Part shown: positions 1 through 64,000 of the stretch, in pieces | How positions within the stretch are numbered: the first letter of the stretch is position 1 | Layout of the letters: each line of letters starts with the position of its first letter | Translations under genes and position numbers: made by a program | From: Planctomycetota bacterium | Lineage (GTDB): Bacteria; Planctomycetota; SZUA-567; H5-PLA8 | Direction: 5' to 3' | DNA: 64,000 nt | Assembly: GCA_038227875.1 (NCBI GenBank) | Contig: JBBRPR010000017.1 | Span: 1-64,000, forward strand | Notes under the pieces: generated by a model | Seen by the model: the letters and a program-made list of their open reading frames with translations, nothing else | Databases searched by the model: none | Told to the model about the DNA's origin: nothing

Positions 1-2
1 AA

Positions 3-293
3 TTTTCAACAATCAGTGGGACGCTTCCTTGGATTTTTGCGTATGGTAATGCGACTAATGTTGGACTTCCAAATGTATGGGTAAATTCAACAGCTAATCA
101 ACCGGTTGTTACCGCGAACCAGTCACCATCATTGATGTTAACTACTGGTGCGACTTTTCAGCTTGCTGGTGTGAAACTTGAGCCGGGAGTGATTACGACA
201 CCGCTCCCAGTGGCAAATTATCAACAAGAATTAGCGAAGTGCCAGCGGTATTTCATAAGGTGGGGTAATTCGAGCGTTGAACCGCAAGGATAA
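3..293 (+). CDS. 3' end of a gene truncated by the window edge; phage tail/virion-protein-like C-terminal motif
   Basis: Manual translation of frame 3 is open to TAA 291-293: ...GATFQLAGVKLEPGVITTPLPVANYQQELAKCQRYF..., resembling the GVQLExGxxATPFExRxYxxELxxCQRY motif of phage tail proteins. The stop overlaps the next ATG (TAATG). Confidence 0.6.
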   Translation, partial: FSTISGTLPWIFAYGNATNVGLPNVWVNSTANQPVVTANQSPSLMLTTGATFQLAGVKLEPGVITTPLPVANYQQELAKCQRYFIRWGNSSVEPQG

Positions 294-844
294 TGATTCC
301 CATAAGTAATCGAGAAACTGGTGGGTCCGATAGCGTCAATGACCAACGTAAATCCGTCGGGTTGACAGAATATCAGGTAAAGGGAAAGTTCACCTTCAAA
401 AAGGAAGACTCGATTACTCTGACCGGGATCATTGAATTGCCTGCGGGACTGGCGCTGAATAAATCCTTCCAGGTCTCTATTGGCGTCGGTAACGTTGTTA
501 CGGACGGCGTGGCAGACTCACATGGTAAGGTTTCGGCCTTAACGAACCATAAGATAAAAAGATGTCAATTACAGTATCCAAAGTTGAACAAGGACACTGG
601 GTTGACGAAGACCGGGGACAAAGCCAAGTTCACCGTCTCGTTGTCGAGCGCAAGCCTCGTAAACGACGGGTTTGACACCGAGGGAATAACGCAAAGCGTT
701 CCATCCAAACAGGCGCTTCAAAGAAAGATTCAAGTGGCAATCGTACTTGCCGGCATAGCCTATTATGATCAAGCATCAGTCACGTATACTTTTACCAACG
801 ACACCGGCCAGATTTCAGGCCGCTCTTCGCGGTCCAGCCAATGA
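293..844 (+). CDS. Hypothetical protein; stand-alone copy of the beta-rich domain found at the C-terminus of the 9198-12266 protein
   Basis: KGKFTFKKEDSITLTGIIELPAGLALNKSFQVSIGVGNVV aligns by eye with KKALFNLKSGNDSATISGIIHIPAGLTLAQTPFIVTVGGNVV. Confidence 0.65.
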   Translation: MIPISNRETGGSDSVNDQRKSVGLTEYQVKGKFTFKKEDSITLTGIIELPAGLALNKSFQVSIGVGNVVTDGVADSHGKVSALTNHKIKRCQLQYPKLNKDTGLTKTGDKAKFTVSLSSASLVNDGFDTEGITQSVPSKQALQRKIQVAIVLAGIAYYDQASVTYTFTNDTGQISGRSSRSSQ

Positions 845-1392
845 AGCCAGTTACGGGTCTGTGTACCCGTGGTCTATTCCTACTGTAGTCCGGCCGCTTC
901 CGCTCGTTCGGCGGCAGGATCTTCAACGACAACCCTGCCGCACTGATCGAGGCACTTAAGAAGCCATAGTGTAAGGCAGCGGCTTCGAGGTAGCCTGTAC
1001 CGGGTAAGGGCACAGGGACCGGGTGGTTCGGCGAACTGAATCCCAAACCGTTTGGGGTTCGCGGTGCGCGCCCTTCTTTAGCTTTCACGCACCGCCATGA
1101 CTGCCAGGTAACCCATTGCGAGCCACCAACCCCGTCTCCACGGAGTTCTTATTCCACCAGATCTGGGGGAATTACGATCTGTTGTCGCGCCATAAAGAAC
1201 GGTGCGTCTGAATTCTTGTGACTTTCGTGTAGGTTCGTGATTGCCGGAGGGGGAGGTACAGCCGTCAAACTAGAACGGCCCTATGATGGTGGTATCCATC
1301 CGAGCGCAAATTTGCGCTCCTCGGCGTCCAAGTCGAAACGCCTCCTGTCCTGGGGTATCGACTCGCGTTTGAAAAATGAGTAAACTGCGACC

Positions 1393-2205
1393 ATGGACTA
1401 CACGGAATTGCTGAAACTTGCTGCGGAGCACGGTGTCGCGGCAGAGCGATTGGCGCAGTGGCGGCCCCATCTCGCACAGGCCGTTCAGCAAAAACGATCA
1501 AACACGGACCGACGTCGGCGCAATGTGACGTTTACGCCCAGTATGATCGCACTGCTAGGCCAACGCCCTGACAAGAAGCTGGTACGCAGCTTCATGATGA
1601 CGGCGTAGTAGATCGTCAAGAAGCGCAGGGAACTGGGTATTCCGTCGCAATGGGAACTTCGGATCCATCACTGGACGCCTGCCGAAATCGCGTTGCTGAG
1701 GACGATGACAGACCGCGCCCTCGCCAAAAAGCTAGGGCTATCTGTTTGTCTGGTATACGCATCCCGCAGGAAGTTTGGCATCCCGTCGTTTAAATCGAAG
1801 CCGCCAGAGACTTGGACAAAGAAAGCCCTTTCGCTGCTGGGCACGGACCGAGATTGCGAAGTGGCCAAGAAGATCGGCCTTACCAAGCAATCGATCTATT
1901 TGATGCGTAAGAAACTGGGCATCCCGTCCTTCCGACGTGGGTGGTGGACAAAGGAACGGAACGCGCTGCTGGGGAAGGAGTCCGACTCTATTCTCGGAAA
2001 GAAGTGGTGCATAAACTACAAGGCCGTGAAATACCAACGGATCAAATTAGGCATAGCACAATTTCGGCTGCGGCACCGCTGGACAGCCGCGGAGCTCAAG
2101 CTTTTGGATAGCATGTCAGATGCAGATGTGGCGCGGAAAGTCGGCGTGACGGAACTCGCGGTTCGATCTCTCAGGAGCCGACGTCGGGTTCCCATGTTCA
2201 AGTGA
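1393..2205 (+). pseudogene. HTH-like repeat protein (five WTxxxxxLLGxxxDxxxA..G....V...R..LGIP repeats) interrupted by tandem in-frame TAG TAG at 1606-1611
   Basis: ORFs 1393-1608 and 1693-2205 share a frame. The sequence after the two stops continues IVKKRRELGIPS..HWTPAEIALL in exact repeat register. Confidence 0.65.
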
Positions 2206-3305
2206 TGGCAATTATTCGACGTGTTACCAGGTATCTGGTTCTGTTCGCCGCATTGACGTGCGTCTTCGCTTTGTCGGCGAGAGAAGAGGCTGAATCGTAT
2301 CAATTGTGGAACGGAGAGAAGATCGATGAATACGCCAAGGCTCACAATCTGCCTGAAAAGCTAACAGTTAGTCTCGGTAACGGTATGCAGATGGAACTTC
2401 GCCTGGTCCCGTCAGCGCGATATATAATGGGAACGCGCCTTCCCGAACCGCCATACGATACGGTGTTGCAAGAAAAATGGCTTACAGCCGTGGGCGTCCT
2501 CTTTCTGATGCTATTCGCCGTCCCCGTTTTAGTGACGGCGATCGGCAAGCGGAGGCGGCCTCAGATTTCGCTGGCCCGGTTTCTTGCCGCGACGATCGCG
2601 TGCTCGGTCATTCTGTTGGGCGTTGTTCGCTGGCGGGCGGCGAATGAACAGTTGGCTCGCTACCAGGTGGAACTGAACCGATTCAATGCCGCCACCGTAG
2701 ACGAACGGCCGGCCCACGAGGTAACGTTGGCCCATCCGTTTTATCTTGGAACCTATTTAGTGACGCAGGAGCAATATGCCGCGGTGACGGGTAAGAGTCC
2801 CAGCAAGTTCAACGGCAAGAGGCTGCCTGTAGAAAGTATCACATTCCACGACGCTTGCGATTTCTGCAAACAACTAAGCATAGCGACCGGAAAGAATGTG
2901 CGGTTGCCCACGGAGGTAGAGTGGGAATTTGCATGCCGCGCCGGCAGTGATTCCGCGTACTACTCCGGCGAATCGGAATCCGACTTGGGAAGAGTGGGGT
3001 GGTACAGGGACAACAGCGGTGGAAAGTCACACGACGTCGGCCTGTTGGAGCCGAATGCTTTTGGGCTCTACGACATGCACGGCAATGTGCTGGAGTGGTG
3101 CGAGGATCGGTATTTACCCTACCGGACAGACGGGGTTCTCGATGAGCCGGTGGATTCGAATGGAATGGCGCAATGGCGTGTGATGCGTGGCGGGTGCTGG
3201 TACACATCGGCGATAACGTGCAGATCCCGCAATCGTTGCGCGATGGAAGACAAGATGGCTCTAGAATATACAGGAATGAGAATTGTGATCGAGCCGGACA
3301 AGTAG
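2202..3305 (+). CDS. FGE/SUMF1-like (C-type lectin fold) domain protein with signal peptide and inserted transmembrane hairpin
   Basis: Motifs ERPAHEVTL, RLPTEVEWEFACRAG, PNAFGLYDMHGNVLEWC, RVMRGGCW. It lacks the catalytic two-Cys pattern of true FGE. Confidence 0.9.
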   Translation: MMAIIRRVTRYLVLFAALTCVFALSAREEAESYQLWNGEKIDEYAKAHNLPEKLTVSLGNGMQMELRLVPSARYIMGTRLPEPPYDTVLQEKWLTAVGVLFLMLFAVPVLVTAIGKRRRPQISLARFLAATIACSVILLGVVRWRAANEQLARYQVELNRFNAATVDERPAHEVTLAHPFYLGTYLVTQEQYAAVTGKSPSKFNGKRLPVESITFHDACDFCKQLSIATGKNVRLPTEVEWEFACRAGSDSAYYSGESESDLGRVGWYRDNSGGKSHDVGLLEPNAFGLYDMHGNVLEWCEDRYLPYRTDGVLDEPVDSNGMAQWRVMRGGCWYTSAITCRSRNRCAMEDKMALEYTGMRIVIEPDK

Positions 3306-3579
3306 AAGCGAGAACTGCCCCGTACGCACGTTATGGTAGTGAAAATAATCGTCGCGTCGCAAGAATTACCGTAGACATTTACACGTCACCCGCTAGAAAT
3401 TAATTTTCGTAAACAATTGAGTAGTTATTGGTTGTTATACTAGGCGTCGGCTCAGCCACGGGTTGAAATTACCGGCCACGATCTGAACCATTTCCCAGCT
3501 TTGTATAACCATCTCTATATTGGCAACTCGGCAGTGTGCCTCTGCCTTGGGCCTTATCGTGTCATCTGGAGGAAGGTCA

Positions 3580-6500
3580 ATGCGCTGGATCAGCTGTGTT
3601 CTGCTCGGACTCTCACTCTTCGTTGGAATTGCAGCGCCAAGAGCTTTTGCGGAAGGTTGGGTCGAGCCTGACACAAGTGTGGATGTTGAGAGTGTATGGG
3701 CGTCCCCATCACTAGGGTACGACGGCAATACTAGCACCTATGCCAGCGACACCTCCAACCGTGCTGGTTACGGCGGGTATCTCGAACTCGATTTCAACAA
3801 CGCTATAACCTGTGGGCGATTAAGGATAAATGCTGATTTTGGATATAATATTGTCGATTCAGTACAAATTGATGTGTTTAAAGATGGGAGCTGGTCTAAT
3901 GTTTTGGATGGTTCAATTTCAGATGCAGCCTATTCTGAAATCACGTTCACTCCCGGACAAGTAACCAAGGCGCGGTTTCGCTACCACTATTTATCCGCGG
4001 GGTATTATTTCTGGTTATACAATATATCATTTTATGCTTCGCCTGAATTCATCATTGATCCCTCGGTACTTACCAAGAATCCGACCGATGTAGAGCAGAC
4101 CACCGTTGGCCTGCATGGCAAGATTGTTGACGATGGCGGCGCACCCTGCGAAACGCGGTTTCAATATGGAATTGATACTAATTACGGAACCAATACGGCC
4201 TGGACGAGCAGCTTCATCACGGATCAGACATTTGGTAAGATCGTCACCGGACTAACGAACGGGCAGACCTACCATTATCGAGTACAAGCCCGAAACAGCA
4301 CCGGCAATATCGTGAATGGCGCCGATGTTTCGTTTACGGCGGCGCCTCCGCAGATCGACAGTTGGGTTTCCCCGACTGGGTTCAGCGATCCCGATGATGT
4401 TTGGAGCGATGCTGAGAATGCGTTTGACGACGAGGACGCTTCGTATGCGCGTTCCTACCATAACATCTATGCCAATAACTGGGGCAGCTATCTTTATCTA
4501 ACGCATTCCGCGCTGAATTCTGATTGGATTCGGTTTAAAGCTCGTCAAGCCGGCAGTATTGACGCCGCAGAAGTCAGCGTGCTTTCAGGAGCGACCTGGA
4601 CCGTCGTGTATCAAGGCAGCTTCACCGATGCGGAATGGATGGAAGTGAATTTTCCGCAAGTCCAGGTAAGCCAGGCTCGCATTCGCTTCCACGTGGCCAA
4701 TAGCAACGAAGGGCTGTACTGGCAGCTCTACGAATTTGACTTTCACACAGCAGGATTACCGCGCGCGGCCGGATGGGTGCCGCCGACCTCGAATCAGAAT
4801 CCGGAAGGCCAGTGGGTCAATATCCCCAGCGCTTACGACGGCAACTTGGGTACGTATGCGTCAGATCAGTCCAACCGCGCGGGGTACGGCGCTTACGTTT
4901 ACTTCGGTTTGGATAATCCCATCCACTGCGGGCGGGTGCGCGTCGCAGCTGATTTTGGATATGGCGTGGTCGACTCCGTGCAGATTGATGTGCGGCGGGG
5001 TGGTGTGTGGACCTCAGTGCTCGACGGAACAATCAATGACGCGCAATACACGGAAGTAGCGTTTTCACCTGGAGACGTGGACGAGGCTCGATTCCGCTTC
5101 CACTACACCCAAGCAGGCTATTTTTTCTGGTGCTACGAATTCGCATTCTACGAATCGCCCGAAATCATCGTTCCTCCGATGCTCAGTACGTTGAACGCCT
5201 CGTCCGTGAGCGCTACCTCTGCAATTCTTCACGGCAAGATCTTGGACGATGGCGGCGCGCCGGTTCAATACCGGTTCGAATACGGAACCGACACGACCTA
5301 CGGCACCGATACTGCATGGACGGGCAGCTTGCAGAGCGGACGGATCTTCGGTCGCGCAGTATCCGGGTTGACCAATGGGCTCACGTATCACTTCCGCGTC
5401 CAGGCGCAGAATAGCGAAGGCACGATTGTCAACGGCAATGATCTGACGTTTACCACGGCGCCCGCTTCGCCCAACGCCTGGCTCCCGCCAACAGGTTTTG
5501 TAAACCCGACTGGATGGCAGGATATACCCAATGCCTTCGACGACGAACTAGACACTTTCGCCCGTGAAAACCATGCGCTCTACACAGATCAGTGGAGTGA
5601 CTACATTTATTACACAACGGATTCACTGAGTGTCGCCGGAATCCGCTTTATGGCGAAAGCAGATTCCTACATCGACCAAGCTGAAGTCGGACTTTCCAGC
5701 GACGGCACAAATTGGACGACGGTTTTCAGTGGATCGTTTAATGATCAGCAGTGGCAGACTATTGGATTTGGCGCAGTCACGGCCAGTCAGTTCAGAATAC
5801 GTTTTCACGTAAACACAACTGCTGTAGGCGAATACTGGCAAATTTATGAATTTAATTACACGGGCAATGCAGTGCTTGCTGGATCAAACATTCAGTCCAT
5901 CGTCGTGACTCCCTATCCGGTCGTGCAGCCCGCTTCTCCGATCATCGTCAATCCGTCTGGAATCCAACAATTTACCGCAGCGGCTTTCGATGGACTTGGC
6001 AATGCGATTGCGCCCCCTCCTACTTTCGACTGGACCGTAAGCGGTGGCGGAACCATCGATGTCACCGGACGATTTACTGCTGCCCCAATATCGAGTGCGG
6101 GACCATACGTTGTATCCGCAAGTTCAGGTGGCGTCTCTGGAACCGCCGTGATCAGTCGAATCAACGCGCCGCCCGTAATAACTGTAAATCCCACTGGGCA
6201 GTGGGACTCGCTGGATGGTGTTAATTTGGGTGTAACAGCTTCTGACGACGGTGGGGATTCGAATCTAATCTATGTTTGGAGCGTGGTCGGGTCGTCGCCC
6301 GGTGGCGCGAACTTTACCTCAAACAATTCAAATCAAGCCAAGAATTCCAAAGCATTACTGACTCAGGCGGGAACCTACCAATTCAGAATCACAATTTCTG
6401 ACGCGCAAGGCTTAAGTACCTTTGCGGATGTTACGGTGGATGTGCCTCAACGCGTTACCGGTGCAATCGCTTCGCCTTCAACGGTGATTCTGAATCCCAA

Positions 6501-8790
6501 TCAAATGCAGACCTTCATCGCGCTTCCGGCAGATCAATTCGGCAATCCGATTCCTGGCGATCCGCTAACAAGTGTTTTCTGGAGCGTGAGCGGGGGAGGA
6601 CAAATTGATTCGAATACGGGTGTCTTTACCGCTTCAGCAACGGCTCCTGTACCTAATGGTCCCTTTACGATCACAGGTTTAGTGGGTGAATTGCTTGCGA
6701 CGGCCACTATTATTCGAATCAACAAGTCGCCTACGGTTTCTAATATAAGTCCGGCAAATGGTGCATTTGTGAGTACCACACAGCCAGTCGTGTCTGCCAG
6801 CTATTTCGACCAGAATGGGATACTGACTGGATCCGTCCATTTGAAAATCGACAATGCCGTTGTCGGAGCAACCGTATCTACTACTGGCGTGACCTACTCC
6901 CCGACTTTGGATTTGGCCGAGGGAACGCACACGGTGGATTTGCACGTAGCTAGCCTCGACGGATTAACTACGGATAGGAACTGGTCGTTTGTAATAGACT
7001 CTATTGCGCCCACGGTGAGCGCTTTCGTCCCAGCGAACGGGAGTTTTGTTGGTACGTCGCAACCGATGATTACCGCGTCGATCTCCGATTTGCCGGGATC
7101 GGGCGTCGATGTTCAGGGCATTCGGGCTACGTTGGACGGACAGGATATTACCCAACAAAGCGTCATTACTGCACAGAGCTTCGCCTACCCGACACTTCCA
7201 CTGGGCGACGGCAATCACGTCGTAACGTTGAGCGTTCCGGATCTGGCTGGAAATATCGGTTACGGGACCACAGCGTTTACAATTCAGACCCAAGTTCCGC
7301 CAGCACCCGCAATTGAATTCACGCAGCAGACCGCGGGGCAGGTAGTTGTTTCGGGGCATGTTCCGCCGGGATTTAACATCAACGGCCTAGTTGCGATAGT
7401 GACTTCGTCCTCCCCCGGAACCGTTGCGGATGTGCAACCGCAAACAACGGTGCAGGGCGATCAATTTCAGGCCACTTTCGACCCTCTGAACGGCGCAACG
7501 AATTTCAATGCTTCACTTGCATTCAGCTACGCATCCAATCTAACGGGCCCTTCGACTCCAACGGGTAAATTGAATTTCACAGCCAGTCCGCCTGGCGATC
7601 CGACTAACCTGTTGCCGACAGTTCCGATTGTCTCCGTCACAATTAGTTCAGAAAGTCTAACTGGAGACAAGACTGGCACGAACAATGGCGAGCAGGTCTC
7701 CTTTACAAAGAACACTTCTGTCGACGTCAAGGTTAGCGCTAATGCGTCCATCGGGACGATTAGCACAATTATCGTTTACGGTGGCACGAACGCAGTCGTC
7801 CAACCGTGGAGTTCGACCGGTCCGATGACAGTGACACTTCCCTTTCCTGTGGAGGGCCGGTTTGAAATTACGGCCGTAGCCATTGCAGGCAATGCCGGAC
7901 AAACGACGGAGGGCGTTTCTAAGCCCGCCGTGCTCGTTGTCGACCGTACACCCCCGGCAGTAACATTTTCGAATCCGACTGCGTTGGTGACGGCGCCATA
8001 TGGCTATTTGATCTTGAACGGCCGTTCGGAGGGGGCGAATCAGGCGATTCGCGGTGATGCTGTGCTGCCGCGCAATGTCTACAGCCGAGACGGCATGGAA
8101 TTAAAGGGTGACGCCAGCGATACGCTTTCCGATGTCAGCGTCATGAACGCCGATATATACCAGACTGACGCAGCCCCCGGAGACGACGCTACCGGCTTTG
8201 ACTACAACGTTGCAGAGGCGGCAAACGTTCCGGGCCTCATCAATCAGGGCGCGCTACGCGACGGTATCGAAGTAGCCATCACGCAGGCGGCAACCGCAGC
8301 ACAACCACATCATGTCACGTTTGACAAGATTGGCGCAACAGCCGATTTGGCGGATTCGGTAGTGTATGACACTCAGACAGGCCAAATAACCAGCAACAAA
8401 GTCTATTTGCTCACGGTTACGGCGACAGATAAAGCTGGAAATCAAGGTGTGCAGAACATCTGGACTAAGGTTCTAACCCAAGTGCCCAAAGGCAAGGTCA
8501 CGGCAATTGGTAATCATTGGAATGATGATAACACTCCAACTCCGCCGTCAGTAGGTGGAAACGGAACCATGGACGCTTGGGCCTGTCGCTCATCGCCGGC
8601 ATTGTACTCGCCTAAACGTCCCTCTGGCCATTTTTTCCGGCCATCGCCTACATCCGCCGCGTCTGAGCCAGCACCATTCTATCCGCTTTGGGACGGCGTG
8701 GAGTCCGTGGGCGACTACGCCAAGAAAGTGAATCTCCCGCCGACGAAAACGCTCGATCTCGGCAACGGCGTGAAACTTGACTGGTGTTGA
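3580..8790 (+). CDS. Large secreted multi-domain protein (duplicated discoidin-like/FN3-like modules plus several Ig-like domains); C-terminus runs into an FGE-like remnant
   Basis: SD GGAGG before ATG 3580; signal peptide MRWISCVLLGLSLFVGIAAPRAFA; FN3-like LHGKIxDDGGAP..RFxYG..YH(Y/F)RVQAxN twice; Ig-like D-AGN strands. Confidence 0.8.
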   Translation: MRWISCVLLGLSLFVGIAAPRAFAEGWVEPDTSVDVESVWASPSLGYDGNTSTYASDTSNRAGYGGYLELDFNNAITCGRLRINADFGYNIVDSVQIDVFKDGSWSNVLDGSISDAAYSEITFTPGQVTKARFRYHYLSAGYYFWLYNISFYASPEFIIDPSVLTKNPTDVEQTTVGLHGKIVDDGGAPCETRFQYGIDTNYGTNTAWTSSFITDQTFGKIVTGLTNGQTYHYRVQARNSTGNIVNGADVSFTAAPPQIDSWVSPTGFSDPDDVWSDAENAFDDEDASYARSYHNIYANNWGSYLYLTHSALNSDWIRFKARQAGSIDAAEVSVLSGATWTVVYQGSFTDAEWMEVNFPQVQVSQARIRFHVANSNEGLYWQLYEFDFHTAGLPRAAGWVPPTSNQNPEGQWVNIPSAYDGNLGTYASDQSNRAGYGAYVYFGLDNPIHCGRVRVAADFGYGVVDSVQIDVRRGGVWTSVLDGTINDAQYTEVAFSPGDVDEARFRFHYTQAGYFFWCYEFAFYESPEIIVPPMLSTLNASSVSATSAILHGKILDDGGAPVQYRFEYGTDTTYGTDTAWTGSLQSGRIFGRAVSGLTNGLTYHFRVQAQNSEGTIVNGNDLTFTTAPASPNAWLPPTGFVNPTGWQDIPNAFDDELDTFARENHALYTDQWSDYIYYTTDSLSVAGIRFMAKADSYIDQAEVGLSSDGTNWTTVFSGSFNDQQWQTIGFGAVTASQFRIRFHVNTTAVGEYWQIYEFNYTGNAVLAGSNIQSIVVTPYPVVQPASPIIVNPSGIQQFTAAAFDGLGNAIAPPPTFDWTVSGGGTIDVTGRFTAAPISSAGPYVVSASSGGVSGTAVISRINAPPVITVNPTGQWDSLDGVNLGVTASDDGGDSNLIYVWSVVGSSPGGANFTSNNSNQAKNSKALLTQAGTYQFRITISDAQGLSTFADVTVDVPQRVTGAIASPSTVILNPNQMQTFIALPADQFGNPIPGDPLTSVFWSVSGGGQIDSNTGVFTASATAPVPNGPFTITGLVGELLATATIIRINKSPTVSNISPANGAFVSTTQPVVSASYFDQNGILTGSVHLKIDNAVVGATVSTTGVTYSPTLDLAEGTHTVDLHVASLDGLTTDRNWSFVIDSIAPTVSAFVPANGSFVGTSQPMITASISDLPGSGVDVQGIRATLDGQDITQQSVITAQSFAYPTLPLGDGNHVVTLSVPDLAGNIGYGTTAFTIQTQVPPAPAIEFTQQTAGQVVVSGHVPPGFNINGLVAIVTSSSPGTVADVQPQTTVQGDQFQATFDPLNGATNFNASLAFSYASNLTGPSTPTGKLNFTASPPGDPTNLLPTVPIVSVTISSESLTGDKTGTNNGEQVSFTKNTSVDVKVSANASIGTISTIIVYGGTNAVVQPWSSTGPMTVTLPFPVEGRFEITAVAIAGNAGQTTEGVSKPAVLVVDRTPPAVTFSNPTALVTAPYGYLILNGRSEGANQAIRGDAVLPRNVYSRDGMELKGDASDTLSDVSVMNADIYQTDAAPGDDATGFDYNVAEAANVPGLINQGALRDGIEVAITQAATAAQPHHVTFDKIGATADLADSVVYDTQTGQITSNKVYLLTVTATDKAGNQGVQNIWTKVLTQVPKGKVTAIGNHWNDDNTPTPPSVGGNGTMDAWACRSSPALYSPKRPSGHFFRPSPTSAASEPAPFYPLWDGVESVGDYAKKVNLPPTKTLDLGNGVKLDWC
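3658..5862 (+). repeat. Internal tandem duplication (two units of ~370 aa) within the large secreted protein
   Basis: TYASDTSNRAGYG / TYASDQSNRAGYG, DSVQIDV twice, HGKIVDDGGAP / HGKILDDGGAP, AFDDED / AFDDEL. Confidence 0.8.
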
Positions 8791-8840
8791 TTCCGGCTGG
8801 GAAGTTTGTCATGGGGACGCCGGAATGCGAAAGGCCTTTA
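8662..8840 (+). pseudogene. Frameshifted, truncated N-terminal fragment of an FGE-like paralog
   Basis: YPLWDGVESVGDYAKKVNLPPTKTLDLGNGVKL, then the -1 frame gives LVLIPAGKFVMGTPE, matching YQLWNGEKIDEYAKAHNLPEKLTVSLGNGMQMELRLVPSARYIMGT of 2202-3305. Confidence 0.75.
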
Positions 8841-9197
8841 GTCACGGGAAGTCTTACATTACACACTGCGCTTGATAACCGCGTCGCCCCCAGATGGACT
8901 ACGCCTGAATCGCACAATCAACATCGAATGTGTGCCCGCAAGCCGCATCGAACGATATCCGTCAGCCTTCAACTGCCGCAATGAGCGGGTTCGTCCAGCT
9001 TCTTACACATTTCTGGATTCTTGGACATAATCACACAGCTTTATCGAAATTGTCGATGTGTTTCCGAAGGAAACTATTGGCCTCAAGATTGCCTACATAC
9101 GAGCAATTGCTTGTTGTGCCGGCAAACAGCGGCATCCCGGTTCATTTGCGCCAATAGCGCGGCGTGCCGCGCTTTTTATCTCTCAGGGGTGGTATAT

Positions 9198-12100
9198 ATG
9201 GAATTGGATGCAAAATTGGCTGTCACAGAGCGGAGCACGTTCGCGGTTCTTGGACGTTTGTTCTCTGTGCTGCTGGCGGTGTCGGCGGCCTGTACAACGG
9301 CGCGGGCGGCAACCAGCTTCGTCGATACCGCGGAGGCCGACTTCGAGGCGGGAACCCTTAACGGGATAGACACCACCACCTCGCCCGGCGACGTGACTCT
9401 CGCGCCGAAACTGGATCAGTCGAACACGGCGGGTACGACGACCGGTACGGGTTTTGGCACCCCGGCTTGGACTGGACAGACGTTCATTCCAGCCGTCAGT
9501 GGAAACCTCAAAAAAGTGGATGTCCAACTGTTTGCAAACGGCGCCGGATCCAATCCTCCCAACCTGACGGTTTCCATTCGCGCCACGAGCGCCGGTCTGC
9601 CCACAGGCGCCGATCTCGCCACCGGGACCATCGCAGGCTCGATTTTTGGAGACGCTGCAACCCATTGGGTCACCGTTACCTTCGCTTCGCCGGCAACCGT
9701 GACCGCAGGAACAAAATACGCTGTGATTCTGCGTCCTGTGTCAGTGCCGGCTGGCTCTGGCTATTTCTGGATTCGCTCCAGTCCCAGCACCTATGCCAAC
9801 GGCTCGCGAGTTCTTTCGGCCGACAGTGGCTCGACATGGTCGGCCGATACAACCAGAGACTACAATTTCAGGACGTACGTGGACACAGGATCCGGCGCCC
9901 TGATTTCTTCGACGAAAGACGCGAATCCGACCGGCGGCGCCACACCAAAGTGGCAGTTGTTGAGTTGGACGGCCTCGACGCCCGCCAATACGGCTGTGAG
10001 CTTTCAGTTGGCAGCCAGCAACAATGCGGCGGGGCCGTTCAACTTTGTCGGCCCTGACGGTACCGCCACGACCTTCTTCACCACCAGCAGCACGTCGCTA
10101 AGCCAGTTCGACGGCAATCGCTATCTGCGCTACGAAGCTTTTCTGGCCACCAGCATCTCCAACCTCACGCCGGTCCTCCAGGACGTGACGATCACGGTCG
10201 TAGCCGCCCCCACCATCTCCGTAACCACCAACCCAACCAATCAGACGGTCAACGCGAGCCAGCAGGCCACCTTTACGGCGGCGGCCAACGCCAACCCTGG
10301 GGCTATGGTCCAGTGGCAACTCAGCACCGATAGCGGCGTTAATTTCAACGATATCTCCAGCGCGACCAGCACCACCATGACCTTTACGACCACCGTCGCC
10401 GACGACGGCAACCAGTACCGAGCCGTCTTCACCAACACGGGCGATAATAGCGTCACAGCCACCACCACAGCGGCGACTCTCGCCGTACGCTTCGTCACGG
10501 TAATCAGCCCAAACAATCAGACGGTCAACGCCGGCCAGCAGGCAACCTTTACCGCAGTGGCCAACGCCAACCCGGGCGCCACAGTCCAGTGGCAATTCAG
10601 CACCGATGGAGGCGTGAATTTCAACGATATCCTTGGCGCGACCAGCACCACACTGTCGTTCACGGCCGCGGCCAGCAACAATAGCAATCAGTACCGCGCT
10701 GTTTTCACCAACACGGGCGACAACAGCGTCACAGCCACGACCACAGCGGCGACTCTCGCCGTACGCTTCGTCACGGTGACCAACCCAACCAATCAGACGG
10801 TCAACGCCACACAGCAGGCAACCTTTACGGCGTCTGCCAACGCCAACCCTGGGGCCACGGTCCAGTGGCAACTCAGCACCGACGGAGGCGTGAATTTCAA
10901 CGATATCTTCGGCGCGACCAGCACCTCACTGTCGTTCACGGCCGCGGCCAGCAACAATGGCAATCAGTACCGCGCTGTTTTCACCAACGCGGGCGACAAC
11001 AGCGTCACAGCCACCACCACAGCGGCGACTCTCGCCGTACGCTTCGTCACGGTAATCAGCCCAAACAATCAGACGGTCAATGCCGGCCAGCAGGCAACCT
11101 TTATCGCGGCGGCCAACGCCAACCCTGGAGCCACGGTCCAGTGGCAACTCAGCACTGATGGCGGCGTGAATTACAACGATATCCCAGGCGCGACCAGCAC
11201 TACACTGTCGTTCACGGCCGTGGCTAGCAACAATGGCAATCAGTACCGCGCTGTTTTCACCAACGCGGGCGACAACAGCGTCACAAGCACCACTACTGCG
11301 GCCACCCTGACTGTAGTGAGTTCCCATGCCCCGCTGCCTGTCGTCTCGCTCCAGCCATCCAGTAGCAGTATCTTTGCCGGCCAGATGGTTACGTTGAATG
11401 TAAGCGCCAGCGGCACGGGATTGTCATACCAATGGTATCAAGGCAACAGCGACGACACGTCGGCGTCGGTGGCCGGAGCGACCTCGGCCAGTTTCACGAC
11501 TCCGCCGCTGACTGCTTCAACAAACTACTGGGTGATGGTTTCTAATTCCGCCGGACGCGTCAACAGCAATACCGCTGTCGTAACAGTCTTTTCGCAGCCG
11601 GTTTTTAATGGTGGCTCCGGCAATACGCTGGTCAACGCAACCATGCAGTTATCGGTAAACGTACTGGCTTCCAGCGGTACGTCGGTGAATTGGAGTTTTG
11701 GAGATGGCTCAACAGCAACTGGAGTAAAGGTATCGCATCAATATACCATGCCTGGGGCGTACTCCGTCATTGTAACGGTCACCGATGCCAGTGGTCAGAA
11801 TTCTTCGGTCACGCAAACCGTAACCGTGGCGCCAACGCCATTCCGCCTGAAGAAAGCCTTATTCAACCTCAAAAGCGGAAACGATAGCGCAACCATCAGC
11901 GGCATCATTCACATCCCGGCAGGATTAACGTTGGCTCAGACTCCGTTCATCGTCACGGTGGGCGGCAACGTGGTGACTTTCAATTTCTCTCACGGTAAGC
12001 GCGCCACGAGCGGAGCCAGTTCATTTGCACTGGCAGCCAGGACGACGAATGGAGTCACAGTCTCAAGCGAATCGAAATTCTCATTGAACCTCACCGGTAA

Positions 12101-12266
12101 TTTGGGTGCGAACTTCAAGGCCAATGCGCCGCTGGATGCGAATGGACTGCCAACCCAGATCGGAATACAGATTCAATTCAGCGATGTCTATATTGGGCTA
12201 ATGCAGAGCACCGTCTTTACGACCGAGAAAAAAGGCCAAACCGCATCGGGCAAGCTGGTGCAGTGA
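9198..12266 (+). CDS. Secreted adhesin-like protein: choice-of-anchor-R-like N-domain, four Ig-like repeats, Ig and PKD domains, conserved C-terminal domain
   Basis: Signal peptide ending TARAA; GQTF..VDVQL module; VQWQ..YRAVFTN Ig repeats; PKD signature WSFGDGS..HQYTMPGAYSV. Confidence 0.85.
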   Translation: MELDAKLAVTERSTFAVLGRLFSVLLAVSAACTTARAATSFVDTAEADFEAGTLNGIDTTTSPGDVTLAPKLDQSNTAGTTTGTGFGTPAWTGQTFIPAVSGNLKKVDVQLFANGAGSNPPNLTVSIRATSAGLPTGADLATGTIAGSIFGDAATHWVTVTFASPATVTAGTKYAVILRPVSVPAGSGYFWIRSSPSTYANGSRVLSADSGSTWSADTTRDYNFRTYVDTGSGALISSTKDANPTGGATPKWQLLSWTASTPANTAVSFQLAASNNAAGPFNFVGPDGTATTFFTTSSTSLSQFDGNRYLRYEAFLATSISNLTPVLQDVTITVVAAPTISVTTNPTNQTVNASQQATFTAAANANPGAMVQWQLSTDSGVNFNDISSATSTTMTFTTTVADDGNQYRAVFTNTGDNSVTATTTAATLAVRFVTVISPNNQTVNAGQQATFTAVANANPGATVQWQFSTDGGVNFNDILGATSTTLSFTAAASNNSNQYRAVFTNTGDNSVTATTTAATLAVRFVTVTNPTNQTVNATQQATFTASANANPGATVQWQLSTDGGVNFNDIFGATSTSLSFTAAASNNGNQYRAVFTNAGDNSVTATTTAATLAVRFVTVISPNNQTVNAGQQATFIAAANANPGATVQWQLSTDGGVNYNDIPGATSTTLSFTAVASNNGNQYRAVFTNAGDNSVTSTTTAATLTVVSSHAPLPVVSLQPSSSSIFAGQMVTLNVSASGTGLSYQWYQGNSDDTSASVAGATSASFTTPPLTASTNYWVMVSNSAGRVNSNTAVVTVFSQPVFNGGSGNTLVNATMQLSVNVLASSGTSVNWSFGDGSTATGVKVSHQYTMPGAYSVIVTVTDASGQNSSVTQTVTVAPTPFRLKKALFNLKSGNDSATISGIIHIPAGLTLAQTPFIVTVGGNVVTFNFSHGKRATSGASSFALAARTTNGVTVSSESKFSLNLTGNLGANFKANAPLDANGLPTQIGIQIQFSDVYIGLMQSTVFTTEKKGQTASGKLVQ
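10230..11316 (+). repeat. Four near-identical 276-bp tandem repeats encoding 92-aa Ig-like domains
   Basis: Units start at 10230, 10506, 10782 and 11058; unit starts alternate NPTNQ / SPNNQ. Confidence 0.9.
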
Positions 12267-12539
12267 AGACTAAGGAGGAACAGATCCAGATCCCGCACTT
12301 TCCCTCGGCAGGAGCCGAGCGTTTGAGAATTCTTGAGGCGGAGTGTTTTCTTGACCGCCCGATCTACACAACCGCAGCCGATCGCGTGAAGGGGCAGCCC
12401 CATCGCGGTTTTGGCGTCGCTGTTTCACGGCTGCATTCTAATTCCGCATAAAGCACAAGAAAGAATGCTAAGCACAACCCGATTGCATTCGTCTTCGTCC
12501 GCCGCTATACAAAATTGACTCTTGGGAGCCCCTCATAGA

Positions 12540-13301
12540 ATGAGTGAGTCGAATCTTCGGTTCATCAACGAGCCATACCACGCCAACGGCATCGGACAAA
12601 TTCTGCTTCAATTTCAGGAACAGGGTTACGCCGTGCTGCACGACGTTTTCGAACGCGACAGCATCGACGAATACGTCGCTCAGGTAAACGCATCATTGGT
12701 TCCCGGTCAGCACGGTCGGTTGGAACTTCCACCCAGCCCCCTGCGAATCGCGCCGACCCGTGCGCCGCGCATTCGCGACATCGTGAAGGCCGCGTTCTGT
12801 CCGGCGGTCATGCGTCCGAATATCTCGATCTTCGAAGTCGCCTGGCTCATCGCACCCGCCGAAAAGCCGGGGGCCATCGTCGGGACGTGGCACAAAGATC
12901 GTGATCACAACTGTTACACCTGCGCGCAAGGTTACAGCTATCCCAACGACATCCATGTCGGAATGTATTTCTCCGACATGACTCCGGAACATGGCCCAAC
13001 GCAGGTGATCGCACGTTCGCATCGCGACATTAAGCGCACACCCTTCACCGGCACCGAACCGGATTCATTCATCTGCCGCAAGCAGGACGCAGTGATGTGG
13101 GATCAGCGGTTGTGGCACCGCGCGACCCAATGCACGACCGGGAGCCACCGCATCTTCGCCCTCTTCGGCTTCTATCCGATACCCAGCTACGCCGAGAACG
13201 CGCACAAAATGGACCCATCGCAGCGTCAGGCGTGGTTAGCGGCGCAGGATGATATGGAGGCGATGTTGTACGGCGGACTCTATCCGCAGCGGGAAAATTA
13301 A
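12540..13301 (+). CDS. Phytanoyl-CoA dioxygenase (PhyH) family Fe(II)/2OG oxygenase
   Basis: FQEQGYAVL, WHKD (HxD), DMTPEHGPTQVIARSH, distal LWH. Confidence 0.85.
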   Translation: MSESNLRFINEPYHANGIGQILLQFQEQGYAVLHDVFERDSIDEYVAQVNASLVPGQHGRLELPPSPLRIAPTRAPRIRDIVKAAFCPAVMRPNISIFEVAWLIAPAEKPGAIVGTWHKDRDHNCYTCAQGYSYPNDIHVGMYFSDMTPEHGPTQVIARSHRDIKRTPFTGTEPDSFICRKQDAVMWDQRLWHRATQCTTGSHRIFALFGFYPIPSYAENAHKMDPSQRQAWLAAQDDMEAMLYGGLYPQREN

Positions 13302-13502
13302 TGTAAAGGAAATTGGTCCGGCTGAGAAAACAATGGCTGGGGATCTCCTTATTGTCCAGGGAAGAGGGTTCGTTATCGGTTGCTTCTTTCAGGAATGTTG
13401 GCGATGCCGGCGCGGCTGAATCCTATTACCGGCGTGGCAGGCATTGGCACGCGCGAATGGGATTTTTAGGATAGTACATTGGTCGTGGGGGAAACGCGTA
13501 TG

Positions 13503-13946
13503 TCACGCAAAATCGACTTTGTCGGGTAATTCATTCACATCGGTGTCCGCATCGACTGGAAAATGAAGTGCGAGTTGCGCGCCAACGTGCTCAATGCCCA
13601 GAACGATGCCGCCCGTGAAATCGACTTTACTAAAACGCTCGGCCATGACGTGTACGACCCCGCTCCAGAAATGCGGTCCCACCTTTTCGTTAATACCTCT
13701 GTCGCCCAAGATCACAAACTTTCTCCGCGCGGGCACGACGAAGAACAGTACTCCATTGCGTTGAGTCGTCTTGGCGACGAGTAGGCGGGAAAAGGCTTTC
13801 TCAGCCACTGACCGCACGTCGCCCCAGAAAAAACGCGAGACCGAAACACAAATCTCGCCAGACGTGCGATGCTCCGCCTGTTTCATGGCCGCCTCAATGC
13901 TCGCGGTGTCGATCAACTGCATCAGTTTGCCGCGTGTCATCACCAT
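13503..13946 (-). CDS. TPM domain (DUF477-like) protein
   Basis: AEHRTSGEI, RNGVLFFV, ILGDRGI, NELPD; third gene of the lemA operon. Confidence 0.85.
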   Translation of the reverse strand: MVMTRGKLMQLIDTASIEAAMKQAEHRTSGEICVSVSRFFWGDVRSVAEKAFSRLLVAKTTQRNGVLFFVVPARRKFVILGDRGINEKVGPHFWSGVVHVMAERFSKVDFTGGIVLGIEHVGAQLALHFPVDADTDVNELPDKVDFA

Positions 13947-14713
13947 GATCCACTTGCCCCTCCACCGCCCGATCTGCCTCCGCCGCCGCCTCCGAACCCG
14001 CCGCTGCCACCGCCCAGTCCACCAAATCCGCCGCCTGAATTCCCGTTGCCATAACGCCTTTGTCCTCCGGACAGAATGCTGGTCAGGAGGTAAAGCGCGA
14101 GCGAAGGATGCGTAGCAAGCAGCCCGAGAAAGGCGATACCCAATAGTCCGTACAGCACCAGTTGCAAGTTGCTCAGAGGAATTTGCTGCTGCGTTGATGC
14201 CGGAGGACTGGTGCCGGATGCCGCGCCTGGCAGGGCCTTGCCGTCCAGCACCTTCACAATCTCTTCCGCGCCGGAAGTGACCGCGCCGTCCGGGTCGTTG
14301 GCGACGAGCTTGGGCTGAATGACGTCGTGAATGATGCGTGAAGCGAGCGCATCGGTGAGCTGCCCTTCGAGTCCGTACCCGACTTCAATTCGCATGCGCC
14401 GATCATCGACCATGAGGAACAATGCGACGCCGTCGTCCAGTCCCTTGCGTCCTACTTTCCACGTCTTAAATGCCTTGACAGCCCAGTCTTCAATGGGCAC
14501 ACCGCCGGTGGTCTTACCGATGTAAATAAACAACTGATGCCCACTCGAACGCTCGTAGGCCTCCAAACGTGAGTTCAAATTCTGGACGGCGAGCGGCGAC
14601 ATGTAACCGGCTGCATCGGTCACATAGTTGGATGGCGATGCCGGGATTGGCGTCTCGGCACCAGCGGACAAGAGGGGCAGAATGCCGCAGAGAAGTGGAA
14701 GCAGCAGACGCAT
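13940..14713 (-). CDS. TPM domain protein (YgcG-like) with Gly-rich tail
   Basis: VTDAAG, WKVGRKGLDDG, RIEVGYGLEG, GGGRSGGGGASGSW. Confidence 0.9.
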   Translation of the reverse strand: MRLLLPLLCGILPLLSAGAETPIPASPSNYVTDAAGYMSPLAVQNLNSRLEAYERSSGHQLFIYIGKTTGGVPIEDWAVKAFKTWKVGRKGLDDGVALFLMVDDRRMRIEVGYGLEGQLTDALASRIIHDVIQPKLVANDPDGAVTSGAEEIVKVLDGKALPGAASGTSPPASTQQQIPLSNLQLVLYGLLGIAFLGLLATHPSLALYLLTSILSGGQRRYGNGNSGGGFGGLGGGSGGFGGGGGGRSGGGGASGSW

Positions 14714-15321
14714 TAGAATTTGACTTGCGGCGCTTTCTCTGCGCCAGCTTGTGCGGTGAAATAAGCCTTATGCTGAAAGCGTGATCCGAAGAATCCGGCG
14801 ATCATCACGGTTGGGAAGCTGTCGCGCTTGGTGTTAAACGCTTGCGCTGTCTCGTTGAAACGCATCCGCTCAACTGAGATACGGTTCTCGGTGCCCTCGA
14901 GCTGCGACTGAAGATCGCGAAAATTTTGCGTGGCTTTCAAATCCGGATATTTTTCAACGACCACCATCATGCGCGAAAGCGCTGTCGAAAGCTGGTCCTG
15001 AGCAGCCTGGAATTTCTTCAGCGCCTCGGGATCGTTCGCGGGATTGGTTCCGGCCGTGGGCGCGACCTGGCCGACTTTGGCGCGCGCTTCGGTTACTTCG
15101 ACCATTGTGTCGTGCTCGAACTTCGCCGCACCCTTAACAGATTCGACGAGATTGGGTATTAGATCGGCCCGGCGCTGATACGAACTTTCAACCTGCGCCC
15201 ACTGTGCCTGCGTACCCTGATCGAGACTGACTAAAGAATTGTACCCGCCCATTGCCCACAGCCCGATGACGACAACAAAGAACACTATCACTCCAACAAC
15301 GATCCACTTCTTGCTTACCAT
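14713..15321 (-). CDS. lemA: LemA family protein
   Basis: YNSLV, YQRRADLIPNLVESVKG, EKYPDLKA, LEGTENRI. Confidence 0.95.
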   Translation of the reverse strand: MVSKKWIVVGVIVFFVVVIGLWAMGGYNSLVSLDQGTQAQWAQVESSYQRRADLIPNLVESVKGAAKFEHDTMVEVTEARAKVGQVAPTAGTNPANDPEALKKFQAAQDQLSTALSRMMVVVEKYPDLKATQNFRDLQSQLEGTENRISVERMRFNETAQAFNTKRDSFPTVMIAGFFGSRFQHKAYFTAQAGAEKAPQVKF

Positions 15322-15542
15322 GGCGACAATCCTTTTTTTACGTTTAACGGTTTGAAAAACACATCAAGAAGGAATATCGAATCTCCTCGCAGCGAATTTA
15401 TTGAGATGGAACTCAAGCTTGTCGCGACCGCCGATGATCGGACTGAACAGGTTGGTTTGGGCCCGGGTCTTATGGCGTAGTGAGGTCCTAATCAGAAAGG
15501 ATCAAAAACCGCAACCTATCCCTGCCAACTCTGTTCGTAACC

Positions 15543-15557
15543 GCATTCCGCGTGCCG
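15543..15557 (-). promoter_or_regulatory. Possible sigma-54 -24/-12 promoter facing lemA
   Basis: Minus strand CGGCACGCGGAATGC has GG-N10-GC spacing similar to TGGCAC-N5-TTGC; imperfect match. Confidence 0.25.
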
Positions 15558-15666
15558 AATGAAAAATAGACGTATGCATGCGAGCTGGATCGCTTAGCGC
15601 TATCGAAAATTGACTTTCACTGACTGAGAATCGTTCGACTTTTCCGCCAAGGTTTTACACGGGCTG

Positions 15667-17685
15667 CTAGTGCGCGCCGATGCAATACAGGGTTGCTTCC
15701 GAGCGGTAGAACATCCGGTCTCCCTCAAAGACCGGGCTGCTTATCGATGTTTCCTGGTGCTCGTACCATTGGCCGATACCGGTCGAATTCTCCAGGCGAT
15801 TCTTGGCCACCTGCTTGAAAGTCCGTCCAGTCTCCAACACCACCGCTGAGCCCTGATTGCCAAACACGTACAGGTACTTTCCGGCGATCACCGGACTGGA
15901 ACCCAGGCCGCGCGCGGCTTTCATGTTGTGATGATTGAGCACGCTGACGTCGAGCATCTTCTGATAGAGCACCTGCCCTGCCGCCAGATCCACCACGCTC
16001 AGCACGCCGTCGATGTTAACGGAGTAGAGCAGACCGTCGTTGATCAGTAACGAAGCAGTGGTCACTGCGTAGTAAAATAAAGGGAACTGAAGAGTGTTGA
16101 TCGGCACTGGCGGCTTGATATCCGCCTTGAACGGTTCCGCGGCCTTGGCCGGCAACGTGTAGGAGCCTCCGGCAAAATAGACCGCGCCATCCTTGATGAC
16201 TGGTGTCTGGATCGCCATCTGGCCCTTCTGTTCAAAGAGCATCTTGCCGTTAGCCGCCTGGCGGATTGTGCCGTTGGGTTCAAGGAACAACGCCTCGCTG
16301 CCGATCGTCAGCCCCGTTAGCGATGCCTGGTACGCTTCGCGCGGCAGACGCCAGAGCACCGTGCCGGTGGCGGCGTCCAGACCCAGCGTTTCGTTCATGT
16401 GGACGATCAGCTTGCCGCCAACCAGGACCGGCGTCGTAGCGACACCGTGCTCGCGAATCGGAGCATCGTTGTCGAGGTGAATCCATTTGCGATTGCCGTT
16501 CAGGTCGTAGCAGACAGTGATGCCCGTGGCATACCAAACATAAACGTTCTTTCCGTCGCTGACGGGCGTGATGCCTGCATATCCCAGGTCTTGTCCATCC
16601 AGCAGCTTGTATTTCTTCCGGTCCACCTTGAGCATCAGTTCGTAAATCTTTTTCTCGAGCGCGTGTTTCTCCTCCACCATTTTTCCATCCGGCGGAGTTT
16701 CCGTTGAGTAGGCCTTGTTGATCTCGGCGATCCGCTTGGCCCACGGGGCGGCCTCCTGCAGCGCCGGAGCGGCTTTCAATTCCTCGTCGGTCAGCGTGTC
16801 GAAATAATTGGCGGAGTTCACCCACAGGATCTTGCCGTCGGCCTTGTTGAGGCAGACCAGGTCGTAGGTTTCGGCCGGAGAGAATACCTTATCGCCAACA
16901 ATAATCGGCGAGGCGTTGCTGGTGCCGGGCATCGCCGTCGACCACACAACATTCTTGTTTTCGTACACGTACGGCGCTCGACCGAACAACTGAGGGCTGA
17001 AATACCATTGCACGGCCGGACTGTTATCCCCGAGCACGGCGTCGGGCACGAGTTTGAACAGCAGGCGATTCCACCCGGGCGTCAGCGCCAGCACCGCGCT
17101 TGCGCTCCAGGCCTTTTCCCCGGTGAAGACATCCTTGCCGTTGAGCCAGCAGCGGACGCCGCCGTGGTAGGTGCCCCCAAGCACGATGGTGTTAGCGGTC
17201 TTGGAGTAGATGTAGGTGTGCGCGTACGCGGCCGTCTTGGGATGTTTGCCCATGATCGTATTGAAATCCATGCAGTTGGATTCTGCCTTGAACGCCTTCC
17301 AGGTCAGATCTCCGTTTTTTTCGTTCTCGTCGGGCTGCAGTTGAGCCTCGTTTGGAATGAAGTCCGTGCCCAATTTCGCGCCGTCGGGCACGGGCACCGG
17401 ACCCAGCAGCAGCCAGTCGCGAATGACGCCATCGGCCGCGCTCGATCCGCCCGGTGCGTCGCCCTTGGGCTTTTGAGCCTGCACGGTCAGGTCTTTCAGT
17501 GCCTTGGAGGTTCGTCCCCATTCTATCGGCGGCGTGGCTTTGGGATAACAGCCAGTGCCGTCGTTACGCCAGCCGACCGGGTGTTCAGGTGTAGGCTTAA
17601 AGTCCGCGGAGCCGAGTCCGGCTTCCGCGCCCATCGCGTTGAACATCCGTAACAGTAGACAAACGATTCCAAACGCGTGTTTCAT
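15667..17685 (-). CDS. PQQ-binding-like beta-propeller repeat protein with inserted beta-sandwich domain
   Basis: GWRNDGTG, ASPIIVGDKVF, LVCLNKADGKILW, SSPV..GDRMFYRSEATLYCIG. Confidence 0.85.
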   Translation of the reverse strand: MKHAFGIVCLLLRMFNAMGAEAGLGSADFKPTPEHPVGWRNDGTGCYPKATPPIEWGRTSKALKDLTVQAQKPKGDAPGGSSAADGVIRDWLLLGPVPVPDGAKLGTDFIPNEAQLQPDENEKNGDLTWKAFKAESNCMDFNTIMGKHPKTAAYAHTYIYSKTANTIVLGGTYHGGVRCWLNGKDVFTGEKAWSASAVLALTPGWNRLLFKLVPDAVLGDNSPAVQWYFSPQLFGRAPYVYENKNVVWSTAMPGTSNASPIIVGDKVFSPAETYDLVCLNKADGKILWVNSANYFDTLTDEELKAAPALQEAAPWAKRIAEINKAYSTETPPDGKMVEEKHALEKKIYELMLKVDRKKYKLLDGQDLGYAGITPVSDGKNVYVWYATGITVCYDLNGNRKWIHLDNDAPIREHGVATTPVLVGGKLIVHMNETLGLDAATGTVLWRLPREAYQASLTGLTIGSEALFLEPNGTIRQAANGKMLFEQKGQMAIQTPVIKDGAVYFAGGSYTLPAKAAEPFKADIKPPVPINTLQFPLFYYAVTTASLLINDGLLYSVNIDGVLSVVDLAAGQVLYQKMLDVSVLNHHNMKAARGLGSSPVIAGKYLYVFGNQGSAVVLETGRTFKQVAKNRLENSTGIGQWYEHQETSISSPVFEGDRMFYRSEATLYCIGAH

Positions 17686-17909
17686 GTTTCGCCCCCAGTC
17701 TTGACTAATTCTATAGTGTTATCCGAATTTTTATGGGCAACGCCGGCAGAATCTTTGTATGCACACCGCTAAAGGATTGAAGGTCGGCCGATCGACACTG
17801 TATCAACGTATGGCAATTCTGGGCATAAAGCGATTCGAAGGGTAGTCAGGACTCTCTACACGAACGTCAGTTCAAAGATGTGCTGATCGCCGGGTAGAAA
17901 GGCACGCCA

Positions 17910-18614
17910 TTAGCGCCAAAGCAAGGCATCCAAAAACAATTCATCCGCAGATACAACAAATCTCCGGATCGGGCCCAATCGGAGCACGAGGGACGCTATG
18001 GGCAGCGTCTGCTCAATTAACTTCAGCAGACCGCGCGTTGCGCGCTGTCCGGGGCTTTTGTCGAGGAGCCACCATTGAATTATGGCCAGATGAACAAGGT
18101 AGAGCAGCCGACCCAGCGCCGCACCAACTTCGGTGCCCGGAGCGTCTGTCGCCTCGGTGATGGCACGCGCAAAGGCCTCCTGTACGCGTCGGCGCGAAAA
18201 CGCGGTTTCCGGCGAAAACAAACCTTCGCTGGCCGTGCTGATGATGATTGGAAAGAGCGCCGATAGCATCCGACGATTTGGCCACAGGACGTCGAGGCTC
18301 GTCCGCAATGCAAAAATAAAGCGGTCGCGCCACTTGCCGGGCTTCATCTCTCCGGCTTTGATGGCATATTTCGCGGACAAATCGTCGTACACTTTCAGGA
18401 CAACGGCGCGTTTGCTTGGGAAATACTTATAAAGTAGCGCGGGGCTTACTCCGGCCTTCTGGGCGACATCGCGCAGGGTCGTCGCTTCGTATCCCCGCTC
18501 CGCAATCAGCTCCACCGCCGTCTGGTAAAGCCGCTCCCGCGAAGCCTCGCCCTGAGCGGTCCGGCCGACAGGCCGGCCACGTTTTCTTGGCGCGTTCTGT
18601 TCTGCATTTGGCAT
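17910..18614 (-). CDS. TetR family transcriptional regulator
   Basis: GYEATTLRDVAQKAGVSPALLYKYFPSK HTH; SD AAGGAG before ATG 18614. Confidence 0.92.
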   Translation of the reverse strand: MPNAEQNAPRKRGRPVGRTAQGEASRERLYQTAVELIAERGYEATTLRDVAQKAGVSPALLYKYFPSKRAVVLKVYDDLSAKYAIKAGEMKPGKWRDRFIFALRTSLDVLWPNRRMLSALFPIIISTASEGLFSPETAFSRRRVQEAFARAITEATDAPGTEVGAALGRLLYLVHLAIIQWWLLDKSPGQRATRGLLKLIEQTLPIASLVLRLGPIRRFVVSADELFLDALLWR

Positions 18615-18637
18615 AAACACTCCTTGACTTTATTTAG

Positions 18638-18651
18638 GTAAACATGTTTAC
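18638..18651. promoter_or_regulatory. Putative TetR operator, perfect 14-bp palindrome GTAAACATGTTTAC
   Basis: Lies in the short gap between the divergent tetR and TIGR01777 genes. Confidence 0.65.
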
Positions 18652-18698
18652 TGAATATCAGAACGTCAGGCATGGCGCAAATGTAGGAGCAATAAATT

Positions 18699-19634
18699 AT
18701 GAAAATCGTCATCCCCGGTGGGTCTGGGCAAGTCGGCGCGGTGCTAAAACGCGCGTTTGAGCAGAAAGGCCACGACGTTCTCATTCTCAGTCGCTCGAAA
18801 GAGGATCATTCGTCGACGCTTCTGTGGGATGGCCGAACGCTGGGCGATTGGACCCGCGCAATCGACGGAGCCGATGTCGTCATCAACCTCGCCGGCCGCA
18901 CCGTCAACTGCCGTTACACGGCGGAGAACCTGAAACAGATGCTCGATTCGCGTGTTGACTCCACCCGTGTGGTGGGCCAGGCAATCGCACAGTCCAAGCG
19001 ACCGCCTCCGCTCTGGTTGCAGATGAGCACCGCGACCATCTACGCTCATCGCTTTGACGCTCCAAACGACGAATCCGGGCCGCTCGGAGGCCGCGAACCC
19101 GGCGTACCCGACTATTGGAAGCGCAGTATCGACATCGCGCTGGCGTGGGAACGGGAGCTCAACGACGCATCCACGCCGCACACCCGCAAAATTGCCCTTC
19201 GCACGGCCATGGTCATGTGCCCCAGTCCTGGTGGTGTTTTCGATGTGCTGTTGCGGCTGGTCCGATTTCGGCTGGGTGGAAACATCGCCGGGGGCGCGCA
19301 ATACATGTCGTGGATTCACGACCAGGATTTCGTGCGCGCGGTGGAATTTCTGATCCAGCGCAAAGATCTCAGCGGTGCGATCAACATTTGCGCTCCGAAT
19401 CCGCTGCCGCAACGGGATTTCATGCAGGAAATGCGCAAAGCCTGGGGTACGAGCATTGGATTGCCGGCTTCAAAATGGATGATCGAAATCGGCGCATTCG
19501 TGCTGCGCACCGACACTGAATTGCTACTCAAAAGCCGCCGTGTCATTCCCGGCTGCTTGAGCGCCGCTGGATTTTCCTTTAACTTTCCCACTTGGTCGAT
19601 GGCTGCTGCCGATCTGACGTCGCGCTGGCGTTAG
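18699..19634 (+). CDS. TIGR01777 family NAD-dependent epimerase-like oxidoreductase (YfcH-like)
   Basis: MKIVIPGGSGQVG, VINLAG, SRVDST, GAQYMSWIH, SRRVIP. Confidence 0.9.
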   Translation: MKIVIPGGSGQVGAVLKRAFEQKGHDVLILSRSKEDHSSTLLWDGRTLGDWTRAIDGADVVINLAGRTVNCRYTAENLKQMLDSRVDSTRVVGQAIAQSKRPPPLWLQMSTATIYAHRFDAPNDESGPLGGREPGVPDYWKRSIDIALAWERELNDASTPHTRKIALRTAMVMCPSPGGVFDVLLRLVRFRLGGNIAGGAQYMSWIHDQDFVRAVEFLIQRKDLSGAINICAPNPLPQRDFMQEMRKAWGTSIGLPASKWMIEIGAFVLRTDTELLLKSRRVIPGCLSAAGFSFNFPTWSMAAADLTSRWR

Positions 19635-19810
19635 AGCACCGCATCGTGGGGAATCAGGATTAGGCTGAAAACAACCCGACCGCGCAGATGTTGCGTCCCG
19701 GGTGTTGCCTGTGCAGGCCGTGGTCCTCCAATCAGTGTATCATTGGGCCGGTCCACGCTGCGCATCTTGATCCGCACTGGGGATTCTGGCCTAGTTAAGG
19801 TGACTTGCTC

Positions 19811-22420
19811 ATGCGACCAGCACTTTTTCGTATCTGCATCTTGGTCGCACTCGTTTCGGTTCAAACAAGGCTCTTTGCATTCGGTGTCGAATCCCATGCA
19901 GGTTTGCGTTCCGCCGAGCGTGAAAGTCCTACGAAGATCATACTGATCTGCGGTCCGGGGATGAGCGCGTCCGAAGTCGAGAAACGGGCGCGTGTTTTTC
20001 AAATCGCCAGTTCGACCGATCGTGATTTTCAACTCGGTGTTTCCGCTGAATCCGTTCGAGTCATCAGGACTGAAGACGACGTGGTCTATCCAGACGGGTG
20101 GGGTGGGCCGAAATTTCAGCGCTATACGCTGGAAGTCAATCTACCCGCCGCATCGCCGATGAAGACAGAACACAAGTACTGGATTCGCATCAATTCGCCG
20201 AGGATCATGGCCAAGAATCGTCAAGCCTGCTACGTCGTCGAAAAAGGAGGGACGCCCGCCGACGACCTCGATCCGCGCATCGGAATTCGCGAACTGCACA
20301 TTCTTACGCCGCGCATTCTGCACGTCATCACCGGCCCGGGGCTCGATACGGCAAAGCTCTCCGATCCAGGCGTCGTTTCACTGACCTCGAGCGACGACGA
20401 CGATTTCGCCGTCGGAGTTCATCCAATCAAGATCGGCCGGCGTTCTAATCTCGACGCGTACATCTCCAACGCGTGGCCTTGGAATTTCATGCAACGCCAC
20501 GAATTGTTTTTATTATTCAATAAGGAGTTAAAGAACGGGAAGACCTACAGCGTCGATTTCACCGCCAAAGCCGGCTCGCCGGCGATCTGCGGGTTGCCGA
20601 AGGCGACGCTCCAGCTCGATGACAAGCAGACGATTAGCCTCGGTATCAAGGTCAATCAGTGCGGTTACCTCGCGAACGCCGAAGAAAAATTCGCCTACGC
20701 CGGCATGTGGATGGGTGATTTGAATGCGTGCGATTTCGAACCATACACGAAGACGTTTGAAGTTCGCGATGCCCAGTCGCATGAAGTGGTGCTCCGCGGC
20801 GCCGGCACCCTGCGAGGCAAGGCCACGTACAAGCTCGAATCTGGAAAGCTCACGCCCGATCCGAAACAAATGCCTGGGCCGGAGACCGTCCACAAGCAGG
20901 ACCTCTCGTACGAGGACGTCTACGAATTCGATCTGTCCTCTTTGAAAAAAGAAGGCCAATACTACATCGCCCTCCCAAGAATCGGCCGGAGCTTCGCGTT
21001 TCGAATCTCAAACGACGTCTATAAAGTTCCGTTTGAAACGCTGATGAACGGACTCTTTCATCAGCGTAGCGGCATCGAGCTCAGAGAGCCCTACTCGAAA
21101 AATTACAGCCCGGCCGGTCATCGCAACACCACTGAATACTCGACCTTTCGCGTCGGAATCGATCAGGATCCCTTCAAGAACTTGCCGTCGAAAGCGACCG
21201 ATGGCGTCAAGCACGATCTTTTCGGTGGCCATCACGACGCTGGCGACTGGAATCCGCGGTCGCACCTGGAAGTCGCCGAGGTACTTTTCCTGCTCTACGA
21301 AATGAACAAGCCCGCGTTCACGGACGGGCAGTTGAATATTCCCGAATCGAATAATGGCATCCCAGACATTCTCGACGAAGCATTCTGGGCCTTGGATCTC
21401 TGGACGCGCTTGCAGGATGACGACGGTGGCGTGCACAACGGCATTGAAAGCAATGGCGATCCGGATGAGTTCGATACAGCCGCCACCGACCATCTGCGCG
21501 AGTTCGCTTTTGCAAAAGATCCCGCTGCCTCGTACCGGTATGCCGCCGTTGCCGCGCAGGCGTCGATCATCTGGAAGGAACTCGATCGAGGCAGGGAGGC
21601 CACGAGTTTCCTGGAACATGCGGTGCGTGCGTGGAACTGGGCGGAGAAAAATGGCGGCGCCGCCGAACACGACCTCCACGTTTTTGCAGCAGCCATGCTC
21701 TTTCGCGCCACGAACGACACGATTTACGATGTGTCGTTCCATGCGCATTCCGTCTACGCAAAGAATCCCGCTTCGACGCCCGATGTGTATGAAAAATATG
21801 ATCAGGTTTACGGCTCGTACTATTATGCGATACTCCCAACCGCCGACGCCAAACTGAAAGCCGCGATCGTGGCCTCATTCGAAAGCGAATTCAAAGTCTG
21901 GGCCGAAGCCGCGGCGACAACGCACTACCGCTACCTGCGCAATCCCTGGGCGCCAAATACGTGGGGAACCGGCGGGCTTCCGCTGTGGCTGATCAAACCG
22001 GCGATGACGCGACAGCTCACTGGAAACGTGGAGCTCAAACGCGCCTGCCGCAACTGGATTGTTTTGACCAACGACTTCTCACTCGGTTGCGATCCACTCA
22101 ATCTCGTATTCACCGTGGGCCTCGGACAGCGCTTCGCAACCAGCGCCTGGCATCTCTTGATGCTCAATTCGCCCAACGGAATCATTCCGGGACTGCAATC
22201 TGAAGGGCCCGGAGGACACTTTACTGCTGGGTCGGCGCCGAAGGCCGGTGGTATGGGCGAGTGGCCCGGAATGAGCCTGTACCCACCAGGTCCCTGGCCC
22301 GACCTCTATAAATATTCCGAAGATGCGTCGCCGGGGATGAACGAAGGCTTGTGTACGAATATGGTCAAAACCGCGTTTGCCTATGGGCTTCTGCTGCCTC
22401 CGGCCCAACGCAAGGACTGA
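19811..22420 (+). CDS. Secreted glycoside hydrolase family 9 with N-terminal Ig-like domain
   Basis: IKVNQCGY, HQRSG, GGHHDAGDW, NNGIPDILDEA, C-terminal NE. Confidence 0.85.
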   Translation: MRPALFRICILVALVSVQTRLFAFGVESHAGLRSAERESPTKIILICGPGMSASEVEKRARVFQIASSTDRDFQLGVSAESVRVIRTEDDVVYPDGWGGPKFQRYTLEVNLPAASPMKTEHKYWIRINSPRIMAKNRQACYVVEKGGTPADDLDPRIGIRELHILTPRILHVITGPGLDTAKLSDPGVVSLTSSDDDDFAVGVHPIKIGRRSNLDAYISNAWPWNFMQRHELFLLFNKELKNGKTYSVDFTAKAGSPAICGLPKATLQLDDKQTISLGIKVNQCGYLANAEEKFAYAGMWMGDLNACDFEPYTKTFEVRDAQSHEVVLRGAGTLRGKATYKLESGKLTPDPKQMPGPETVHKQDLSYEDVYEFDLSSLKKEGQYYIALPRIGRSFAFRISNDVYKVPFETLMNGLFHQRSGIELREPYSKNYSPAGHRNTTEYSTFRVGIDQDPFKNLPSKATDGVKHDLFGGHHDAGDWNPRSHLEVAEVLFLLYEMNKPAFTDGQLNIPESNNGIPDILDEAFWALDLWTRLQDDDGGVHNGIESNGDPDEFDTAATDHLREFAFAKDPAASYRYAAVAAQASIIWKELDRGREATSFLEHAVRAWNWAEKNGGAAEHDLHVFAAAMLFRATNDTIYDVSFHAHSVYAKNPASTPDVYEKYDQVYGSYYYAILPTADAKLKAAIVASFESEFKVWAEAAATTHYRYLRNPWAPNTWGTGGLPLWLIKPAMTRQLTGNVELKRACRNWIVLTNDFSLGCDPLNLVFTVGLGQRFATSAWHLLMLNSPNGIIPGLQSEGPGGHFTAGSAPKAGGMGEWPGMSLYPPGPWPDLYKYSEDASPGMNEGLCTNMVKTAFAYGLLLPPAQRKD

Positions 22421-22510
22421 TTACATTGACCACGGCCGTGCCCGATTTGCCAATGCGATACGCCCGGGTTGCGAAGACAGCGCAGAGTCGGCGGCGATAT
22501 ATTCGGCGCC

Positions 22511-23743
22511 ATGAAAACCAACGAGCTCAACCCCGCTTCCGTGCAAGATCCTGTCGTCCGCGTCTCCGAATTCGGAGGACTGGACATCGCCTCGTCCGTG
22601 CAGCGGTTGCGCAACTACCATTGCGTCGAACGGCGCTGCATCAAGGTGCTCGCCGGATGGTTCCTCCGCGCGCCGGCCTACGAGACAAAGTACGCGCTCG
22701 GCTACCATCTCTGGGACCACGCTGAACACGTGACGTGGATTCGTTCGCGACTGGTGGAAATGCGTGGCGGACAGCCAGACGCGTCCGTCGCACCAGGCTT
22801 GCGCGCGGTGCTCGACGAAGCGCTGCACGCGCCCGACACCGACGCAATGCTGCGCGGCGTTTACGGCGTGATCAAGCGCGCGTTGCTGGCGGCATATCAG
22901 GAGCATCTTACACTCGCAGACGCTTCCGCCAACGCGGCCGAAGTGCGCCTGCTGCGGCGCATCGTGCCGGAAATTGAGGCGCAGTTGAAATGGTACGACG
23001 GGTTGAAACTGGAGACTCAGCCTTGTGCCTGGCAAGAGTACATTCGTGCTCAACTGGCGGCCGCGGGTGGAATTTGCGGCAATGCAACGACGGACTCCGC
23101 GCCCCAGGCGAACGCGCCGCGCACACTGTTCGCGCGACCGAAGACGATCCTTTTCGACCAGCGTATTCGCATCGGCGATTTGACGCCCTATGAAGTCCGC
23201 AAAACCATGGACGCGCGCGGCGCGACCGTCGAGCAGTTCAAAGTCTTCTTTAATGAACTTTATGCGGCCGCGCTGCTGGCGAGCATTCTGTTCGACGCGT
23301 TCGACGATGGCTACCCGTGGGAATTCTACAGCGACTTCTCGCACCATTTCTGGGACGAAGTCCGCCATTCCGAATTCGGCGCGCTGCGCCTGACGGAACT
23401 CGGTGACAAGCCGTCGGTTTGCAATCCGACGCTTTTTGAAACATCCGAGAGTCTGCCTGTGTTGCATCGCATCTGCTATCTGACGCTGGGGCTGGAAGTT
23501 TACTTTATGCCGCGCAAACAACCCCGCGTGCGCGAGTACGCCGCCAACGGCGACGCGCGCAGCCAGCTCTTCGCCGATCAGGACTGGTCCGACGAGACCA
23601 CGCATGTCTGGTACGGAAAGAAGTGGATCGATTTTCTGCTGAAAGACGACCAGCGTGGCGTGGACGATTTGCAGCTCGAGATTCGCGAGCATTTGGAGCG
23701 CGTCACCGGACGCAAACACGACGCGATCTCGGCGCCGTATTGA
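22511..23743 (+). CDS. Ferritin-like (DUF455-like) di-iron domain protein
   Basis: WDHAEH, WDEVRH, DETTHV (ExxH) motifs. Confidence 0.7.
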   Translation: MKTNELNPASVQDPVVRVSEFGGLDIASSVQRLRNYHCVERRCIKVLAGWFLRAPAYETKYALGYHLWDHAEHVTWIRSRLVEMRGGQPDASVAPGLRAVLDEALHAPDTDAMLRGVYGVIKRALLAAYQEHLTLADASANAAEVRLLRRIVPEIEAQLKWYDGLKLETQPCAWQEYIRAQLAAAGGICGNATTDSAPQANAPRTLFARPKTILFDQRIRIGDLTPYEVRKTMDARGATVEQFKVFFNELYAAALLASILFDAFDDGYPWEFYSDFSHHFWDEVRHSEFGALRLTELGDKPSVCNPTLFETSESLPVLHRICYLTLGLEVYFMPRKQPRVREYAANGDARSQLFADQDWSDETTHVWYGKKWIDFLLKDDQRGVDDLQLEIREHLERVTGRKHDAISAPY

Positions 23744-23786
23744 CGGCGAGGACTGAGCTTACGGCGCCTCGCTTCGCTCAATAGGT

Positions 23787-23853
23787 CCGCGTGTGAAAAT
23801 TTACGCGCTGGTTAAAATCCAACACCCTGTAACGAATTCGTTACAGGGTTACC
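23787..23853. repeat. Palindrome cassette element including perfect 26-bp ACCCTGTAACGAATTCGTTACAGGGT (23824-23849)
   Basis: Shares linker GCTGGTTAA..TCCAAC and end ACAGGGTT(A/G)CC with the element at 42700-42790. Confidence 0.7.
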
Positions 23854-23855
23854 GA

Positions 23856-23894
23856 AATAAAACTCGCCGCTAAAAGCGGCGAGTTTGTTTTATT
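23856..23894. terminator. Bidirectional intrinsic terminator between convergent genes
   Basis: AAACTCGCCGC-TAAAA-GCGGCGAGTTT with A-rich and T-rich flanks. Confidence 0.8.
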
Positions 23895-23931
23895 CGACAT
23901 TCGTTCCATTCATCATTCATAGTTCATCGCT

Positions 23932-25350
23932 TCAAATGTCCGTTGCCATCCCGAACGCTTGCGCACTGGCTTCCTTGACGGCTTCGGCCAGCGTTGGATG
24001 CGCGTGGACCGTGGCGAGGATCTCTTCGTAAGTACATTCCAGACGCAACGCGAGTCCCAGTTCGGCGATCAGGTCACTGGCTCGACCATGGAGAATGTGG
24101 CCGCCGAGCAGCTCGCCGTGCTTCTTCCCGTAGATCAGTTTCACCATGCCCTCTTCGTCACCAGCCGCGACAGCCATGCCGCTGGCCAGGAAGGGAAACT
24201 TGCCGACGACATAATCGACCTTCTTGGCCTTGCACTGCTCTTCGGTCAGGCCGATCGACGCGTACTGTGGATGGCAATAGGTGCATCCGGGGATCTGGTT
24301 CTTGTCGATGCCTGCGAAAGCATGGCCTGCGGCGAGTTCCGCGACGCCATGGCCTTCGGCGCTGGCCTTGTGCGCCAGCAGGGGAGGTCCGGCGACGTCG
24401 CCGATCGCGAAGATATTCTTGATGCTCGAGCGGTTCAGCGCATCGACGACGACAAAGCCGCGGTCGGTTTTCACGCCCACTTTTTCCAGGCCGATCTCTT
24501 CGATGTTGCCGGTCATGCCGACGGCCGATAAGCAGAGTTCGGCTTCAATCGCCGTGCCCGCGGAGCCGGACGCAGCAGCGGCCGGAATGATCGTCGCCTT
24601 GATGCCCGTGGCGCTCACGCTGACTTTGTCCAGCTTGCTGCCGGTCGCGATCGTGATGCCGCGCTTGGCCAGCGATTTGGCGAGCAGGCCGCTGAGTTCG
24701 CGATCATTGAGCGGCAGGATGGTGTCTTGGAATTCGACCACGGTAACTTTCGTGCCCATTACCGCGTAAAAGTACGCGAACTCAATTCCAATCGCACCGG
24801 CGCCGACGATCAACATCGTGGCTGGCGCTTTGGGTTGGACCATCGCTTCGCGGGCAGTGATCACAATTTTGCCGTCGGGTTTCAGGTCGGGAAGATTCTT
24901 TGGGCGCGCGCCGGTGGCCAGGACGACGGTCTTGGCAGTGATCTTCTGCACGCCGTCCTTGGTCGCGACGTCGATGGTGGTCGGGCTGGTCAGCGTGGCT
25001 TTGCCGATAAGGCTGTCGACTTTGTACTTCTTGAAGAGACCGCCGATACCTTTATTGAATTTGCCCGCGATATCGCGGCTCCGGCCGACGATCTTGGTGA
25101 AATCGTAGCTGACGTTATCGACCTTGATGCCGAACTTGTCGGCGTGCTTGATTTCGTCGAGGAGTTCGGCGGAACGGATCAGCGCCTTGGTGGGAATGCA
25201 GCCCCAGTTGAGACAGACGCCGCCGAGCAGGTCCTTTTCAATGCAGAGCGTCTTTTGACCCAGCTGCGCGGCGCGGATGGCGGAGACGTAACCGCCGGGG
25301 CCGCCGCCGATGACGACGAAATCGTACGTAGAAGTGGAACCCTGAGCCAT
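23932..25350 (-). CDS. lpdA: Dihydrolipoyl dehydrogenase
   Basis: IGGGPGGY, GGVCLNWGCIPTK, LAHKA, HAHPTLAE. Confidence 0.97.
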   Translation of the reverse strand: MAQGSTSTYDFVVIGGGPGGYVSAIRAAQLGQKTLCIEKDLLGGVCLNWGCIPTKALIRSAELLDEIKHADKFGIKVDNVSYDFTKIVGRSRDIAGKFNKGIGGLFKKYKVDSLIGKATLTSPTTIDVATKDGVQKITAKTVVLATGARPKNLPDLKPDGKIVITAREAMVQPKAPATMLIVGAGAIGIEFAYFYAVMGTKVTVVEFQDTILPLNDRELSGLLAKSLAKRGITIATGSKLDKVSVSATGIKATIIPAAAASGSAGTAIEAELCLSAVGMTGNIEEIGLEKVGVKTDRGFVVVDALNRSSIKNIFAIGDVAGPPLLAHKASAEGHGVAELAAGHAFAGIDKNQIPGCTYCHPQYASIGLTEEQCKAKKVDYVVGKFPFLASGMAVAAGDEEGMVKLIYGKKHGELLGGHILHGRASDLIAELGLALRLECTYEEILATVHAHPTLAEAVKEASAQAFGMATDI

Positions 25351-25543
25351 GAAAACACGACCTCCCCGAACTGGAATGCGGTACTGTTAATGGGTGAACA
25401 CGTGCACGTGAGGATAGAGGAGGGGGACTTCCGCAGAAAGCGTAGTTTCGAGGGACGGCGAACTGCGCTGGCAGGCCCTGCCCGCGCGGCTATTTTTAGA
25501 CGGTCGCGCGAAACATTTCCGTTCCGATTTCCGAGGTGTCGTC

Positions 25544-26749
25544 ATGCGCAGTTTGATCGTGCCGTTGCTCCTCACCGCCTCGCTGGCCGGCGCCGCCGAC
25601 TGGCCGCAATTCAACGGGCCCAGCGCCAACTGTTCGTCGCCGGAAACGGGGATCAACAAAGAGTGGCGGCGCGCGCTGCCCAAAGAAGTTTGGCGCATCA
25701 CGCTCGGCGACCACGGTTACGGCGGGCCTTCGGTAGCGGACGGCAAGCTTTTTATCGTCGATCACAAGGAGAACACGGACATTCTCCGCGCTGTCGACAT
25801 CAATATCGGCAAAGACGCGTGGACGTTCGAATATCCCAACGCCGGGCCCGAAGAAGAGTACGGGTACACGCGCTCGACGCCGGTGATTTCCGAAAACAAG
25901 GTGTATGTGCTCTCGCGCCACGGACTGCTGCAGTGCGTCGATTCCAAGGGGCAGAAAGTCTGGAGCAAGGATCTGGTCGCGGATTTCCAGGGTAAGCGGC
26001 CCTTCTTCTATTATTCGCATTCGCCGCTGGTGGATTCCAATCATCTCGTGGTCTGTCCGGGTGGCGCGAATGCGGCGATGGTCTGTCTCGATAAGAATTC
26101 CGGGAAGGAAATCTGGCGCGGCGGCGGAAGCGAACCCGGCGGCTACTGCACGCCGGTGCTGGCGGTGCTCAATGGCAAGAAGCAATACGTGGTCTTCACC
26201 GGCGTCAGCGTGATCGGCGTCGACGCGGAGAACGGTAAGCTGGTCTGGCGTCACCCCTGGCGCACGCAGTTCGATCTGAACATTGCCACGCCAGTGATCA
26301 GCGGCGACACGGTTTTCATTTCCAGCGACTACGATCACGGCTGCGCACTGCTGTCAATCGCCGGCGAGAAGGTGAACGTGGTCTGGGAAAACAAGCTGAT
26401 GGCGACGCATTTCAATTCGCCGCTGCTGACCGATGGCTGTTATTACGGCAACAGCGGCAATGCTACCAAAGCAGGAGAAATGGTCTGCCTCGACGCAAAG
26501 ACGGGCAACGCGTGCTGGGCGCAACAAGGCTTCGAAGCTGGCGGAATCATCAGCGTCGACGGCGTCTTTTTCGCACTCAACGGGCGCACGGGCGAGCTCT
26601 TGATGATCAAGCCGGACCGGCAGAGATACACCGAGATCGGTCACATGCGCGGCCTCGGCGGGCAGAGCTGGACGGCCCCGATCTTCGCAGACGGAAAGCT
26701 GTTCATTCGCAACCGGGACGGGCTCGGCTGTTATAATTTGAAGCAGTAA
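25544..26749 (+). CDS. PQQ-binding-like beta-propeller repeat protein
   Basis: Signal peptide then ADWPQFNGP, STPVI, SPLV, WTAPIFADGKLFIRN. Confidence 0.9.
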   Translation: MRSLIVPLLLTASLAGAADWPQFNGPSANCSSPETGINKEWRRALPKEVWRITLGDHGYGGPSVADGKLFIVDHKENTDILRAVDINIGKDAWTFEYPNAGPEEEYGYTRSTPVISENKVYVLSRHGLLQCVDSKGQKVWSKDLVADFQGKRPFFYYSHSPLVDSNHLVVCPGGANAAMVCLDKNSGKEIWRGGGSEPGGYCTPVLAVLNGKKQYVVFTGVSVIGVDAENGKLVWRHPWRTQFDLNIATPVISGDTVFISSDYDHGCALLSIAGEKVNVVWENKLMATHFNSPLLTDGCYYGNSGNATKAGEMVCLDAKTGNACWAQQGFEAGGIISVDGVFFALNGRTGELLMIKPDRQRYTEIGHMRGLGGQSWTAPIFADGKLFIRNRDGLGCYNLKQ

Positions 26750-26861
26750 GTCCCGGATAGTTTTGAGTGTTGAGTTTCTTGTTTTGAGTTACGAAATCGC
26801 GGCGGCCGATCTTGCCATGTATTGCTTGTCTTTTGCTGTGAAATGGGGTTAGAATTCCGCC

Positions 26862-27598
26862 ATGAGCGAAATGCGAGCTCCCGCCGGATCGGCACCGGCA
26901 TCGTTCTCTGAGCGCTTCTTCTGGCTCATCGCCGCGCTGGCATCCTTGGCGCTCGGCGGGTTCGTCTATGTTGCGTCGCTGATGTTTTCGTCGCCGTACA
27001 AAAATCTTCCTGCAACGCCCGCGGTCGCAGTGTCGAAAGCGCCTGCGTCCGAAGCTTCAAAAGAAGTGAAAGTCGCCGACGCTCCCGTTGCCAGGGAAGT
27101 GAAACCCGAAGCACCGAAAGCTGCTGAGCCAGCACCGGCACCAGCACCTGCAGTGGCTGCGCCTGCCGCACCCGACAGTGACGCGCCTGCCTCGGATTCC
27201 GAACTGAGCGTGCCGAAGAAGCCGGATGCGCCCGACGTGAATCCGTACATGGTTCCGGAAAACAAGCCCTTCCTCTCGCACGACATGTTTGGAAGAAACC
27301 GCAACCCGGTGCCGCCAAGCCCGCTGTCGCGGCCGCCGCTCCGGCCAAGCCGAAAGTTCCCGGCAAGCCTGACGAGAAGCCCAAGACCACGCTGGCCTCC
27401 CGCACGATCGAATCAACTCCCGTAAGCTCCTCGACATCGGTGCCGGCGTTTCGCGGCAAGATTTACGTTCTGCGCGACGGCCGCCGCATTCCCACGGTCT
27501 CCACAGTGGATCTCGGCGATTCGTACGGCGTGAAGGACCTCAACAGTTCGTACATCACGATTCCGAAAGCGGATGTCTCCGAAGTCGTCAATCGCTGA
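26862..27598 (+). pseudogene. Membrane-anchored Pro/Ala-rich protein with an apparent -1 frameshift near 27292
   Basis: After ..HDMFG the -1 frame gives KKPQPGAAKPAVAAAAPAKPK...RGKIYVLRDGRRIPTV...IPKADVSEVVNR* (TGA 27596-27598), continuing the same composition. Confidence 0.7.
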
Positions 27599-27618
27599 CA
27601 CGTACGTTTCTGAATTTC

Positions 27619-28062
27619 TTACGCGTCGACGAGCAAATGCTTGCGCAGCATCTTGCCGCTGTCGGCGCTCACAATATCCGCCAGCGTGTGAGTATCGAGC
27701 ACGCCGACGAACGCCTCGCCGGCATCGTGCAGGATCCCTTTGAGTTTGCAGACGGGCGTGATCGGGCAGGTGTTGTTCGTCCGGTCGAAGCACTCGACCA
27801 GATTCATGCTCGGTTCGATCGCGCGCAGGACTTCACCCAAGCGAATCTGTTCGGGATCGCGCGCGAGTTCCAACCCGCCCGTCCGGCCATGGCTGATCTT
27901 CACGTAGCCGTGCTTTTCGAGACTCTGGACCACGCGTACGAGATGGTTCTTGGAAATACCGTACGCGTTGCTGATCTGCTGCGTGGTGACACGCCTTCCC
28001 CGGTGAGCAGCGAGGAAGATCAGGGTCCGCAACGCGTAGTCAAAATGCAGCGTCAGATGCAT
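27619..28062 (-). CDS. nsrR: Rrf2 family NO-responsive regulator (NsrR-like)
   Basis: DYALRTLIFL, YGISKNHL, GRTGG, three Fe-S Cys in VECF..NTCPITPVC; downstream of a globin gene. Confidence 0.8.
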   Translation of the reverse strand: MHLTLHFDYALRTLIFLAAHRGRRVTTQQISNAYGISKNHLVRVVQSLEKHGYVKISHGRTGGLELARDPEQIRLGEVLRAIEPSMNLVECFDRTNNTCPITPVCKLKGILHDAGEAFVGVLDTHTLADIVSADSGKMLRKHLLVDA

Positions 28063-28099
28063 ATGGATTTCATACCTCTGGTGCGACGCCACACAAGTT

Positions 28100-28465
28100 T
28101 CAACGGTTCAAAACATCGTCGCGAACGCTGTTGGCAATGCGCGCGACTTCCGTGATGTCGTCGTCGCCGACCCCGAGTTCCTTCAAAGTCGCGCCGAGCA
28201 GTTCGATCACCGCGTCGACGTGGCTGTCGTTAAGTCCTCGCTTGAGCAGATGAACATGGCCCAGGCGCATGTCCTTGCCGGAGTAATGCGCCGGTCCACC
28301 GAAGACCATGGTCAGGAAGCCTTTCTGCTTGGCGGCCTGCTGGGTCATGTCGATGTCGTTGAAAAAATAATTGATGCGCGGATCGGCGAGGACCTTTTTG
28401 TAGAAAATGCCAACCGCGGCATCCATAGCCGGTTCGCCGCCCAGACGTTCGTACAGTGAGCTCAT
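28100..28465 (-). CDS. glbN: Group 1 truncated hemoglobin
   Basis: SLYERLGG, FYKKVLADPRINYFF, FGGPAHYSGKDM..H; SD GGAGG. Confidence 0.92.
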   Translation of the reverse strand: MSSLYERLGGEPAMDAAVGIFYKKVLADPRINYFFNDIDMTQQAAKQKGFLTMVFGGPAHYSGKDMRLGHVHLLKRGLNDSHVDAVIELLGATLKELGVGDDDITEVARIANSVRDDVLNR

Positions 28466-28481
28466 GAATCCCTCCTCCATA

Positions 28482-28504
28482 AAGTTGCATACGATATACA
28501 ACTT
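28482..28504. promoter_or_regulatory. NsrR-type operator (11-1-11 inverted repeat AAGTTGCATAC-G-ATATACAACTT)
   Basis: Resembles the NsrR consensus AAGATGCATTTnAAATGCATCTT; sits just upstream of the glbN SD. Confidence 0.75.
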
Positions 28505-28862
28505 AAAGTTGGCACGCGCCAGCGGAATCCATTCCCAAACGTATATTTATGTAAACAGGTTCGTCCTTGCCTTTTCTCATTCGTGGGGTTTATTGAATGC
28601 GTATGAATAGGCGCCGCACCACAAATCTCGCCGCCATCTGCCCCTCGGAGGGTTGCCGGTCGCGCATGCCTGGTTTTCTGGCCAGAATCCTGCGCGACCG
28701 CGCGGTTCGACAGTCCATCTAATAAGACTCTTCGCTCTTCCAATCACAACTTTTAAACGTTCAGGAATTTGTTCTGTCTGAAGCTCCGTTTCGGCGCTTT
28801 CGTCGCAAATTTCAAAAGGACCATTACACTAGGGGAATCTTAATCCCGGACTGAGGCTAACC

Positions 28863-31736
<2,874 letters not shown>

Positions 31737-31743
31737 GGTTCTT

Positions 31744-31877
31744 AATCTCACGCAAAGCCGCTAAGACGCACAGAACAGCAGTGAATGAGTAGGAGAGACG
31801 CACGATTCCAGAACCTTAGCAGTTTGCAGTTCTTTGCGTCTTTGCGTCTTTGCGTCTTGGCGGCTTTGCGTGAGATT
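31744..31877. repeat. Inverted-repeat element built from octamers (CTTTGCGT)n
   Basis: AATCTCACGCAAAGCCGCTAAGACGCA ... TTTGCGTCTTTGCGTCTTTGCGTCTTGGCGGCTTTGCGTGAGATT. Confidence 0.8.
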
Positions 31878-31908
31878 TAAAAGTACGTTTGAAGCAAGGG
31901 AGTGTTTC

Positions 31909-32589
31909 ATGAAGCAGTGGTTCGTCCTGGCTCTAACGATTTTCACGGTGAGCTCGGCTGTCTTCGCCGCCGACACATCGGTCCGGCAGCCGGTGTTTCT
32001 GATCTGTCCGGCGGAGCACGGTTACAGCGCGTGGTCGGTGGATCTGGATTGCGACGCGACGGATCGAAGCAAGATTCTTTCGATCAGCATTGAAAAGTTG
32101 AAGCGGAAGAACGCCAAGGATTCGACGTTCGCCGAAGTGGTGAAGGCGCAGTTCGATCCCAAGACCGAACGCGAACAGATTGCCATGCTGGACGTCAAGG
32201 ATTTCGGAACCGGGACCTTGTCGGTGAAGAAAGACGAGGCGCTGTCCATTCAATTGAAGCCCGCGACAGAGGGCGATTACCACCTGCAGATCAATCTGCG
32301 TGTTGGCGTCGCCGCGGCCGACCACTTTTACATCGGCGGCAAAGAACAGTCGAAACGCGATGTTGTGCTGCATTTCGATAAAGCCAAGAATAAGTGGAGC
32401 GCGTACGCGGCTGTGCTGGAAGACACGGCTGGCAAAAACGCGATCGCCGGTGCCAAAAAACCGATGGCCGGCATCGTCTTTCCGGTCAATCAGGCTTCCG
32501 GAATCAGCAAGGTCGTCGGGGTGCTCAATACCGACGACGCCATTGATCTCTTTGAAAAGCCGGATACCGCGCCCAAGCCTTCGGAATAA
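31909..32589 (+). CDS. Secreted hypothetical protein
   Basis: SD GGGAG; signal peptide MKQWFVLALTIFTVSSAVFA. Confidence 0.8.
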   Translation: MKQWFVLALTIFTVSSAVFAADTSVRQPVFLICPAEHGYSAWSVDLDCDATDRSKILSISIEKLKRKNAKDSTFAEVVKAQFDPKTEREQIAMLDVKDFGTGTLSVKKDEALSIQLKPATEGDYHLQINLRVGVAAADHFYIGGKEQSKRDVVLHFDKAKNKWSAYAAVLEDTAGKNAIAGAKKPMAGIVFPVNQASGISKVVGVLNTDDAIDLFEKPDTAPKPSE

Positions 32590-32636
32590 TCGGCGCCAGA
32601 ATTCAGAACGCACCCGATCTCGCATTAAAGGAAACC

Positions 32637-33458
32637 ATGTCGCGCATCGCAGAAACGTTCAAACGGCTCAAGTCTGAGAAGAAGGCCGCCTTCATTCCGT
32701 TCTTCGTCACTGGCGACCCGGATATTCAGACCACGATCGACCTGGTCCGTGCGGCGGAAGCCAGCGGCGCGGACATCGTGGAGCTCGGAGTGCCCTTCTC
32801 GGATCCCATCGCCGACGGTCCGGTGATCCAGGCGTCGTACTACCGCGCGCTTGATAAGGGATTCCGCGTCAGCCAGTTGTTTGAAATGGCCAGCGCGCTT
32901 CGCGCCGGCGGCTTGAAAATTCCGCTGGTCTGCATGGTCAGCCAGACGCTGGTCTTCAAGCGCACGCTGCCGGTCTTTCTGGAGTCCTGCAAGAAGGCGG
33001 GCTTCGACGGCCTGATCATCCCCGACCTGCCCGCTGGTTACGAAGGCGATTCCGCTGAACAGACCGCCGCGGCCGGGCTCGACCTGATTTTCCTGATCGC
33101 TCCCACGACCCTGACCGAACGCCGCTCAGTGATCGCCACGCGGTCGCGCGGATTCATTTACTACATTTCCACCACCGGCATCACCGGCGCGCGCACCACG
33201 CTGCCGCCGGATCTGGCGGAGAACATCAAGGACATCCAATCGCGCACGCAGACGCCGGTCTGTGTGGGCTTTGGCATCTCGCGGCCGGATCAGGCCTCCG
33301 CGGTTGCCGTCGCCGCCGACGGCGTGATTATTGGCAGCGCTTTGGTGAAGAAAGTCGAGGAAGCGCAGTCTCTTCAATTGGCCGGAGCGGCGCTGGTCAA
33401 TCACGTCACGGCTCTGGTAAAAGAGCTGGCGGAGGCGGCGCATCAGGTGAAACGATAA
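32637..33458 (+). CDS. trpA: Tryptophan synthase alpha chain
   Basis: ELGVPFSDPIADGPVIQ, IIPDLP, GITGAR, VGFGIS, ADGVIIGSA. Confidence 0.97.
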   Translation: MSRIAETFKRLKSEKKAAFIPFFVTGDPDIQTTIDLVRAAEASGADIVELGVPFSDPIADGPVIQASYYRALDKGFRVSQLFEMASALRAGGLKIPLVCMVSQTLVFKRTLPVFLESCKKAGFDGLIIPDLPAGYEGDSAEQTAAAGLDLIFLIAPTTLTERRSVIATRSRGFIYYISTTGITGARTTLPPDLAENIKDIQSRTQTPVCVGFGISRPDQASAVAVAADGVIIGSALVKKVEEAQSLQLAGAALVNHVTALVKELAEAAHQVKR

Positions 33459-33471
33459 CAGGAGTCGTTCG

Positions 33472-34200
33472 ATGTCCAAACATCCGCTCGGACTGGTCAC
33501 CTTTGACATCGACGACACGCTGTACTCCAGCACCGAATTTGCACACCTCGCGCGCGAGAATTCCGTCAAGGCGATGATCCAGGCCGGGCTCAAAGTCGAC
33601 CTGAAAACGGGGATGACCGAACTGCTCGAAGTCGTCGCCGAATTCTCCTCCAACGACGAACGCCACTTCGACCGGTTGCTGCAGCGCCTTCCCGTGAGCT
33701 GCCTGCAGGGCATCAATCCCGCCATCCTGATCGCCACCGGCGTCGCCGCGTACCACGACACCGTCCACGACAACCTTCAGCCTTACGAAGACGCGCTCGA
33801 AGCCTTCAAGCGGCTTTTCGCACAGCAGTACAAACTCGGCATTGTCTCTCAGGGCTACACCGTCAAGCAGGCGGAGAAAATGGTGCGGCTGCGCATCCTT
33901 CCGTATGTGGACAAGCGCGCGATTTTCTTCTCCGACCAGTTCGGCATGAGTAAGTCGAATCCCAAATTCTACGCGCGCGCCGCTGAAGCGCTCGGCGTGA
34001 AGCCGGCCCACTGCATGCACATCGGCGACCGCCCCGATCGCGACATCGACCCCGCCAACCAGGCCGGCTGGCTGACGGTCCTCAACCGCCGCACGGGCCG
34101 CTATCACGAACGTCCCGGCCAGACGCCGCCAGCCCACGTCATCCACAATTTCTGGGACCTGATCGAGATCTTCGACAAGAGCTACGAACCGGCGACGTAA
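33472..34200 (+). CDS. HAD-IA hydrolase, TIGR02253-like
   Basis: FDIDDTL, ARENSVKAMIQAGL, HFDRLL, HIGDRPDRDIDPANQAG. Confidence 0.85.
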   Translation: MSKHPLGLVTFDIDDTLYSSTEFAHLARENSVKAMIQAGLKVDLKTGMTELLEVVAEFSSNDERHFDRLLQRLPVSCLQGINPAILIATGVAAYHDTVHDNLQPYEDALEAFKRLFAQQYKLGIVSQGYTVKQAEKMVRLRILPYVDKRAIFFSDQFGMSKSNPKFYARAAEALGVKPAHCMHIGDRPDRDIDPANQAGWLTVLNRRTGRYHERPGQTPPAHVIHNFWDLIEIFDKSYEPAT

Positions 34201-34235
34201 GCGCACAGTCAAGCGCTGGCGTGTCCGGAAATGAA

Positions 34236-34263
34236 TTGACACAAGCGAGTATTACCTTATCAT
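34236..34263 (+). promoter_or_regulatory. Sigma-70 promoter of the metal-uptake operon
   Basis: TTGACA (34236-34241)-16 nt-TATCAT (34258-34263). Confidence 0.55.
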
Positions 34264-34287
34264 ACCGCACGCTCTCAAGGATGGTCC

Positions 34288-34638
34288 ATGCGTCACTCCA
34301 AGCTTGCTCCGCTTCTCGTTTGTGCTCTCGCCCACGCGCTGTGGGTCGGGTCGGCGTGGCATGCAGCACACCATCAGCATGAACTCGAGCAGCTCGCCGC
34401 GGCCGTGCAGCAGCACGAGCACGCACAGCCGCATCTCGACCTCGGCGCGGACAACGACGGACCGTGTCCGATCTGTCACGTCGGAGCACTGCACTCCGTT
34501 GCCGCCCTGCCCACGGTGCCTGTGTGGCCGCCGCTGCATGCTCAGTTTGCTCCACCGGCAGATCCTCAAACGATTCTTGCCGCGGAGCGGGTACCGCTGC
34601 CGCCCGGACGCGGACCTCCGGCGAACACCTTCGCTTAA
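34288..34638 (+). CDS. DUF2946/CruR-like His-rich leader protein with CxxC and C-terminal RGPP motif
   Basis: Hydrophobic N-terminus, HAAHHQH, CPICH, Pro-rich linker, PPGRGPP near the stop; first gene of the operon. Confidence 0.75.
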   Translation: MRHSKLAPLLVCALAHALWVGSAWHAAHHQHELEQLAAAVQQHEHAQPHLDLGADNDGPCPICHVGALHSVAALPTVPVWPPLHAQFAPPADPQTILAAERVPLPPGRGPPANTFA

Positions 34639-34797
34639 GCCGCACTTCCTCTCCTGACTTTTTTGCGCTGCTGACGCGCTGTCGCGTCGCGCGTTCGCCA
34701 TAGTGCCGCTCCATGTGGAGCGCGGCGCGGCGGAATTCCGCAGGCCGGACGCCTGCATCACACTATTTGGTTCTGACACAGAAAGTGAGGCACCCTC

Positions 34798-36165
34798 ATG
34801 CGCTTTCGCGGCGTGTTTTGGGTTGTAATCGGAGCATTGGCGCTGACCGGAAGGGTCAGCGCGGAAGAGCTTGGACCGCAGCTTCATGTATTGCAGACGC
34901 GGGTTGATGCACTTTTGAAAACGGTGGCCAGCCAGGCGAATAAAATTGACGAACAGCGCGCGCGCATCGATCAGCAGGACCAGGCGCTCCAGCGCATGGT
35001 CCAATCGGCGCCAATCGCTCCAGATGCGGTGCTGGCGCGGATTGAACGCGCGGACGCACAATCGGCGCAGGCAATCAAGATCGCCAGCCGCAAGAAGCCC
35101 AACGAACTGAACATGTCGATCGGCGCGGCCATCGACACGAGCTACAGCTTTTTCGACGGACCGAAGTCCGACGCCAACGGCCGCGCGGCGGGCAGCGACT
35201 TTGCCGTGCGCGGAGCGGAGTTGGTTTTCTATACCGATGTCGATCCGTATTTCAAAACGTACATGGTTCTGAACGCCACGCCGGACCCGAAGAATAACGA
35301 CGAGGCCGTGCCGTCGCTGGAAGAGGCGGCGATCATGACGACGTCGCTTTCGTACGCGCAGGTCAAGGGCGGGCGCTTTTTTCTGCCGTTCGGGCGCCTG
35401 TCGATGATCCACGATCACGATCTGCCATTCACCACGCGTCCGCCGTCGCTCGACCATTATGTCGGCGGCGAGAGCTCCGGGGATGGCGTCCAGGTTCAGG
35501 CGCTGCTGCCGATCAGTCATTTCCTGCAGATCACCGGCGGCGCGTTTAACAAAGTCGGCGCGGAAACGCCGCTCACGAACACCGTCGGCAACCGCCGCGA
35601 TGGCAATGAGCTTTCGTATTTCGCCAAGGCGCTAACAAGCTTCGATATTGGCACCGACCATACGATCGAGTGGGGTGTTTCGAGCGTTCAAAATCCGGCG
35701 ACGGAAACGCGGCGCGATCTGCTCGACATGGAGCTCACTTACAAGTGGCATCCATCCGGTTCGCCACTGCGCGAGCGGCTGGTGTGGGGCACGGAAATTC
35801 TCCGCGAAGACTTGCGCACTCAATTTCATGCGGCACCCGCTGGGGATCCTCTGGACGACTCGATTGCACAGGGCGCTGCACGCCGTGGCTACGGCGGGTA
35901 CACGTACGCCGAATATTTTCTGAATCGCAACTGGTCGCTCGGCCCGCGCGTCGACCTGTTCGAAAACGTCGATCCACAAATCGTCAGCAAGCGCACGTAC
36001 GACCAGACCTACACGGCGTTTCTCTCCTACAAATTCAGCGAGTTCAGCCGGCTCCGGTTTGAGTACGACCGGCAGTATCTTTTCGACGGGCGCTCCGCAA
36101 ATCAATTCTACCTGCAGTGGACCGTATTCTGGGGAGCCCACACCCACAGTTTTGAGCAGCGCTGA
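34798..36165 (+). CDS. Outer-membrane beta-barrel associated with metal uptake
   Basis: Signal peptide, coiled coil, ELVFYTDVDPYF, LEEA, GRFFLPFGRL..H.HD, SEFSRLR, C-terminal WGAHTHSF. Confidence 0.8.
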   Translation: MRFRGVFWVVIGALALTGRVSAEELGPQLHVLQTRVDALLKTVASQANKIDEQRARIDQQDQALQRMVQSAPIAPDAVLARIERADAQSAQAIKIASRKKPNELNMSIGAAIDTSYSFFDGPKSDANGRAAGSDFAVRGAELVFYTDVDPYFKTYMVLNATPDPKNNDEAVPSLEEAAIMTTSLSYAQVKGGRFFLPFGRLSMIHDHDLPFTTRPPSLDHYVGGESSGDGVQVQALLPISHFLQITGGAFNKVGAETPLTNTVGNRRDGNELSYFAKALTSFDIGTDHTIEWGVSSVQNPATETRRDLLDMELTYKWHPSGSPLRERLVWGTEILREDLRTQFHAAPAGDPLDDSIAQGAARRGYGGYTYAEYFLNRNWSLGPRVDLFENVDPQIVSKRTYDQTYTAFLSYKFSEFSRLRFEYDRQYLFDGRSANQFYLQWTVFWGAHTHSFEQR

Positions 36166-36211
36166 TGGTGTCACGAACGTCACCCACAACCCCGTGAAAG
36201 GAATTTGAATC

Positions 36212-37117
36212 ATGAAACTCAATTGTTCGTTGATCGCAATTTTGATCTGGTGTTCGACCCTGCATGCCGCCGATCCGCTGAATGTCATCGCGTCGATCCC
36301 CGACTTCGCCGAGATCGCACGCGAGATCGGAGGCGCTCACGTTTCAGTTGAGAGCATCGCGCGCGGCGTTGAAGATCCACACGGTGTGCCCGTGCGCGCC
36401 AGTATCGCGGCGAAACTCGCGCGTGCCGATGCGCTGATCGAAATGGGATTGGGCATGGAACACGCATGGCTGCCGGCGCTGATTGACGCGTCGAACAATC
36501 CGAAACTGCGCGGCGATGGCGACATCCAGGCCAGCGAAGGCATTACCCCCAAGGATGTCCCGCTGGTCGTCGGCCGCACCGAAGGCGAACAACACGCCGA
36601 GGGCAACCCGCACTTCAATGTGGGACCGGATTGCGGCCGGACCTTTGCGAAAAATATCGCGTCGGGTTTTAAAAAATTATCTCCGAAATACGCATCGGAC
36701 TTCGAAGCGAATTTGAATAAGTATCTGGAGAAACTCGCGAAGAAGGAAATCGAATGGCAGGCCGCCGCCAAAAAACTGAAGGGTGTGAAATTCATTTCCT
36801 ACCATCCTGACATGGTTTACTTCGCGGATTTCCTGGGCATGGAGCAGCTCGGCACGCTGGAGCCCAAGCCCGGCATCCCGCCCTCGGCCAGCCACACGGC
36901 CGATCTGATCGCCCTGATGAAAGCCCAGCACGCGCAGTTGATTCTGCGCGAGCCGCAATATTCCGACGACCTGCCGCGTGAAATTGCCGCCCAGACCGGC
37001 GCCAAAGTCGTCACCATCGCGATCATGGTCAACGGCGGGCCCGGCGCGAAAACGTGGATCGACATGATCGACACAAATATCAAGTCGCTCATGGGGGCGC
37101 TCGACGCGAAACCATGA
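36212..37117 (+). CDS. Metal ABC transporter substrate-binding protein (ZnuA/TroA family)
   Basis: EDPH, HAEGNPH, SYH, LEPKPGIPPSASH. Confidence 0.9.
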   Translation: MKLNCSLIAILIWCSTLHAADPLNVIASIPDFAEIAREIGGAHVSVESIARGVEDPHGVPVRASIAAKLARADALIEMGLGMEHAWLPALIDASNNPKLRGDGDIQASEGITPKDVPLVVGRTEGEQHAEGNPHFNVGPDCGRTFAKNIASGFKKLSPKYASDFEANLNKYLEKLAKKEIEWQAAAKKLKGVKFISYHPDMVYFADFLGMEQLGTLEPKPGIPPSASHTADLIALMKAQHAQLILREPQYSDDLPREIAAQTGAKVVTIAIMVNGGPGAKTWIDMIDTNIKSLMGALDAKP

Positions 37118-37986
37118 ACAAACTCCTCGAGATGCTCAGCCCTGCGTTTGTGCTCCGCAATTCGCTCTATGGCAGCGTGCTGCTGGGTGCCTGCGTGCCG
37201 CTGGTCGGCGTGTTTCTCCTGATCGGCCGGCGCACGATCCTGGCGCTCGCGCTGCCGCAGGTCAGCACATTGGGTGTTGCCGCGGCGGTGTGGCTGCTGA
37301 CGTTCTGCGGCGTGCGTTTGCATCGCGGCGATTCACCGTTGCCCATCGTGGCGATGTTCGGCGGCGCCATTGCCGCAATGGCGGCCGTGCTGCTCTGGCA
37401 GTTCGTGCTGGAGAAACGCGTGACTCGGTCCGAAGACGCGGACCTCGGCGCGACGTATGCGGTCGCGTCGGGGCTCACGCTGGCGCTGGCGGCAAGCAAT
37501 TTCGTGCCAGAACTTGGACTGCTCGACACGCTTCGCGGTGAAGTTCTGGCGCTGCCGTCGCTGCTGCTCTGGGTGGAATGCGCCGGATTCGCATGCATCG
37601 GTGTGGTGCTGCTGGCGTTCGCGTGTCCGCTGCAGTCGGTACTCTACGACCGCACGCAGGCCTGGGCTTCCGGGTTGCCGGTGGATTTTCTCGCGGGGCT
37701 GACCACGGCGGTGATCGCGGTCACCATCGCGCTGGGTGGATTGTGCGCGGGACCCTTAACCGTCTTTGCGTTTCTCGTGCTGCCGTCGGTCGCAATGCTG
37801 CCGCACGTCCGTCATTTAAAAACGCTGTACGTCTGCTCTGCGTTGACGGGAATCGTCTGCGCGTTTGGCGGGTTCTGGATCTCGTACGCGATTGAGGATT
37901 GGACGCTGCCGATCCCCGCCGCGCAGATTGCGCTGCTGGGACTGGTCTGGCTGGTCAGCCGATTACTGTCGCTGGCACGCGGATGA
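37114..37986 (+). CDS. Metal ABC transporter permease (ABC-3/ZnuB-like)
   Basis: Multi-TM; PLVGVFL..RR...ALALPQ, GPLTVFAFLVLP; ATGA overlap with the binding-protein gene. Confidence 0.85.
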   Translation: MNKLLEMLSPAFVLRNSLYGSVLLGACVPLVGVFLLIGRRTILALALPQVSTLGVAAAVWLLTFCGVRLHRGDSPLPIVAMFGGAIAAMAAVLLWQFVLEKRVTRSEDADLGATYAVASGLTLALAASNFVPELGLLDTLRGEVLALPSLLLWVECAGFACIGVVLLAFACPLQSVLYDRTQAWASGLPVDFLAGLTTAVIAVTIALGGLCAGPLTVFAFLVLPSVAMLPHVRHLKTLYVCSALTGIVCAFGGFWISYAIEDWTLPIPAAQIALLGLVWLVSRLLSLARG

Positions 37987-38144
37987 AGGAGTCGGCAATT
38001 CCGTCTGCATGTCTGAAATTCCAATCAACTGTCCTGATCCGCTCTCAAATCCCGCTGGAACAAATCGATATAGAAAGTGTAGTACGGTTCGTACAAGTGA
38101 ATGGAATCCGGACACGCGCCATGGATGGCGCAAGGAGCGGCAAG

Positions 38145-38477
38145 ATGTATCTCGACGAATTGGTTATCGAAAAGAATCACAAGTGTTCCACCGACGGCGT
38201 GCAGTTCCGCCTGAACGGTTGCGTGAACGCGAACACCTATCACAAACTCGAAGGCGCGATCTTCGATGCATTCGACAAGGGCCGCTACAACGTCGAACTG
38301 CATCTCGGCGGCGTTCAGTACATGACCTCGGCCGGAGCCGGAGTGCTGATCAACGCGCGCTGCGAAGCGACCAAGAACCACGGCGAAGTCGTGCTCGTCA
38401 GCGCCTCCAGCCACGTCCACGAAGTGCTCGACCTGCTCGGACTGACGGATCTGTTTCCGATTGACCGGACGCGCTAA
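38145..38477 (+). CDS. STAS-domain anti-sigma factor antagonist
   Basis: SD AAGGAG; VQYMTSAGAGVLI with the phosphorylatable Ser, VHEVLDLLGL. Confidence 0.85.
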   Translation: MYLDELVIEKNHKCSTDGVQFRLNGCVNANTYHKLEGAIFDAFDKGRYNVELHLGGVQYMTSAGAGVLINARCEATKNHGEVVLVSASSHVHEVLDLLGLTDLFPIDRTR

Positions 38478-38518
38478 ATCGACTGTGACGCGTCGCCTCG
38501 CATCGCTACGATGCAGTC

Positions 38519-39700
38519 ATGAACGACGCTCGCGATCCGCGCCTGCTTCCGCAGGCGCTGTATGTCCACCTCCCATTCTGCACCGCCATTTGCACGTACT
38601 GCGACTTCGCGGTGGAACGTTACGCGGCCGCGCGGGCGGTCCGGTACCTCGATGCGCTCGAACGTGAGCTGCACACCCGCACCGCGGCGCTGGGCTTGAG
38701 TGAACGCTTCGCACCCCGCACCATTTTTCTCGGCGGCGGAACTCCTACGGCGTTCAACATTCCCGAACTGCAACGCTTCTTCGAGATTCTCGAACGGGAC
38801 GTGGACACGAGCCGCACGGTCGAATTCACCATCGAAGCCAACCCCGGCACCGTCGACGACGCGAAGCTTCGCTTTCTGCTCGAACATGGCGTGACGCGCC
38901 TGAGTCTCGGCGTGCAATCGTTCCAGCCGCATCTCCTGCAACTGCTCGGGCGTGTCCACGGCGCCGACCAGGGTCCGGAAGCGATCTCCTCGGCGCGCGC
39001 GGCGGGCTTCAAAAATGTCTCCATCGACTTGATGCACGGCCTGCCGCAGCAGACGCCGGAGAAACTGCGCAACGATTTGCAACGCGCCATCGCGCTCGGC
39101 ACCGATCACATCTCCGCCTACAGCATCATGTACGAAGACGGCACGCCACTGGCGAACGCGGTGACGCGCGGTCTGGTCACGCCGCTCACGCCCGAAGAGG
39201 AAGCGGCCCATTTTCAGACGGTGATGGAGACGATCGAGAGCGCCGGGTGGACGCAGTACGAAGTCAGCAACTTCGCGCGGCCGGGGTTTGAATCGGAACA
39301 CAACTTGATCTACTGGCGCAACGAAGCATATCTCGGGGTCGGCGTCGGATCGGCCAGTTCGATCGGCGGAGAACGGAACGTGAATCATGATTCCGTGGAC
39401 GACTACATTCGCGACGCGATGAGCTCGGGGCTCGCCATTGCTTCGCGGGAGCGCTTGGATCCGGTCGCGCGCGCGGGCGAGGCACTGATGCTGGAGTGGC
39501 GGCTGCGGCGCGGCGTAAACCTCGCGGAGTTTGCGGCGCGGTGGGGTGTGGATCTGTTTGACGGCGCGGACAAATCCCGTTCCGAATCGCTGGAGCGGTA
39601 TCTGCGCGAGGGACTGATGGAGCGCTTGCCGGACGGGCGAATTCGGATCAGCCGGCGCGGCTTGCCAGTTTCTGACGGCATTCTCGCGGATTTCGTGTAA
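38519..39700 (+). CDS. hemW: Radical SAM heme chaperone HemW
   Basis: LYVHLPFCTAICTYCDF, GGGTPT, YEVSNFA, HNLIYW. Confidence 0.92.
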   Translation: MNDARDPRLLPQALYVHLPFCTAICTYCDFAVERYAAARAVRYLDALERELHTRTAALGLSERFAPRTIFLGGGTPTAFNIPELQRFFEILERDVDTSRTVEFTIEANPGTVDDAKLRFLLEHGVTRLSLGVQSFQPHLLQLLGRVHGADQGPEAISSARAAGFKNVSIDLMHGLPQQTPEKLRNDLQRAIALGTDHISAYSIMYEDGTPLANAVTRGLVTPLTPEEEAAHFQTVMETIESAGWTQYEVSNFARPGFESEHNLIYWRNEAYLGVGVGSASSIGGERNVNHDSVDDYIRDAMSSGLAIASRERLDPVARAGEALMLEWRLRRGVNLAEFAARWGVDLFDGADKSRSESLERYLREGLMERLPDGRIRISRRGLPVSDGILADFV

Positions 39701-39747
39701 TATAAGGGGGAATTGCGCGTCTTTTTGAGCACCAACCCGGGAGTTCG

Positions 39748-42552
39748 ATGCCTTTGACGGGCCCGATTCCTCGCTTCGTTTCGAAATCGCCGCAGCGCAT
39801 GCTGCTCGTGCTGGTTCACGTCGTTCTCGCATGCGCTTGCGCGAGCTTGGCGCGGGCTTCCGATGCTGAAATTCCAGTTACGACCGCCGGCGAAGGCGTG
39901 CCGATCGTCCAACCCGTACCTGAAAATCCACCGTCGAAAACGCCACTCCATTCCAACGATCCACTGCTCTCCATTGTCGATCGTTTACACGAAACGAAAA
40001 AGGACGATGCGGAATCGGCGGACGTCGTGGAACTCGGCGACGGCCCCGATGTGCTGCCAACGCTGACGACGGGCAAGTGGGATGTCGCCAGCGAAGAAGC
40101 GGCTCCGCCGGGCGTCACCCGCGATGCGGAGACCCCCGCGCCGCATCACACCGCGAACGATCCGGAATTCGTGCGCGCGCCTCTGGCCGACGACGGCGAA
40201 CCGGTGGAAGAACCGCACGCAGCGAAGGCCAAAACGTTCTCGCCCGCGCCCAACGATCCTGAAGTTCCCTGGCGCCTGTTGCCGGTGCCTCACGACGAAC
40301 CCGACGAGAGCGTGGCCGAAGCGCCGCACGTGCATGGCGAACGCGCGGCAGTGACGCTCGACCGCCCACGATTCCGCAGCGGAGAGGGACTCGACAGCAA
40401 CGCAGCGGAGATTGTCTCCGAGATGGCCTTGCGCGCGCGACAGAAGGAAGAAGCGGCGAAGGCCGAAGGCTCGCCCGACGCGCCGGTTTCGGCGCTGGAG
40501 CGCGCGCAGCAGGAAGTCGCGGCCGCGGAGAACAAGCCGGCGGCTCCGGTGGCACCGCCCACGGACGGCGAAAAGCCCGGTGCGAAAAAGAAGAACGAAA
40601 AGAATGACAAAAATGGGAAGAAGGGCGAGAAGAAACTCGATCCCGAACAGGAATACAACGAGCTGATCAAAAAGATCGACGAAGACAAACCGCGTCAGGA
40701 AAAGCTGATGGAAGCGGCGCGCAAGGAAGCCGACGAGCGGATGTCCAAGTTCGGCGACTTCCGCAAACGCGACGAACGCGCGGCGATGGTGCTGGACGTG
40801 CTCAGCCGCAAGGCGGAACTCAGCCGCCTCTCCGGCCGGATCATCGACGCGTTTACCAAGCTGCCGGTCTGCGCGCGGGTTCGCCTCACTGACATGACCG
40901 ATCTTTCTGTCGACGCCGTGCTGCCCGAAGGATTCTGGACCACGGGCGAATTCACCGCGCAGCCGCTGACGGGGTTGTCAAAAATTGAAATCACGCGCGG
41001 GCGCTTCCGGCCGACGTACGTCGAACGCGTCGAAACGAAAAAAGCCGTGATCACGCCCTTCGAAAAAGCGGTCGCCTGCCCACCCGGCTACGATTTCGCG
41101 GCGAAGGGCTGGTACCTCGCCGATCTGAATCTGGGCGTGCAATGCCAGCGCCGCGAGAGCCCGGTCTGGCTGGGTGCCAAGCCAGCGCTGGTCGATCTCG
41201 TCCGCATGGCCCAGGCCGAAAATGTGCAGATCGTAGGTGTGCCCGCGCCGTGGGGCGACGGCAACGACGCCAACGATCCGGCGGTGCTGAAAAGCTTCCC
41301 CAACGCCAACGTGCTCCTGTTGCCGGTCTTCCGGGGTCCAGAGCATCCGTTCCACGGCACGGCGATGGGGCTGGGCATGCGCACGAGCAAGGGTCTGCCC
41401 TCGGAACTCAGCGATCCGGAAATTCCGCTGCGTGAAACGTTCGAAGAAATCCGCGCGCGGGGCGGCTTGAGCGTCTATTCGAATCTCGGCGGCACCCGTG
41501 TGGCCAACATCCGCAGCGAAATCTTCCCACTCTTCCCGCGCCTGGAAGCCTCAAACTACTTCGGCACCAACGACGGGTTGGCGCACCTTTACGCGGCCAA
41601 CGAACTGCCCTTCGACACCGTCGCCGGACCGGCGTACGACCTTTTGGAATTCGACGGCTCCGAGCAGGCCGAGCGCCTCTGGTACAATCTGCTCGATCAT
41701 GGGTATTCAGTCTCCATCATTGGGGCGGGCGGGGGGAGCATCCAGGGCGGACGGATTCCGTTTGGTCAGACTCTGATCAAGCTGCCCTCCAAGCCGACCA
41801 TTCCGAACGTGCTCGACGCGATCAAGGCGGGGCGCACGGTGGTCTCGTTTGGGCCGGCGGTCTTCTGCAAAATTGCCGAACGCGACATGGGACCCGGCTC
41901 GATTCTGCCCGCCGACGGCCGCGCGCTGACGCTTCAAGTGCAGGCCTTCGCGTCGCTCGCGCGCGACATGCAGCTCGACAAGATCGAAGTCATCCGCAAC
42001 GGCGTCATCGTCCACACGCACTCGGCCAACGATGGCGAAACGGAAATCCACCAGATGTCTCTGCCCGTCCGCGAAACGTCGTCGGCATGGTACGTCGTGC
42101 GGGTCACGGAGCGGACGACCAAGCGCGAACCCGACCAGAAAGTCACGACCGCTTGGACCAGCCCGATCTTCTTCCGCGGCGCCGCCTACTCGCCGCCCGC
42201 GCCGGCGCGTTCGAAGATCTCCGGCGTGCTGCGCATTGGCCAGACTCCGGTTGCCGGAACCGTGAAGGCGGTGGTGCCGGGCCAGCCCGACAAAACTGTC
42301 GCGACGGACGCCAACGGCCGCTTCACCATCGAACTGGCTTCGGCCGGCACGCTGATTTTCGAAGCACCGCACGCCGAGCCCCTGGCCAAGCGTGTTTTCG
42401 AGCACCCGAAAGTTCAACGCGCCATCGGCGCGCTGCAGAGCGACCGAGACGGCAAGCTCAGCGCCCAATTCGCGCGTCCGGCTCTGTTCGGTGCGTGGAG
42501 TTTGCTGCTCTCGGAGCTCGATTGGGACGTGTCGTTGCAGCCGAAAGACTGA
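39748..42552 (+). CDS. Secreted CehA/McbA-like (PHP-like) protein with long disordered N-terminus; start uncertain
   Basis: GWYLADL, WYNLLDHG, DAIKAGRTVVSFGP, IEVIRNG, WYVVRV, AWTSPIF. Confidence 0.6.
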   Translation: MPLTGPIPRFVSKSPQRMLLVLVHVVLACACASLARASDAEIPVTTAGEGVPIVQPVPENPPSKTPLHSNDPLLSIVDRLHETKKDDAESADVVELGDGPDVLPTLTTGKWDVASEEAAPPGVTRDAETPAPHHTANDPEFVRAPLADDGEPVEEPHAAKAKTFSPAPNDPEVPWRLLPVPHDEPDESVAEAPHVHGERAAVTLDRPRFRSGEGLDSNAAEIVSEMALRARQKEEAAKAEGSPDAPVSALERAQQEVAAAENKPAAPVAPPTDGEKPGAKKKNEKNDKNGKKGEKKLDPEQEYNELIKKIDEDKPRQEKLMEAARKEADERMSKFGDFRKRDERAAMVLDVLSRKAELSRLSGRIIDAFTKLPVCARVRLTDMTDLSVDAVLPEGFWTTGEFTAQPLTGLSKIEITRGRFRPTYVERVETKKAVITPFEKAVACPPGYDFAAKGWYLADLNLGVQCQRRESPVWLGAKPALVDLVRMAQAENVQIVGVPAPWGDGNDANDPAVLKSFPNANVLLLPVFRGPEHPFHGTAMGLGMRTSKGLPSELSDPEIPLRETFEEIRARGGLSVYSNLGGTRVANIRSEIFPLFPRLEASNYFGTNDGLAHLYAANELPFDTVAGPAYDLLEFDGSEQAERLWYNLLDHGYSVSIIGAGGGSIQGGRIPFGQTLIKLPSKPTIPNVLDAIKAGRTVVSFGPAVFCKIAERDMGPGSILPADGRALTLQVQAFASLARDMQLDKIEVIRNGVIVHTHSANDGETEIHQMSLPVRETSSAWYVVRVTERTTKREPDQKVTTAWTSPIFFRGAAYSPPAPARSKISGVLRIGQTPVAGTVKAVVPGQPDKTVATDANGRFTIELASAGTLIFEAPHAEPLAKRVFEHPKVQRAIGALQSDRDGKLSAQFARPALFGAWSLLLSELDWDVSLQPKD

Positions 42553-42557
42553 GAAGG

Positions 42558-42900
42558 GCAATTCAAAATTAAAAATTCAAAATTCAAAAACGCACGCGCT
42601 GGGAAACAGTTCGTGGGCTGAGTATCGTTCCACAGGTACTACACCACTATTAGTTGTGCTTCAGGCCAATTGGCCTGAAGGTTTAGGCCGTATTCGTTAC
42701 CGGTCAAATTTGACCGCTGGTTAATTTCCAACATGGGGAAAATTTTTCCTATGCTGTCCGACCTTGTCGACCATGGTCGACAGGGTTGCCTCGCGTCGTA
42801 CAGGCGACACGGCACGGATGAGCGAAGTCTTCGCTACGCTCAGACTTTTGCACATCCATGGCATAGTGTCTTCCGCGTGCGTTTTTGAATTTTGAATTGC
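42558..42900. repeat. MITE-like composite element: terminal inverted repeats enclosing an array of palindromes and a REP-like unit
   Basis: GCAATTCAAAATT..CAAAAACGCACGCG / CGCGTGCGTTTTTGAATTTTGAATTGC; palindromes at 42659-42680, 42701-42716, 42732-42753 and 42761-42786. Confidence 0.75.
42813..42865 (-). repeat. REP-like unit, third copy of the 62289-62437 family
   Basis: CACGGATGAGCGAAGTCTTCGCTACGCTCAGACTTTTGCACATCCATGGCA. Confidence 0.85.
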
Positions 42901-42902
42901 TT

Positions 42903-43493
42903 TCACGCCATTTCGTCGATAAACGGCTCGACCTGCTTGCGCCAGACCGCGTAGCCCGCGGGTGAGAGATGCAGCAGGTCTTCGGCGAAAAATTCATCTC
43001 GCGGGATGCCCTGCGCGTCCAGCATCGCTTCGAAAATGCTGATGTAGCGCGCGTTGGGCCAGTTCTTGAGCTCGGCCTGAACCATCGCGTTGACCTGTTC
43101 GATTTCCTTCCGCAGATGCGCGCGGTTCTTGCTCGGCTTGATCGACATGAACGCCACCGGCCGTCCCGGAAATGCGCGGGTGAAACGCGCCATGAAATCG
43201 CGGTAGGACGTGATTACGTCGTTGACCGACCGGCCGAGGCCGAGATCGTTGTCGCCGGCGTAGAGCACCACGGCGCGCGGCGCGTAGCGCAGGACCAGCC
43301 GGTCCATCAGTTCGACGCATTCGTTAAGCATTGAGCCGCCGAAGGCTCGGTTGATGATCGGCACGCCCGGAAAATCACGGTGGAGCGTCGTCCACATGCG
43401 GATTGACGAACTGCCGTAGAAGAGAATGGGGTGGGTGGGCGGTGGATCCTTGCGGTCTTCTTCGTCGTAGGCCTTCACTTCATTGTCGTACAT
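42903..43493 (-). CDS. SGNH/GDSL hydrolase family protein
   Basis: FYGSSSIRMW, NRAFGGS, YAGDND, DLLHL. Confidence 0.9.
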   Translation of the reverse strand: MYDNEVKAYDEEDRKDPPPTHPILFYGSSSIRMWTTLHRDFPGVPIINRAFGGSMLNECVELMDRLVLRYAPRAVVLYAGDNDLGLGRSVNDVITSYRDFMARFTRAFPGRPVAFMSIKPSKNRAHLRKEIEQVNAMVQAELKNWPNARYISIFEAMLDAQGIPRDEFFAEDLLHLSPAGYAVWRKQVEPFIDEMA

Positions 43494-43571
43494 GTTTGGC
43501 GCGAAACTCCTGAACGGGTGAATGCCACCACGTTACGGCGGAGCGAAGAAACGTCGAGCGCAGGCGCGGAT

Positions 43572-44240
43572 TCAAGAAATTGGCGCGGTGGCCGGGCCGT
43601 CCTGCGTGCGCAGCACGCGCTCGAGCACGGCTACCATTACGACACCCACAGGAAAGCACGCCAGTGTCATGCGGTGCAGCATCAGATAAGGCCGCTCGGG
43701 GTCGTCGACATAGCCGATGTCCAGCATCACTTTTCTGAACCAGTAAAACGGAACGTTGAAACAGATTCCATCCATGAGAATCACCGCCACACAAGCTCCA
43801 GCCGCGACGAGTCCCACCAACCGCGTGCCATACGCGAACGCAAAGAGCAGCTTTCGCAGGCGCTGAGTGTGCCCGCTGCGTTGCGCTGCGAGACAGCCGA
43901 CGACCAACCCAATCGCCTGGCACGCGGAAAACACAATCCCAACGAGAGGAAACCAGGAATCCAGCAGCGGCTTGAGAATCGCGAGCAGCAAGCCAAAATA
44001 GAGTCCCGCGAAGATCAGGTCCTCCAGCCGCAGATGCCAGAAGCCGCGCAGGTCGCTGGGCTCGCGTCGGTAACAACGTACCAGCGCGAGCGCGGAGATC
44101 AGTGTCAGTGGCGGCCAGATCCACCAGATGGGTGGAGCAATAGCCTGAGCCACGATGCTGAGCACAAGCAGTGTCAGTGTTCCGCCGGAACTCATGAACA
44201 ACAGTGCCGTCCAGATATTTTTCTGCCAGCGGACAGGCAT
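43572..44240 (-). CDS. Multi-pass membrane hypothetical protein
   Basis: About 6 hydrophobic segments; starts 2 nt after the ECF gene stop. Confidence 0.7.
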   Translation of the reverse strand: MPVRWQKNIWTALLFMSSGGTLTLLVLSIVAQAIAPPIWWIWPPLTLISALALVRCYRREPSDLRGFWHLRLEDLIFAGLYFGLLLAILKPLLDSWFPLVGIVFSACQAIGLVVGCLAAQRSGHTQRLRKLLFAFAYGTRLVGLVAAGACVAVILMDGICFNVPFYWFRKVMLDIGYVDDPERPYLMLHRMTLACFPVGVVMVAVLERVLRTQDGPATAPIS

Positions 44241-44242
44241 GA

Positions 44243-46285
44243 TCAGAATTCGTCCTTCTGGGGTTTCACGTCCGCGTTGTCCTGCGCCTTGGGAGCGTGC
44301 AGGTAGCGGATCATGCCGGCCGCCATTTCCTGGGTAAACGGATTGGAACTGGTGCTCCGTTTGGTCCAGCGCTCCTCCGCCATTTTCAAGGCCTCGGGTG
44401 CGGGTTGTTGTTCAGAGAGCAGTTTCGCCTGATCTTCGTCGAGCAGCGTGTCGTCCACTGTAAACCGCACGCCCAGGACCAGGTCACTTCCCGCCATTTT
44501 GCGAATGGCGTCGGGCATGGTTTCGGGCAAATCCAATTTGTAACCCAGCTTCGCCGTGACGATGCGTTTGTGATGGATCACGACGCCGCGTTCCACGTCG
44601 ACACTCACTTCCTCATCGCTCTGCCCGGTCAGCGATTTTGGCGCCAGCGTCAGCATCGTGGCTCCGATGTTCACGGATTCCTCAGGCAAAAGTTCGGGAT
44701 TCAGCGTGATGGGCGTCGGCCGCGATTTTAAAGTTGCGATCAGCCGGCCTTTCACGATCTCCAGATTTTCCAGCGTGTACTGAATGGGAAAATGGTATTT
44801 CTGCTGCAGCGATACGTCTGTTTGCCACGAATCGTTCACTGCGCGGGGCATGCCGCCGGTTGAACTGAACGGTGCCAGGCCGATATCGTTGAGCAGCAGA
44901 AAGCCGAGACCCACCTGGCCGAGCGTGAGCGTCGCGTTATCGAGTCCGGGAGACAAGACTTTGAATTGATGCGTGTCCGCGTCTTTCGTCGAGGCTACGC
45001 GGGTTGAACCGTCCGGGCGCCAGGTAATCCGGCATCCTGGCATCTTCGATTGGTCGTCGATCGAGTACGCGAAGAGATTCATCGGCGCGCGCGGCGCTTT
45101 GTCGACTTGGACGTTGTAATGGTTTGCGTTAAAGGCCTTGATACACGCGAATTTGAACGTCAGCTCGCCCTTGACCTTCGGCATCTCAGCCGGCGCTGCC
45201 GTGGTCACTTCATAAATCTGGCAGTCCGACATGTCGGGGATCAGGCCATCGATCACCGCCATAATTGGCGGCCGATCCGTGGTCGTTGTCTCTGTCAGGC
45301 GCTCATAGAGCAGCCGCCCTTTCAAAACCTGCGGACCAAAGCTGACGGTTTTCGGAATGACGAGCGGCAACGGTGCCGGCGCGGCCCCATTCGGCCCGTC
45401 CTTGTCTCCGTGCGTGACCGGAGCGCTTTCACCCGCGGCCAACTTCATCGTGACAGGCACTCCAATCAGTGCTGAAATGAGAAGTACGGCTGCGACGACT
45501 TTGATTTTCATCCAGAACAAGGCCTTCATCGTTCCCTCCGCAAGAGTTTTTGCACCCAACGTCGCTGTCGCGCCCGCCGTTCCGAGGCAGGCCGCGTGGA
45601 GGGAGGCGACAAAGTGCGGCGGCGCCGCGTGCGTGGCGTGATGTTCCAGCGCCAGTGCCAGAATCGCCGCCGGAACGGACGTTCCGGTCCCGGCGAAGCG
45701 CTGACGCAAGCGGTTGATCGCGCGCGACACGCGCGCCGAAAGAGTTCCGACCGGGCAGCCGAGCTCCTTGGCCGCTTCCGGTTCGGTCTTGCCCGCAAGG
45801 TAGCGCAGCACCACCGCGTCCCGCTCGGCTGATGGCAGAGCGTTAAGCAAGGTGTCGAGCTGCGGCTTCAACGTCTGCCAGACTTCGCTTTCGCCAGCCG
45901 CCTCTTGAATTTTCGCCCGCATCGCTGCTGCCTCCTGCTCATGCCTGGTACGCGTCCGACGCTCCCGGTTGGCGCGTTGCGCCACGTACACAGCCGTCCG
46001 GTAAAACCACGCGGAAAGCGGGGTATCCGGCCGGAGCGACGCGGCTTTCTGCGTGAAGACCAGGAACACGGCTTGTCCCGCGTCGTCGGCCAGATGCGGA
46101 TCGCCGACGATGCGCAGGCACGTGGCGTAGACCAGATCCGCGTGGCGCTGGATGATCTCCTGCAGCGCCTGCGGATCACGGTTCTTCGCATACTGTGCCA
46201 GCAGACTCGACATGTACGGCTCCCGACGCGAACTGACACGATTGGGCGGTTGAGCAGTTGTTGCGAGCACGTTGATCGCCTCCAT
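44243..46285 (-). CDS. ECF sigma-70 factor with TM segment and large extracytoplasmic C-terminal extension (planctomycete type); start uncertain
   Basis: RHADLVYATCLRIVGD..ADDAGQAVF, LSAWFY, ERDAVVLRYL..LGCPVGTLSARVSRA, TM VAAVLLISALIGV. Confidence 0.85.
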   Translation of the reverse strand: MEAINVLATTAQPPNRVSSRREPYMSSLLAQYAKNRDPQALQEIIQRHADLVYATCLRIVGDPHLADDAGQAVFLVFTQKAASLRPDTPLSAWFYRTAVYVAQRANRERRTRTRHEQEAAAMRAKIQEAAGESEVWQTLKPQLDTLLNALPSAERDAVVLRYLAGKTEPEAAKELGCPVGTLSARVSRAINRLRQRFAGTGTSVPAAILALALEHHATHAAPPHFVASLHAACLGTAGATATLGAKTLAEGTMKALFWMKIKVVAAVLLISALIGVPVTMKLAAGESAPVTHGDKDGPNGAAPAPLPLVIPKTVSFGPQVLKGRLLYERLTETTTTDRPPIMAVIDGLIPDMSDCQIYEVTTAAPAEMPKVKGELTFKFACIKAFNANHYNVQVDKAPRAPMNLFAYSIDDQSKMPGCRITWRPDGSTRVASTKDADTHQFKVLSPGLDNATLTLGQVGLGFLLLNDIGLAPFSSTGGMPRAVNDSWQTDVSLQQKYHFPIQYTLENLEIVKGRLIATLKSRPTPITLNPELLPEESVNIGATMLTLAPKSLTGQSDEEVSVDVERGVVIHHKRIVTAKLGYKLDLPETMPDAIRKMAGSDLVLGVRFTVDDTLLDEDQAKLLSEQQPAPEALKMAEERWTKRSTSSNPFTQEMAAGMIRYLHAPKAQDNADVKPQKDEF

Positions 46286-46401
46286 CCTACCCTCATATCC
46301 CTGCTCGCGGCAGCACCCCTGCGGGAAAAGCGCGGAAAAATGAAAAAGCACGGATTTGATCCGTGCTAAGCGAAGGGCCATAAGTGGTGAATCTGCGGGC
46401 G

Positions 46402-47730
46402 TTACCAGATGATCGGAATGGCGCCACCGTCGTCGACGGAGTAATTCCAGCGTTTCAAATACGTTTCCGCTGGCTGGAAGTCATCGTTGAAGCGCGCCAA
46501 TTCCTGCTTCAATCGCGCGTCCAATTGAGCTTGAAGCGCGGCGCAATCCGGGCGGCCGATGAGATTCGTGAGTTGGTACGGATCGCGTTCGTTGTCGTAG
46601 AGCAGCCAGGGACCGTCCAAATTTCGTGCGTACGTATGCCGGTGCGTGCGCAGTGTCCGCCACGGCAAGCCACGGTACTCGGCAAACGGAGCGATTGCTG
46701 CGGCGAGCGTGGCGTCAGGACCCACAAAGTCGCGGTTCAACACCGCGGCGGAAAGATCCAGACCGTCCACCGTCGACGGCACGGGTACGCCCAGCAGAGA
46801 CAGCAGCGTGGGCATCAGGTCCCAGACATTCAAGAGCGTGTTGACTCGGCTTCCCTTGGTGAATTGCTTCGGTGCACGGATCACAAATGGAACGTTGATG
46901 CTCTCTTCCCACGGATGTTGTTTGCGTTGAACGCCGTGACTGCGCAGCATGTCGCCGTGATCGCTGGTAAAAACAAAAATTGTCTTCTCCAGCTGACCGT
47001 TCTCAGTCAGTCCGCGCACCAGGCGGCCAATCTGTTCGTCCAGCGCTGTGACATGAGCGTAGTAGCCGCGCAACTCGTCCCGGTTGGGATTCGGGCAATT
47101 GGGTCGCACCGGCACGTCGGGCGGGTACAGGTCGAGAAATTCCTTGGGCACCTGATCGTAGGGATTGTGTGGCGGACCCCAGGACAGAAACAGCGCAAAA
47201 GGATCCGCGCCGCTTCGCTTTAAAAAGTCCAGAGCAACATCGGTCTGCGCGCGCGCGTCGTAGCCGTTCCAATGTTTCTTTTCAGTGGAGTCGCCGGAAT
47301 AGTAATGCGACTGCATGTAATTGTGATCGCAGTTGGCGACGGCCCAGAAATCGAATCCCTGGCGCCGCGGTCCGGGCGGCGTATAGGCCGAACGTTCATT
47401 GCCATCCAAATGCCATTTGCCAATGTAGCCGGTGCGGTATCCCGCTTCTTTCAATACGGTGCCGAATGTGGGGCGATCTGTTGGCAGGCGCAAATCGTTG
47501 ATGAACAACCCGTGCCGCAGCGGGTATTGGCCAGTCAGCATGCTCGCACGCCAGGGCGTGCAGACCGGCATGCCCGAAATGCAGTTCACGAATTCCAGTC
47601 CTTCGGCCGCGAGCTTGTCCAAGTTCGGTGAAATCACCGCGCGATTGCCGGAGTATCCCGTGGCTTCCGCGCGCATTTGATCGGCAAAAACAAAGACCAG
47701 ATTGTATTCGGGTCGACTCATCGTGGGCAC
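46402..47730 (-). CDS. Cys-type sulfatase
   Basis: FADQMR, VCTPWRASMLTG (CxPxR), GKWHL, PPHNPY, TSDHG. Confidence 0.93.
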   Translation of the reverse strand: MPTMSRPEYNLVFVFADQMRAEATGYSGNRAVISPNLDKLAAEGLEFVNCISGMPVCTPWRASMLTGQYPLRHGLFINDLRLPTDRPTFGTVLKEAGYRTGYIGKWHLDGNERSAYTPPGPRRQGFDFWAVANCDHNYMQSHYYSGDSTEKKHWNGYDARAQTDVALDFLKRSGADPFALFLSWGPPHNPYDQVPKEFLDLYPPDVPVRPNCPNPNRDELRGYYAHVTALDEQIGRLVRGLTENGQLEKTIFVFTSDHGDMLRSHGVQRKQHPWEESINVPFVIRAPKQFTKGSRVNTLLNVWDLMPTLLSLLGVPVPSTVDGLDLSAAVLNRDFVGPDATLAAAIAPFAEYRGLPWRTLRTHRHTYARNLDGPWLLYDNERDPYQLTNLIGRPDCAALQAQLDARLKQELARFNDDFQPAETYLKRWNYSVDDGGAIPIIW

Positions 47731-47823
47731 CTTTCAACAGTAAACGGCAGTCACGCTCTAATCACTCCACGCGTTGCGCGCAAGTCGCAGTTCCGCGTTC
47801 TTAAAGAACGTTTCACGGAAAAT

Positions 47824-47852
47824 TTGACAGTTTGCTGTTCGTGAGGTTGAAT
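47824..47852 (+). promoter_or_regulatory. Probable sigma-70 promoter of the tyrS leader
   Basis: TTGACA (47824-47829)-17 nt-TTGAAT (47847-47852). Confidence 0.5.
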
Positions 47853-47876
47853 GCCCTGGTCCGAATGGAGATCAAC

Positions 47877-47930
47877 ATGCTACGCGCGTTTTACGGCTAC
47901 GGATATCGATTCAACTCCCCCGTGGCGTAG
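47877..47930 (+). CDS. Tyr-rich attenuator leader peptide MLRAFYGYGYRFNSPVA
   Basis: SD GGAG at 47867-47870; TAC GGC TAC GGA TAT cluster; directly upstream of terminators and tyrS. Confidence 0.8.
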   Translation: MLRAFYGYGYRFNSPVA

Positions 47931-47953
47931 CGCGACTGTTTTGAATTTAGGCG

Positions 47954-47985
47954 AGCCATGGGTATGATCATCCCATGGCTTTTTT
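47954..47985 (+). terminator. Attenuator terminator 1
   Basis: AGCCATGGG-loop-CCCATGGCT followed by TTTTT. Confidence 0.85.
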
Positions 47986-48002
47986 GTTGGCGTAAATAAA
48001 GG

Positions 48003-48039
48003 GGCCATGGGATGCGCGGAAGCGTCTCATGGCCTTTTT
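48003..48039 (+). terminator. Attenuator terminator 2
   Basis: GGCCATGGGATGC-GCGGAA-GCGTCTCATGGCC followed by TTTTT. Confidence 0.8.
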
Positions 48040-48057
48040 AATTGAACGGAGGATGCA

Positions 48058-49365
48058 ATGCTGGGCGATGTCGTTCAGGAATTACGGTGGCGCGGGTTGT
48101 TGCAGCAGATGACCGACGAGACGCTCGAGAAGCGTCTGCTCCAGAATCCATTTACGCTCTACGCCGGTTTCGACCCGACGGCCGACAGCCTCGCGGCGCA
48201 TCACATGATTCCGCTGCTCAATCTCGCCCGCTTCCAGCGCGCCGGGCACAAGCCCATCGCGGTGGTCGGCGGCGGCACGGGGTTCATCGGCGATCCGTCG
48301 GGCAAAACTGAAGAGCGCCAGTTGCTCACCGCGGAGCAGCTTGAGGCCAACGTCGCCGGTCAGCGCAAGCAGATGGAGCGCTTCCTGGATTTCACGCCCG
48401 GTACGGCGCAGGCCTCCGTGCTGAACAACGCCGATTGGCTCTGCGGCATGAACCTGATCACGTACCTGCGCGACGTCGGCAAGCATTTCACGGTCAACTC
48501 GATGCTGGAGAAAGATTCCGTCCGCCGGCGCCTGGAAGATCGCGCACAGGGCATCAGCTACACGGAATTCAGCTACATGCTGCTGCAGGCGTACGATTTT
48601 TATCACCTCTTCAAGCACCACGGGTGCCGGCTGCAGATTGGCGGCAGCGATCAATTCGGCAACATCACCGCCGGCTGCGAATTGATCCGCCGCCGTCGTC
48701 CCGAAACCGAGGCGCATGAGACGTGGGGCGCATACGGTTTGACCACGACCCTGATTACCGATTCCAACGGCGAGAAAATCGGCAAGACCACGAAAGGCGC
48801 GCTGTGGCTGGATCCGAACAAGACGACGCCGTTCGATTTCTACCAGTACTGGATCAACACCAGCGACGCCGACGCCATCAAGTACGTCCGTTACTTCACC
48901 GACGTGAACGAAGCCGACGCGCAAGCCGGCGAGGCCGATCACGCCAAGGACCCGGGCAAGCGTTTGCTGCAGAAGAAGCTCGCCCGCTTCATGACGGAGC
49001 TGGTTCACGGCGTGACGGAACGGGAGAACGCACAGAAGATGACCGACGATCTTTTTACCAAGTCGGTAAAAGACCTCGACGAAGCTGCGCTCTTGAACCT
49101 TGTGAAAGATGCTTCGAGTTCGACACTCTCGCGATCGCGGTTGGAAGGCGAAGGGATGCCAATTATCGAGTTGCTTGCAGAAGCTACCAAACTGTGGGCA
49201 TCAAAGGGCGAGGCGAAGAAGTCGATTCAAGGCAACGGAGCGAATCTCAACGACGTTCGAGTGACTGATCTTCAGAAAAAAGTGACGACGGCTGAGCTGC
49301 TCCATGGCAAGTACTTGGTGCTGCGGAAGGGGAAGAAAGACAATCATCTGGTGAAGGTGGAATGA
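48058..49365 (+). CDS. tyrS: Tyrosine--tRNA ligase
   Basis: YAGFDPTADSL, GDPSGK, EFSYMLLQAYD, QIGGSDQFGNI, KIGKT, S4-like LRKGKK. Confidence 0.97.
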   Translation: MLGDVVQELRWRGLLQQMTDETLEKRLLQNPFTLYAGFDPTADSLAAHHMIPLLNLARFQRAGHKPIAVVGGGTGFIGDPSGKTEERQLLTAEQLEANVAGQRKQMERFLDFTPGTAQASVLNNADWLCGMNLITYLRDVGKHFTVNSMLEKDSVRRRLEDRAQGISYTEFSYMLLQAYDFYHLFKHHGCRLQIGGSDQFGNITAGCELIRRRRPETEAHETWGAYGLTTTLITDSNGEKIGKTTKGALWLDPNKTTPFDFYQYWINTSDADAIKYVRYFTDVNEADAQAGEADHAKDPGKRLLQKKLARFMTELVHGVTERENAQKMTDDLFTKSVKDLDEAALLNLVKDASSSTLSRSRLEGEGMPIIELLAEATKLWASKGEAKKSIQGNGANLNDVRVTDLQKKVTTAELLHGKYLVLRKGKKDNHLVKVE

Positions 49366-49395
49366 ACGATTAGCTGGTCATATCAAGCCGACGGG

Positions 49396-49436
49396 ACTTC
49401 GTCGGGAGCGACGCCAATCACGGCTCCCGACGAAGT
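49396..49436. terminator. 14-bp hairpin after tyrS (terminator or REP-like)
   Basis: ACTTCGTCGGGAGC ... GCTCCCGACGAAGT, with only a short T tail. Confidence 0.55.
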
Positions 49437-49518
49437 TTAAAATAATTCATAATCTTCCGTCACATTTCGATCCCACTGCATCTTGAGTCTGAGTGAATGA
49501 GAGAGGTGTGGAGGAAAA

Positions 49519-50781
49519 ATGTCGCTCAACGAATGGCTGGAGTCGGCTCGCGGCGGAAATCTCGACGCCTTTGAACGGCTCATGGATGCGACGCAAGGCA
49601 TGGTCTATGCCGTCGTGCGCCGCATTCTGATCGACCGTGAAGACGCGGCGGATGCCGTTCAGGAGACCTACGTCCGGGCGTTTGGAAAGCTGTCGGAGAT
49701 TCGGAATCCAGACTCCTTTCCGGGATGGCTCAGGCGTATCGCGGTGACGACTGCGATGGGTCTCCAGCGTTCTCGCCGTAACCACTTTGTTGAGTTCGAC
49801 GACGATCTGCACATTCCCATTCTGGACGATCAGGAAACACGCTGGAGCGAATTTCAGCACGCGGCGATGGCAGAAGCCATCGTCAAGCTCGGCGAGAGCG
49901 ACCGGCTGCTGTGTGAACGCTTTTATCACGGCGGCTGGCCCCTGGCGCGACTGGCGGAAGATCTGGAAATTTCGGAAAGCGCCGTGCGCAAACGCCTCCA
50001 GCGCATCCGCGAACACTTGCGAAAGGATATTGAAATGAACGAACAACGAACACTGGCCGGCGAACACCTGCCAGGAAATCTGCCGCGGAAAGTGATTGAG
50101 CTGCTGGCCCGTCCCCGGCTCACCACCATTCCGGAAAATCCGGTGGGCCGCATCTGGCATCTAATCCAATCGCACCTGCCCAAGTCCGTGGACATGGACG
50201 TTTCGGAAACGGTGACCGACGAGCAAGTGCGGGAGATGCTCGGCGACTTATATGACGCCGGTTCTGACATCGGAGGGGGGCAGGGCATTCATCGCGTCGA
50301 CGACGCGCAACACCTCCGCGCCGAAATCACGCTGCCGTTGCTGCTGGCGTGCCGCGGGCGCAGCGGGCCTCAGTCGATCGTGAGCGCTGGGAAAGTCTAC
50401 CGGATTGCGAAAGTCGGACCCGCTCACATGGAATCCTTTCATCAAGGCGAATGGCTGAACGTTAGCGAGTCGGCCTCGCTCTGGGACTCGATGGGCCTGA
50501 TCAGCGGAATGATCAAGGGGCTCTATCCCGACAAGGCGATCCGCTGGGAGAAAGTTCAGCTTCCTCTGTGCGAGGAAGCGTGGGAACTCTTTGTGGACTG
50601 GAACGGCAAGTACGTCGCGGTGCTGGGGTGCGGCCGCTACAAGGATCGGATCGTGGAGTACCTCGGCAACGATCCCCGTCGATTTACCGCTATCGGCGCG
50701 GGCTTCGGTTTGGAGCGCATGGCCTGCGCTCACTTCGGGATCGATGACATTCGCAAGGTGGAGGGAATCCGGCTGAGTTGA
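49519..50781 (+). CDS. ECF sigma-70 factor fused to a PheRS-alpha-like (class IIc aaRS) catalytic domain
   Basis: aa 1-172: DAADAVQETYVRAF, FPGWLRRIA, LAEDLEISESAVRKRLQRIR. C-terminus: GKVYR..H..FHQGE, VLGCG, GFGLERMA..FGIDDIR. Confidence 0.85.
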   Translation: MSLNEWLESARGGNLDAFERLMDATQGMVYAVVRRILIDREDAADAVQETYVRAFGKLSEIRNPDSFPGWLRRIAVTTAMGLQRSRRNHFVEFDDDLHIPILDDQETRWSEFQHAAMAEAIVKLGESDRLLCERFYHGGWPLARLAEDLEISESAVRKRLQRIREHLRKDIEMNEQRTLAGEHLPGNLPRKVIELLARPRLTTIPENPVGRIWHLIQSHLPKSVDMDVSETVTDEQVREMLGDLYDAGSDIGGGQGIHRVDDAQHLRAEITLPLLLACRGRSGPQSIVSAGKVYRIAKVGPAHMESFHQGEWLNVSESASLWDSMGLISGMIKGLYPDKAIRWEKVQLPLCEEAWELFVDWNGKYVAVLGCGRYKDRIVEYLGNDPRRFTAIGAGFGLERMACAHFGIDDIRKVEGIRLS

Positions 50782-50826
50782 AGCACGAACTTGGGGATCG
50801 TGAAATGCGGTCCCCAGGTTCGACTC

Positions 50827-51267
50827 TCATCCCGCCAACTTCGTGCGAAATTCCTTCGGCGTGTAGAACTGGTGCGACTTCTCGTCGAGCAGCGTGGCAC
50901 CAAACTGCTCAAATATCTGCACGTACAGCCGGTAAAAAATGCGCTGTTCCGCGCCGCTGCGGGCGTTGATGGTGATGACTTCGCCGGGCTTCGGCGGTCC
51001 TTGCTCGAGATGCACTTTCAGGACCACGCCGCCTTCGACTTCCCAGAGCAGTTTGACGTTGCTGTCGGTGGCCGCCTGATCCCATGGCGCAGCCGGGATT
51101 TTGGTCATGTGCGGAACTTCCATCAGCTTCTCGGTAACGGAGTTCAGTGAGCCGAGCGAATGAAGTTCGATGGGCAGAATGGTGGTGTCTTTGGGTGGTA
51201 TGGGATCGGGTTTCCAGAACGAAAACTGCGCGATCTCTGAATTGTGACTGGAATGATTGTCTGACAC
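50827..51267 (-). CDS. Hypothetical protein
   Basis: SD AAGGAGG before GTG; GC3-biased 146-aa ORF. Confidence 0.75.
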   Translation of the reverse strand: MSDNHSSHNSEIAQFSFWKPDPIPPKDTTILPIELHSLGSLNSVTEKLMEVPHMTKIPAAPWDQAATDSNVKLLWEVEGGVVLKVHLEQGPPKPGEVITINARSGAEQRIFYRLYVQIFEQFGATLLDEKSHQFYTPKEFRTKLAG

Positions 51268-51423
51268 GAGAAGCCTCCTTCGCCCGCCAAGTCCGCTCCC
51301 CCTCCAAAGCCCTCACGCAACACGTACCCTATCCCTAAGCAAAATATACACCATAGTTATCGACGTGGATGCAGACCAAGTGGGCAGAATTGGACAATAA
51401 AATGAGGCACGTGTGCAACGGCC

Positions 51424-51624
51424 GGACGGATGGCATCGGGGATCAGGTAACAGGCATCGGTTAATGGGCGTGCTTACCGTGTCGATCTATTTTATTGCGA
51501 GTTGAGGACGTCCATCAAATCTTGAAGAGTGCCTTCAACTCGCAGCAGCATTGGATTCAACAGCCGTGCACGCCCATTAACCGATGCCCGAGGCCCGATG
51601 CCCGACCCCCGATCCCATCTGTTC
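51424..51624. repeat. ~200-nt nested inverted-repeat element with heptamer (CCGATGC) arms
   Basis: Perfect 21-bp IR 51453-51473 / 51568-51588; inner IR 51496-51505 / 51535-51544. Confidence 0.8.
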
Positions 51625-51632
51625 TGTTCGTT

Positions 51633-53621
51633 CTAGTACTCCACCTGCGCCACTCCGTAGAGCTTCGGCGTGCTGACACTAAAGGTCAGCGTTCCATTGC
51701 GGACGGCGCTCTTGATCTCCTTAGCGACCGGATGATCCTGATGCGGGTCGGTGAGGGTGACGCGCGCTTTTTTGCAGCCAGCGGGAAGTGCGACGGTGGC
51801 CGTCATCCGCGGTTTGACGTTCGCGGCGTTGTAGTTGATGAAATGCAGATCGACACCGCGGCTGGCACGGATGGCTTCGACGAAGACATGGTCGTTGCCG
51901 GTGACGTGGTGTGACAGCGGCTGTTCGCCGGCAGCATCGGCGATGGCTTTCAGGAAAACCTTCCGGTTCTTCACCGGCGCCAGCGCTTCGCCGCTGATCG
52001 CAAACCAATCGGAGATATTCCAGGCGGTGAGCACGTCCCAGGTCGGGACGTAGACGAGGCAACCGTTCCCCACCGGAGACTTCACGTACTTATCCGAGGG
52101 CTCTTTCATCCACTTGCCCAGTCCGCGCGACCATTCGCGCGGGCGATACCACTCGTTAAATTGCACGGCCTTGCCGGAGACAATCACGCCACCGCCGGCG
52201 CGCATAAATGCATCCAGCGCGTCGATCCACGCGTCGGGGATCGCTTGAATTTCGGGCAGCGCGACGATGCGGTACTTCGACAACTGATCGATCTGCTTGT
52301 TGAAGATGATGCCCCACGGCAGCTTCTCGACGGCCAGCGTCTGCTCGAAGGCGATCAGTTGTTCGTGAACCTTGGCGCAATTGTAATTCGTCGACGGTTC
52401 GCTGCGGAAGACGGCGATGTCGTGAAGGTGTTCGCGTTCGTGGTAGAGCGCCTGGTTGGCGCGCAGAAACTGCGTGACCGGCGTGAACGCCATGCAGTCG
52501 CCAATGCCGCCGATCCAGCCGTGGCCTTCGATCTTCTTGCGGTAACCGTAGACCTGGCTTTCGACAGCAGCCATCTCGTCGTGCGGTTCGTCCACGACGC
52601 CAATATGCGTGACGTGCGACGACTTCCACAACCGCACTTCGCTGACGACCTGCCCGCCTTTGACGCCGGGGCTGTAGCCGTCGATGCAGGTGAAATCGAG
52701 AATGTCGGTGAACGCGCCGTGGCAGATGCCGTTGTCGAAGGCGCGGTTGTTACCGTGAATGCCCTTGATGTTCATGCCCACGGCCGTCGTCGGCGACTGC
52801 TTCTTCACGTAGTTGGCCATCTCCGCGTAGAATTCCACCACGGACGTGATGCGGTGATCGATCCAATCCTGCATTTGCGGCAGGACAATCCGGTCCATGC
52901 GCCAGGGTTTGTTGGCCTGGCTCCAGACGGGAGGCATCACGTCCGGATGCTCCGCGAAGCCGTAGCGAATGAGGCATTGTTCGGGCGTGTACTTCGCGCG
53001 CACCATCTCACGCAGATGCGCGACGCAATGTTTGCAGCGGCACGAACGCGGTTCGTGGCGCAGGATCTGGTTGTCGAAGAAAATCTCGTCGGCCTTGACT
53101 TCCTGAACCGCGACGTCCAGCACACGTTTCACATACGCGCGGTAGCCGGGGTTGCGCAGGCACGGAAACCAGCGCTGCAATTGGTAGCCGCTGTACGTGA
53201 CGGGTTGTCCGTCCTGATCTTTGCGCGCCCACTCGATGGCCTCCGGAACTTCCTTGAAGAAGTAATCCGTGAACATCGTCCCACCTACATAGACCGAGAC
53301 GAGTAGCCCGTGAGCTCGGGCTCGTTCGGCATACTGAATTGTCTTTTCGATCGACGAGCGTTCGTAGGTCAGCCCGGCACCTTTAAAGAAGTGCGCGCGA
53401 TCGGGAATTTGAATCCCCGTCGCCGCCATGCGTTCCACATTTTCCTCGGATTGATAACCTTCACTGCGGCGGATGTCCCGTTCGCTGGCCGTGCCGCGGT
53501 TGCGGTAAAACCAGGTGGGTTCGTGCGTGGGCCAGAGGACCGACTTGGCGGTCTCCTGAATCGCTGAAAGATCAGTGGGGAAAGGACGTGCAGGATCATT
53601 GCGCAACCATTTTTTAGACAT
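51633..53621 (-). CDS. Putative glycoside hydrolase-like protein (TIM barrel plus GH42-type trimerisation-like domain)
   Basis: PCLRNPGYRAY, ADEIFFDN, SCRCKHC, YRIVALPE..FMRAGGGVI, VDLHFINY. Confidence 0.6.
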   Translation of the reverse strand: MSKKWLRNDPARPFPTDLSAIQETAKSVLWPTHEPTWFYRNRGTASERDIRRSEGYQSEENVERMAATGIQIPDRAHFFKGAGLTYERSSIEKTIQYAERARAHGLLVSVYVGGTMFTDYFFKEVPEAIEWARKDQDGQPVTYSGYQLQRWFPCLRNPGYRAYVKRVLDVAVQEVKADEIFFDNQILRHEPRSCRCKHCVAHLREMVRAKYTPEQCLIRYGFAEHPDVMPPVWSQANKPWRMDRIVLPQMQDWIDHRITSVVEFYAEMANYVKKQSPTTAVGMNIKGIHGNNRAFDNGICHGAFTDILDFTCIDGYSPGVKGGQVVSEVRLWKSSHVTHIGVVDEPHDEMAAVESQVYGYRKKIEGHGWIGGIGDCMAFTPVTQFLRANQALYHEREHLHDIAVFRSEPSTNYNCAKVHEQLIAFEQTLAVEKLPWGIIFNKQIDQLSKYRIVALPEIQAIPDAWIDALDAFMRAGGGVIVSGKAVQFNEWYRPREWSRGLGKWMKEPSDKYVKSPVGNGCLVYVPTWDVLTAWNISDWFAISGEALAPVKNRKVFLKAIADAAGEQPLSHHVTGNDHVFVEAIRASRGVDLHFINYNAANVKPRMTATVALPAGCKKARVTLTDPHQDHPVAKEIKSAVRNGTLTFSVSTPKLYGVAQVEY

Positions 53622-53941
53622 GGAATCTCCTGAAGAAGTGACGGCGGCTTTTGGCGAGTCGTGCCGCTAAGTCAAAGGATCCCCGCCCAACCGACGAGGA
53701 CTCCCAATAACCAAGAGCCAATAGCTTAGAGCCAATCTGTTCTGAATACAGCACACCTGTGGCGTAGTTAGTACAATAATACGAAACTTTTTGTTCTGTG
53801 CTTGAGGAAAACCCCCAATCTCCTTACCGTGCTTGCCCACAATGCGTGAAATCGCGGAAAAAGTCGGCAAGGTCTGATAGTCACATTCGTTAGTGTACCG
53901 GCAAATAGTCTCTCAGCCGGGCTCTGGAGGTCGATTCAACG

Positions 53942-56900
53942 ATGATTCGCGGCAGCAAATCCCCCTTCGTAAATTACTGTAAGTGGATTCCGGTCACCGC
54001 CTTAAGCTGCTTTCTCGGCGGCACCATCGCCACCTCCGTTCATGCCGAACAGGACTTTGAATACGCCAAGCTGCTCGTTGAGCGTGACGAACAAAGTTTC
54101 CCGACCGACGACATCATCGGACGGCTGATCACCAAGCTGCTGGAAACGCCGAGCACGCAGTTGGAAGGCAAGCTGATCAAGGCCACCTTCCTGCGCCATC
54201 AGGCCGCGACCTCCAGCTCTGAAAAGAAGAACAAGCTGCTGACGGAAGCCAACGACCTCTATAAAGAGGTGCTTGCCGGCGACAAGAAGTTCCGCCTGAT
54301 GTCCGTCGCCGAACGCGATGCGGCGAGCATGACGTCGGAAATGATCCGCGCCCAGATCGACCTGGCCGGCAACGACAAGGTTAAGGCCCGCGAACTCCGC
54401 GCCCAGGCGGCGAGCAACCAGGAAATCATCGCCAACGCGCAGAAGACGAACATCGACGCGGCCGAACCGAAATTCGTCGCCGAATTCACCAAGTACACTG
54501 AATACGTCAAGACGCACACGGATCAGGAATCCGGCGAAGTCAAGCCGCCGTATCCCAACGGGCAGATGGACGCCCTGATGAAGACGTTCGACGAATGGAT
54601 CATCGCCGACAAACGCTACGTCGCCGCGAAGGTCGAACAGATCAACTGCTACGACGACTCCGATCCCGCGAAGAAAGCCGCGGCCGAAGTGATGGCCAAG
54701 TACTGCGACGAAAAGATCAACAACGAAAAGCTCGCCGACTTCCCCGTGATCACGTCGTGGTACTCGTTCATGCAGGGCCGCATTTACGGGCTCGTCGGCG
54801 ATGACGAAAAAGCCAGCGCATCGTGGGGCACGGCGCTCGGGCTGGAAATGCAGCATCTCAATGACGACCAGCGCAAGCAGATGTTCCAGCTCAAGAAGTT
54901 CATCATTCACGATTTGATCAAGATGAACATGAAGGGCAAGAAGTACGCCGCGGTCGAAGAATACATTGCCACCTCGCTGATCGATCCCGTGCTGCGCACG
55001 CTCTTCGACGACGATTCCGGCAAGGACCTGCTGATCGACTACTCCAAGGCGCTGACGTTCAAGGATGGCGCCGACCAGTCGGACGTCGAAAAGGCGATCA
55101 AGAAGCTGCGCGAGCAGATCGAAAAGGAAAAGGGCGTCAACTCCGTCTGGGCGGCGCGCTTCTCCCGCGCGATGGCCGAAGTCCTCGACTACGCCCGCAG
55201 CCACAAGGGCATGATGCCCCGCCTCAGCGGCCAGGAATGGTACGACGCCGCGCGCGGCTTCTTCGTGATGGGCCAGACCGAACATCAGAAGTACGTCGAA
55301 ATGGAACGCGACGCCAAGGGCGATCCGAAGAACAAGGAGCAGTTCGAAAAGGCGTACACGGAATTCCAGAACGCCGTCGACTTCTACCGCCGCGCCGTCA
55401 CCGCTGCGCGGTCGGCCGATCTCCTTACCCGCGTCACCGTCGAACCGAAGGCCTGGTTCGAAATGGGACTGTGTTACCTGAAGATGCGCCATTACTACGA
55501 AGCGATCGTGGTCTACCAGGCGATGCGCAATACGTTCCTGCCGGAATTCCGCGGCAAGTTGCTCCCTGAGCCCACCAGCGCCGACTACAAGAAGTTCGTC
55601 ACCAAGGCCGTCAAAGACGCCATTGAAGAATTGGACAAGCCCAAGGACGGCCTGATCGCCAAGTCCGGCTCGAACGTGCTTTACGCGTTCGAAGAAAACA
55701 AGAAGCTCCACAATGGCGCCGGCGACATGTGGAACAAGGCGCTGCAGGGCAAGGTGCTCTCGACCGACACCAGCCTGATCAAGGACAGCGGCATCTCCGA
55801 CATCGCCTACACCCAGGCGCGCACGACGATGGACGAAGCCAAGAGCTTCTCGGACAACGGCAAGTTCAATGCCAAGGACGCGAAGCTCTCCGAGGACGCG
55901 TACGGCCAGGCGCTGACCAAGTACACTGCCGCTGCCGAGAAATTCCTGAAGGTGGCGCCGACTTCCGACGCCTACGAAATCGCACTCTTCCAGGCTGGCT
56001 GCTGCTACAACTACGCGCAGGGCATCTGGTCCGACAAACTTCCCAGCCGCCGTGCCGACGCGGAAGCCGCGATCAAGGATCTCGGCGCCAAGGGCGTGGC
56101 CGCGTTCGACAAGTACATGGAGTACGTCGCCAAGAACGCCGCCAAAAAGGACGAAGACAAGGACCGCCGCAAGAAACTCGAAGGCGAAGTGTTGCTGGTC
56201 CGCAATGCGTTGAGCTTCGGCATGCAGGACTGGCCGATGACGCTGAAGACCGCCGACGAATACCTGAACTGGGAAAAGGATAATCCCACCAACAGCAAGA
56301 AGGACGCGGCGATGCTGAATAAGTTCGTCGCGCTGATCTCGCTGGCCGCGCAGAACTTCGCGCCGAAGTCCGATCAGTTCCTGAAGGACGCCGAAGCGGT
56401 GATGCGCGACGTCCGCGTCATGAAGCCCAAGGACAACAAGCTCTTCCGCACCATGCTCGACCAGCTCGGCCGGCGCTACAACATCGCCGCCTTCCAGGTC
56501 GACAAATTCCTGAAGGAAAATCACACCGACGTCACCACCGACATGCAGGACCTGTACGAAGACAAGGTCGCTGAAATCCAGCTGGAACGCGTCACGGTGG
56601 TGGAAGAAGAAGCCAACCCCAACGAAGAAGTCTCGCTGGAAGATTACAGCCGCCTGGTCTACCTCTTCGACAAAGCCAGCCACCGCGTGAAGGACCGCGA
56701 GAAGGCCACGTCGATGCAGGAGAAGTCGGCCGAAATGGCCAAGAAGCTGCTCGACAAGTACGACCCGACGAAGAAGAACCTGCGCATTCCGGAAGACAAG
56801 GACGCCTGGCAGCCGCTGCTGAACAGAATGATCGGTGACAACCAGACCGTACGCGGCCTGCTGCGCATCCAGGAAGACTTCAAGGGCGACGTCAACCGCC

Positions 56901-57904
56901 GCGATCAGTGCAAACGCGACCACTCCACGCTGATCGACTACATGTACGACACCGTGCCGCAGGACACGCCGGCCGACAAGCGCCCGGACTACGACAAGCA
57001 GAAGACCGATTTGGAAAAGGCACGCCAGCAGCTCAAGACGATCCGCGATAATTACCCGAACATCCCGACGCTGGCCGATAAGGCCGGCAATGTCAGCGCC
57101 GCCGCGGCTGCGGTCGTCACCGACTGGATCGATGCGGTAAAAGAAAAGTATCCGGATCTCGAGCAGCTCAAGCCGAAGAAGGGCGAACCGGCCAAGGCGC
57201 CGCTGCAGATCATTGAAGAAGAAATCGATTTCCGCCGCAAGATCGAAGCCACCCGCGACCTGCTCTCGCGCCAGTCGCTGGAACTGGCCGAAAAGTACGC
57301 CAAGGGCGGCAACAACGACAGCGCCAAGAAGTTCCGCGAAATCGCCAGCGAGCAGATCAAGATCCTCGGCGACCTGCGCGGCGATACCCCGGTCATGATG
57401 GAACAGACCGCCGAACTGGACATGGCCGACGGCAAGTACAAGGAAGCCGAAGAGACGCTGTGGAAGATTGCCGACAACGCCGACAAGGATTCGGATACAT
57501 ACTTCCGCGCCAAGCGCAAGCTCTCCGAAATCTTCGCCAACCAGAAGAAGTGGCGCGAAGCGGCGGAGTTCCCGGAATACATCGCGCTGGTCGTCGGCGT
57601 CAAGGGCAACCGCCCCAAGCGCCTGTGGCCGGACATGGCCTCGTTCCTGGAAGAATGCTACAAGAACGGCGCACCGCGTCCCGCCGCGCTGAAACTCGAT
57701 GGGTCCGACGACGTCAAGGACGTGAAGAAGGACGACGTGAAGAAAGACGACGTCAAGAAGGATGAACCCAAGGCCGACGCGCCGAAGGCGGACGCACCGA
57801 AGACCGACGAGAAGAAAGCCGACGAACCCAAGGCCGAAGAGAAAAAGGCCGACGAGAAGAAACCGGAAGAGAAGAAAGCTGACGAACCGAAGACGGACAA
57901 GTAA
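53942..57904 (+). CDS. Large secreted helical-repeat (TPR-like) protein with charged repetitive tail
   Basis: Signal peptide, AWFEMGLCYLKMRHYYEAI and ALFQAGCCY TPR-like helices, KKDDV/KADEP tail. Confidence 0.8.
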   Translation: MIRGSKSPFVNYCKWIPVTALSCFLGGTIATSVHAEQDFEYAKLLVERDEQSFPTDDIIGRLITKLLETPSTQLEGKLIKATFLRHQAATSSSEKKNKLLTEANDLYKEVLAGDKKFRLMSVAERDAASMTSEMIRAQIDLAGNDKVKARELRAQAASNQEIIANAQKTNIDAAEPKFVAEFTKYTEYVKTHTDQESGEVKPPYPNGQMDALMKTFDEWIIADKRYVAAKVEQINCYDDSDPAKKAAAEVMAKYCDEKINNEKLADFPVITSWYSFMQGRIYGLVGDDEKASASWGTALGLEMQHLNDDQRKQMFQLKKFIIHDLIKMNMKGKKYAAVEEYIATSLIDPVLRTLFDDDSGKDLLIDYSKALTFKDGADQSDVEKAIKKLREQIEKEKGVNSVWAARFSRAMAEVLDYARSHKGMMPRLSGQEWYDAARGFFVMGQTEHQKYVEMERDAKGDPKNKEQFEKAYTEFQNAVDFYRRAVTAARSADLLTRVTVEPKAWFEMGLCYLKMRHYYEAIVVYQAMRNTFLPEFRGKLLPEPTSADYKKFVTKAVKDAIEELDKPKDGLIAKSGSNVLYAFEENKKLHNGAGDMWNKALQGKVLSTDTSLIKDSGISDIAYTQARTTMDEAKSFSDNGKFNAKDAKLSEDAYGQALTKYTAAAEKFLKVAPTSDAYEIALFQAGCCYNYAQGIWSDKLPSRRADAEAAIKDLGAKGVAAFDKYMEYVAKNAAKKDEDKDRRKKLEGEVLLVRNALSFGMQDWPMTLKTADEYLNWEKDNPTNSKKDAAMLNKFVALISLAAQNFAPKSDQFLKDAEAVMRDVRVMKPKDNKLFRTMLDQLGRRYNIAAFQVDKFLKENHTDVTTDMQDLYEDKVAEIQLERVTVVEEEANPNEEVSLEDYSRLVYLFDKASHRVKDREKATSMQEKSAEMAKKLLDKYDPTKKNLRIPEDKDAWQPLLNRMIGDNQTVRGLLRIQEDFKGDVNRRDQCKRDHSTLIDYMYDTVPQDTPADKRPDYDKQKTDLEKARQQLKTIRDNYPNIPTLADKAGNVSAAAAAVVTDWIDAVKEKYPDLEQLKPKKGEPAKAPLQIIEEEIDFRRKIEATRDLLSRQSLELAEKYAKGGNNDSAKKFREIASEQIKILGDLRGDTPVMMEQTAELDMADGKYKEAEETLWKIADNADKDSDTYFRAKRKLSEIFANQKKWREAAEFPEYIALVVGVKGNRPKRLWPDMASFLEECYKNGAPRPAALKLDGSDDVKDVKKDDVKKDDVKKDEPKADAPKADAPKTDEKKADEPKAEEKKADEKKPEEKKADEPKTDK

Positions 57905-57911
57905 GCGCAGC

Positions 57912-57936
57912 GCGGGCGCACCGCCCGCCTTTTTTT
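57912..57936 (+). terminator. Intrinsic terminator-like hairpin between the two TPR-like genes
   Basis: GCGGGCG-CAC-CGCCCGC-C-TTTTTTT. Confidence 0.5.
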
Positions 57937-57999
57937 CGGCCGGGCGGCCTGACGGTCACATCTGAATACTTGAGCAAAGGTACGACAAGGAGTTCCATC

Positions 58000-59388
58000 A
58001 TGCGCAAGATTGCACTGATTCTGTTGTCACTCGTGCTGGCCGTAACTTCAGCCACCGTCGTGATGGGTGCTGAAGACCCGCAGCCGGAAGACGGACTCGA
58101 TTCGCTGATCCCCGTGGCCGCCAACGGTCGCGTCGATCAGACCAAGATCATCAAGGAAGACTACCTCTACATCGTCGGCAAGCACAAGATCGACATCAAA
58201 CGCAAGAGCTGCGATGTCAAGGAAGTGACCTACGGCGACCAGGATTCGGAATTCCAGTCCGGCATCACCGCCCGCGACGACGGCAAATTCACGGTGGCCG
58301 CCTATCACTTCGTCAAGTCGCTGGAAAACCTGAAAGGCAAGACGCGCATTCCCTGGCCGGCCGAGTACTGCAACTACCAGATCGCCAACGCGCTCTACCT
58401 GAACGGTTCGTTCAAAGGCTACACCGGCCGCACCGGCACCGTGTACGCGCCGCCGTCGGAATACTACAAGCTGGCGCTCGCCGCCAACCCGCGCTCCCGC
58501 TTCCTCCCGGACATCGTCTCCAAGCTGCCCTACTGCCTCAGCGAAGAGGACAAGCTTGACGATGCCGAAGCCGCCGTGAAGGACGGCGCGGCGAAGATCA
58601 AGACGTTCCGCGAAGAAGGCGTCGCCATCGCGCCGGCCTACGCCGACGTGGCCGAAAAAGCCTCCGCTCAACTGGCGCTGGCCGACGCGAAGATCGTCGA
58701 AAAGCGCACAGACAAAGCCGGTGCCGCCGCCAATCTTCAGGACGTCGTCGACCGCTGGCATCTGGCGCGCACCAAGTCCGACAAGTTTCCGGACATTCAG
58801 GCCGAAGCCGTCGACGGTGAACTCCAGGCGATGGTGCGCATGAAGAACTACGACGGTGTGATCGCCGAAGCGCAGACGCTGATCGACAAATACAAGCAGA
58901 CCGGCGACAGCAAAGTGTTGCCGCTGCTCCCGGGCGCGTACACCGCGCTGGGCAAGTCGTACCTCGGCAAGGCCGCCGATTACGAGACCCGCAAAAATCT
59001 GCCGCAGGCGCTCAACAGCTATGCCGAAGCGCGCTGGCAGTTCATCAACGTCGTCGCCCAGTTCTTCGACAAGGACGAATACGTCGCCAACGCCCATTAC
59101 CTCGCCGGATTCTGCTACAACAAGCTCAAGGACATCGAACCCGACGCCGCCGAGAAAGCGCAGCGCCACTGGAAACTGGTAGTCACCAATTTCCCCAAGA
59201 GCGCCTTCAACGATCTCGCCGCCAAGGCCCTCGCCGACGCGACGCCGGCCGCGGCCCCCGACGAGAAGAAGGATCCCAAAGACGCTCCCAAGGACGCGCC
59301 GAAAGACGCGCCGAAGGATGCGCCTAAAGACGCTCCGAAGGACGCCCCCAAAGCCGCGCCAAAGGACACCCCAAAGAAGGGCGTTTAA
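58000..59388 (+). CDS. Secreted TPR-like protein with (KDAP)n tail
   Basis: SD AAGGAG, signal peptide, AHYLAGFCY..WKLVVTNFPKS. Confidence 0.8.
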   Translation: MRKIALILLSLVLAVTSATVVMGAEDPQPEDGLDSLIPVAANGRVDQTKIIKEDYLYIVGKHKIDIKRKSCDVKEVTYGDQDSEFQSGITARDDGKFTVAAYHFVKSLENLKGKTRIPWPAEYCNYQIANALYLNGSFKGYTGRTGTVYAPPSEYYKLALAANPRSRFLPDIVSKLPYCLSEEDKLDDAEAAVKDGAAKIKTFREEGVAIAPAYADVAEKASAQLALADAKIVEKRTDKAGAAANLQDVVDRWHLARTKSDKFPDIQAEAVDGELQAMVRMKNYDGVIAEAQTLIDKYKQTGDSKVLPLLPGAYTALGKSYLGKAADYETRKNLPQALNSYAEARWQFINVVAQFFDKDEYVANAHYLAGFCYNKLKDIEPDAAEKAQRHWKLVVTNFPKSAFNDLAAKALADATPAAAPDEKKDPKDAPKDAPKDAPKDAPKDAPKDAPKAAPKDTPKKGV

Positions 59389-59407
59389 CGGCGAGGACTG
59401 AGGACTG

Positions 59408-59439
59408 AAAAAATCCCCCGCACACAGCGGGGGATTTTT
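59408..59439. terminator. Bidirectional intrinsic terminator
   Basis: AAAAAATCCCCCGC-ACACA-GCGGGGGATTTTT. Confidence 0.85.
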
Positions 59440-59454
59440 ATTAATTAAGACGCT

Positions 59455-59832
59455 ATGGATCTTCGAGTGGAAATCTTCTACGTCGTTAGTAAGTCCAAGC
59501 TTCCAAAGGGTATGTCATTTCCCTTGAAGCGAAGTGAATTCGATTCAGCAATGTCCACGATTGCATACGATGGCATTCGCTTCGTCTACTTCAATCTCGG
59601 TCAGCGCAGTTCAGGAAAATCAATCCTCATGCACTGCGACGCAAAATGCATAATCCTTTATGCAGTGCCGTCAGCCGAACGGCAACGTATCGGCGAGGCA
59701 TTGCTGAACGAGGGCTTTCCCAAGTTAAGGCGTTGGCTGGAGAATATTGGCAAGACCGAAACCGCGCGCATGATGAAGCACTATTTTGGCATGAGGTGGG
59801 TTGATGGGCGGCTGGTCGTTCACGCAGAATAA
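59455..59832 (+). CDS. Hypothetical protein, lower GC than its neighbours
   Basis: 125-aa ORF filling the gap; atypical codon usage. Confidence 0.6.
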   Translation: MDLRVEIFYVVSKSKLPKGMSFPLKRSEFDSAMSTIAYDGIRFVYFNLGQRSSGKSILMHCDAKCIILYAVPSAERQRIGEALLNEGFPKLRRWLENIGKTETARMMKHYFGMRWVDGRLVVHAE

Positions 59833-60096
59833 ATTTTAAACGCAGTACTCTGAAAGCTGAAAACCGAACCCGCTATAATAGCGGAACGTTTTATTTCGAA
59901 AGCCCGATGACTGTCTGTCATTTTTCCCTTGCATTCCACCCCTACATTAGGGTAATCTTCACCCACCTGCGAACGTCCGTCCTTATCGCTGAAACGCGGT
60001 CCGGCGCTCGCCAACTTTCTCCCACACAACCCAGCACACCGATCAAAGCGCGTAGCGCCTTCGTGTCGCTCTGTGGGTAAAGAAAGGAATCTCGCC

Positions 60097-60768
60097 ATGA
60101 AGCTCGAACCGACCCACGACCGTGCCATCGACCTGCTCGTCTCCGGACACCGCCAGTACGAAATCGCCGCGGAGCTGAAAATCAGCGACCGTACTCTGCG
60201 CCGCTGGATCAAGAACCCCGACTTCCGCGAAGAGCTGGAAACCCAGCGCGACGGCGCCCGCACCATGGCCCAGACCGTGATGGCCATCGCCGCCGCCGAC
60301 CAGGCCGCTTACGCCCATAACGCCATCAATTTAGCCTACGATATGCTCAACTCCCACGACCCAAAGACGCACGAACGAGCGATCGTTCTGGGCATGAAGC
60401 TGATCGCTCAGCAAGAACGTCAGGCGAGCAACGAAAAGTGGCGCGAGTTCGTCTACTTCGACAAACTCAAACGCAAAGAAGCCGAAGCCGCCAAGAAGGC
60501 CCAGTCCGAGAGCGAAGCCGTCCCATCCGTCCCATCCGTCCCACCCGTCCCGCAAGATCCTGCGACAGCCGAATCCGGCCAAGATCGGACAAAAGCGGAC
60601 ACCACCGGCGAAGCAACTCCCGAAAACGGCCAAAACCGGACAAATCCGGACACCGCCGAGCCGCTCATCGTCATCAAAGAGGCCAAATTCACTAGCGCAT
60701 CGACAAAACCGAACGTAAAGGTGCCGAACAAAGCCCCCTTCTACGCTGGAGTCGCCGGCCGACGGTAA
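60097..60768 (+). CDS. HTH domain protein (terminase-small-subunit-like N-terminus)
   Basis: AIDLLVSG..EIAAELKISDRTLRRWIKNPDFREEL; SD AAGGA. Confidence 0.7.
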   Translation: MKLEPTHDRAIDLLVSGHRQYEIAAELKISDRTLRRWIKNPDFREELETQRDGARTMAQTVMAIAAADQAAYAHNAINLAYDMLNSHDPKTHERAIVLGMKLIAQQERQASNEKWREFVYFDKLKRKEAEAAKKAQSESEAVPSVPSVPPVPQDPATAESGQDRTKADTTGEATPENGQNRTNPDTAEPLIVIKEAKFTSASTKPNVKVPNKAPFYAGVAGRR

Positions 60769-60779
60769 TCGAAGTGGCT

Positions 60780-61457
60780 TTACTTGGCTTCTGGAGATAC
60801 GGCGCCGTACAGCCCGTGCTTGCGGATGTACTCCTCGACGTCCTTGCGCAGGTAGCCGGGGATGCGCTCGCCCTTCTTCAGCAGCTGACGGATCAGCGTT
60901 GAACTGATGTCCACGCGCTGAACTTCGACCACGCCGCTGCGCAGCTTTGCGGTGGCTTCATCGCCCAGTGCTGTGCGGACGCGTTCCCAGAGCGCGGGAA
61001 GAATGGGAACTTCGCGCCGTTCGGCGATGCCGAAGTGGATCAGCTTCACCAGTTCGCCGATCTCGCGCCAGATCGGTAGATCGGCGAGACTGTCGGAGCC
61101 GATCAGGAAGTAGATCTCCGCGTCCGGTCCGTAGGCCTTGCGGACAATGCGCGCGGTGTCGACGGTGTAGCTGATCCCGCCTTTGCGGATCTCGAAGTCG
61201 CTGACGGAAAGCCCGCGCATGTTGTGGACGGCCAACTTGCACATTTCCAGCCGGTCGGCCGCGGACGCCTGCTCGCGGCCGTCCTGCTTGTGCGGCGGCG
61301 CGGCGGCGGGGAGCAGCACGACTTGCTCGAGCTTCAAGCCGTTCAACAATTGCTGCGCGATGGAAAGGTGGCCAATGTGGACCGGATCGAATGAACCGCC
61401 CATGATGCCAAAGCGCTTCAACGGTCCGAACAAATCAGTGGGAGTCGGTTCGCTCAT
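60780..61457 (-). CDS. nadD: Nicotinate-nucleotide adenylyltransferase
   Basis: GGSFDPVHIGH, PPHK, SYTVDT, IGSDS, ISSTLIR. Confidence 0.95.
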   Translation of the reverse strand: MSEPTPTDLFGPLKRFGIMGGSFDPVHIGHLSIAQQLLNGLKLEQVVLLPAAAPPHKQDGREQASAADRLEMCKLAVHNMRGLSVSDFEIRKGGISYTVDTARIVRKAYGPDAEIYFLIGSDSLADLPIWREIGELVKLIHFGIAERREVPILPALWERVRTALGDEATAKLRSGVVEVQRVDISSTLIRQLLKKGERIPGYLRKDVEEYIRKHGLYGAVSPEAK

Positions 61458-61520
61458 AGCCACATATCATACACGTGTTGCCGCACTGGAAAAGCAGACG
61501 GGTCCTTCCATACTTAAACC

Positions 61521-62285
61521 ATGAGCGAACGGAAGCGAACAAAGAAACAAGTCGAACGCGATTTGCGCGCCGAAGAAGCCAACCGCCTGGCCTACATCGG
61601 CACGCTGGCTTCCGGACTGGCCCACGAAATCCGCAGCCCCCTCAACGCAATGAAGCTGAACCTGGACCTGCTGCGCGAGGACCTCGATTCGGTCGCGGAG
61701 GCCAAGCGCTCCGATTTCAAACAGCGCCTGGAGATGATCTCGCGCGAAGCCGATGGCCTCCAGACGCTGCTGACGGAATTTCTCTCGTTCGCCAAACCGC
61801 CGAGCATGGAGTTGCTGCCGACGGACCTCAACCAGTTGCTCAAGGAGATGATGCAGTTCCTCGATCCGGCCTGCAAGCAGCGCCACATTCAGATCCAGAC
61901 CGATTTTCAGAAGGACCTCTATCCCGTCCCGCTCGACCAGAACCAGTTCGGCCGTGGCGTGATTCTCAACCTGCTGACCAACGCGATGGAACAGATCGGT
62001 GAACAAGGCACGATTAACCTGCGCACGCGCGAAACGCCCGACTACCTGGAAGTCCAGATCGAAGACAACGGCGGCGGCGTGAAGCCCGAGAACGAAGCGC
62101 ACATTTTCGAGCTGTTCTTTTCCACAAAAGCCCACGGCACCGGCCTGGGACTGGCGATCGCGCGGCGCATCGTCCAGGAACACGGCGGCGAACTCACACT
62201 GCAGAATCGCGCGAATCAAGGCGCGACGTTCGTCATCCGGCTGCCGAAGAGCAAGATTCTGGAGTTGAGCCCGCGCGCTCAGTGA
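61521..62285 (+). CDS. Sensor-less histidine kinase (HisKA plus HATPase)
   Basis: GLAHEIRSPL, NLLTNA, DNGGG, FFSTK, GTGLGL. Confidence 0.92.
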   Translation: MSERKRTKKQVERDLRAEEANRLAYIGTLASGLAHEIRSPLNAMKLNLDLLREDLDSVAEAKRSDFKQRLEMISREADGLQTLLTEFLSFAKPPSMELLPTDLNQLLKEMMQFLDPACKQRHIQIQTDFQKDLYPVPLDQNQFGRGVILNLLTNAMEQIGEQGTINLRTRETPDYLEVQIEDNGGGVKPENEAHIFELFFSTKAHGTGLGLAIARRIVQEHGGELTLQNRANQGATFVIRLPKSKILELSPRAQ

Positions 62286-62288
62286 ATA

Positions 62289-62437
62289 TGTGCCATGGAT
62301 GTGCGGACATCTGAGCGAAGCGAAAATGTCCGCTCATCCGTGCGTTACGCATAGACCTCGCTCGCGACGTCATGGTGACAACACACGGATGAGCGAATTT
62401 CTTCGCTACGCTCAGAAATTCGCACATCCATGGCACA
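62289..62437. repeat. Inverted pair of 54-bp REP-like units (REPIN-like) between convergent genes
   Basis: 62289-62342 and 62384-62437: TGTGCCATGGATGTGC..CTGAGCG(A/T)AGCGAA..GCTCATCCGTG. Confidence 0.9.
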
Positions 62438-63688
62438 CTACGTGTGCTTGTACTGAAACAACTTCAGCGTCTCAAACGAGTAATTGATCTCGCAGAGGAA
62501 GTTGGCCAGATCGCGCGTCACCAGCGGCTGCGCCATCACGGTCGCTTCGCCCATCAGCACGGGATTTTCTTTGAGCCGGCCACTGGTGAAAAGCTTATGG
62601 ATGCCGCGGCGCAGACGGATTTCGCTCAGGTTCAAATCCAGATGCATCTGCGCGCCCGGCGCTGTCGCCGACCCATTTTCCCGGAAGCAGCGCGGATCAA
62701 AGATCGTGTGCTGCCGTGCGTACAAGTGCTGCGACAGGTGCGAGAGCTCTTCAACGCGAGCCGCAAAATGCTCGTCGGTCACCCAGCCGTACTTGCGTTC
62801 CTTCTCGACCAGCCGCTTGATTGCTTCGATGCGCTGCTCTTCGTCGGAGCGGCCCTGGTAGTAGTCCTTCACTTCCTTCTGGTACTGATCGTTGTAGCGC
62901 AGGTGCTCGATCACTTCCGTCAGCACGCGCGGAATTTTGCACTGCCACGCGCACTCCGTGATCGGCCGGTTGTGCGCACCGGGCTCCACTATGCGACTGT
63001 AGCGGCGGCGGTCTTCGGAACTGATCGACGACGGATGCGAAATCGACGGCATCCCCGGCATCTTGTTGGCCTGCTGCAGGGCGTTGGCAAACTGCGGCGC
63101 GACGACTTCTTCGAAGACGCGCTCCGGCGAGGTCCCCGCACGGAAGGTCTGCGCTTCCATCTTCAGCAGCTTGACCGGAGTGCCCGAAATTCCCGGCCCG
63201 AACGCTTCGATCAACAAATTGCGCGCGCCGGGAACTTTGACGTTTTCCAGCGGTAGCTCGTAAGCTTCCACGCGCACTTCGACGGCACCCTTGGTCGGGA
63301 CGAGCAGCGGATAAGTAAACGTGGTCGTGATGCTCGCCGTCAGTTCCGTCGGCGGCACGAAGCGCTCGAAGCAGATCGCCGCCAGCACGATGCCCGGCAT
63401 GACCACCACGTCCTGGCGGTCGAGCAGCTTGGCGCCGAGCGTGTAGGTCCGTTCAACCGGTCCGGCGTGCTCGAGCGACTCCTCGGTTCCGCCGACACCC
63501 TGCGACGCGAGCAGACCCAGCATCCATTGAATCGCATGATCGGGCCGGTGATGAACGGGATTGGCGTCGTGATTGTAGAGCAGGCTGACGATCACCTGTT
63601 CGCCGAACTGCACCGGCACAATGGCGCGGCCGATCGGTGTGCGATTTTCTGTGTCGTTGGGATTGCCATTCCGCGGCATCGAGCGCAT
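62438..63688 (-). CDS. Hypothetical protein, possibly MaoC-like hot-dog fold
   Basis: HDANPVH resembles the MaoC D-x-N-P-x-H motif, followed by VMPGIVL and TFTYPL. Confidence 0.5.
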   Translation of the reverse strand: MRSMPRNGNPNDTENRTPIGRAIVPVQFGEQVIVSLLYNHDANPVHHRPDHAIQWMLGLLASQGVGGTEESLEHAGPVERTYTLGAKLLDRQDVVVMPGIVLAAICFERFVPPTELTASITTTFTYPLLVPTKGAVEVRVEAYELPLENVKVPGARNLLIEAFGPGISGTPVKLLKMEAQTFRAGTSPERVFEEVVAPQFANALQQANKMPGMPSISHPSSISSEDRRRYSRIVEPGAHNRPITECAWQCKIPRVLTEVIEHLRYNDQYQKEVKDYYQGRSDEEQRIEAIKRLVEKERKYGWVTDEHFAARVEELSHLSQHLYARQHTIFDPRCFRENGSATAPGAQMHLDLNLSEIRLRRGIHKLFTSGRLKENPVLMGEATVMAQPLVTRDLANFLCEINYSFETLKLFQYKHT

Positions 63689-64000
63689 CCTTTTTGTGGG
63701 CGTTCAAGGTAACTTTTGAGGCGTCGAAGTTCAATCTCGTTTGCGGATAGTCGCCTGCGAAAATCCCATAAACAGGCAGAAGGAGGGGTCGTGGGCGCCG
63801 TCCTTTGATTACTCCGGAAGCTAAGCCTTATGTCCGACTAATGCCGCTCGACTATCGCTACGATACAAATTCATTATCTTTAACATCATTATATATTATC
63901 GATATAAGCCTACATACAGATTGTTTTTAAGTACACTTGTCTTGTTTTCGTTTACCATTACTGAAATTTCAAAAACTTTAAAGTATTTGAATATCGATAC

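Follow-up and report, generated by a model that had tools for sequence, protein, structure and literature searches.

A putative tyrosine-codon leader-peptide attenuator with two interlocked terminators upstream of tyrS in a member of the Planctomycetota

Judged from its sequence, the region upstream of the tyrosyl-tRNA synthetase gene tyrS in a genome of the phylum Planctomycetota probably encodes a classical ribosome-mediated (leader-peptide) transcription attenuator, by which the transcription of tyrS would be coupled to the supply of charged tRNA-Tyr. The 5' leader of tyrS carries a short ORF that has a Shine-Dalgarno sequence and a start codon of its own and in which codons for Tyr, the amino acid to which tyrS relates, are clustered. 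An intrinsic terminator is predicted between this ORF and tyrS, and one of its strands is shared with an antiterminator, with which a helix that overlaps the ORF competes. Moreover, the arrangement of the ORF with the same terminator is conserved in relatives, being found in the window, in the metagenome contig L114 and in the genome G014. The window, i.e. the whole stretch of 64,000 nucleotides that was analyzed, derives from contig C17 of a 9.3-Mb metagenome-assembled genome (G000). A single copy of tyrS was found in this assembly, which is 88% complete (one match).

The spacer between tyrS and the preceding sulfatase gene measures 327 nt and holds, in this order, a promoter-like site, a GGAG motif, the leader ORF, a hairpin followed by six Ts, a second hairpin followed by five Ts, a GGAGG motif and the tyrS ATG. 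No ORF of 60 or more amino acids overlaps the intergenic positions 47738-48041. The promoter-like site, the leader ORF and both Shine-Dalgarno sequences were read directly from the sequence; segment 2 was delineated by folding and shuffles, segment 5 by folding, and segments 4 and 6 by folding and a scan for hairpins followed by a T-run. The elements are the following:

46402-47730, minus strand: sulfatase gene that flanks the spacer upstream of tyrS
47824-47852, plus strand: promoter-like site, TTGACA (47824-47829), 17-nt spacer, TTGAAT (47847-47852)
47867-47870, plus strand: Shine-Dalgarno sequence GGAG of the leader ORF, 6 nt before its ATG
47877-47930, plus strand: leader ORF of 17 codons, MLRAFYGYGYRFNSPVA plus TAG (47928-47930)
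47883-47902, plus strand: segment 1, over the first and second Tyr codon, pairs with segment 2 (1:2 helix, -19.5 kcal/mol)
47919-47934, plus strand: segment 2, core CCCGTGGC at 47919-47926, holds the leader stop codon, pairs with segment 1 or 3
47955-47962, plus strand: segment 3, GCCATGGG, either the 5' arm of terminator 1 (with segment 4) or part of the antiterminator (with segment 2); invariant in five of five aligned leaders
47969-47985, plus strand: segment 4, CATCCCATGGC (stem core 47972-47979), with T6 at 47980-47985; 3' arm and U-tract of terminator 1, can pair with segment 5
48003-48015, plus strand: segment 5, GGCCATGGGATGC, 5' arm of terminator 2, 11 perfect pairs with segment 4
48022-48039, plus strand: segment 6, GCGTCTCATGGCC (48022-48034), with T5 at 48035-48039; 3' arm and U-tract of terminator 2
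48048-48052, plus strand: Shine-Dalgarno sequence GGAGG of tyrS
48058-49365, plus strand: tyrS, the regulated gene, encoding a tyrosyl-tRNA synthetase of 435 aa (PF00579 at 3.8e-74; PF22421)

The putative promoter would place the start of the leader transcript near 47859-47861, about 17 nt 5' of the leader ATG. L114 and G014 have an aligned TTGACAG box, and their second hexamers (TACGTT and TACAGT, respectively) fall at the same position as that of the window. The second hexamer of the window (TTGAAT) is weak, and the automated promoter scan, whose rule requires an A at position 2 of that hexamer, did not call the site. Another promoter-like combination, TTGAAT-16-TATGAT, lies inside the leader on the plus strand (47941-47968), where it overlaps the 5' arm and the loop of terminator 1. 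It was treated as a chance occurrence, as shuffles give a mean of 0.6 such sites; a transcript from it would still meet terminator 2.

The ORF directly downstream of tyrS (49519-50781, plus strand) encodes 420 aa, in which an ECF-type sigma factor with the domains Sigma70_r2 and r4 is fused to a class II synthetase core that resembles PheS (PF01409, 7.3e-21). The fusion is widespread: among 8000 scored proteins 929 relatives were found at E <=0.001, and the best 120 of these 929 all have both domains and a length of about 419 aa. The true pheS of the genome is located elsewhere, on contig C23.

The leader ORF contains three Tyr codons (TAC at 47892-94, TAC at 47898-900 and TAT at 47904-06), which give the motif YGYGY, i.e. 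three Tyr within five codons, ahead of the gene that encodes the Tyr synthetase. The original prediction had described a 17-codon ORF at 47877-47930 with a Shine-Dalgarno sequence and Tyr codons, and direct reading bore out both the coordinates and the codons. An alternative in-frame ATG at 47865 would add MEIN to the peptide. Counted against the attenuator reading is that the Tyr codons number only three and are separated by Gly codons.

The leader can be divided into six segments that form a chain, in which either 1:2, 3:4 and 5:6 are paired or 2:3 and 4:5. The 1:2 helix connects 47883-47902 with 47920-47934 and includes the previously claimed core of GCTACGG (47896-47902) with CCGTGGC (47920-47926), which turned out to be part of a longer helix. 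Its probability in the absence of a ribosome is 0.999. The antiterminator 2:3, which had been proposed between segment 2 and 47955-47962, pairs CCCGTGGC (47919-47926) with GCCATGGG and has an energy of -17.4 kcal/mol when a small inner helix is included and of -12.9 kcal/mol for the 8 pairs alone. Terminator 1 (3:4), predicted from sequence as an 8-bp stem with a loop of 9 and a T6 run, consists of GCCATGGG (47955-47962) and CCCATGGC (47972-47979) followed by TTTTTT (47980-47985), at -17.3 kcal/mol; it agrees with the 3:4 terminator with a T-run of the original prediction, and RNA folding, which had been suggested as a check, recovered all three of the 1:2, 2:3 and 3:4 helices. The earlier attenuator reading was nonetheless incomplete, as it had missed a second terminator (48003-48039) and the 4:5 pairing. 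Terminator 2 (5:6) is a predicted 13-bp stem of 48003-48015 with 48022-48034 followed by T5 (-27.2 kcal/mol). In the 4:5 helix (-29.6 kcal/mol) segment 4 and its T-run (47969-47988) pair with segment 5 and the A-rich stretch that precedes it (47995-48014). The energies may be described as balanced, running from 1:2 to 5:6 as -19.5, -17.4, -17.3, -29.6 and -27.2 kcal/mol.

The full leader folds as 1:2, 3:4 and 5:6; when only segments 2 to 5 are folded, 2:3 and 4:5 result. These alternative folds define two registers, one in which both terminators are formed and one in which neither is. The positions of the codons fit such a switch: the Tyr codons lie in or just past segment 1, at least 13 nt ahead of segment 2, and the stop codon lies within segment 2. 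Neither hairpin was listed by the automated terminator scan, which has a maximum loop of 8 and so did not call terminator 1 with its loop of 9; our custom scan for hairpins with a T-run, in which loops of 3-10 and a single mismatch were permitted, recovered both terminators.

A ribosome would load on the 17-codon ORF shortly after the leader transcript has been started some 17 nt upstream of the ATG. With plentiful Tyr-tRNA it would reach the TAG inside segment 2 and thereby mask this segment; if it has already left, 1:2 would form instead. With segment 2 masked or engaged in 1:2, segment 3 would pair with segment 4 and RNA polymerase would terminate at the first T-run, and any polymerase that reads through would next encounter 5:6 with its own T-run. 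Under a shortage of Tyr-tRNA the ribosome should stall at the YGYGY codons and cover segment 1, so that segment 2 stays free. During the stall 2:3 would form before segment 4 is made, after which segment 4 would capture segment 5; neither terminator would form and tyrS would be transcribed. The order of folding is essential to this scheme. In a simulated stall, in which a ribosome masks the third Tyr codon and the RNA reaches as far as the stem of terminator 1, the equilibrium probability of 2:3 is 0.04 and that of 3:4 is 0.96. Since the antiterminator loses at equilibrium, the switch must work kinetically, with 2:3 formed before segment 4 is transcribed. The antiterminator of the E. coli trp leader likewise loses at equilibrium.

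The structures were compared with shuffled sequences and searched for in other data. The fold of the whole leader lies 3.9 sd below that of 200 dinucleotide shuffles, and the 2:3 duplex (-19.8 versus a shuffle mean of -10.9) is reached by only 3 of 2000 shuffles of the spacer, i.e. it beats 1997 of 2000. The segment GCCATGGG occurs 329 times on both strands of the 9.3 Mb, which is fewer than the base composition predicts, and as it is under-represented it is not a repeat family; the hairpin pattern of terminator 1 has a single match in the genome. Contigs of two other studies (X3, 47600-47952; X6, 47720-47870 and 47875-48025) reproduce the leader with 0-2 differences, which argues that it is not an assembly artefact. 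A further matching contig (X5, 47682-47981) comes from the study that is a possible source of the assembly. Natural variants were sought in contigs of four DNA runs: X2 does not reach the leader, and the three that span it (X3, X5 and X6) are the same or almost the same, with no covariation to be read from them. When the stretch 47000-49000 was run against Rfam with cmscan (both strands, E <=10), only two chance matches to miRNA models were obtained, tracing the 4:5 helix. The same scan gave no match to the T-box (RF00230) and none to the amino-acid leader families (Trp, His, Leu, Thr and Phe leaders), and a kinship with the latter is therefore one of mechanism and not of sequence.

How readily such a configuration arises by chance can be gauged from the genome as a whole. 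A scan of G000 for a hairpin with a T-run ahead of genes gave 1889 sites and 224 candidate rows with a leader ORF, mostly noise from Ser/Arg-rich frames. Indeed, GC-rich intergenic DNA abounds in short ORFs and most of the 224 rows are plainly noise, which speaks for the possibility that the leader is an untranslated ORF with three Tyr codons that happens to lie beside two unregulated hairpins. When a Tyr-rich ORF, a terminator and a gene were all required, however, only three sites were left: tyrS, the gene of a DAHP synthase (see below) and one other. The third site, on contig C32, precedes a response-regulator-like gene; after stricter filtering only the tyrS and DAHP synthase leaders look real. 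Together with the shuffle tests, which are significant for the window and for L114, the recurrence of the Tyr-rich ORF in four lineages and the restriction of the hairpin to the region 5' of tyrS among 401 Planctomycetota genomes (both described below), this makes chance the least probable of the explanations that we considered, and one that is already disfavored.

The nearest TyrS among the compared genomes, which include none of the same genus, is 74% identical to that of the window. For a comparison at the family level we used 22 unique upstream regions of genes whose TyrS is at least 55% identical, and searched these for short ORFs in which 3 or more of 7 codons encode Tyr. Such an ORF was found in 4 of the 22 regions and not in the other 18, although Tyr makes up only 1.7% of the codons in all frames of the 22 regions. 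Analogous ORFs rich in another residue were found at 3 loci for K, at 2 each for D and I, at 1 each for C and F, and at none for E, H, M, N, Q or W. The four Tyr-rich ORFs are MLRAFYGYGYRF.. in the window, MRRYCYYYAINIKELSQA in L114 (a contig whose TyrS is 71% identical), ..GNRGYILYYPLSH.. in G014, where the complete ORF reads MRGETGMGNRGYILYYPLSHRGPRPRAR, and MAPFVYAYYRYSC in G004. Their Tyr motifs are YGYGY, YCYYY, YILYY and YAYYRY, and the peptides are otherwise unrelated.

The hairpin was followed in a much larger set. The pattern GCCATGGG N3-12 CCCATGGC N TTTT was found in 4 of 401 Planctomycetota genomes, once in each and always just upstream of tyrS, and a reversed control pattern gave no match in the same 401 genomes. 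Besides the genome of the window these are three genomes of another genus (G014, G006 and G012), and the L114 contig has the pattern as well. L114 and G014 have the same terminator stem as the window, followed by a T6-T7 run, about 30 nt 5' of tyrS, and they share the TTGACAG box with the window too. The stem is invariant in all five aligned leaders, across lineages whose TyrS are 56-71% identical, and each lineage has a loop of its own (UAUGAUCAU, GAGCG, CAGCC and CGCUC). Terminator 2 is absent from the aligned tyrS leaders of the relatives. The original prediction had looked to the leaders of relatives for Tyr codons and for covariation. The Tyr codons were indeed encountered, in four lineages with differing Tyr-rich ORFs; the covariation was not, as a stem that never varies leaves none to be scored.

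L114 and G014 each have an antiterminator of their own against the shared stem. In L114 it is formed by GGAGCUUUCUCAGGCUUA and UAAGCC-AUGGGAGAGC at -28.9, versus -19.4 for the terminator, with the UAA stop codon within segment 2, and it is reached by 27 of 2000 shuffles. That of G014 is weaker (GCCCA-C-GGC) and not significant, being reached by 178 of 2000 shuffles. G006 and G012 have kept the hairpin and have no Tyr-rich ORF, which implies that the hairpin can persist without the sensor.

In view of this distribution the conserved GCCAUGGG/CCCAUGGC hairpin could by itself be the working element, either as a leaky constitutive terminator or as a site to which a protein, for instance TyrRS, binds, and the short ORFs could be incidental. 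Autoregulation by ThrRS in E. coli provides an analogy for the protein site. The invariance of the stem between such diverged lineages exceeds what a plain terminator needs, the hairpin of G006 and G012 does without a Tyr-rich ORF, and equilibrium folding prefers the terminator even under a simulated stall. Against this, loops that vary in every lineage do not mimic an anticodon loop, and Tyr-rich ORFs in 4 of the 22 regions, versus 0-3 for the other rare residues, are hard to call incidental. Moreover, the 2:3 complementarity is significant in both the window and L114, and a constant sequence is to be expected where one segment must pair with two partners; the available text of PMC1262725 says likewise of other attenuators. 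We therefore consider a hairpin that works without the ORF unlikely, and retain the leader-peptide attenuator as the preferred reading.

The fourth Tyr-rich ORF, that of G004, lies about 156 nt 5' of tyrS (L095) and is not followed by a clean intrinsic terminator. In the minimum-energy fold the sequence just past the leader stop pairs with the region of the tyrS Shine-Dalgarno sequence. On the basis of this modeled fold the G004 leader may represent the same sensor in a translational form. Both features of G004 would also suit a scheme in which a leader ORF regulates tyrS without alternative hairpins, through Rho-dependent polarity, translational coupling or masking of the Shine-Dalgarno sequence, and in which the hairpins are ordinary pause or stability elements. 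Yet a GC-rich stem with a T5-T7 run is positioned between the ORF and tyrS in the window, in L114 and in G014, and in the folds predicted for the window the tyrS Shine-Dalgarno sequence remains single-stranded. We hold regulation of this kind to be improbable, even more so than a hairpin that acts by itself, and attenuation by alternative hairpins remains our favored explanation for the window.

The remaining tyrS upstream regions of the family-level set have neither the ORF nor the hairpin. In the TyrS tree the leader is present in both of the main, well-supported clades of the family, which indicates that it is old; as far as the sequences tell, it was probably ancestral in the family and was lost several times. 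GC-rich palindromes (CCCCTCTCCC..GGGAGAGGGG) recur 5' of tyrS in the relatives L003, L005, L007 and L311 and are lacking in the leader of the window. These look like a dispersed REP-like repeat of the family.

Beyond the phylum, Tyr-rich ORFs before tyrS in Flavobacteria and Niabella (MYYFLNYFFL(LF) at -66 and ..DPYYYC.. at -232) were rejected as candidates, being located in AT-rich divergent promoter regions with no hairpin and T-run. The hairpin pattern itself was found at at least 119 loci across the GTDB representatives, where a rough estimate of the chance number is about 11. Among the 119 matches listed two adjoin tyrS, both of them in Planctomycetota, and the others are mostly from Deltaproteobacteria (Syntrophales and relatives; L191-L270 and others). 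In the Deltaproteobacteria the hairpin may serve another gene as a conserved terminator.

A second leader-peptide attenuator was recognized in the same genome, 54 nt upstream of the gene for a class I DAHP synthase on contig C16:

Locus L310, 566-1802: leader-peptide attenuator MGLYFYAYFTFPWRRPGLREAA (ORF 566-634, terminator around 664-696) before the class I DAHP synthase gene (ATG at 744)

Its helices follow the same logic, with CCCTGGC/GCCAGGG for 1:2, CCAGGGCT/AGCCCTGG for 2:3 and a terminator of AGCCCTGG..TCAGGGCT followed by T6. This leader is kept in 10 of the 11 loci of relatives that were examined (G001 is without it), and the helices are conserved. The encoded peptides are always rich in Phe and Tyr and contain one Trp, or three in L318. 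The presence of the leader and its terminator in the genome and in 10 of the 11 loci signifies that the family uses ribosome-mediated attenuation. Inspection by eye of the regions upstream of pheA, tyrA, pheS, trpS and two chorismate-binding genes of G000 revealed no aromatic leader ORF. Just 5' of the pheS gene on C23, after an rplT-like gene, a GC-rich hairpin (GCGGAGTGCGGG..CCCGCATTCCGTGG) is followed by a T7 run that ends 0-3 nt before the pheS ATG; a Phe-rich leader ORF was not seen before this gene.

The two leaders might together constitute a small aromatic regulon that is read by the ribosome. A multivalent Phe/Tyr/Trp leader would gate DAHP synthase, i.e. the entry of the pathway, and a Tyr leader would gate tyrS, i.e. 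the charging of the tRNA. The tyrS leader would have grown into a six-segment relay, where one stalled ribosome flips the whole chain and disarms two serial terminators. As far as could be found, leader-peptide attenuation would thereby be described for the first time in the phylum, and a Tyr-specific case of it for the first time before a synthetase gene. We give this wider proposal even chances of being correct. What is new in the tyrS leader is the amino acid, the target gene and the phylum; the mechanism itself is already known, and the interlocked double terminator is a local elaboration.

The gene regulation of Planctomycetota has been little studied, and a literature search returned no report of attenuators in Planctomycetes. 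A Tyr-codon leader for tyrS fills a gap among the leader-peptide attenuators and extends the mechanism to this phylum. It also implies a coupling of transcription and translation that is close enough for the ribosome to steer the folding of the RNA. Furthermore, the interlocked double terminator constitutes a compact natural relay, in which one sensing event is passed through a chain of helices, and it could possibly serve as a template for tighter synthetic attenuators.

Leader-peptide attenuation is known or predicted for Trp, Phe, His, Leu, Thr and Ile/Val genes and for a few synthetase genes (pheST, and by prediction trpS and leuS), and the known RNA control of tyrS is the T-box. The his operon leader of E. 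coli and Salmonella has six segments as well, with A:B, C:D and E:F as alternatives to B:C and D:E, where only the last helix is known to be a terminator. The tyrS leader resembles it in that the position of the ribosome would set the register of all downstream helices in a six-segment chain. It differs in that the middle helix (3:4) also has a T-run, which yields two terminators.

The original prediction had stated that a Tyr-codon leader for tyrS was not known to be characterized, and no published case was found in the literature; the survey of attenuators of amino-acid and synthetase operons by Lopatovskaya et al. (2010), cited in PMC4833913, could hold a prior prediction. In the available text of PMC1262725 the genes for tyrosine are listed as T-box regulated and no attenuator of tyrS is reported. 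The pheM-pheST system of E. coli is an established case of leader-peptide attenuation of an aminoacyl-tRNA synthetase operon, according to the excerpts of PMC1262725 and PMC11802643. The shared design consists of a short ORF rich in cognate codons, followed by an intrinsic terminator, before the synthetase gene for that amino acid. The differences are that the window has Tyr instead of Phe, a class I synthetase, a host from the Planctomycetota and two serial terminators, and that there is no similarity in sequence (no match to an Rfam leader). The classical attenuators that Seliverstov et al. (2005) predicted for trpS and leuS of Streptomyces, as presented in the consulted part of PMC1262725, are likewise leader-peptide attenuators identified by computation before synthetase genes outside the proteobacteria; the amino acid and the phylum differ from those of the window.

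For the DAHP synthase leader on C16 an analogue is provided by aroR, which precedes the DAHP synthase gene aroF in Corynebacterium glutamicum (Neshat et al. 2014, as related in excerpts of PMC11802643). It is an aromatic-rich peptide with a Phe-Tyr-Phe motif before a DAHP synthase gene, in this case in the Actinobacteria, and it responded to Phe and not to Tyr. That its Tyr codons were without an effect of the Tyr supply, as the same excerpts have it, calls for caution in reading specificity from codons alone. A counterpart with respect to the gene itself is the tyrS of Bacillus subtilis, which has a T-box leader (PMC2879506). Both systems concern the same gene, both would provide more tyrS at low levels of charged tRNA-Tyr, and both rely on a choice between a terminator and an antiterminator. 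The T-box, however, senses the uncharged tRNA directly, via a specifier codon and the T-box sequence and with no translation involved.

Follow-up and report, generated by a model that had tools for sequence, protein, structure and literature searches.

The gene at positions 49519..50781 of the window, the 64,000-nucleotide stretch of planctomycetotal DNA analysed here, encodes an ECF sigma factor fused to a class II catalytic core derived from the alpha subunit of PheRS. We propose that the protein, P0001, is a one-component, self-amplifying ECF sigma factor that is gated in cis by its nucleotide- or adenylate-binding PheRS-derived domain, a reading in which our confidence stands at about even. 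The findings that go beyond the sequence-only reading of this DNA are a conserved self-promoter, a single origin for the fusion, and a patchy distribution of it.

The reading frame of the fusion gene lies where it was called previously and is unbroken over 420 amino acids; it begins with ATG and has GGAGG in front (Table 1). The gene lies in a 9.3-Mb draft genome of 176 contigs that is 88% complete. The hairpin between tyrS and the fusion gene was not matched in stability by any of 200 shuffled sequences and is followed by a U/A-rich stretch. It looks like a tyrS terminator insulating the fusion gene from tyrS; a simple terminator scan missed it, as its loop exceeds 8 nt. A scan of positions 49300-51400 for sigma-70-type promoters identified no site. 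The whole window has no Rfam match at the gathering score, and thus no T-box or other leader.

Table 1. Features of the fusion gene and its upstream region, in window coordinates.
Feature	Position	Strand	Evidence
tyrS, class I tyrosyl-tRNA synthetase, upstream neighbour	48058..49365	+	Pfam tRNA-synt_1b E 3.8e-74, SYY_C-terminal
16-bp hairpin, then UUUAAAAUAA	49394..49438	+	folding -32.8 kcal/mol, z -4.16
Predicted ECF-type self-promoter: GTCACA (-35) 49459-49464, 13 nt, GCATCTT (-10) 49478-49484	49459..49484	+	sequence and family motif
Ribosome-binding site GGAGG, 4 nt 5' of ATG	49510..49514	+	sequence
ECF sigma / PheRS-alpha-like fusion protein P0001, 420 aa	49519..50781	+	ATG start
Sigma region 2, residues 22-80	49582..49758	+	Pfam Sigma70_r2 E 1.5e-10
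Sigma2-sigma4 linker, residues 88-110	49780..49848	+	crown-family motif PVLDExETRW, alignments A1 and A2
Sigma region 4, residues 129-169	49903..50025	+	Pfam Sigma70_r4 and Sigma70_r4_2
PheRS-alpha-derived class II catalytic core, residues 186-420	50074..50778	+	tRNA-synt_2d E 7.3e-21 and structure match
Class II motif 2 (GKVYR...FHQGE), residues 291-311	50389..50451	+	alignment
Class II motif 3 core (GFGLER)	50701..50718	+	alignment

The N-terminal part of P0001 is a complete ECF sigma factor, as the sequence-only reading had claimed. Sigma70_r2 matches with 41.1 bits (cut-off 24), and the NCBIfam model TIGR02937 for ECF sigma-70 factors covers residues 16-169 with 81.7 bits (cut-off 42.9). 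The Pfam matches to region 4 are slightly below their cut-offs, with 24.7 bits for Sigma70_r4_2 at residues 135-167 (cut-off 25.7) and 23.6 bits for Sigma70_r4 (cut-off 24.1). Neither Sigma70_r3 nor region 1 was matched by Pfam at E up to 1. The protein is thus an ECF (group 4) member of the sigma-70 family, with regions 2 and 4 and without 1.1 or 3. Residues T25, D45, Q48, R72, and R73 of region 2 and C132, R134, Y136, G138, K158, R159, R162, and R164 of region 4 are invariant in the 121 aligned family sequences. The linker connecting the two regions has low pLDDT in the AlphaFold model of P0001. Its residues D103, E106, and W109 are invariant in the crown family, and the motif falls below consensus in the divergent clade (alignment A3).

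The C-terminal part is a PheRS-like class II domain, again as claimed. The tRNA-synt_2d profile matches residues 267-414 with 75.2 bits (cut-off 19.8). The AlphaFold model has a mean pLDDT of 82.6, with most of the catalytic core above 90. Residues 205-420 of the model superpose on E. coli PheS (3pco_A) with a Z-score of 25.6 and an rmsd of 2.1 Å over 213 residues, ahead of mitochondrial PheRS (24.7), SepRS (21.9), and PylRS (20.6). The PheS-like part begins at about residue 186, where the alignment with mitochondrial PheRS starts, at a helix preceding an HP(L/V) motif. It has no N-terminal coiled coil, and the core is entered through a conserved helix and loop, LPxKVVELLARPxLTxLPENPVG.

The core shares the catalytic fold of PheS and retains motifs 2 and 3, LR...T, FHQxE, GxGLER, and DDIR. 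Motif 2 lies where it had been placed previously. Both class II arginines are kept, as claimed, with R195 and R301 of E. coli PheS corresponding to R295 and R400. These two residues, together with F307, Q309, E311, G397, and L398, as well as the FHQxE signature, are invariant in 121 of 121 family sequences, and this invariance speaks for a functioning site that binds a nucleotide or adenylate. The surroundings of the site differ from those in PheS. Other sequence takes the place of the segment NIPxxHPARDxxDTF(Y/F/W) in each of the 46 aligned fused domains. In the pocket, T251 of E. coli PheS is substituted by Cys351, near-invariant in the family, A294 by Gly393, and A255 by the invariant Trp355. 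In the crown family, neither the acidic residue two positions past the motif-2 arginine nor the glutamate of FPFTEPS is conserved.

The substitutions noted previously in the window's protein are evident in the alignment to 3pco_A: the acidic motif-2 loop RNDYDQTH corresponds to RIAKVGPAH, F248-P249-F250 to L-P-L, and E268 of EVLGCG to alanine. In the family, the FPF loop, which in PheS belongs to the phenylalanine pocket, reads x-P-Met/Leu, and most relatives have x-P-M. Because most relatives keep both the DATH loop and the glutamate before VLGCG, these two losses are confined to this copy or the sub-branch around it. P0001 deviates from its family in the -10 element and spacer of its promoter, in the motif-2 loop, and in the glutamate before VLGCG, and may work differently or less well. 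The earlier interpretation is supported in part. The protein is not a canonical PheRS: it scores only 76 bits against the PheS model TIGR00468 (cut-off 237.45) and has neither the N-terminal coiled coil nor the HPARD...DTF segment. Its description as a pseudo-enzyme, however, is not established, as the site residues are invariant.

The fusion is widespread. All 120 homologues among the matches listed combine PF01409 with PF04542, are about 419 residues long, and share 42-50% identity. A relative is encoded in 499 of 546 candidate stretches from species genomes, the 499 carriers belonging to at least five phyla, and the architecture recurs in three ESM-Atlas clusters, with 92, 152, and 57 members. 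The inter-domain linker is itself conserved across homologues. The explanation of the gene as an assembly chimera, a frameshift fusion, or a pseudogene has a negligible probability: the full-length architecture recurs in hundreds of independent assemblies, including megabase contigs, the frame is uninterrupted, and a singleton chimera is refuted by these counts. In a quick IQ-TREE tree of 46 fused domains with seven canonical and two mitochondrial-type PheRS, the fused domains all group in a single clade (SH-aLRT 99) beside bacterial PheS. Judged from this tree, the fusion is of single origin and set apart from canonical PheS. A canonical pheS is also present in each of the six carrier genomes checked, and the fusion protein is a paralogue of PheS, not its replacement.

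The distribution of the family is patchy. A search with the C-terminal domain alone, which gives the valid count (a first run scored five candidates per genome), found no member in 300 sampled other genomes of the window's phylum. The sample drawn as "phylum of G001" likewise contained 0/300, and the sample "order of G003" contained 1/120. A metagenome scan with generic patterns, aimed at the divergent clade, recovered one fusion among 80 loci, and this sequence belongs to the crown family, has the usual promoter, and is not of the divergent clade. Apparent stand-alone C-terminal domains of about 230-270 residues from the representative library have their first residues within sigma region 4 or the linker (one begins "MRKRLQRIRD...") and most probably represent fragments of genes. 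Fusions truncated at the N-terminus account for P0202 and P0251, and P0245 is a PheRS of the mitochondrial type. One relative, P0214, has an additional C-terminal GNAT acetyltransferase domain. The carriers include at least one cultured species, Paludibaculum fermentans. The family is apparently undescribed: in line with the earlier statement that no characterised ECF factor has this fusion, no description of a sigma / PheRS-like fusion was found in the literature or in the accessible part of the supplement of PMC7826278.

The upstream regions of the family contain a conserved bipartite motif. Of 76 upstream regions, 70 contain GTCAC followed after 14-19 nt by TGTC, against none of 76 reverse-complement controls, and the spacer measures exactly 16 nt in 69 cases and 17 nt in one. 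GTCAC is invariant by selection and is followed by A or G; the -10 element reads TGTC in 70 of the 76 regions and CGTC only in L048 and L072. Positions outside the selection are conserved as well: T at +7 (63/68), G before TGTC (56/68), and Y, then T, 3' of it (67/68 each). The consensus is GTCAC(A/G)nT-N12-GTGTCYT, equivalent to GTCAC(A/G)-N14-GTGTCYT. It has the -35 and -10 elements and the spacing of about 16-17 nt of an ECF promoter, and is probably recognised by the fusion sigma. The strict pattern is found once per genome in five of five genomes of 5-10 Mb, always ahead of the fusion gene. The site in the window differs from the -10 consensus at two of seven positions and has a spacer shorter by 1 nt; the closest relative (L003) has GCATCCT at normal spacing. 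In the 9.3-Mb genome, no intergenic match to the relaxed pattern other than the window site precedes a credible gene.

The co-occurrence of the motif with the fusion gene and its uniqueness in each genome suggest that the fusion sigma reads it, and the gene thus appears to autoregulate, as is frequent among ECF sigma factors. We rejected a wider regulon: the relaxed motif matched 16 times in five genomes and 14 times in the backward control, and only one of 11 non-self matches was clear of any ORF of at least 80 aa. The genome of the window has six loose matches, by estimate about the number expected by chance, and the best non-self site falls within an ORF of 616 aa. Target promoters that are weaker or more divergent may exist.

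A cognate anti-sigma factor encoded alongside is typical of ECF sigma factors, though not universal. No conserved neighbour or anti-sigma candidate is present in 81 loci of the family (ORFs of at least 80 aa), and the lack of an adjacent anti-sigma gene is shared with other ECF groups that have C-terminal extensions. The largest cluster of neighbours, a MacB/FtsX permease, occurs in 19 of the 81 loci at varying positions. DNA ligase, DJ-1/PfpI, and 5'-3' exonuclease genes adjoin the fusion gene in 8-9 loci of one sub-lineage, as local synteny only. The tyrS gene had been considered as a possible partner. However, a TyrRS homologue flanks none of 80 related loci, so that the adjacency is a local accident; the linkage is ruled out, and tyrS is outside the fusion-gene system. 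Linkage to tRNA genes is also ruled out: such genes were found in only two of 46 loci, encode unrelated tRNAs (Leu and Ser), and are absent from positions 40000-60000 of the window. PheS works with the beta subunit, and the gene of the latter, pheT, is usually found beside pheS. As noted previously, no beta-subunit gene is near the fusion gene; the canonical pheS-pheT pair adjoins on another contig (C23:40316-41071 and C23:39122-39319).

The closest parallel in control is the ECF41 group. Both ECF41 and the fusion family are ECF sigma factors without an anti-sigma and with a fused C-terminal control domain. The ECF41 linker motif is WLPEP, and the fusion family has PVLDExETRW in its place. The ECF41 extension is SnoaL_2-like, whereas that of the fusion family is a PheRS-alpha core of about 235 aa, and P0001 has no SnoaL match in Pfam at E up to 1. 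The target of ECF41 is an adjacent COE gene, whereas the fusion family appears to target its own gene and has no COE-type neighbour (carboxymuconolactone decarboxylase, oxidoreductase, or epimerase) in the five neighbour clusters scanned with Pfam. The group includes Ecf41 of Bacillus licheniformis and Rhodobacter sphaeroides, and SigJ of mycobacteria; SigJ is absent among the 42 PDB matches listed for P0001. The experimentally validated ECF41 promoter signature consists of -35 TGTCACA, a 16-nt spacer, and -10 CGTC, and the ECF41 regulon is tiny (PMC3426412; supplement of PMC7826278). The -35 element and the spacing of about 16 nt in the fusion family resemble this signature, and its apparent regulon is likewise tiny. 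The -10 element is (G)TGTCYT in the fusion family instead of CGTC. As far as the accessible part of PMC7826278 covers it, the ECF288 group also lacks an anti-sigma and its promoter is predicted to have TGTCACA as the -35 and TGTCTAAT as the -10 element, but it differs in its Cys-rich extension of about 100 aa, its DUF2461 neighbour, and its restriction to Firmicutes.

Related reuse of synthetase folds is found in several other proteins. P0001 has neither the coiled coil of PheS nor an adjacent beta-subunit gene. SrmL (NF051887, "PheS-related mystery ligase SrmL") is another family of PheS-derived paralogues, not sigma-fused by its model description; residues 283-413 of P0001 match it partially, with 60.6 bits against a cut-off of 300, and no paper using the term was among the matches listed in the literature search. 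HisZ and the HisRS-like domain of GCN2 similarly reuse an aaRS core as a sensor or regulatory module, but are derived from HisRS, act on ATP-PRT or a kinase, and have no sigma fusion. BirA, the biotin protein ligase and bio repressor, has the adenylate as its effector and offers a functional analogy only. It combines a class II-synthetase-like adenylating fold and a DNA-targeting module in one polypeptide, but has a winged-helix repressor domain and proven catalysis, and no sequence relationship to the fusion protein.

We hypothesize that the N-terminal 180 residues of the fusion protein form a working sigma2 and sigma4 module that would recognise the family-specific promoter directly upstream of its own gene, resulting in positive autoregulation. 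Since there is no conserved anti-sigma or partner gene, control may be exerted in cis by the C-terminal 235 residues. The core has lost what appears to be everything required for charging tRNA-Phe (the coiled-coil arm, the adjacent beta gene, the HPARD...DTF segment, and the FPF loop) and keeps the class II nucleotide/adenylate residues: the motif-2 arginine, the stacking phenylalanine, the glutamine and glutamate, and the motif-3 arginine. The domain would pack against the sigma domains, and occupancy of its pocket by ATP or an aminoacyl-adenylate-type ligand could alter this packing and toggle the sigma between an inactive state and one competent for binding core RNA polymerase or the promoter, in either direction. 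The autoregulatory loop would then amplify the decision. An aromatic amino acid, an adenylate, and uncharged tRNA, put forward in the sequence-only reading, are candidate ligands. A regulatory extension of an ECF sigma factor without an anti-sigma is a sensible model. Prediction of a complex between the sigma part (residues 1-182) and the C-terminal domain (187-420) gave a score of 0.53, compared to 0.01 for the best of three controls; at least 69% of the contacts recur between runs, and the partners have pLDDT of at least 83. Of 157 solved complexes, 116 attain the mark for such predictions, as do two of 215 mismatched pairs, and only 18 of the 157 solved complexes, together with both passing mismatches, score at or below 0.60. 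The prediction lends weak support to docking of the two domains, and we know of no solved complex similar to this pairing.

The invariance of the catalytic arginines is as compatible with a working enzyme as with a sensor. A BirA-like bifunctional protein, in which a live class II adenylating domain with a new substrate forms an aminoacyl- or acyl-adenylate and transfers it to a non-tRNA acceptor, or produces a dinucleoside polyphosphate, is unlikely. Its sigma part would mainly set the level of its own enzyme, perhaps with the adenylate as the effector. The full set of invariant arginines, stacking phenylalanine, and motif-2 glutamine and glutamate speaks for such an enzyme, as does a side-chain pocket that appears remodelled rather than decayed around Cys351, Trp355, and Gly393. 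The promoter motif has no detectable target besides the fusion gene, so that the protein looks like the output; a sigma factor with itself as its one visible target lacks an obvious physiological output, and this favours explanations with an active C-terminal domain. The GNAT domain of P0214 would be expected if a reactive amino-acid derivative were handled. However, the otherwise universal HPARD...DTF(Y/F) segment of PheS is missing from each of the 46 aligned fused domains, the crown family does not conserve the acidic motif-2 residue or the glutamate of FPFTEPS, and the neighbourhood shows no conserved gene for an acceptor, a carrier protein, or a transferase. Furthermore, PheRS-alpha alone is inactive without beta.

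It is improbable that the PheS-like domain senses a macromolecule by binding PheT or tRNA-Phe, with the sigma reporting PheRS assembly or tRNA charging and the partner acting as anti-sigma or activator. The descent of the domain from bacterial PheS, its retention of the core including the motif-1 region of class II subunit interfaces, the lack of a dedicated anti-sigma gene nearby, and the precedent of uncharged-tRNA sensing by the HisRS-like domain of GCN2 are in line with it. However, the coiled coil by which PheRS holds tRNA is absent, neither pheT nor tRNA genes are linked, and the invariance of the arginines of the small-molecule site would be unexplained. A ligand-free structural or oligomerisation module that dimerises or stabilises a sigma controlled transcriptionally by something else is a longer shot still. 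Class II cores are dimerisation scaffolds, and ligand binding by the fused domain is our inference, but a scaffold does not need R295, F307, Q309, E311, and R400 to be invariant across phyla at 42-50% identity.

Among sigma factors, ECF members with a fused sensor domain are the counterpart of one-component systems and, to our knowledge, signals are known for very few of them. A PheRS-derived extension would add a new class both to these sensors and to the regulatory paralogues of aaRS. With more than 1000 sequences available, the size of the family is sufficient for co-evolution analysis, and the sharply defined, genome-unique promoter could serve directly as a reporter and, together with its sigma factor, potentially as an orthogonal pair in synthetic biology. 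We speculate, as a doubtful extension of the cis-gated reading, that the sigma factor has its own class II adenylating or adenylate-binding site, and that an amino acid, an aminoacyl-adenylate (or a natural inhibitor of synthetases mimicking it), or a dinucleoside polyphosphate directly determines the promoter choice of RNA polymerase, without an intervening anti-sigma, kinase, or alarmone synthetase. In its boldest form, if true, the domain would be catalytically active on the polymerase and would produce there the nucleotide that signals or initiates. Binding of an amino acid or adenylate in the pocket, if it occurs, would link the chemistry of translation directly to promoter selection.

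The fusion gene of the window is preceded by a GGAGG sequence 4 nt 5' of its ATG. Profile scans recovered the architecture proposed in the sequence-only reading, an ECF sigma factor followed by a class II aminoacyl-tRNA synthetase (aaRS) core, with matches to Sigma70_r2, to region 4 (sub-cut-off) and to tRNA-synt_2d (see the table). The protein scores 81.7 bits against the general ECF model TIGR02937 of NCBIfam (cut-off 42.9) and only 76 bits against the NCBIfam pheS equivalog model (cut-off 237). Its top sequence matches among solved structures are bacterial PheRS alpha chains (6p8t_C, 3.3e-15), followed by ECF sigma factors such as SigL (7e-09). As that reading had also stated, there is no beta-subunit gene nearby; the true pheS and pheT of the genome adjoin each other on a different contig.

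Coordinates of the fusion gene, its promoter and domains, and of further open reading frames in the window
Feature	Position	Strand	Remarks
Second unusual ECF protein	44243-46381	-	712 aa; Sigma70_r2 (76-141), r4_2 (173-224)
Predicted promoter of fusion gene	49459-49484		spacer 1 nt shorter than usual
Fusion ORF	49519-50781	+	420 codons, uninterrupted
Sigma70_r2	residues 22-80 of fusion protein		Pfam, E 1.5e-10
Sigma region 4	residues 129-169 of fusion protein		Pfam, slightly below curated cut-offs
tRNA-synt_2d	residues 267-414 of fusion protein		Pfam, E 7.3e-21, 75 bits
Convergent ORF directly 3' of fusion gene	50827-51267	-	146 aa; weak DUF5894 match (E 0.007)
1320-aa protein	53942-57904	+	one weak TPR match

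The AlphaFold model of the fusion protein, built from 121 relatives, has a mean pLDDT of 82.6, with the C-terminal domain mostly above 90. The predicted fold matches those of PheRS, SepRS and PylRS. Residues 205-420 superpose best on E. coli PheRS-alpha (Z 25.6, rmsd 2.1 Å over 213 residues), followed by mitochondrial PheRS (Z 24.7), SepRS (21.9) and PylRS (20.6).

Alignment to E. coli PheS, from which the PheS numbering is taken, confirmed the residue losses noted earlier, namely the changes of FPF to LPL and of the EVLGCG Glu to Ala and a de-acidified motif-2 loop, as well as the retention of both class II arginines. Erosion goes further in the window copy than in the family consensus, both in the motif-2 loop (GPAH for DATH) and at the Glu preceding VLGCG. 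Nine residues are invariant in 121 of 121 sequences: the motif-2 arginine R295, F307, Q309, E311, W355, G372, G397, L398 and the motif-3 arginine R400; H308, C351, G393, G395 and E399 are among those nearly so. In the family, T251 of E. coli PheS is replaced by Cys351, A255 by the invariant Trp355, FPF by x-P-Met/Leu, and A294, which we take to be the site of the specificity-relaxing pheS A294G substitution, by Gly393. The PheS segment NIPxxHPARDxxDTF(Y/F) is absent from all fused domains in one alignment, basal and crown, and is kept by canonical and mitochondrial-type PheRS. An acidic residue two positions past the motif-2 arginine is retained in the basal lineages and missing from the crown family, to which the window copy belongs. 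The invariant arginines and motif residues, together with the altered pocket, indicate that a nucleotide- or adenylate-binding skeleton is under strong purifying selection, whereas the pocket for the side chain and the parts that handle tRNA were rebuilt or dropped. The proposal of a pseudo-enzyme is not established: PheS residues are lost, but the conservation pattern is unlike that of a decaying pseudo-enzyme, though this is no proof of catalysis.

The fusion is not a singleton chimera, as relatives of the same architecture are encoded in hundreds of species genomes (499 of 546 candidate stretches in a scan with one genome per species). The best 80 of the 499 belong to Acidobacteriota (Vicinamibacterales, Solibacteraceae, and Bryobacterales with the cultured Paludibaculum fermentans), Planctomycetota (Phycisphaerales), Polyangiaceae, Steroidobacteraceae and Latescibacterota. 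The homologues listed (at least 120) all measure 415-435 aa and combine PF01409 with PF04542, at a full-length identity of 42-50%; in public databases such proteins are annotated just as "sigma-70 family RNA polymerase sigma factor". The ESM Atlas holds three clusters of identical architecture, with 92, 152 and 57 members. The distribution is sparse: a sample of 300 further genomes of the window's phylum yielded no carrier, and 120 genomes of the order to which one acidobacterial carrier belongs yielded one. Carrier genomes measure 5.2-10.1 Mb (six with reported size), and canonical pheS is also present in all six carriers checked. In one carrier, G004, canonical pheS (C11:818413-819214; L103, L104) appears as two overlapping Pfam pieces in different frames, likely an assembly frameshift.

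The C-terminal domain alone as query gave 108 matches at E up to 1e-10 among 1.84 billion representatives. The full-length matches are sigma fusions again; candidate stand-alone domains look like fragments, since these short matches begin within sigma region 4 or the linker. The fusions recovered include a divergent basal clade (P0154, P0158, P0160, P0189 and P0222; 24-31% identity) whose synthetase part looks more PheS-like, with HP(L/V) and WPFTDPG, and in P0154 also RVFRxD. In a quick maximum-likelihood tree, 46 of 46 fused domains form one clade apart from canonical PheS (SH-aLRT 99), and the crown clade (n=33), including the window protein, has a support of 100. A single ancient fusion is the simplest reading of this tree, which, being quick, needs caution. 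Another relative, the 596-aa P0214, has three parts: ECF sigma, PheRS-like domain and a C-terminal GNAT domain (Acetyltransf_7, E 3.6e-06), a possible hint at the handling of an amino-acid derivative.

For the promoter analysis, 76 of 81 loci were anchored on the first protein residues; five were dropped because the match starts after residue 25 or the locus end is too near. We counted every pair of a 5-mer and a 4-mer 14-19 nt apart in the 300 nt upstream of the gene. The pair GTCAC...TGTC is present in 70 of 76 upstream regions versus 0 of 76 reverse complements, with a spacer of exactly 16 nt in 69 regions and 17 nt in one, and, where examined, the motif ends about 18-30 nt 5' of the start codon. 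Positions outside the selection are conserved as well, giving tGTCAC(A/G)nT-N12-GTGTCYTt over 68 distinct sites. Five of the six regions lacking the exact motif, those of the window and of four Planctomycetota loci (L003, L027, L048 and L072), keep GTCACA and vary in the -10 element (GCATCYT, CGTCYT or TGACTT), perhaps as a result of co-variation with region 2 of the sigma part; the sixth, L071, is a partial match that lacks the motif.

Each of five genomes (5.2-10.1 Mb) has exactly one copy of the strict pattern, every time 5' of the fusion gene; its backward control gave two matches in total. A relaxed pattern provided no sign of a wider regulon in these genomes, with 16 matches versus 14 in the control, which is background only, and 10 of its 11 extra matches overlap ORFs of at least 80 aa. 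Because of the strict co-occurrence and genomic uniqueness, we infer that the promoter is recognized by the family's own sigma, and conclude that the family is probably positively autoregulated from an ECF-type promoter. The -35 element of the family resembles that of ECF41: PMC3426412 and the supplement of PMC7826278 describe a TGTCACA -35 element with an n16 spacer as the validated ECF41 signature, and control by a fused C-terminal domain and a minimal regulon in ECF41 members.

Clustering of all ORFs of at least 80 aa up to about 6 kb away from the 81 fusion genes revealed no widely shared neighbor. The largest cluster, a MacB/FtsX-type permease, is present at 19 loci in variable position and strand. 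One acidobacterial sub-lineage (L005, L006, L011, L034, L038, L042, L077, L078 and L080) has an ATP-dependent DNA ligase and DJ-1/PfpI 3' of the fusion gene and, in eight of nine loci (not L042), a 5'-3' exonuclease 5' of it, probably plain synteny among close relatives. The suggested linkage to tyrS failed, as none of the other 80 loci has a counterpart of the window's upstream TyrRS gene; that gene is followed by a 16-bp hairpin (z -4.16) and then by a U/A-rich stretch. The fusion genes are not linked to tRNA genes, and the window has no Rfam matches. The convergent 146-aa ORF is not conserved beside the fusion genes of relatives. Elsewhere in the window, r4_2 of the 712-aa ECF protein is followed by a hydrophobic helix and then some 430 residues without a Pfam match; the protein appears to be a sigma factor fused to a membrane-anchored extracytoplasmic domain. 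The 1320-aa protein ends in a tail of short Lys/Asp/Glu/Pro-rich repeats (KKDDV..., PKADA..., EKKADE...).

The findings are most economically explained by a one-component ECF sigma factor with a PheRS-derived ligand-binding domain. This domain would bind a small ATP-like or aminoacyl-adenylate-like ligand and, when occupied, repack on sigma2, sigma4 and the conserved linker between them (PVLDExETRW), in which D103, E106 and W109 are invariant in the crown family; the autoregulatory promoter would amplify the response. A two-chain prediction of the sigma part (1-182) with the C-terminal domain (187-420) lends modest support to packing in cis. It reached the mark of "weak support" (score 0.53, best control 0.01), attained by 116 of the 157 solved complexes as against 2 of the 215 mismatched pairs, with scores of at most 0.60 comprising just 18 of the 157 complexes plus both passing mismatches. 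At least 69% of contacts agree between runs, partner pLDDT is at least 83, and the prior is favorable because both halves are one polypeptide. The main weakness of the one-component model is the absence of any visible output gene, for which reason a BirA-like reading stays alive: the C-terminal domain would be an enzyme, with the sigma part serving mainly to adjust its amount. The added GNAT domain of P0214 also speaks for it, and the likeness to BirA is by analogy of logic. Binding of PheT or tRNA-Phe by the C-terminal domain is a further possibility.

The family is of the kind of ECF factors with a regulatory C-terminal extension, for which ECF41 and ECF42 are models, and at the same time a regulatory aaRS paralog like HisZ and the GCN2 domain. 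The fusion protein fell outside PheS, the PheS-related ligase family SrmL and ECF41 proper in membership tests. We found no description of a sigma/PheRS fusion in full-text searches of the literature on ECFs and phenylalanyl- or other aminoacyl-tRNA synthetases. In the paper that re-classified the ECFs, the main text contains neither "tRNA" nor "synthetase", part of its supplement (PMC7826278) mentions tRNA synthetases solely as neighbors, and a review of non-canonical ECFs mentions neither. The fusion family is of high interest to the fields of sigma factors and aaRS evolution.

What the first reader, a model, noticed from the sequence alone, without database searches (positions are those of the whole stretch)
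50560..50730. Pocket substitutions in the PheRS-like domain hint at tyrosine or another para-substituted ligand
Seen: FTAIGAGFGLER aligned by eye to E. coli PheS YSGFAFGMGMER puts Gly (codon 50695-50697) at the Ala294 position, and FPFT becomes LPLC. Known: A294G enlarges the PheRS pocket to accept para-substituted phenylalanines. IGAGFGLER and IHRVDDAQHLR also resemble PylRS (WIGAGFGLER; IFRVDKNFCLR), while FHQxE and GIDDIR are PheRS-like, so the domain may be a distinct class IIc branch. Inference: given that tyrS is adjacent, Tyr is a plausible ligand.
Basis: partly seen in the sequence, partly recalled or inferred. Interest (0 to 1): 0.7.

Follow-up and report, generated by a model that had tools for sequence, protein, structure and literature searches.

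The report
Sigma factor with remodelled PheRS-like pocket

Summary
Observation confirmed. ORF 49519-50781(+) encodes a 420-aa ECF sigma factor fused to a PheS-like class II catalytic core. Aligned to E. coli K-12 PheS taken from a genome record, G393 (codon 50695-50697) lies opposite A294, C351 opposite T251, and L348/L350 opposite F248/F250. In 169 distinct family members the position is Gly in 155 and Ser in 13, and Cys351 is present in 167. The residues PheS uses for ATP and the alpha-amino group are nearly invariant. The HPAR loop and the N-terminal tRNA-binding arm are missing.

The domain is PheS-derived by HMM and by fold, and the PylRS likeness is local. The tyrosine idea rests on tyrS adjacency. 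That adjacency is absent in 0 of 80 homologous loci, a strong hairpin separates the two genes, and the nearest relative carries a different gene in that slot. Many other pocket residues have also changed.

The best reading is a built-in ligand-sensing extension on a sigma factor that drives its own ECF41-like promoter (66 of 70 upstream regions). The ligand is unknown. This scan noted the same fusion earlier on other DNA (e1-1405742).

The parts
49519..50781 (+). Gene for a 420-aa ECF sigma factor fused to a PheS-like class II core (P0001).
   Evidence: ORF and translation. Pfam PF04542 (residues 22-80), PF04545/PF08281 (129-169) and PF01409 (267-414, 75.2 bits against a cut-off of 19.8).
49519..50073 (+). 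Sigma-2 and sigma-4 domains (residues 1-185).
   Evidence: Pfam. The PDB hits are ECF sigma factors (SigL 2.2e-09, SigW 3.3e-08).
50083..50778 (+). PheS-like catalytic core (residues 189-420), covering the regions of motifs 1, 2 and 3.
   Evidence: Alignment to E. coli PheS residues about 100-315. Fold match to 3pco_A at Z 25.4, rmsd 2.0 A over 213 residues (model 205-420).
50389..50451 (+). Motif 2, GKVYR...H...FHQGE (G291-E311). It holds the class II arginine R295 and the alpha-amino-binding pair Q309/E311.
   Evidence: R295 in 169/169, F307 in 168, Q309 in 168 and E311 in 167 of 169. They align to E. coli R195, F206, Q208 and E210.
50560..50571 (+). L348-P-L350-C351, aligned to E. coli F248-P-F250-T251.
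   Evidence: Across the family: position 348 is Y in 145, F in 20 and L in 1; position 350 is M in 142 and L in 13; C351 is present in 167 of 169.
50689..50718 (+). Motif 3, AIGAGFGLER (A391-R400).
   Evidence: Aligned to E. coli G292-R301. G397, L398 and R400 are present in 167-168 of 169.
50695..50697 (+). Codon GGC for G393, the A294-equivalent position.
   Evidence: Sequence read. Mapping. G in 155, S in 13 and R in 1 of 169.
49459..49484 (+). ECF-type promoter-like site of the fusion gene: GTCACA, a 15-nt spacer, then ATCTT.
   Evidence: The family motif GTCAC[AG]nT...TGTCyT with an invariant 16-nt spacing occurs in 66 of 70 upstream regions. The window copy deviates (G to A, spacer one base shorter), and the closest relative L001 has GCATCCT.
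49394..49438 (+). Hairpin (16 bp stem, 13-nt loop) followed by TTTAAAATAATT. It is a likely tyrS terminator that separates tyrS from the fusion gene.
   Evidence: -32.8 kcal/mol, z -4.9, 0 of 200 shuffles folded as well.
48058..49365 (+). tyrS, the housekeeping tyrosyl-tRNA synthetase. It is a neighbour and not part of the system.
   Evidence: Pfam PF00579 at 3.8e-74. It is the only copy found in the genome.

Best explanation
The region encodes the side-chain pocket of a PheS-derived class II synthetase core that replaces PheS's N-terminal arm with an ECF sigma factor. The domain keeps the residues PheS uses to hold ATP (motif-2 Arg R295, motif-3 Arg R400, adenine-stacking F307) and the alpha-amino group of the amino acid (Q309, E311, T271). 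It has lost what a real PheRS needs to charge tRNA: the N-terminal coiled coil, the HPAR loop, the C-terminal tail, and any sign of a beta-subunit partner. Its specificity pocket is rebuilt: Gly at the A294 position, an invariant Cys at T251, Tyr/Phe and Met/Leu in place of the two Phe, and new invariant Trp residues.

Inferred, not shown: the domain binds an alpha-amino acid, probably with ATP and probably with a large hydrophobic or aromatic side chain. It would then act as a built-in regulatory extension that switches the sigma domains on or off, as the fused C-terminal domains of ECF41 and ECF238 sigma factors do. The sigma factor then transcribes its own gene from a conserved GTCACA-N16-GTCyT promoter. 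The identity of the ligand cannot be read from the sequence, and tyrosine is no better supported than phenylalanine, methionine, tryptophan or a non-protein amino acid.
For: Shown:
- Domain architecture.
- The family is large and conserved. 929 proteins reached E<=1e-3 among 8000 scored, and all 120 listed carry PF01409+PF04542 at 415-435 aa. It occurs in Acidobacteriota, Phycisphaerae, Polyangiaceae, Steroidobacteraceae and Latescibacterota.
- ATP- and amino-group-binding positions are nearly invariant in 169 distinct members: R267 168, R295 169, F307 168, H308 167, Q309 168, E311 167, R400 168. They are mapped onto E. coli PheS.
- Pocket positions are conserved but differ from PheS: C351 167/169, W355 167/169, G393 155/169.
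- HPAR is present in 17 of 17 PheS and 0 of 39 fusion domains, and no PF02912 N-terminal domain was found.
- The fusion always sits beside a canonical pheS, in the window's genome and in 5 of 5 other genomes tested.
- No conserved anti-sigma or other neighbour was found in 80 loci.
- An autoregulatory ECF-type promoter occurs in 66 of 70 upstream regions with invariant spacing, and the unconstrained G before TCAC is present in 65 of 65. It resembles the ECF41 signature TGTCACA-n16-CGTC (PMC3426412, passages).

By analogy: ECF41 and ECF238 extensions are described as ligand-dependent conformational switches (PMC8999054, passages).

Weak support: docking of the sigma part (1-180) against the PheS-like part (189-420) scored 0.35, against 0.00 for the best of 3 controls. 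The mark was reached by 116 of 157 solved complexes and 2 of 215 mismatched pairs. At 0.60 or under it was reached by only 18 of those 157, and by both mismatches that passed. The runs agree in at least 67% of contacts and the partner's pLDDT is at least 82.
Against: - No binding or activity has been measured, and the ligand is unknown.
- I had no model coordinates, so pocket volume and the actual neighbours of G393 are inferred from alignment only.
- Full conservation of both catalytic arginines fits an active adenylate-forming enzyme better than a pure sensor. From memory, the HisRS-like sensor HisZ has lost catalytic residues.
- No target promoter other than the gene's own was detectable. 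The strict motif occurs once per genome in 5 of 5 genomes. With one mismatch there were 65 matches against 54 for the reversed control. A sensor with no visible regulon is odd.
- The window's own promoter copy deviates from the consensus (one search scored it far below the training sites).
- The complex prediction is only a weak pass.
- P0001 is an outlier in the pocket (L348 in 1 of 169, W312 in 1 of 169, C371 in 7 of 169). Family-level inference may therefore not transfer fully to this copy.
Confidence: 0.5

Rival explanations
1. The PheS-like domain is an active enzyme. It activates an amino acid with ATP and transfers it to some acceptor other than tRNA-Phe, such as a protein, a small molecule or itself. 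The sigma part mainly serves to autoregulate production of that enzyme.
For: Both class II catalytic arginines and the FHQxE amino-group site are invariant across phyla. The only detectable target of the sigma factor is its own gene. Other stand-alone PheS paralogues annotated as ligases exist (NCBIfam NF051887, 'PheS-related mystery ligase SrmL'). From memory, class II core paralogues such as EpmA/PoxA and AsnA are enzymes.
Against: No acceptor or partner gene is conserved nearby. The HPAR loop, conserved in 17 of 17 PheS, is deleted in 0 of 39. The domain scores 62.5 bits against the SrmL cut-off of 300. No precedent for an enzyme tethered to a sigma factor turned up in my literature searches.
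Confidence: 0.2
2. The domain is a tyrosine sensor, or a sensor of a para-substituted phenylalanine, functionally linked to the adjacent tyrS.
For: Gly at the A294 position. [quoted passage not shown]
Against: - tyrS is absent from 0 of 80 homologous loci.
- A strong hairpin and the gene's own promoter lie between tyrS and the fusion gene.
- The closest relative examined has another gene in the slot.
- tyrS is single-copy.
- The fusion was not found in 40 related genomes, all 37 with a hit showing only a canonical PheS-level match.
- Many other pocket residues have changed.
- No new hydroxyl-binding residue is evident.
Confidence: 0.06
3. The domain senses uncharged tRNA, as the HisRS-like domain of Gcn2 does, and couples amino-acid starvation to transcription.
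For: This is an aaRS-like core fused to a signalling output. The analogy to Gcn2 is from memory, with no call behind it.
Against: The parts of PheRS that hold tRNA are missing: the N-terminal coiled coil (no PF02912) and the beta subunit. The HPAR loop is deleted. Conservation is concentrated on small-molecule-binding positions.
Confidence: 0.08
4. The domain is a ligand-free scaffold, for dimerisation or for docking on another protein such as PheT, and the active-site conservation is a structural relic.
For: Class II cores are dimerisation modules (established knowledge). In PheRS the alpha core pairs with a catalytic-like module of beta (recalled).
Against: Relics drift, yet here R295 is present in 169/169 and R400, Q309 and F307 in 168/169 across at least five phyla. 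The branch separating the family from PheS is long (2.5 changes per site), so retention of exactly these positions implies selection.
Confidence: 0.1

Closest known systems
Bacterial phenylalanyl-tRNA synthetase alpha subunit (PheS; PF01409, TIGR00468; E. coli 3PCO)
   Same: The fold matches (Z 25.4, rmsd 2.0 A over 213 residues, 23% identity). Motif 2 GxVYR...FHQxE, motif 3 GxGxER and the C-terminal GIDDIR are shared. The ATP- and alpha-amino-binding residues are conserved.
   Different: The domain scores 77.9 bits against an equivalog cut-off of 237. The N-terminal coiled coil is replaced by a sigma factor. The HPAR loop and the C-terminal tail are absent. The pocket reads [YF]x[ML]C...A[VI]G[VA]G instead of FPFT...GFAFG. 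A genuine pheS is present elsewhere in the same genomes.
E. coli PheS A294G and T251G/A294G relaxed-specificity mutants
   Same: Gly at the A294-equivalent position, conserved in 155 of 169 members. The known effect is room for para substituents (PMC3275996).
   Different: This is a natural, old family with many further pocket changes, including Cys rather than Gly at T251 and loss of one or both Phe that stack on the ring. The single-mutant phenotype cannot be transferred. 13 of 169 members have Ser at the position.
Pyrrolysyl-tRNA synthetase catalytic domain (class IIc)
   Same: The nine-residue string IGAGFGLER and the pattern hRVDxxxxLR occur in both (M. mazei PylRS as printed in bioRxiv 10.1101/2021.06.22.449487). 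Both have Gly at the same motif-3 position, and both are class IIc folds (Z about 20).
   Different: Identity is lower (14-19% against 21-25% for PheRS) and Z is lower. No PylS model appeared among the NCBIfam hits at E<=1, and no PylRS chain among the 23 PDB sequence hits. Motif 2 is FHQxE as in PheS. The exact nine-residue match is peculiar to this copy and a few relatives.
ECF sigma factors with fused C-terminal regulatory extensions (ECF41 SnoaL-like, ECF238 CorE Cys-rich, ECF42 TPR)
   Same: The same sigma2-sigma4 core plus a C-terminal domain, with no conserved anti-sigma neighbour. The promoter has a -35 GTCACA and a -10 GTC at a 16-nt spacing, like the ECF41 signature TGTCACA-n16-CGTC.
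   Different: The extension is an aminoacyl-tRNA-synthetase core. Neither the main text of the ECF reclassification (PMC7826278) nor a 2022 review (PMC8999054) mentions one. The target here is the sigma gene itself, not a neighbouring COE gene.
SrmL, 'PheS-related mystery ligase' (NCBIfam NF051887)
   Same: It is another non-canonical PheS paralogue, and it is the second-best NCBIfam hit for the domain (62.5 bits).
   Different: The score is far below the cut-off of 300, and only positions 95-227 of 349 match. SrmL is not a sigma fusion.

Membership tests
Class II aaRS core of the PheRS type (Pfam PF01409 tRNA-synt_2d) | Match to the Pfam model above its gathering score. | tested here: met
   75.2 bits against a cut-off of 19.8, residues 267-414.
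Class II aaRS core of the PheRS type (Pfam PF01409 tRNA-synt_2d) | Class II motif-2 and motif-3 arginines and the antiparallel-sheet fold. | tested here: met
   R295 and R400 align to E. coli R195 and R301. Fold match Z 25.4 to 3pco_A.
Functional PheRS alpha subunit (NCBIfam TIGR00468 pheS equivalog) | Score at or above the equivalog cut-off. | tested here: not met
   77.9 bits against 237.45.
Functional PheRS alpha subunit (NCBIfam TIGR00468 pheS equivalog) | N-terminal tRNA-binding coiled coil (PF02912) and the HPAR loop. | tested here: not met
   No PF02912 hit. HPAR is present in 17 of 17 PheS and 0 of 39 fusion domains. The loop is a gap in 157-164 of 169.
Functional PheRS alpha subunit (NCBIfam TIGR00468 pheS equivalog) | Phe-specific pocket FPFT ... 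GFAFG (E. coli F248, F250, T251, A294). | tested here: not met
   LPLC ... AIGAG in the window, [YF]x[ML]C ... A[VI]G[VA]G in the family.
Pyrrolysyl-tRNA synthetase | Overall sequence or profile similarity to PylS beyond short motifs. | tested here: inconclusive
   No PylS model among the NCBIfam hits at E<=1 and no PylRS among 23 PDB sequence hits. PylRS chains reach Z about 20 with 14-19% identity, below PheRS. The local motifs do match. No tree with PylRS could be made.
ECF (group 4) sigma-70 factors | Sigma-2 and sigma-4 regions only, with similarity to known ECF sigmas. | tested here: met
   PF04542 and PF04545/PF08281. TIGR02937 sigma70-ECF at 81.7 bits against a cut-off of 42.9. PDB hits SigL, SigW and SigE.
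ECF41 group | SnoaL-like C-terminal extension, neighbouring COE target gene, and promoter TGTCACA-n16-CGTC. | tested here: not met
   The extension is PF01409 and not SnoaL. No conserved neighbour was found. Only the promoter resembles ECF41.
SrmL (NF051887) | Score at or above the equivalog cut-off. | tested here: not met
   62.5 bits against 300.

The most novel reading that the evidence does not exclude
The PheS-like domain still activates or tightly binds a non-phenylalanine amino acid with ATP, and this event gates a sigma factor whose only promoter is its own. The protein would then be a self-contained, amino-acid-responsive positive-feedback switch, or a self-inducing ligase, built from a tRNA synthetase core. 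That would be a new class of one-component sigma regulator, spread by transfer among soil and aquatic phyla.
Probability: 0.2. Interest if true: 0.8.

Novelty: new variant of a known kind. Interest (0 to 1): 0.5.

Why it matters
Sigma factors with fused sensor domains are the least understood way of controlling ECF sigma factors, and synthetase-like domains that have taken on sensing or new ligase roles are few. This family joins the two. It is widespread, it keeps exactly the residues needed to hold ATP and an amino acid, and its side-chain pocket is rebuilt around a conserved Gly/Cys pair. It also has a clean, conserved promoter that would serve as a ready reporter. A ligand screen and an in vitro transcription assay are therefore directly feasible. 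They could reveal how bacteria wire amino-acid or metabolite status straight into RNA polymerase. For the specific claim under review, the useful result is negative: the neighbouring tyrS should not be used to guess the ligand.

Tried and rejected
- Gene neighbourhood as a clue to the ligand. I clustered 807 ORFs from 80 loci. Apart from the fusion itself (61 loci), the largest clusters were an apparent antisense-ORF artefact (25 loci), ABC-type permeases (17 loci), and a ligase/helicase pair confined to one clade (8-9 loci). Nothing was linked to amino-acid metabolism.
- Regulon prediction. The strict promoter pattern hit only the fusion's own promoter in 5 of 5 genomes. With one mismatch there were 65 matches against 54 reversed-pattern controls, and the genes downstream of 25 such sites showed no recurring family. 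A PWM scan of the window's own genome gave 29 core matches, about what chance predicts, none scoring like the training sites.
- PylRS likeness by sequence search. A 43-aa motif-3 query against the PDB returned PheRS, SepRS and AspRS chains at E<=10 but no PylRS. The PylRS motifs were confirmed only from a sequence printed in a preprint. I did not feed that sequence to any tool, so there is no alignment or tree with PylRS or SepRS.
- Stand-alone forms. Hits of 244-344 aa with PF01409 only are mostly on contigs under 4 kb. Several begin inside the sigma-4 helix or the linker (P0141, P0132, P0143). I read these as truncated calls or possible split genes, and could not inspect their contigs.
- Horizontal-transfer signal by composition. 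GC is 0.60 for the gene against 0.58 for the window, which is no anomaly.
- Literature searches found no paper with 'ECF' + 'sigma' + 'tRNA-synt_2d' or 'sigma factor' + 'PheRS-like'. One unrelated review held 'ECF sigma factor' + 'C-terminal extension' + 'tRNA synthetase'. Five unrelated papers came up for the sigma-70 / aaRS / paralog / fused / PheS query. I did not read the supplements of the ECF reclassification paper, and they may list this group.
Full report
**What is at the coordinates.** The window carries tyrS at 48058-49365(+). It is followed by a 420-aa ORF at 49519-50781(+) and a convergent 146-aa ORF at 50827-51267(-). Pfam finds an ECF-type sigma factor in the 420-aa protein P0001: Sigma70_r2 at residues 22-80 and region 4 at 129-169. 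It also finds a tRNA-synt_2d domain (the PheRS-type class II core) at residues 267-414, 75.2 bits against a gathering score of 19.8. The finding's interval 50560-50730 covers residues 348-404, which is the strand carrying LPLC through to motif 3. Codon 50695-50697 is GGC, encoding Gly393.

**Check of the alignment.**
- A phmmer search of the C-terminal 233 residues against all PDB chains returned 23 sequences at E<=1. All are PheRS alpha or mitochondrial PheRS, with the best at 1.2e-15 and E. coli 3pco_A at 2.6e-14.
- The printed alignments place 'taigagfgler' under E. coli 'sgfafgmgmer' and 'lplceeawel' under 'fpftepsaev', at high posterior probability.
- I translated E. coli K-12 pheS from NC_000913 and the genome's own canonical pheS from contig C23, and aligned both with 15 family members.
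- The residue map is A294<->G393, T251<->C351, F248<->L348, F250<->L350, Q208<->Q309, E210<->E311, R195<->R295, R301<->R400, S171<->T271 and F206<->F307.
- The AlphaFold2 model built from a 30-sequence alignment has mean pLDDT 82.9, and above 90 over most of residues 200-420. It superposes best on E. coli PheRS alpha bound to Phe and AMP: Z 25.4, rmsd 2.0 A, 213 residues, 23% identity.

**Conservation.** A search of 5.8 billion proteins gave 929 hits at E<=1e-3 among 8000 scored. The 120 listed all combine PF01409 with PF04542, are 415-435 aa long, and are at most 50% identical to P0001. A genome scan found relatives in 80 loci (89 confirmed, 80 kept) from Acidobacteriota, Phycisphaerae, Polyangiaceae, Steroidobacteraceae and a Latescibacterota MAG. 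I aligned 169 distinct sequences: the 121 proteins plus 49 full-length ORFs from the loci, which is a biased sample of the 929 or more. The counts are:
- Position 393: Gly 155, Ser 13, Arg 1.
- C351: 167.
- W355: 167.
- Position 348: Tyr 145, Phe 20, Leu 1. The window protein is the only Leu.
- Position 350: Met 142, Leu 13.

The ATP and alpha-amino positions are essentially invariant: R267 168, R295 169, F307 168, H308 167, Q309 168, E311 167, R400 168. In 17 canonical PheS from four groups the motif-3 pattern with Ala at this position was found in 16, FP[FY]T in 15, and HPAR in 17. In 39 fusion domains these were found in 0, 0 and 0.

**What kind of class II core it is.**
- NCBIfam ranks bacterial pheS first (77.9 bits), then the PheS paralogue SrmL (62.5), archaeal pheS (41.1) and mitochondrial pheS (39.3). 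All are far under their cut-offs, and no PylS or SepS model appears at E<=1.
- Fold comparison ranks PheRS (Z 20-25, 21-25% identity) above SepRS (Z 20-21, 15-16%) and PylRS (Z about 20, 14-19%).
- A quick maximum-likelihood tree used 39 fusion domains against 17 bacterial PheS. The fusion rows were 36 chosen from the 169 plus 3 from a divergent subgroup. The tree puts the two sets on either side of one branch with SH-aLRT 100 and a length of about 2.5 changes per site. It is unrooted and has no PylRS, SepRS or archaeal rows.
The exact IGAGFGLER match is peculiar to this copy, because the family consensus is A[VI]G[VA]G[YF]GLER.

I conclude that the domain is a distinct, old paralogue of PheS type. 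Whether it branched inside bacterial PheS or earlier remains open.

**What has been lost and kept.** The alignment shows that the whole PheS core is represented, from the HP[LV] turn before motif 1 (here NPVG) to GIDDIR. Three parts are missing: the N-terminal coiled coil, which the sigma factor replaces; the HPAR loop, a gap in 157-164 of 169; and the last dozen residues. A genuine pheS exists in the same genome and in 5 of 5 other carriers tested. The domain is therefore not a PheRS. However, selection has kept the small-molecule site.

**The tyrosine inference.**
- A tblastn search with the window's TyrRS found no homologue in any of the 80 loci, each with up to 6 kb on either side of the fusion.
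- tyrS is the only copy found in this genome.
- Downstream of its stop lies a 16-bp hairpin followed by TTTAAAATAATT (-32.8 kcal/mol, z -4.9). The fusion gene's own promoter-like site follows.
- The fusion was not found in 40 related genomes: 16 of the same family, the rest of the same order or class, at 61-95% completeness, one of them (G022) unpublished. The full protein found nothing at E<=1e-20. The C-terminal domain alone found only single weak matches of PheS type.
- In G006, whose TyrRS is 74% identical, tyrS and the homologue of the 146-aa downstream ORF are in the same arrangement. Between them lies an unrelated 347-aa Gly/Asn/Pro-rich ORF.

The adjacency is thus an accident of a variable slot. 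Applying the A294G analogy alone is also unsafe. PMC3275996 (passages) describes recognition of the Phe ring by a network of aromatic contacts and invariant glycines. In this family those aromatic residues are changed, and new invariant Trp residues appear nearby. Nothing in the sequence singles out a para-hydroxyl.

**How it most likely works.**
- No anti-sigma factor or other neighbour is conserved.
- Upstream of 66 of 70 family genes lies GTCAC[AG]nT...TGTC[CT]T with an invariant 16-nt gap, 33-114 nt before the start codon. The G before TCAC, which my pattern did not require, is present in 65 of 65 distinct sites.
- The misses are L001, L018, L070 and the window. The window has GTCACA, a 15-nt gap, then ATCTT at 49459-49484, and L001 has the same GCATCyT variant.
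- The motif resembles the ECF41 signature TGTCACA-n16-CGTC (PMC3426412). ECF41 and ECF238 sigmas are controlled by fused C-terminal domains thought to change conformation on ligand binding (PMC8999054).
- A two-chain prediction of the sigma part against the PheS-like part gave weak support. The score was 0.35 against 0.00 for the best of 3 controls. The mark was reached by 116 of 157 solved complexes and 2 of 215 mismatches. At 0.60 or under it was reached by only 18 of the 157, and by both passing mismatches. The runs agree in at least 67% of contacts, and the partner's pLDDT is at least 82.

My best reading, at about even odds, is a built-in amino-acid/ATP-sensing extension on an autoregulated sigma factor.

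One fact counts against a simple sensor model. I could find no other target. The strict motif occurs once per genome in 5 of 5 genomes, and one-mismatch matches (65) do not exceed the reversed control (54). This leaves room for the rival in which the domain is itself the product that matters, an adenylate-forming enzyme that induces its own synthesis.

**Novelty.** None of my searches found a description of a sigma factor fused to a synthetase core. The main text of the ECF reclassification and a 2022 review do not contain 'tRNA' or 'synthetase'. I did not read their supplements. The architecture is therefore a new variant of ECF sigmas with regulatory extensions. The specific claim about tyrosine is not supported.

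Noticed in passing
window 49459-49484; loci L002-L077, upstream of each fusion gene: A highly conserved ECF-type promoter, GTCAC[AG]nT-N13-TGTC[CT]T, with an invariant 16-nt spacing between TCACx and GTC. It occurs in 66 of 70 upstream regions and resembles the ECF41 signature. In five genomes the strict pattern occurs only at the fusion's own gene.
   Followed up: partly
window 49394-49438: A strong hairpin (16 bp stem, 13-nt loop, -32.8 kcal/mol) with a T/A-rich tail lies directly after tyrS. It is a likely terminator. The consensus scan missed it because of the long loop.
   Followed up: yes
L131 (G006:C61) 5892-6935 compared with window 49519-50781: The slot between tyrS and the conserved 146-aa ORF is variable. 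The relative G006 has a 347-aa Gly/Asn/Pro-rich low-complexity ORF there instead of the sigma fusion. The fusion was not found in 40 related genomes, which suggests acquisition or patchy retention.
   Followed up: partly
P0001 residues 129-138 (window 49903-49932) and residue 351: The sigma-4 region carries an unusual invariant motif RxxCDRxYHGGW. C132 is invariant in 30 of 30 aligned members. With C351 it is one of only two invariant cysteines, one in each half of the protein. A redox or metal link between the halves is conceivable but untested.
   Followed up: no
proteins P0132, P0143 (245-246 aa) and P0141 (263 aa): PheS-like domains without a sigma part on contigs of 15-103 kb. They start in the linker or inside sigma-4. 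They may be split genes, frameshifts or miscalled starts, and I could not inspect the contigs.
   Followed up: partly
proteins P0145-P0148 (Polyangiaceae and others): A divergent subgroup of the fusion (about 34% identity) has Phe instead of the otherwise invariant W355 (YPMC[RS]R[AP]F) while keeping G393 and C351. It nests within the family tree.
   Followed up: partly
window 44243-46381 (-): A second sigma-like protein lies nearby: 712 aa, with Sigma70_r2 and r4 in residues 76-226 followed by about 480 residues with no Pfam match. By eye there is a hydrophobic stretch after the sigma part.
   Followed up: no
window 53942-57904 (+): A 1320-aa protein with only a faint TPR match and a Lys/Asp/Glu/Ala/Pro-rich repetitive C-terminal tail.
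   Followed up: no
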